DNA from: Candidatus Eiseniibacteriota bacterium
Lineage (GTDB): Bacteria; Eisenbacteria; RBG-16-71-46; JABDJR01; JAWXBZ01
Length of the DNA: 13,823 nt
Reading direction: 5' to 3'
NCBI GenBank assembly: GCA_034440375.1
Contig: JAWXBZ010000241.1
Location: forward strand, 1-13,823
Shown: positions 1 through 13,823 of the stretch, piece by piece
Layout of the letters: each line of letters begins with the position of its first letter
Numbering within the stretch: position 1 is the stretch's first letter
Translations under genes and position numbers: made by a program
The notes under the pieces: model-generated
Databases searched by the model: none
What the model saw: only the letters and a program-made list of their open reading frames with translations
Told to the model about the DNA's origin: nothing

Positions 1-3000
1 CACCGACAACGACCCGTCGGACGGATGGGGCGGCCTCGAAAATTGGCCGTTCAACCCGCTTGACGACAACATCGACAACGACCTGGACGGCACGTTCGAC
101 GAGGCCGACGAAAGCGAATTTGTGTACCACATTCGCGCCGTCGCCACGGATGACTGCTTCAACAAGGGATACAGCGACCGGCAGAACCCGTCGGTCATCG
201 TTCCGGTCACCGTCGATGCCACGCCGCCGGCCTGCGTGCTCGCGGCGCCGACCAACGGCTCCATTCACAGCATCGGTTCGACGATCACGCTGACCACCGC
301 GCCGTCGACCGACACCGATGTTCTCTACGTCTCGTTCCAGTACAACATCGGTGACGGCTGGCATGCCATCGATGCCACGCCGATTGACGATACCGACGAG
401 CTTGACGGTTTTGACGGTCAGCACACGCCGGCCACCGTCAGGAATGCGAACGGCACCTACAGCATCACATGGAACACCTGGTTCCTCACCGAGACGGACT
501 TTTACGTTCGTCTCCGGTGCGTCGCCCGGGACATCGCGGGTAATTTCTCCGGCGGTGGCGGGGCGTTTGACACGGGTGAACCGCCGATCGAATACGTCAC
601 CATCCTGATGAACGACGACACCGCTCCGCTGGCAGCCCTGACCCATGTGGCTGACACCGGTCCGGCGTACATCCTGAAGTCAATCGTCGACCCGACGCTG
701 GCCATCAACGACCAGGTTCTCCTGATCGGGACGGCCTCCGGCGGACGGAATGGCGATGTGGCCACGGTCATGCTGCAGTACTCCACCAATGGCACCACAT
801 GGCTGGATGCGGGCGTCACCAACGTCCTCGGCGAGTTCTTCGTCGAGGCGCCGCAGACCAACTTCTTCATCATCTTTGACACGATCGCCCTCGGCCTGGC
901 CGACGGGCCGGTCTGGCTGCGCACGGTAGCCGTCGATTCCGACGGCAACGTCCAGGGCGATACGAACGGCAACGGCATCCTCGAATCGAGTGAAGTCGTT
1001 CCGGGCGCCGTCAAGGTCGCCGTCGACAACAGCGAGCCGGCCATGTGGCTGGTCCAGGTGGGCCCGGTGTTCGGTTCGCCGGTCCCGGATCACACCCTGA
1101 TTCAGTACGACCTGTGGCCTCGTGAGGTCATGCGCGGAAGCCAGTTCGAGCTCGATTCGGCTCTCCGTCTGGCTGACGATCTGACCTTCCAGGCTGCCGA
1201 TCCAAACGACGGCAGCGTGGACGTCCTGAATGCCACCTTCCTCCAGTTCTACGACGACTGGACCGATCACGACCACCCGACGTGGGAGCCCGCGTTCCCG
1301 CCGATCCCGGAGATCGATGCGGACAACAACGGGGCCATCGACGTGAACGAGATCGAAAACTTCGTCGGCAACCTGTTCAACTACAACATCGCGTTCAGCA
1401 ACTTCCTGGACACTGCGGCTGACTGGCGCTTCGCGTATCGCGATGAGGTCGGCAACAACGGACCTCCCGGGCCGCCGCAGGATGGTCACTGGTATCTGCA
1501 GTTCGGCAGCATCAGTGCGCTGAAGGAAGCCATGAACGAGGCAGCTGGCGGCTTCGACCCCGGTGGGGAAGGCAAGGGGCTTCTCGCCCCGCAGTCGCCG
1601 GCCGGCTTCGACGCCATGCTGCCCGACAAGGAGTACCAGTTCCGCGCTCTGGCGATCGACTACGCGGGTAACGCCAACACCGGGTACATCGGTCACACAC
1701 TGCGCATCGACGCCACGGACCCGACCGTCGAGGAGATCTTCGCTGGAAACAACGAGATCGAGGGCGGCGGCGGCGGTGGCATTCAGATCACCCCCAGCAC
1801 GGCCCAGGTTGCGGGCGGCGATGACATGCCGCTGGCGGCCCTGGTGTTCGACGACTACCCGGTTTCAATCGTCGAGCGCGGTGCCAACAGCCGTTTGACT
1901 CCGCAAGGCTTCGATCCGGACCTCCCGGGTACCGACAGTGAATCGTCGGGTATCTGGGGTGTTCGCTTCGAGCAGCGCGCGCAGAACGGCGACGGCACCT
2001 GGCACAACATCGGTCTCGGTACCTTTAACTCCGAGACTGGTCTTTGGGAAATCATCTGGGAGACGCCGGAAAACCTGGCGCGGGGCACGCAGAGCCCGCA
2101 GCAGGATGACGGTTCGAGCACGACCGACTCGCTGTACGCCATTCGTGCGACGGCGGTCGACTCGGCCGGCAACGTCGGCTTCCTGATCCGCGAGGATGCG
2201 GTCAACGTTCAGGACCACACCCCGCCGGATGACACGGAAATTGTCGACATCAACGGTTCCGGTGAAGGCGACTGCGTCGGTAACTACCCACCGAACACGA
2301 ACGAAGAAACCGTTCGTGCGCCGGATGGCACGTGGATCCGAGGCACCGTCGAAATCACCGCGGCCACGCAGTACGGGGATCCCTCCATGCTGCCTGGCCT
2401 CTCCGAGAATGACGATGTCTTTAGGCCGACCGTGTTCTTCGAAGCTCGTCGTGTCGGATCGACGGAATGGTTCCTCATCGGGACCAGCACCGAACCGTTC
2501 GGCGGCGGCATCATCGAGAGCGCGCCCGGTGTCACGGAACTCCAGAGCCACCTCGGTCCGCAGTGGATCGTGGTGTGGAACACCCTTCAGGAAAACGGCA
2601 GTGGCGATCGGATCTGGGTGGACGGTCAGTACGAAGTCCGCGCCTGGGGCCGTGACGTCTGGGGCAATACAGAGCTCCTGACCAACGGTGAAATGCCGCT
2701 GACGGTTCGCGTCACGATCGACAACACGGCTCCGGTGGCGGAAGTTGACGCCGACTGGAGAACTCCGGGTCGCGAAGTCGAAGCGTCTGTCGAGCGGAAC
2801 AACCCGGCTGGCTACACCATCCTGGTTCGGACCGCCGACGACGACGAAGACATCACGATCCGTTACTACTACAAGCTCAGCACGGACCTGAACATCGCCT
2901 CGTCGTGGCACTTCATCGACGAAGATGACGAAGGGTTCGACGAAAGTGACGAGAATCCGGACAGGAATCGTCCGTACTCCTTCGACTGGAACACGAATGC

Positions 3001-6000
3001 CATCGCCGACTGTGATGACATCCTGATCCCGGGCGAGACGTACGACATCGGATTCTCCGCCACGGACCGTCTTTGCAACGAACTGAGTGTCGTCGCGGCG
3101 CATGACGCGGGTTACACCTCGCGCCTGCACGTGGTTGACACGATTGCTCCGATCGCTGTGATTACCGAACTCCAGCGTGAGGTCGGCAATAACGACAGAA
3201 TCGAGTTCCCGCAGCGCGTCCAGATCCGCGCCCTCAACTATCTGCAGGCGACCATCATCAACGGTCACCGGGATGGCGAGAGCGTCTCGTTCTGGTTCAC
3301 CCGGAAGACCGGCGCCACGGCACCGGCATTCAACACGGCGAACTGGACACTGGCCGATGCGGACATCGAAGAAGTGGGCGATCAGACCTGGCGTCTCCGG
3401 AACTGGGATTCGAGCACGCTGGCTGAAGGTGAGTGGTGGTTCGTGGCCGTGGCGGAAGATTGCTACGACAACAGCGACCCCAATCCAGTGGCCATCATTC
3501 TGGTCATCGATCGCACCGGCCCGACGTTTGTTGGAGTCAATCCCGACAATGGCGAGATTCTGGTGCCCGAGGTGACGGACTGCTTCAGCTCGAACAGCCC
3601 GCGCGTCATCGACCTCATCGTCCGCAACCTGGACAACGATGTCGACTACACGACGTTCAACGACAACAACATCGTCTTCCAGTACAAGAAGTCCGAAACG
3701 GCTGACCGCGAGGAGAACTGGATCGACATCACGAACCAGGAACTCCGTAACGGCGGCACCGGCAGCAACACCGGTCAGCAGCCGACCTACTCGGCGGCCA
3801 TCAACATCCGGAACCTGCAGGGTGACGGGCTCTACGACTTCCGTGTCTGCGCGCAGGACGTGGCGGGTAATCAGACCTACTACGTCTTCTCGACGATGGC
3901 GGTGGTTGACAACACAAAGCCGGTCATCGAGATCAGCTACATCCAGTTCCTCAACCGGATCGACGACGACGTTCTGGACCTGACGCCGCAGCCGGTGAAT
4001 GGCGGCATCCTGCCGGACATCTCGGCGGGCGAGCAGATCCGTCTGTACGTCACCGCTTCGGATGATGAACCGCAGATTCCGAACACCAAACAGCCGGGCA
4101 ATACGGACCTGACTGGTGTCTTTGAAATTCAGTTCTATCTGATCGACGGTCCGAACGGCAGCGGCACGTACCCGCAGAACCTGGGTACCGCCGCCTTCGA
4201 TGCGGCCACCGGTCAGTACTATGTCGTGTGGAACACCACGGCCCTGCCGGATGGTGACTACACGATCGAGGCGCGTGGCGAGGACGAAGTCCGTAACTGC
4301 ACCTCCAGCCAGACGGTCACCGGGAACGTTTCGAATCCCGCGAAGCCGCTGGCCCAGGTTGCGGCCTTCAATCCGGACCTGCTCTCGGAAATCACGAAGG
4401 GCACCAACAGCCGTGTGTACGGCCTGACCTTCGGCGAGAAGCTGGCCAGCACGATGTTCTTCCAGTACCGCACCATCCCGGCACAGGGCACCCCCTCGCC
4501 GGACTGGATCAACATCGGCGCTGCCAACTTTACCGGCGAGGTTCTGACGAGCCGCGAGCTGTCGCTCCTGCCCCAGTCGCTCTGGTTCAGCAACATGAGA
4601 ATCAGCGACATTCCCAACGACACCAACATCGACTTCCGCGCCGTGGCCGTTGCCTCGTCGTCGGTTGACTCACTCGGCCTTGGCGGAACCATCGCCACCG
4701 AACCGGTCAACGACACCGAGTCCAACTACTACGGTCGTACGGTCGGCGGCGGGTTCTCCACGGCAGACGGCGATCCGGGTGATTTCAGTGGTCTCTACGA
4801 CACGGCCAACACCCCGATCCTCCGGATGACGAAGCGGACCGGACCGACCGGCCAGGCATATCTTGAATACGTTCAGTCCCTCGCGGGCCAGCCCGAGCTA
4901 ATCACGGCGGTCAACTCGCAGGGCGTCGAATTCACCTCCAACACCCTCATCTCGGTCACCACGACCAGCGGCCTCGTGTCGCCCTTCGTGGTCATCGTCG
5001 GCGAGGATGGAACCGGTGCGATCGACGAGACGATTCTCGAGGTGAATCGCCGGATCGACAATCCGCTGATCTGGACGGGCGACTTCCGCTCCGGCTCGAC
5101 GGACTTTACCGATCTTGATCCGACGGAAGGTGCCCGAATCGGCGTGTTCGCCACGGCTCATCTGAAGCGTGCGACCCTCGACGCGGCTCCCCCGCGGATC
5201 GACATGGCAACCAAGCTCTGGACCATCCACCAGGTGACCCCGGCCGCCGGTTCCAACGGCATCGCGGGTATCGATGGACGGAACGGTCTGGACGCAAATG
5301 GTTGCCCGAAGGACGGCTTCGCTTTCGAAGTCCCGTCCGGTGCGTTCAACAACAACGTCGGAATGCTGCTCGACACGGTGAACCGTCCGACGACGCCGAC
5401 CGAGCAGGATCTGTACCTCTCGGCTTTCGGTCCGACCTATCGCGTGTACTTCCTGAACGACGATTGGGAAGACTGTGACGCCTGCGCCAATGACAACGGC
5501 TGGCAGTCCACCGGCTGGATGCGTTACGACGACAATGACCCGGCGATCCGCTCGGAAGCGGAAGTCACGGTCCGTCGCTGGAACGGCTCCGCCTGGACCT
5601 CATCCGGCATCAGTCACATCGAAGTCGATACGCTGAACAACTGCATCATGTTCACGTACGACCCGAACTCGGCAAGTCCCAAGGATCTGAATCCGATCTT
5701 CAGCGCGGTCACCACCGATCGGTTCAGCCCGGTTCAGGTGGACGCGGTTCCGTTCTGCCGCGGCTACTCGGATCAGGATCCGATCTTCAAGACAGTTCTC
5801 ACCAACCAGGGCGAGGCGATTGATCCGGGCACCATCCGGGTCTTCGTCGACGGCCGGGAAGTTGCGGCTGTCCGTTCCTACAACAAGGGTGATGTTCAAA
5901 CGGCATCCTCTTCAGGCGGCTACAGTCACTGGCTGCTCTACAACGGCTCGTGGCTCGACGTCGAGCAGATCAGCAGCGATGGTCGTCGCTACGAAGTGAC

Positions 6001-7474
6001 CTTCGGCTGGCCGTGCGATAACGCCACGGAACTGCAGGGTGGTCAGCACACCTTCGAGGTGTGGTTCTCCGATTTCAGCCGGAGCACCTTCTTCGGTGTG
6101 GGGCAGCCCTGGATCTTCGAGGTTGATCGCACCCCGCCGACGATCATCATGAACGGCGCCTTCGTGGGTGACCCGCGGCAGAACACCGCTGCCGGCTACA
6201 TCGGCGAAGACACCGATGCCATCACGGTCAAGTTGATCGACAGGGAGTCGGGCGTCCTCTTCCGCGAAGACCGGATCGACGACGACGACTACAGTCACTA
6301 CTGGTGGGACGATGTCGAGGACTATTGCGCCATCGCCCGCTACTCACTGCTCTATGACTCGTGGTTCTACGAGAACGAAATTCCGATCCAGTTCGATTCG
6401 GACAACAGTTTCAAGTACGACCTGTGGGTGGTGGATTCGGAAGCTGAGGACGATCAGACCTCGGTGGACGAAATCGAGGAGCGCACGCTGCTCCACACCG
6501 GCACGGCCGACGAACTGTGGCCGAACGTTACCTTCAGCGATGACGGCGACACCCTGACGGTTCCGCTCTATATCCTGGGCGGCGGCCGCATCAAGGACGG
6601 CGATGTGCTCGAAGTCGTTCTCTACAGCAAGCGCTATGAGATCGCCCCGATCACAAACCTCCTGAACGAGTATCTGGACCAGATTTCGGGTCAAGGTGGT
6701 CTGTACGGCGACGGCTGGTGGATCGATTTCTCCACCAAGCGTCTCGTCCAGTACGCCTCATCCATCCAGGACTGCATCAACAACGCCGGTTCGCGGTTCG
6801 TGGAGCAGCGGTTCATCGTCGACAAGGGCGCCCCGGTGGTCGAAGTGACCTCCCCGGGTATCTCCTGCGACGGGACACCGGTTGCCAACCCGATCGAGCC
6901 AGTGGCTGACTACACCTTCCATGCCAACTTCGACGACCAGGGTGCCGGCGTTAACCTGTCCACAGTGACAGTCACCGTCGTGGGCCCGGTTGCTGATGGG
7001 GACGTGAACGGTGTCACACTCAACGGTCTTGAAATCACCGAGGACGGTGTCACGTTCACCATTCCGCTGAGCGACCTGCTTGTCGGCCAGTACCGCATCC
7101 GCATCAAGGGTGAGGACCGGCTCGGCAACAAGTTCGACAAGGAATGCGTGCTCTTCGTGGGCGGCAACTCGCTCGCACTGGGCAACGTGGTTGCTTTCCC
7201 GAACCCCTTCAACCCGGGCGCCACGGATCTCACGCTGGCGTTCGACAACGTGAAAGCCGCCAACATCTCCGTCGAAGTCTTCGACTGGAACGGTGACAAG
7301 GTGGCCACCATCGGCCGGACGCAGTTGCCGGCCGGCAGGAACGTGATCAAGTGGGCGGGCCAGTCGGATGACGGCAAGCCGCTGGCGAACGGTGTCTACC
7401 TGGCTCGCATTGATGCGAACGATGGTACGCGCACCGTGAGCCAGGTCCTCAAGATCGCGGTCTGGCGTGATTAA
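1..7474 (+). CDS. Giant acidic secreted/surface protein with tandem Ig-like modules and C-terminal FlgD-Ig / T9SS-sorting-like domain (5'-truncated, >2490 aa)
   Basis: Frame 2 is open from nt 2 (TDNDPSDGWGGLENWPFNPLDDNIDNDLDGTFDEADESEFVYH...), so the GTG at 122 is internal and the true start lies upstream of the window. The motif pattern QY..W...WNT...Y.(L/I)RA.A.D..GN...(V/I)D.T.P recurs, as in bacterial Ig-like domains. The C-terminus reads FPNPFNP...ISVEVFDWNGDKVATI...KWAGQSDDGKPLANGVYLARI...KIAVWRD, an FlgD-Ig / T9SS-CTD-like signature. TAA at 7472-7474. Confidence 0.9.
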   Translation, partial: TDNDPSDGWGGLENWPFNPLDDNIDNDLDGTFDEADESEFVYHIRAVATDDCFNKGYSDRQNPSVIVPVTVDATPPACVLAAPTNGSIHSIGSTITLTTAPSTDTDVLYVSFQYNIGDGWHAIDATPIDDTDELDGFDGQHTPATVRNANGTYSITWNTWFLTETDFYVRLRCVARDIAGNFSGGGGAFDTGEPPIEYVTILMNDDTAPLAALTHVADTGPAYILKSIVDPTLAINDQVLLIGTASGGRNGDVATVMLQYSTNGTTWLDAGVTNVLGEFFVEAPQTNFFIIFDTIALGLADGPVWLRTVAVDSDGNVQGDTNGNGILESSEVVPGAVKVAVDNSEPAMWLVQVGPVFGSPVPDHTLIQYDLWPREVMRGSQFELDSALRLADDLTFQAADPNDGSVDVLNATFLQFYDDWTDHDHPTWEPAFPPIPEIDADNNGAIDVNEIENFVGNLFNYNIAFSNFLDTAADWRFAYRDEVGNNGPPGPPQDGHWYLQFGSISALKEAMNEAAGGFDPGGEGKGLLAPQSPAGFDAMLPDKEYQFRALAIDYAGNANTGYIGHTLRIDATDPTVEEIFAGNNEIEGGGGGGIQITPSTAQVAGGDDMPLAALVFDDYPVSIVERGANSRLTPQGFDPDLPGTDSESSGIWGVRFEQRAQNGDGTWHNIGLGTFNSETGLWEIIWETPENLARGTQSPQQDDGSSTTDSLYAIRATAVDSAGNVGFLIREDAVNVQDHTPPDDTEIVDINGSGEGDCVGNYPPNTNEETVRAPDGTWIRGTVEITAATQYGDPSMLPGLSENDDVFRPTVFFEARRVGSTEWFLIGTSTEPFGGGIIESAPGVTELQSHLGPQWIVVWNTLQENGSGDRIWVDGQYEVRAWGRDVWGNTELLTNGEMPLTVRVTIDNTAPVAEVDADWRTPGREVEASVERNNPAGYTILVRTADDDEDITIRYYYKLSTDLNIASSWHFIDEDDEGFDESDENPDRNRPYSFDWNTNAIADCDDILIPGETYDIGFSATDRLCNELSVVAAHDAGYTSRLHVVDTIAPIAVITELQREVGNNDRIEFPQRVQIRALNYLQATIINGHRDGESVSFWFTRKTGATAPAFNTANWTLADADIEEVGDQTWRLRNWDSSTLAEGEWWFVAVAEDCYDNSDPNPVAIILVIDRTGPTFVGVNPDNGEILVPEVTDCFSSNSPRVIDLIVRNLDNDVDYTTFNDNNIVFQYKKSETADREENWIDITNQELRNGGTGSNTGQQPTYSAAINIRNLQGDGLYDFRVCAQDVAGNQTYYVFSTMAVVDNTKPVIEISYIQFLNRIDDDVLDLTPQPVNGGILPDISAGEQIRLYVTASDDEPQIPNTKQPGNTDLTGVFEIQFYLIDGPNGSGTYPQNLGTAAFDAATGQYYVVWNTTALPDGDYTIEARGEDEVRNCTSSQTVTGNVSNPAKPLAQVAAFNPDLLSEITKGTNSRVYGLTFGEKLASTMFFQYRTIPAQGTPSPDWINIGAANFTGEVLTSRELSLLPQSLWFSNMRISDIPNDTNIDFRAVAVASSSVDSLGLGGTIATEPVNDTESNYYGRTVGGGFSTADGDPGDFSGLYDTANTPILRMTKRTGPTGQAYLEYVQSLAGQPELITAVNSQGVEFTSNTLISVTTTSGLVSPFVVIVGEDGTGAIDETILEVNRRIDNPLIWTGDFRSGSTDFTDLDPTEGARIGVFATAHLKRATLDAAPPRIDMATKLWTIHQVTPAAGSNGIAGIDGRNGLDANGCPKDGFAFEVPSGAFNNNVGMLLDTVNRPTTPTEQDLYLSAFGPTYRVYFLNDDWEDCDACANDNGWQSTGWMRYDDNDPAIRSEAEVTVRRWNGSAWTSSGISHIEVDTLNNCIMFTYDPNSASPKDLNPIFSAVTTDRFSPVQVDAVPFCRGYSDQDPIFKTVLTNQGEAIDPGTIRVFVDGREVAAVRSYNKGDVQTASSSGGYSHWLLYNGSWLDVEQISSDGRRYEVTFGWPCDNATELQGGQHTFEVWFSDFSRSTFFGVGQPWIFEVDRTPPTIIMNGAFVGDPRQNTAAGYIGEDTDAITVKLIDRESGVLFREDRIDDDDYSHYWWDDVEDYCAIARYSLLYDSWFYENEIPIQFDSDNSFKYDLWVVDSEAEDDQTSVDEIEERTLLHTGTADELWPNVTFSDDGDTLTVPLYILGGGRIKDGDVLEVVLYSKRYEIAPITNLLNEYLDQISGQGGLYGDGWWIDFSTKRLVQYASSIQDCINNAGSRFVEQRFIVDKGAPVVEVTSPGISCDGTPVANPIEPVADYTFHANFDDQGAGVNLSTVTVTVVGPVADGDVNGVTLNGLEITEDGVTFTIPLSDLLVGQYRIRIKGEDRLGNKFDKECVLFVGGNSLALGNVVAFPNPFNPGATDLTLAFDNVKAANISVEVFDWNGDKVATIGRTQLPAGRNVIKWAGQSDDGKPLANGVYLARIDANDGTRTVSQVLKIAVWRD
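122..4348 (+). repeat. Array of about 10 degenerate tandem Ig-like protein modules (about 124-228 aa spacing)
   Basis: Module-boundary motifs: VDATPP (nt 212), NDDTAP (611), VDNSEP (1022), IDATDP (1706), QDHTPP (2210), IDNTAP (2717), VDTIAP (3134), IDRTGP (3506), VDNTKP (3905), VSNPAKP (4328). Each is preceded by a variant of R.(V/T)A.D..GN. Two more occur at 6122 (VDRTPP) and 6818 (VDKGAP). The repeat is visible only at protein level. Confidence 0.75.
7172..7471 (+). other. FlgD-Ig / T9SS C-terminal sorting-like domain of the giant protein
   Basis: FPNPFNP, VEVFDWNGDKVATI, W.G..DDG..LANGVYLARI; these match the known CTD/FlgD_ig motif pattern. Confidence 0.85.
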
Positions 7475-7480
7475 CACCAC

Positions 7481-7514
7481 CTCCGGGGGGGGGGCGCGGG
7501 CCCTCCTCCCGGAG
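7481..7514 (+). other. Strong intergenic stem-loop (15 bp including 2 G-U pairs, GCGG loop) without U-tract; likely mRNA-stabilising, pausing or partial termination element
   Basis: CTCCGGGGGGGGGGC-GCGG-GCCCTCCTCCCGGAG, starting 6 nt after the stop codon. The two mismatches are G-U wobbles only in the + strand transcript. It is followed by TTCAAG, not poly-T. Confidence 0.7.
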
Positions 7515-7575
7515 TTCAAGTCGGAAGCGAAACACGGAATCAACGGGAATCGAGTGAGGCTGGGAAACTGTGGAA

Positions 7576-7583
7576 AAGGAGGT
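7576..7583 (+). promoter_or_regulatory. Shine-Dalgarno site
   Basis: AAGGAGGT 6 nt upstream of ATG 7590. Confidence 0.85.
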
Positions 7584-7589
7584 TTACTG

Positions 7590-9206
7590 ATGTTCGGTCG
7601 GAAGAGAGGAGCGATGATCGCGGTGGCCAGTTTGTTGGCGACCAGCGTGCTTTCGCTCACCGCCTCCGGAGCGGGCAACGAGAGCAGTGACGGCGCCGCG
7701 TTTCTTCGCGGTGGTGTTGGGCCTCGTTATCTGGCGATGGGCAGGGCGGGTACGGCCATTTCTCATGACGTTTACGCTGGCTACTGGAACCCGGCCGGTT
7801 TGGCCTCTTCCTGTGGTTGGCAGGTTGGCGGAATGTTTACCGGCGGTCTGGACTTTGATCGTAATCACAACTTCGTCGGTGCCAGCTACGGCAACAGCGG
7901 AAATTGGGGTATCGGTTTCGGTTGGACGAATGCCGGAACGAAGGAAATCGACGGTCGCAACCTCAGCGGCGGATCGACCGGTGTCTTCGATTACGGCGAG
8001 AACGCCGTGGCGTTGTCGCTGGCCAAGGCCTTCGATCGCGTTTCAGTCGGCCTGACCGGCAAGTACGTCACCCAGGATGTCGGCACCACGTTTGGCGTTA
8101 CGGATGACAACGCGAGCGGTTTCGGCCTCGACGTTGGAGCCATGTTCCACGCCAGCCAGTACTTCGACCTCGCCTTGCAGGCCCAGGATATCTGGGCCGA
8201 AGTGGGCGATGACGAAGCGACCAATGACGTTCCGACCTTCTTCAAGATCGGTGGCGCCATTTATCCGACGGACGGTTTCACCATCTCCTCGGACATCGAC
8301 CTGCTTCAGGACGATGACGGCGCGTTCTTCCGCATCGGCGGCGAGTATGCGTTCGACATGGGCGATGATTTTGACGGCGCCGTGCGTCTCGGTCTTGATA
8401 CCGGTCGCTTTACCGGCGGCATCGGAATCGGGCTTGACTGGGTGGACTTTGATTACGCGTACGTCGTCGAGCCGGAGGATTTCCAGGGCTCGAATCATCG
8501 CCTGGGCCTCAAGCTCAACTTCGGCTGTGACGAACAGCCGATGATGGCTTCCCGCTCGGGCGATCGTGATCGCGACGGCATTCCGGATGACGTGGATCGT
8601 TGCCCGGATCAGCCCGAGGATTTCGATGGCTTCCAGGACACCGACGGCTGTCCCGATCCGGATAATGACGGTGACGGCGTGGTCGATGCCCAGGATCAGT
8701 GCCCTGGTCAGGCGGAAGATTTTGACGGGTTCGAGGACACCGATGGTTGCCCCGATCTCGACAACGACAAGGACGGCATTCTCGACAAGGATGACAAGTG
8801 TCCGAACGCCCCCGAAACCTTCAACGGTTACGAGGACGCGGACGGTTGTCCGGATGACATGCCGTTCTGCTTCCCGATCGCCTTCATCAACTTCAAGTAC
8901 AACACCGCCGAGATGACCCATGCGGACTACATTCCGGTTCTCGAGGAAGTGGCCCGTATCATGAAGGAAAACATGGATGTCCGGGTGGAGATCCAGGGTC
9001 ACACGGACAGCATCGGCACCGACGAGTACAACCAGAGACTGTCGGAGCGCCGTTCGCAGGCCGTGAAGGACTACTTGATCGCGAAGGGGATCTCCGGCGA
9101 CCGCATGAGCACCCGCGGATTCGGCGAAGGCCAGCCGATTGACACCAACGACACCGATCTTGGTCGGGCCCGTAACCGCCGGATCGAGTTCAAGGTGATC
9201 AAGTAA
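7590..9206 (+). CDS. PorV/FadL-family outer-membrane beta-barrel fused to thrombospondin type-3 repeats and a C-terminal OmpA-like peptidoglycan-binding domain (538 aa)
   Basis: Start reassigned to ATG 7590 (SD site; signal peptide MFGRKRGAMIAVASLLATSVLSLTASG). The N-terminal motif AAFLRGGVGPRYLAMGRAGTAISHDVYAGYWNPAGL is the PorV/FadL-family signature. Amphipathic strands end in DFDYAY...NHRLGLKLNF. TSP3-like DxDxDG..D..D.CP repeats follow, then OmpA motifs INFKYNTA, VEIQGHTDSIGTDEYNQRLSERRSQAVKDYL, GFGEGQPI, GRARNRRIEF. Confidence 0.9.
   Translation: MFGRKRGAMIAVASLLATSVLSLTASGAGNESSDGAAFLRGGVGPRYLAMGRAGTAISHDVYAGYWNPAGLASSCGWQVGGMFTGGLDFDRNHNFVGASYGNSGNWGIGFGWTNAGTKEIDGRNLSGGSTGVFDYGENAVALSLAKAFDRVSVGLTGKYVTQDVGTTFGVTDDNASGFGLDVGAMFHASQYFDLALQAQDIWAEVGDDEATNDVPTFFKIGGAIYPTDGFTISSDIDLLQDDDGAFFRIGGEYAFDMGDDFDGAVRLGLDTGRFTGGIGIGLDWVDFDYAYVVEPEDFQGSNHRLGLKLNFGCDEQPMMASRSGDRDRDGIPDDVDRCPDQPEDFDGFQDTDGCPDPDNDGDGVVDAQDQCPGQAEDFDGFEDTDGCPDLDNDKDGILDKDDKCPNAPETFNGYEDADGCPDDMPFCFPIAFINFKYNTAEMTHADYIPVLEEVARIMKENMDVRVEIQGHTDSIGTDEYNQRLSERRSQAVKDYLIAKGISGDRMSTRGFGEGQPIDTNDTDLGRARNRRIEFKVIK
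8562..8858 (+). repeat. Three tandem 33-aa (99-nt) thrombospondin type-3-like Ca-binding repeats
   Basis: DRDRDGIPDDVDRCPDQPEDFDGFQDTDGCPDP / DNDGDGVVDAQDQCPGQAEDFDGFEDTDGCPDL / DNDKDGILDKDDKCPNAPETFNGYEDADGCPDD, starting at 8562, 8661 and 8760. Confidence 0.9.
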
Positions 9207-9209
9207 GAA

Positions 9210-9225
9210 GGGTGCTTCGGCACCC
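9210..9225 (+). other. Small cUUCGg tetraloop hairpin immediately after the stop codon
   Basis: GGGTGC-TTCG-GCACCC: 6-bp perfect stem closed by C(UUCG)G. Confidence 0.65.
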
Positions 9226-9264
9226 CCACAGTTTCCCGTAGTATCGATTCCGACCAGACAGGAG

Positions 9265-9302
9265 CGCCGCCGGTTCTTCGGAACCGGCGGCGTTTCTTTT
9301 TT
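9265..9302 (+). terminator. Rho-independent terminator
   Basis: CGCCGCCGGTTC-TTCG-GAACCGGCGGCG (12-bp perfect stem, cUUCGg loop) followed by TTTCTTTTTT. Confidence 0.92.
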
Positions 9303-9333
9303 CGACCCCTATTGAGAACCAGGCTGGGAGTGG

Positions 9334-9783
9334 TTATCGACCCCGCGTCTTCAGATGTCCCCGGATCGTCCGATCGGTGGACAGGGGCGGGTTAACGTCG
9401 CCCCGCGCGGCCAGGCGCGCGGTGACCCGTTCACGATTCCGTTCCAACCAGCGGTCAAAATCATCGACGGTCCGAAAAAGGACCTTCTCTGCCGGCTGGC
9501 CGGTCGTCATCTCGCAGGATGCGGCATCGTAATCGCGACAAATCTGAAAGCGATCTTCATAGATGGCGCAGCCGTCGGCCGTCAGGTTCTCGCAGACGTT
9601 GTTGACCAGGAAGTACCAGTCGTCTTCGTGCCCGATGTAAATATGGATGTTCCGGTGAGCCAGGTACCAGCGGACATGGTCCAGGTCGGCTTCCGTCTTC
9701 GGTGCGTCGATGGAGAGGCTGACATACGTGCAGCAGAACTGGCAGCTGATACAGGTCCGGGACCAGTCCACCTTCGTCGTCAT
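9334..9783 (-). CDS. YkgJ-family cysteine-cluster (CxxCxxCC) protein, putative Fe-S/Zn-binding (149 aa)
   Basis: CISCQFCC near the N-terminus and CENLTADGCAIYEDRFQICRDY later, the characteristic C..L....C.IY..R...CR.Y motif of this family. Confidence 0.88.
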   Translation of the reverse strand: MTTKVDWSRTCISCQFCCTYVSLSIDAPKTEADLDHVRWYLAHRNIHIYIGHEDDWYFLVNNVCENLTADGCAIYEDRFQICRDYDAASCEMTTGQPAEKVLFRTVDDFDRWLERNRERVTARLAARGDVNPPLSTDRTIRGHLKTRGR

Positions 9784-9790
9784 GGCCGGG

Positions 9791-9820
9791 ACGCTAGCAC
9801 TGCCCCTGGCGGCCGGTCAA
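9791..9820 (-). promoter_or_regulatory. Candidate sigma70 promoter for the YkgJ-family gene (probably a leaderless transcript)
   Basis: Minus strand reads TTGACC-N18-TAGCGT with TG in the extended -10 position. The ATG (9783) follows the -10 box after 7 nt, with no SD site. Confidence 0.6.
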
Positions 9821-9826
9821 CGCGCC

Positions 9827-9856
9827 TTGCCCATCGCGGAACGCGGGTGATACCAT
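9827..9856 (+). promoter_or_regulatory. Candidate sigma70 promoter for the DUF2007-like / membrane protein / LacI unit
   Basis: TTGCCC-N18-TACCAT with an extended -10 TG at 9848-9849, in the divergent intergenic gap. Confidence 0.55.
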
Positions 9857-9920
9857 TTTCCCTGCCGGCCGCGGAGTCTCTTAAGAAGCCGGGCCCGTCG
9901 AAAGTGAGGAACGACATCCA

Positions 9921-10274
9921 ATGCTTATCTGCCCAAATTGTGGAAACGGCTTCCGGGACGACGAGAATTTCTGCCTGGATTGCGGCCTCAAGGTTGGTGA
10001 GGAGACTCACGACTGCGGCACCGTTGACCGGCAAATGCGTTATCGCCCAGTTTACAAGGCACCGGACGAGTGGATGGCCCTCACCATGCGCGATCTTCTC
10101 TCGTCGGCCGGACTGGATGCCCAGATCCTGATGGGTAATGAGCCGTGGGCTGACGGCGTGAGCCGGATGGCGGAAGGTTACTGGGGAAAGGTGGTCGTCC
10201 TTGAGGCCGAAGTCGAGGATGCCCGCCGTCTGATCGAGGAGTACCTGAAGGGCCTCGATCGACCGGTCCAGTAG
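9921..10274 (+). CDS. Zinc-ribbon plus DUF2007-like (putative signal-transducing) protein (117 aa)
   Basis: N-terminal CPNCG...FCLDCG zinc ribbon. The C-terminal VYKAPDEWMALTMRDLLSSAGLDAQI...KVVVLEAEVEDARRLIEEY resembles DUF2007. GAGGA SD-like site at 9906-9910. Confidence 0.8.
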   Translation: MLICPNCGNGFRDDENFCLDCGLKVGEETHDCGTVDRQMRYRPVYKAPDEWMALTMRDLLSSAGLDAQILMGNEPWADGVSRMAEGYWGKVVVLEAEVEDARRLIEEYLKGLDRPVQ

Positions 10275-10277
10275 ACC

Positions 10278-10523
10278 ATGTGGTTCCGCACGGCACTCGT
10301 TCTCGTGCTCATCCTCCTGGCGTGGCGAATCCTTCGCGGCGTCGTGGCGAGGCTTGCTTCGACTTCGGAGAGCCGCAAAGTGGCGCCGGATCTTGGCCGC
10401 AAGGCACCTGATTCCCGCGGGGGAGGGCCCATTTCCAGCCAGCCGGGCGCCGCCTGGCCCTCAGGCGAGGTGACCGACGTGACCTTTCGCGAAGCTCATC
10501 CGGACGAAAGCAGCACCCGATAG
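10278..10523 (+). CDS. Small single-pass membrane protein, hypothetical (81 aa)
   Basis: Hydrophobic N-terminal segment TALVLVLILLAW followed by basic residues and a disordered tail. It starts 3 nt after the upstream stop and fills the gap before lacI. Confidence 0.65.
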   Translation: MWFRTALVLVLILLAWRILRGVVARLASTSESRKVAPDLGRKAPDSRGGGPISSQPGAAWPSGEVTDVTFREAHPDESSTR

Positions 10524-10561
10524 CTTGAAGTCCCGTTCCACCCGCCGCGAGACGCCGCCGC

Positions 10562-11623
10562 ATGTCTGAGCGCAAACTGACCATTCGCGATATCGCCCGC
10601 CTGTCGGGCGTCAGCCGTTCCACGGTATCGCTGGTCCTGAATAATGACCGCCGGATCAGCGAGGAAACCCGGACCCGTGTCCAATCGATCATCCAACGAT
10701 CCGGCTACGAGCCCAATGCCATCGCCCGCGGCCTGGCCCGTCGCCGCGCCGGCATGGTGGCCGTCGTCGTCCCCCGGACCTCCAGCCACGTCTTTTCGGA
10801 TCACTACGTCTCCGAGGCCATCAGCGGCATCGGCGATGTGCTGGCCGGCCGCGGCTACCGCATGCTCATCGAGATGGCCAACGACGCCTTCATCCAGGAT
10901 CGGGCCCACCACAAGCTCTTCCGGGAAGGCCAGATCGACGGGATGCTGATAATCGGCGCCCTCAGCACCGACGAGTACATCCTGGAGATCAGCCGGCGGT
11001 TCCCGGTGGTCCTCGTCAACAGCATGCTCGACGACATCCCCTCCGTGTACGCCGACAACCACCAGGGCATGCTCCGGATGATCGAATACCTGGTGGGCCT
11101 CGGCCACCGTCGGATCGGGTACATCGGCGGGCTCGACATCACGACCGTCGGCGCCGATCGCACCCGGGGCTACCGGGAGGGGCTGGCCGCCGCCGGACTC
11201 CCCGGTGACGACCGCTGGGTGGCCTGGGGCAACTTCTCCGAGGAATCGGGCGTGGAAGCCTGCCGTCACCTGATCGCCCGGGAGTCCCGCCTGACCGCCA
11301 TCGTGGCCGCCAACGACATGATGGCCATCGGTGCCCTCCGGGCCGCCGAAGAGGCCGGCATGGCCGTTCCCGGCCAGTTGACCCTGGTTGGCGCCGACGA
11401 CGTCAGCCTGGCTTCCTACGTCCGCCCCCGCCTCACCACCCTGCGCCAGCCGATGTACGACATCGGCCGCTCCGCCACCAATCTCCTCCTCGAGCTCTCG
11501 GAGGAGAGGCGGGAGGCGGTCGAACTGGCCGCCCGCCCGGCCAGCTCCATCCACCTTTTCATGTCCACGGAGATCGTCGTTCGCGAGTCGAGTGCCCGGG
11601 CGGACGAGCCGACTGACAACTGA
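10562..11623 (+). CDS. LacI/GalR-family transcriptional regulator (353 aa)
   Basis: HTH LTIRDIARLSGVSRSTVSLVLN, hinge YEPNAIARGL, and effector-binding domain motifs GHRRIGYIGG, TAIVAANDMMAIGAL, LVGADD, PRLTTLRQP, IVVRES. Confidence 0.96.
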   Translation: MSERKLTIRDIARLSGVSRSTVSLVLNNDRRISEETRTRVQSIIQRSGYEPNAIARGLARRRAGMVAVVVPRTSSHVFSDHYVSEAISGIGDVLAGRGYRMLIEMANDAFIQDRAHHKLFREGQIDGMLIIGALSTDEYILEISRRFPVVLVNSMLDDIPSVYADNHQGMLRMIEYLVGLGHRRIGYIGGLDITTVGADRTRGYREGLAAAGLPGDDRWVAWGNFSEESGVEACRHLIARESRLTAIVAANDMMAIGALRAAEEAGMAVPGQLTLVGADDVSLASYVRPRLTTLRQPMYDIGRSATNLLLELSEERREAVELAARPASSIHLFMSTEIVVRESSARADEPTDN

Positions 11624-11666
11624 CAAACACTCCGGCCGCAGGCGCGCGGCCAGCTCGCTGATCTGC

Positions 11667-11696
11667 TTGACAGCACCGCCGGACCGCACCTAGAGT
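11667..11696 (+). promoter_or_regulatory. Candidate sigma70 promoter for the downstream CTD-protein / PorV-like operon
   Basis: Perfect -35 TTGACA (11667-11672), 18-nt spacer, -10 TAGAGT (11691-11696), about 100 nt upstream of ATG 11798. Confidence 0.65.
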
Positions 11697-11703
11697 CCCC
11701 TTC

Positions 11704-11719
11704 GGTAGAGCGGTCCAAC
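11704..11719. promoter_or_regulatory. Candidate LacI-family operator at the predicted transcription start
   Basis: GGTAGAGCGGTCCAAC is an imperfect palindrome centred on CG, with A.CG.T core symmetry typical of LacI-family sites. It lies 7 nt downstream of the -10 box. Confidence 0.35.
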
Positions 11720-11797
11720 GACCGCGTTTCCCTCCGATTCGCCACACCGCTGTTCTCACCGGCGGCCACTCGTTGCCAGGGGTTCCCCGGACGACCC

Positions 11798-13126
11798 ATG
11801 CGAATTGCTTCCCATGCCGCCCGATGGTTACCGATCGCGTTGCTCCTCGTGGCCGCCCCGGCGGCCTGGTCGGCCACCGGGCTCGATCTGCAGGGACGAA
11901 TCGTGGTGGACGGTCAGTCCAACGATTTCCTGCCGGGTGAATCCCTCTTCGGGTTCAACGAGGATTTGGCCCAGGACGAGGAGTCGCGGGTCGATTCGCG
12001 ATGGCAGGACAACGATATCGCCCAGCTGCATCTGACATGGGACGCCGACTCGGTCTACATTGCCGGCGACGGGGTCATCAACGGCAACAACATGATCCTG
12101 CTCTGGGATGTCGGAAACCCCCATCCGGGCGTCTTCGCCACAACGGGGATCGACTTCGACGGCCTCGGCGAGATGACCAATCTCAACTCGTGGCGCCGCA
12201 ACTTCGTCTTCGCCGAGCCATTTCGGCCCGACCTGTTCGCCGCCACCTGGGATGGCAACACGGCACCGCACCTGCTGACCGCGTCCAACGACAACAGCGT
12301 GGTCGATGAGCAGCCGGCCGGTACCGGTGGCGGGCCATCGCTGTTCCGCTCGGTGGCCTCATTCCAGGGCACCCAGTCCGGCCGTTCGATGGAGGTGGCG
12401 CTCCCCTGGTGGAAGTTCATGGGCTTTCCCAACGAGTCCGGTCTATCCAGGCGATTCAGCCCGGCCCTGGGCGACAGCGTTCCCGTCCTGCCCGACGGCG
12501 TACGATTCATCCGCGTCGTCGGCGTCATCACCGCCGGCGGCGACGGCACCGGCGGCCCCGACTCCGCGCCGGACAATTTCGGCGGGCACGAAGTTGACGG
12601 TTCCATCCAGGTGGTCATCGATAACTGGATCACGGTTGATCTCGACACGCTGAACGACGAAACCGGAGAGCCGGGCCCCGACCGGATCCCCGATTTCGGC
12701 ATTGATCCCCGCGACCGGGTGGAGTTCGTCGAACGCCCCCCGATCAACCCCGTTCGCATTGAGTTCGACCAGTTCCAGTTCAGCCGGCCGTACCTGGCCC
12801 CCGAACGCGGGGAAGAGGTTGAGTACACGTTCAACTTCCGACCGGAACTCCCCCCCGAACAGAGGAACCGCCGAACGCAGATATCCGCGTCGATCTACGA
12901 TCTGCGCGGCGAGAAAGTCCGGACGCTCTATACCAGGGACTTCAACCCATCCTTGAACGATGCCAATCCGCGGCGTCTGATCCGCGATCCGGTCGACCCC
13001 CGGCATGACCGCTGGGATGGCCGTAACGACGATGGTGAGATCGTGAAGGGCGGTGTCTACCTCCTGCGCCTGATCCTGGAACCGGACCTGGCACGGCTCA
13101 CCAAGGCCGTGGGCGTGAAGCGATGA
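11798..13126 (+). CDS. Secreted protein with putative DOMON/CBM9-like beta-sandwich and C-terminal FlgD-Ig / T9SS-sorting-like domain (442 aa)
   Basis: Signal peptide MRIASHAARWLPIALLLVAAPAAWS. The pattern IVVDGQSNDF...NDIAQLHLTWDADSVYIAG...SMEVALPW resembles DOMON-like/CBM9 folds (tentative). The C-terminal ISASIYDLRGEKVRTLY...RWDGRNDDGEIVKGGVYLLRL...KAVGVKR is FlgD-Ig/CTD-like. Confidence 0.82.
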   Translation: MRIASHAARWLPIALLLVAAPAAWSATGLDLQGRIVVDGQSNDFLPGESLFGFNEDLAQDEESRVDSRWQDNDIAQLHLTWDADSVYIAGDGVINGNNMILLWDVGNPHPGVFATTGIDFDGLGEMTNLNSWRRNFVFAEPFRPDLFAATWDGNTAPHLLTASNDNSVVDEQPAGTGGGPSLFRSVASFQGTQSGRSMEVALPWWKFMGFPNESGLSRRFSPALGDSVPVLPDGVRFIRVVGVITAGGDGTGGPDSAPDNFGGHEVDGSIQVVIDNWITVDLDTLNDETGEPGPDRIPDFGIDPRDRVEFVERPPINPVRIEFDQFQFSRPYLAPERGEEVEYTFNFRPELPPEQRNRRTQISASIYDLRGEKVRTLYTRDFNPSLNDANPRRLIRDPVDPRHDRWDGRNDDGEIVKGGVYLLRLILEPDLARLTKAVGVKR

Positions 13127-13823
13127 TCCGGACGGCACGAAGCGCCCTCCTCTTCATGGCCCTTCAGGCCGCGCTCCTGTATCCGGCGACCGCCGGGGCC
13201 TACTTTGAGGAATCGGAAGTCGGAGTTCGATCAGTCGGATTCGGCCGCGCGTTCACCGCCATCGCCGACGATGCCTCGGCCATCCACTGGAACGCGGCGG
13301 GTCTGGCCGGAATGGCGCGGTCGCAGGTGCTCCTCGCCTATTCACGCCCGTATAACGTCGAGGGGCTCCAGTCCAACTACCTTTCGCTGGCGATGCCCCT
13401 GTCGTTCGCCTCGGCGGGCATCTCCTGGCACCACTTCGGCGCCGCCGACATCCTTTCCGAGGACACATTCAGCCTGGCGCTGGCGCGGGACATCTGGGAC
13501 AGCGGGCCCTGGCGCGTCGCCGTCGGGGCTACGGGCAAGCTGGCCCGGATCGGTTTCGCCGATTACACCGATCGGACCACCTCGGACGATGTGTCGGGTA
13601 TTTCGGAGAGCCATGTGACCGCCGACGCCAGCATCCTCTTGCGCCACGGCTCCCGCTTTCGCTTCGGGGCGAACCTGGCCAACATCGGTTCGCCGTCGTT
13701 CGACCTCGTGGACGGATCGTCCGGCGGCACCGACCTGCCCACGGTACTTCGTCTCGGCGCGGCGTTCCAGTGGAATCCCGAGTCGATCATCTCGATGGAC
13801 ATCCAGCAGGTGGATGAGGATCG
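13123..13823 (+). CDS. Second PorV/FadL-family outer-membrane beta-barrel (3'-truncated; absent from the ORF track)
   Basis: The ATG overlaps the upstream TGA (ATGA, 13123-13126) and the frame is open to the window end: MIRTARSALLFMALQAALLYPATAGA-YFEESEVGVRSVGFGRAFTAIADDASAIHWNAAGLAGM...AGISWHHFGAADILSEDTFSLALAR...VGATGKL...FRFGANLANIGSP...LPTVLRLGAAFQW. This gives a signal peptide plus the PorV-family N-terminal signature. Confidence 0.88.
   Translation, partial: MIRTARSALLFMALQAALLYPATAGAYFEESEVGVRSVGFGRAFTAIADDASAIHWNAAGLAGMARSQVLLAYSRPYNVEGLQSNYLSLAMPLSFASAGISWHHFGAADILSEDTFSLALARDIWDSGPWRVAVGATGKLARIGFADYTDRTTSDDVSGISESHVTADASILLRHGSRFRFGANLANIGSPSFDLVDGSSGGTDLPTVLRLGAAFQWNPESIISMDIQQVDED

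What the first reader, a model, noticed from the sequence alone, without database searches (positions are those of the whole stretch)
7590..9206. PorV-like barrel fused to TSP3 repeats and OmpA domain: a one-protein tether from surface cargo to peptidoglycan
Seen in sequence: signal peptide, then about 300 aa of PorV-like barrel, 3 x 33-aa TSP3 repeats and an OmpA C-terminal domain in one frame. Established knowledge: PorV is normally a stand-alone barrel, and in Bacteroidota peptidoglycan anchoring of PorP/type-B cargo complexes is attributed to a separate OmpA-domain lipoprotein (PorE). Inference: the fusion combines cargo-binding barrel and wall anchor, so it would be an immobile anchor for the upstream giant protein rather than a mobile shuttle, with a Ca/disulfide-stabilised periplasmic spacer.
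Basis: partly seen in the sequence, partly recalled or inferred. Interest (0 to 1): 0.75.

Follow-up and report, generated by a model that had tools for sequence, protein, structure and literature searches.

The report
PorV-type barrel fused to wall anchor
An outer-membrane barrel of the PorV/PorQ family carries its own calcium-repeat spacer and peptidoglycan-binding domain and follows the gene for a giant surface protein, so it probably pins that protein to the cell wall; the family is conserved in an uncultured phylum and I found no description of it.

Summary
ORF 7590-9206 encodes a 538-aa protein with four parts: a signal peptide, a 14-stranded PorV/PorQ-family barrel, three 33-aa TSP3 repeats, and an OmpA_C domain that keeps the peptidoglycan-binding D/N/R triad.

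It is not a one-off. More than 100 full-length homologues exist, and every one that carries an organism name is from Candidatus Eisenbacteria. Among the nearest barrel relatives about one third carry C-terminal periplasmic modules (OmpA, TPR, SH3, CRD and others).

In 3 of 3 loci holding the fusion, a giant protein with a T9SS type-A/FlgD-Ig C-terminal domain (CTD) ends 100-115 nt upstream on the same strand. A complex prediction places that CTD on the predicted extracellular loops of the barrel (ipSAE 0.85, best control 0.00). Solved PorV-CTD complexes may explain this pass.

- the phylum is not Bacteroidota;
- the CTD is type A-like, not type B;
- a working precedent exists in Myxococcus TraB (barrel + TSP3 + OmpA, partner of TraA).

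Immobility, CTD retention and the presence of a T9SS in this organism are untested. I rate it a new variant of a known kind, of moderate interest.

The parts
2..7474 (+). Giant secreted or surface protein. 2490 aa are seen and the 5' end is cut by the window; orthologues reach 3300-4200 aa. It is rich in Ig-like domains.
   Evidence: Big_3_3 at 44.9 bits. It is homologous to the gene upstream of the fusion in L001 (28% identity over 1751 aligned positions, E 4e-136). Orthologues are P0207-P0212.
7154..7471 (+). C-terminal sorting or docking domain (CTD) of the giant, residues 2385-2490. It is a 7-stranded Ig-like sandwich of the T9SS type A / FlgD_ig kind.
   Evidence: TIGR04183 scores 27.5 bits (cut-off 23), residues 2399-2484. 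PF13860 scores 30.8 bits (cut-off 27). The PorU C-terminus model NF033707 scores 52 bits. The AF2 model has 7 strands at fragment residues 343-437 with pLDDT about 80-93. This is the partner chain.
7481..7514 (+). GC-rich 15-bp hairpin directly after the giant's stop codon, with no U tract. It contains a G10 run at 7485-7494.
   Evidence: the 115-nt spacer folds at -47.4 kcal/mol. Comparable hairpins occupy the same position in L001 and L002. Its function is unknown.
7576..7582 (+). Ribosome-binding site AAGGAGG, 7 nt before the ATG at 7590.
   Evidence: AAGGAGGT also precedes the L001 and L002 genes.
7590..9206 (+). Fusion gene: signal peptide, PorV/PorQ-family barrel, 3 TSP3 repeats and an OmpA_C domain (538 aa).
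7692..8522 (+). PorV/PorQ-family barrel with 14 strands, residues 35-311.
   Evidence: NF033709 scores 97.4-100.4 bits (cut-off 90). AF2 gives 14 strands. PorV is the best structural match.
8562..8858 (+). Three 33-aa TSP3 repeats (residues 325-423), each with an Asp-rich stretch and two Cys. Presumed periplasmic Ca-binding spacer.
   Evidence: repeat identities and Cys positions. (5wtl_A at E 2.1e-62). (C338 and C354 invariant; C371, C387, C404 and C420 conserved in at least 90%).
8892..9179 (+). OmpA_C-like peptidoglycan-binding domain, residues 435-530, with D473/N481/R488.
   Evidence: PF00691 scores 79.9 bits. N481 and R488 are invariant and D473 is conserved in at least 90% of 62 homologues. 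The 8/7 spacing equals that of PorE Asp576/Asn584/Arg591 (PMC7192894 passages).
9260..9307 (+). Intrinsic-terminator-like hairpin (17 pairs) plus a T run, closing the two-gene unit.
11798..13126 (+). Second candidate cargo: a 442-aa secreted protein with a weak FlgD_ig-like C-terminus.
   Evidence: BLASTP against the giant's CTD gives E 1e-5. Atlas look-alikes are CBM9 + Por_Secre_tail proteins at 0.86-0.88, which is a lead only. No Pfam hit.
13123..13821 (+). Second PorV/PorQ-like barrel. It overlaps the preceding gene by 4 nt and is cut by the window end.
   Evidence: NF033709 scores 56 bits on the truncated protein. It scores 60.7 bits against the barrel profile of the fusion family.

Best explanation
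The gene encodes a dedicated outer-membrane docking barrel for the giant protein encoded just upstream, and the barrel is itself tethered to the cell wall.

Proposed mechanism:
1. The protein is exported through its signal peptide (seen in the sequence) and inserted as a 14-stranded PorV/PorQ-type barrel (modelled).
2. The barrel's C-terminal end faces the periplasm (inferred from barrel topology).
3. Three disulfide-containing, Ca-binding TSP3 repeats act as a spacer (by homology to 5WTL).
4. The OmpA_C domain binds the diaminopimelate stem peptide of peptidoglycan non-covalently (binding triad conserved; binding itself inferred).
5. The giant protein crosses the outer membrane by a T9SS-type route directed by its type-A/FlgD-Ig CTD (inferred). 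The CTD then stays docked on the barrel's extracellular loops (predicted complex).
6. One polypeptide therefore links a very large surface protein through the outer membrane to the wall. This gives a load-bearing anchor with restricted lateral movement rather than a freely diffusing PorV shuttle (inferred by analogy with PorP-PorE and TraB).
For: **Architecture.**

**Family conservation.**
- Of the 120 best rows, most are full-length, at 40-87% identity.
- 8 of the 120 share only the C-terminal module.
- All 6 rows that carry an organism name are Candidatus Eisenbacteria.

**The fusion defines a clade.** In the barrel-only search, 44 of the 45 best rows carry OmpA. The exception is a partial sequence. 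Below about 36% identity the relatives are stand-alone barrels of about 300 aa.

**Synteny.**
- In 3 of 3 loci holding the fusion (window, L001, L002) a CTD-bearing ORF ends 100-115 nt upstream on the same strand.
- The L001 giant is homologous to the window's.
- Downstream genes are not conserved.

**Operon signals.** A strong RBS precedes the gene, and a terminator-like site appears only after the fusion gene.

**Predicted complex of barrel residues 30-315 with the CTD.**
- ipSAE is 0.85 (three runs: 0.86, 0.84, 0.85); the best of 3 controls is 0.00.
- The runs agree in at least 83% of contacts, and the partner's pLDDT is at least 84.
- In the tool's calibration, 116 of 157 solved complexes and 2 of 215 mismatched pairs reached the mark. 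These counts hold only roughly here because my own alignments were used.
- Contact residues 89-91, 115-128, 162-175, 205-214, 241 and 294-299 lie in or next to the loops between strands 1-2, 3-4, 5-6, 7-8, 9-10 and 13-14 of the model. That is the face opposite the C-terminus.

**Peptidoglycan-binding triad.** D473/N481/R488 is conserved.

**Precedents in print.**
- PorE-PorP-PG1035 and SprF-SprB, with the proposal that non-mobile cargo is tied to the wall through PorP-PorE-like complexes (PMC9143113, abstract and passages).
- PorZ and PorU keep their CTDs and sit on PorQ and PorV (PMC10947112, passages).
- TraB's OmpA domain is needed for outer-membrane exchange and is proposed to restrain TraA diffusion (PMC12045341, passages).

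**A second pair.** A second candidate CTD-protein-to-PorV-like-barrel pair lies in the same window.

**PorE-like modules on related barrels.** Relatives of the barrel carry TPR (8 of 47), CarboxypepD_reg (1 of 47) or OmpA (12 of 47). These are three of the four domain kinds the PorE papers list for PorE (PMC9143113).
Against: - Nothing here is experimental.
- PorV-CTD complexes are solved (8gl6), so the pass may reflect likeness rather than specific binding.
- In Bacteroidota, type A CTDs are normally cleaved by PorU and the cargo is moved to A-LPS. Docking could therefore be transient.
- I could not check whether this organism has SprA/Sov, PorU or GldKLMN.
- Synteny rests on three loci only.
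- A strong hairpin sits between the two genes, so co-transcription is not certain.
- The barrel fails the equivalog cut-offs of PorV (31.4 against 250), PorQ (38.1 against 220) and PorV2 (46.6 against 325).
- The TSP3-OmpA module is promiscuous. In 69 other proteins it is joined to OMP_b-brl (14), Phenol_MetA_deg (4), DUF5723 (1) and others. On its own it therefore says nothing about cargo.
- The one PorV-related (DUF5723) OmpA fusion seen in another phylum (L011) has no recognisable CTD protein upstream.
Confidence: 0.55

Rival explanations
1. It is the organism's general PorV-type T9SS component. It receives many CTD cargos at the translocon and happens to be wall-tethered. On this reading it is a fixed secretion-site component, not a dedicated anchor for the neighbouring giant.
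For: - It passes the PorV/PorQ family cut-off, and its best structural match is PorV.
- FlgD_ig/Por_Secre_tail CTDs occur on many unrelated large proteins (20 of the 26 hits share only the CTD).
- The complex prediction may be generic to PorV-CTD pairs (caveat).
- PorP-PorE is proposed to anchor the T9SS machinery to the wall (PMC9143113 passages).
Against: - The gene is linked to one giant gene family in 3 of 3 loci.
- A second PorV/PorQ-like barrel lies behind another candidate cargo in the same 14 kb. This argues for several paralogues with their own partners.
- It falls far below the PorV equivalog cut-off (31.4 against 250).
Confidence: 0.17
2. It is a general envelope tether or FadL-like channel. 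On this reading it is an OmpA-type structural link between outer membrane and wall, perhaps also passing hydrophobic solutes, and its position next to the giant gene is incidental.
For: - The TSP3-OmpA module is joined to many different barrels (14 OMP_b-brl and 4 Phenol_MetA_deg among 69 proteins).
- The barrel is of the FadL fold class (FadL, TbuX and TodX hits).
- Weak Toluene_X and TraF_2 hits occur in relatives.
Against: - PorV is a better match than FadL by structure (TM 0.63-0.64 against 0.44-0.55) and by sequence profile.
- The gene pair is conserved while the downstream genes differ.
- The predicted CTD docking has clean controls.
Confidence: 0.1
3. It is a TraAB-like contact device. 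The giant is a cell-cell or cell-substrate adhesin, and the wall-anchored barrel transmits force to the outer membrane, as proposed for TraA/TraB. Its role would then be adhesion, motility or membrane exchange rather than simple display.
For: - The best NCBIfam hit of the whole protein is TraB (136 bits, residues 380-537).
- The domain order and gene order match TraA-TraB as described in PMC12045341 (passages).
- The giant is built of Ig-like domains, typical of adhesins.
Against: - The TraB score is far below its cut-off (136 against 700), and its best-matched stretch covers only the TSP3/OmpA part.
- The giant has a T9SS-type CTD, not a MYXO-CTERM tag.
- There is no evidence of polymorphism or self-recognition.
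- The family of TraB's barrel was not tested here.
Confidence: 0.1

Closest known systems
[quoted passage not shown]
   Same: 14-stranded FadL-type barrel. It is the best structural match (TM 0.63-0.64). The family profile hits it at E 9.9e-18. The CTD is predicted to bind on the outer loops.
   Different: PorV is a stand-alone barrel described as a shuttle (PMC9143113 passages). Here the barrel is fused to TSP3 and OmpA_C, scores 31.4 against the PorV equivalog cut-off of 250, lies next to one cargo gene, and comes from another phylum.
PorQ-PorZ and PorV-PorU pairs of the P. gingivalis attachment complex
   Same: A PorV/PorQ-family barrel holds a surface protein whose CTD is not cleaved (PMC10947112 passages). 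The giant's C-terminal region gives its best NCBIfam hit and best Foldseek hit to PorU (52 bits; 6za2, E 8.3e-10 but low TM).
   Different: There is no peptidoglycan-binding domain on PorQ or PorV. The PorQ equivalog score is 38.1 against 220. Whether the giant keeps its CTD is unknown.
PorP/SprF-like barrels with PorE-like OmpA lipoproteins (type B cargo anchoring)
   Same: The logic is the same: a 14-stranded FadL-family barrel encoded beside its cargo gene, linked to the wall by an OmpA_C domain (PMC9143113, PMC7192894 passages).
   Different: In that system two proteins do the job and the cargo has a type B CTD. Here it is one polypeptide, the cargo CTD is type A-like, and no PorP/SprF model matched the barrel even at E up to 10.
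TraB (with TraA) of Myxococcus xanthus outer-membrane exchange
   Same: Signal peptide, outer-membrane barrel, TSP3 repeats and OmpA, with a large surface partner carrying a C-terminal sorting tag. The OmpA domain is functionally required (PMC12045341 passages). TraB is the best whole-protein NCBIfam hit.
   Different: Only the TSP3/OmpA part matches (136 against 700 bits). The partner's tag is MYXO-CTERM, not a T9SS CTD. TraB's barrel family was not tested here.
Capnocytophaga gingivalis OmpA periplasmic portion (PDB 5wtl/5wtp)
   Same: TSP3 repeats followed by OmpA_C. It is the best sequence match (E 2.1e-62) and the best structural match (E 9.7e-15) for residues 325-538.
   Different: From recall, that protein's membrane part is an ordinary OmpA-type barrel. 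Related proteins carry OMP_b-brl. Here the membrane part is PorV-like.

Membership tests
PorV/PorQ family (NCBIfam NF033709) | Score at or above the curated cut-off (90 bits) | tested here: met
   97.4 bits for the whole protein and 100.4 bits for residues 1-315.
PorV/PorQ family (NCBIfam NF033709) | 14-stranded FadL-type outer-membrane barrel | tested here: met
   The AF2 model has 14 strands at residues 76-311. PorV is the top barrel match, followed by FadL, TbuX and TodX. This is a model, not a solved structure.
PorV proper (NF033710 equivalog; T9SS shuttle) | Equivalog score of at least 250 bits | tested here: not met
   31.4 bits.
PorV proper (NF033710 equivalog; T9SS shuttle) | Binds the CTD of type A cargo | tested here: inconclusive
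   The predicted complex scores 0.85 against a best control of 0.00. This is a prediction only, and solved PorV-CTD complexes may drive it.
PorV proper (NF033710 equivalog; T9SS shuttle) | Associates with the SprA/Sov translocon and with PorU; free to move between them | not testable with these tools
   No genome of the organism is in hand. The fused OmpA domain argues against free movement (inference).
PorQ (NF033711) | Equivalog score of at least 220 bits | tested here: not met
   38.1 bits.
PorP/SprF-like type B cargo partner | Sequence membership in the PorP/SprF family | tested here: not met
   No PorP/SprF model appears among the 5 NCBIfam hits at E up to 10.
PorP/SprF-like type B cargo partner | Encoded next to its cognate CTD cargo gene | tested here: met
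   3 of 3 loci. However, the cargo CTD is type A-like.
TraB outer-membrane exchange protein (NF033763) | Score of at least 700 bits | tested here: not met
   136.4 bits; the best stretch covers residues 380-537 only.
TraB outer-membrane exchange protein (NF033763) | Barrel + TSP3 + OmpA, paired with an upstream surface receptor bearing MYXO-CTERM | tested here: not met
   The domain order is the same. The partner carries a T9SS-type CTD instead. The only MYXO-related hit is 17.4 bits against a cut-off of 150, and it lies in the middle of the protein.
OmpA_C-like peptidoglycan-binding domain (PF00691) | Pfam gathering score, and conserved Asp/Asn/Arg that bind diaminopimelate | tested here: met
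   79.9 bits against 27.2. D473/N481/R488 have the same 8/7 spacing as PorE D576/N584/R591 and are conserved in 62 homologues. The correspondence rests on motif spacing, not on a residue-by-residue alignment to PorE. Binding itself was not tested.
Thrombospondin type 3 repeat (PF02412) | Asp-rich Ca-binding repeat with an intra-repeat Cys pair | tested here: met
   There are three 33-aa repeats with two Cys each. The family profile matches 5wtl at E 2.1e-62, and many homologues carry PF02412. The single-sequence Pfam score is just under its cut-off (22.7 against 25). Ca binding was not tested.
T9SS type A CTD (TIGR04183 / PF18962, PF13860) on the giant | Curated score at the extreme C-terminus and a 7-stranded Ig-like sandwich | tested here: met
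   TIGR04183 scores 27.5 against 23, and PF13860 scores 30.8 against 27. PF18962 is below its cut-off (19.8 against 27). The AF2 model has seven strands. The 3+4 sandwich description is taken from the start of the PMC11285876 abstract in the search listing only.

The most novel reading that the evidence does not exclude
Eisenbacteria and related uncultured lineages may run a cassette form of T9SS-type surface display. Each large CTD protein would bring its own PorV/PorQ-family barrel. That barrel would carry, in the same polypeptide, the periplasmic functions that Bacteroidota place on PorE (OmpA, TPR, CRD) or other wall-directed modules (SH3, a PBP transpeptidase domain). The giant-plus-barrel pair here would then be a single-molecule mechanical link from a micrometre-scale surface protein to the wall. 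Functionally it would converge on TraAB, and it could be used for force-bearing adhesion, motility or cell-cell contact.
Probability: 0.25. Interest if true: 0.7.

Novelty: new variant of a known kind. Interest (0 to 1): 0.5.

Why it matters
A natural fusion of a PorV/PorQ-type barrel with the wall-binding domain kind found in PorE is a Rosetta-stone argument. It suggests that FadL-type T9SS barrels and PorE-like proteins act as one unit, which is still only proposed from pull-downs in P. gingivalis.

It also gives a simple two-gene system for testing how a CTD is held on a barrel, and what wall anchoring adds.

It extends T9SS-type cargo-barrel pairing to an uncultured phylum outside Bacteroidota, with a type A-like CTD.

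The parallel with TraB suggests that 'barrel + TSP3 + OmpA behind a big surface protein' is a recurrent design for load-bearing surface structures.

Tried and rejected
1. **Genome scan for synteny.** Of 79 loci, only L001 and L002 hold the barrel fused to that module (hmmsearch). Synteny is therefore 3 of 3 and a lower bound.

2. **Taxonomy of the OmpA-, TPR- and SH3-fused representatives.** The taxonomic range of the fusions outside Eisenbacteria is unknown.

3. **Downstream conservation.** The 258-aa ORF at 9355-10131 has no family hit and no likeness to the ORF after the L001 gene. It is probably spurious, because the CxxCxxCC gene lies on the opposite strand. L001 and L002 have riboflavin genes downstream instead.

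4. **A PorV-related fusion in another phylum.** L011 (Fibrobacterota) has DUF5723 + OmpA in 821 aa. Its 832-aa upstream neighbour has no Pfam hit and no CTD, so pairing could not be generalised.

5. **Signals in the DNA.** There is no DNA-level tandem repeat in the TSP3 region. No sigma-70-like promoter was found in 7300-9500. That scan does not cover other promoter types.

6. **Fold search of the giant's last 440 aa.** PorU is the top hit, but all TM-scores are low (0.2 or less by query) because many Ig-domain chains match. This is weak support only.

7. **FadL-type transporter reading.** I considered it and ranked it low (see rival explanations).

8. **Literature.** I found no paper on this architecture.
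   - 'Eisenbacteria' + 'type IX secretion': 0 papers.
   - 'PorV' + 'OmpA' + 'thrombospondin': 0 papers.
   - 'PorV-like' + 'OmpA': 0 papers.
   - PorV/OmpA/fusion/C-terminal domain/FCB, at least 4 of 5 terms: 19 papers, 12 listed, none on this by title.
   - 'Eisenbacteria' + 'secretion system': 7 papers, none relevant by title. One was opened (PMC11495043) and was irrelevant.
   - Subscription journals are not covered by these searches.
Full report
**What is in the window.** The window has about 60-68% G+C. On the + strand a very long ORF runs from the window start to 7474 (2490 aa seen, 5' end missing). A 115-nt spacer follows, and then the ORF of the finding at 7590-9206 (538 aa). AAGGAGG lies 7 nt before the ATG at 7590. 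A 17-pair hairpin with a T run lies at 9260-9307. The two genes therefore look like one unit. One caveat: a 15-bp GC hairpin without a U tract sits directly after the first stop codon (7481-7514).

Further right are:
- a CxxCxxCC-domain gene on the minus strand (9334-9783);
- a LacI-family regulator (10562-11623);
- a 442-aa protein without a family match (11798-13126);
- a second PorV/PorQ-like barrel that overlaps the 442-aa gene by 4 nt and is cut by the window end (13123-13821).

**Checking the observation.**
- *OmpA domain.* PF00691 scores 79.9 bits (cut-off 27.2) at residues 435-530.
- *TSP3 repeats.* Three 33-aa repeats lie at 325-357, 358-390 and 391-423. They share 19-22 of 33 residues pairwise, and each has two cysteines. 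The single-sequence Pfam TSP_3 score is marginal (22.7 against 25). However, a profile of 62 homologues (A1) matches the solved TSP3+OmpA_C fragment of Capnocytophaga gingivalis OmpA (5wtl_A) at E 2.1e-62.
- *Barrel, by sequence.* It passes NCBIfam's PorV/PorQ family cut-off: 97.4 bits against 90, and 100.4 bits for the barrel alone. The A1 profile hits solved F. johnsoniae PorV at E 9.9e-18.
- *Barrel, by structure.* The AlphaFold2 model (mean pLDDT 77.9; barrel and OmpA parts mostly 80-95; TSP3 linker 55-69) has 14 strands between residues 76 and 311. By Foldseek the best barrel matches are PorV 8gl6_F and 6h3i_F (E 1.5e-12, TM 0.63-0.64), ahead of TbuX, FadL and TodX (TM 0.44-0.55).

**Where it comes from and how common it is.** The full-length search returned 7898 hits at E <= 1e-3 among 8000 scored candidates. 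Most of these reflect the OmpA module.
- Among the 120 best rows, most are full-length relatives of about 480-560 aa at 40-87% identity.
- 8 of the 120 match only the C-terminal 38-43%, and some of these carry PF13505.
- All 6 rows with an organism name are Candidatus Eisenbacteria. They are annotated 'PorV/PorQ family protein' or 'OmpA family protein'.

NCBI files that phylum under 'Bacteria candidate phyla'. Its placement near the FCB group is my recollection.

A search scored on the barrel alone (residues 30-315) shows that the fusion defines a clade.
- 44 of the 45 best rows carry OmpA. The exception is a partial sequence.
- One more OmpA-bearing protein appears at 36% identity.
- All further relatives are mostly about 300-aa stand-alone barrels with PorV or UPF0164 Pfam labels. 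Some are named Elusimicrobia, Lindowbacteria or Hydrogenedentota.

**The barrel subfamily is often extended.** An exhaustive profile search with three Eisenbacteria barrels (A3) found 14,969 representatives at E <= 1e-3 and 199 at E <= 1e-30. Of the best 150:
- 96 are 280-373 aa, 5 are shorter, and 49 are 374 aa or longer with the barrel at the N-terminus;
- 16 of 150 match my TSP3/OmpA profile, two of them fragments.

A Pfam scan of 47 of the 49 long ones (the other two were already known to carry OmpA) gave:

| C-terminal domain | Count of 47 |
|---|---|
| OmpA (one with three copies; seven without TSP3 repeats) | 12 |
| TPR | 8 |
| SH3_3 | 3 |
| PBP transpeptidase | 1 |
| CarboxypepD_reg | 1 |
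| FlgT_C | 1 |
| Cu_amine_oxidN1 | 1 |
| nothing recognised | 20 |

So 'PorV is a stand-alone barrel' is true of the studied proteins but not of this branch. TPR, CRD and OmpA_C are three of the four PorE domains listed in PMC9143113 (passages).

Conversely, the TSP3-OmpA module is promiscuous. Of the 88 ORFs with that module in the fetched loci, I scanned 69. I left out the three PorV-fused ones, five longer than 1400 aa, and eleven that were cut or short. Among the 69:
- 14 have OMP_b-brl;
- 4 have Phenol_MetA_deg;
- 3 have DUF4398;
- 1 has Beta_helix/NosD;
- 1 has DUF5723, a PorV-related family (L011, Fibrobacterota);
- none has a PorV Pfam hit.

**The neighbour.** The giant's last ~100 residues pass TIGR04183 (type A T9SS sorting domain; 27.5 against 23) and PF13860 FlgD_ig (30.8 against 27). 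PF18962 is below its cut-off. The strongest NCBIfam hit is to the C-terminal 140 positions of the PorU model (52 bits, far below the equivalog cut-off). An AF2 model of the last 440 aa (nine-sequence alignment A2) is confident from about residue 220 onwards. It ends in a seven-stranded sandwich. Its top Foldseek hit is P. gingivalis PorU (6za2, E 8.3e-10), but all TM-scores are low.

In both other loci that hold the fusion (L001 and L002, both Eisenbacteria MAGs), a same-strand ORF ends 100 and 114 nt upstream.
- It carries the same CTD signature: TIGR04183 at 23.4 and 29.0 bits.
- In L001 it is at least 3299 aa long and is homologous to the window's giant (28% over 1751 aligned positions, E 4e-136).
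- In L002 it is cut by the contig start.
- Downstream genes differ (riboflavin genes).

**Does the barrel bind the CTD?** I ran one complex prediction: barrel residues 30-315 (62-row alignment) against the giant's last 106 residues (9-row alignment).
- It scored ipSAE 0.85 (runs 0.86, 0.84, 0.85), against 0.00 for the best of three controls.
- The runs agreed in at least 83% of contacts, and the partner's pLDDT was at least 84.
- In the tool's calibration, 116 of 157 solved complexes and 2 of 215 mismatched pairs reached the mark. These counts hold only roughly here because my own alignments were used.
- The contacted barrel residues (89-91, 115-128, 162-175, 205-214, 241, 294-299, plus the N-terminal 32-41) lie in or beside the loops joining strands 1-2, 3-4, 5-6, 7-8, 9-10 and 13-14 of the model. 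That is the face opposite the barrel's C-terminus, as expected if the TSP3-OmpA part is periplasmic and the CTD is outside.
- PorV-CTD complexes have been solved (8gl6), so the pass shows likeness to them. It does not show that this pair binds or binds specifically.

**Wall binding.** In PorE, the side chains of Asp576, Asn584 and Arg591 bind the diaminopimelate of a co-crystallised stem peptide, and these residues are conserved across OmpA-family proteins (PMC7192894, passages). The stretch GHTDSIGTDEYNQRLSERR here has D473, N481 and R488 at the same 8/7 spacing. N481 and R488 are invariant and D473 is conserved in at least 90% of the 62 homologues. The TSP3 Cys pairs are likewise invariant or conserved in at least 90%.

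That TSP3 repeats of a bacterial OmpA bind calcium in a disulfide-dependent way I know only from two sources. One is the title of Dai et al. 2017 in the reference list of PMC12045341. The other is the 5wtl entry description. I did not read that paper.

**Most likely mechanism.** The protein is a dedicated docking barrel for the giant and is itself pinned to peptidoglycan. The steps, and which are shown or inferred, are set out under Best explanation. Three published precedents make this plausible.
- Gorasia et al. found PorE-PorP-PG1035 and SprF-SprB complexes. They proposed that non-mobile type B cargo is tied to the wall through PorP-PorE-like complexes, while mobile SprB has only SprF (PMC9143113, abstract and passages).
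- PorZ and PorU keep their CTDs and sit on PorQ and PorV (PMC10947112, passages).
- M. xanthus TraB is described as signal peptide + outer-membrane barrel + TSP3 + OmpA. It works 1:1 with the large surface receptor TraA. Its OmpA domain is needed for outer-membrane exchange and is proposed to restrain diffusion (PMC12045341, passages).

TraB is also the best whole-protein NCBIfam hit here, but only through the TSP3/OmpA part (136 bits against a cut-off of 700).

**What it is not.**
- It is not an equivalog of PorV (31.4 against 250), PorQ (38.1 against 220) or PorV2 (46.6 against 325).
- No PorP/SprF model matches it.
- It is not TraB.

I therefore file it as a member of the PorV/PorQ superfamily with a fused wall-binding module. 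It works like PorP+PorE or like TraB, without being a member of either.

**Open points.**
- Whether Eisenbacteria have the T9SS translocon and sortase could not be checked.
- In Bacteroidota, type A CTDs are normally cleaved, which would make docking transient.
- Synteny rests on three loci.
- The intercistronic hairpin, conserved in position in all three loci, may uncouple expression of the two genes.

**Novelty and score.** Databases already label these proteins automatically as PorV/PorQ or OmpA family. However, five literature searches found no paper describing a PorV-type barrel fused to an OmpA or TSP3 module, or T9SS in Eisenbacteria. The searches cover open-access papers only. I rate it a new variant of a known kind, with interest about 0.5. 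It is a useful natural fusion for the PorP/PorE anchoring model and a neat convergence with TraB. All of its parts are known and nothing has been shown experimentally.

Noticed in passing
window 11798-13821 (+): A second candidate cargo-then-barrel pair. A 442-aa secreted protein has a C-terminus that weakly resembles the giant's CTD (BLASTP E 1e-5). Its Atlas look-alikes are CBM9 + Por_Secre_tail proteins at 0.86-0.88, which is a lead only. It is followed, with a 4-nt overlap, by another PorV/PorQ-like barrel cut by the window end (NF033709 56 bits). Whether that barrel also carries a periplasmic module cannot be seen.
   Followed up: partly
window 7481-7514; L001 9901-10000; L002 1142-1255: A strong GC-rich hairpin lies directly after the giant gene's stop codon in all three loci. 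The spacer folds are -47 to -53 kcal/mol. The sequence is not conserved, and there is no clear U tract in the window or L001. An AAGGAGG(T) ribosome-binding site follows in each case. This could be an intercistronic attenuator or an mRNA 3'-end stabiliser. The window copy contains a G10 run (7485-7494), the only homopolymer of 8 or more G or C in the window.
   Followed up: partly
proteins P0268-P0373, relatives of the barrel: PorV/PorQ-like barrels occur fused at the C-terminus to TPR (8 of 47 long representatives) and SH3_3 (3 of 47). Single cases carry a PBP transpeptidase domain (P0282, 673 aa), CarboxypepD_reg (P0330), FlgT_C (P0292), Cu_amine_oxidN1 (P0372) and three OmpA domains in a row (P0267, 764 aa). 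20 of the 47 have extensions of 70-270 aa with no Pfam match. Their organisms are unknown.
   Followed up: partly
window residues C313 and C427 of the fusion protein (nt 8526-8528 and 8868-8870): Besides the six TSP3 cysteines, two further cysteines flank the repeat block just after the barrel and just before the OmpA domain. A third (C75) lies in the N-terminal segment. C313 and C427 are not among the conserved columns. A clamp disulfide is possible but untested.
   Followed up: no
window 9334-9783 (-) and 9355-10131 (+): A CxxCxxCC-domain protein (PF03692, 28.2 bits) is encoded on the minus strand. It overlaps a 258-aa plus-strand ORF that has no family match and no counterpart in L001. The plus-strand ORF is probably not a gene.
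   Followed up: partly
window 10562-11623 (+): A LacI-family transcriptional regulator (LacI HTH plus Peripla_BP_3) lies between the two cargo-barrel pairs. The overlapping 397-aa minus-strand ORF has no family match.
   Followed up: no
L006 9083-12714; L007 7064-10855; L074 6876-10855: In KSB1, Fibrobacteres and Chitinispirillaceae MAGs, two TSP3/OmpA-module proteins are encoded in tandem on the same strand. The N-terminal parts of most of them have no Pfam match.
   Followed up: no
L011 8384-10849 (+), Fibrobacterota: An 821-aa protein combines DUF5723, a family that co-occurs with PorV Pfam hits, with OmpA. Its upstream neighbours are an 832-aa protein without any Pfam match and a 1354-aa TPR protein.
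   Followed up: partly
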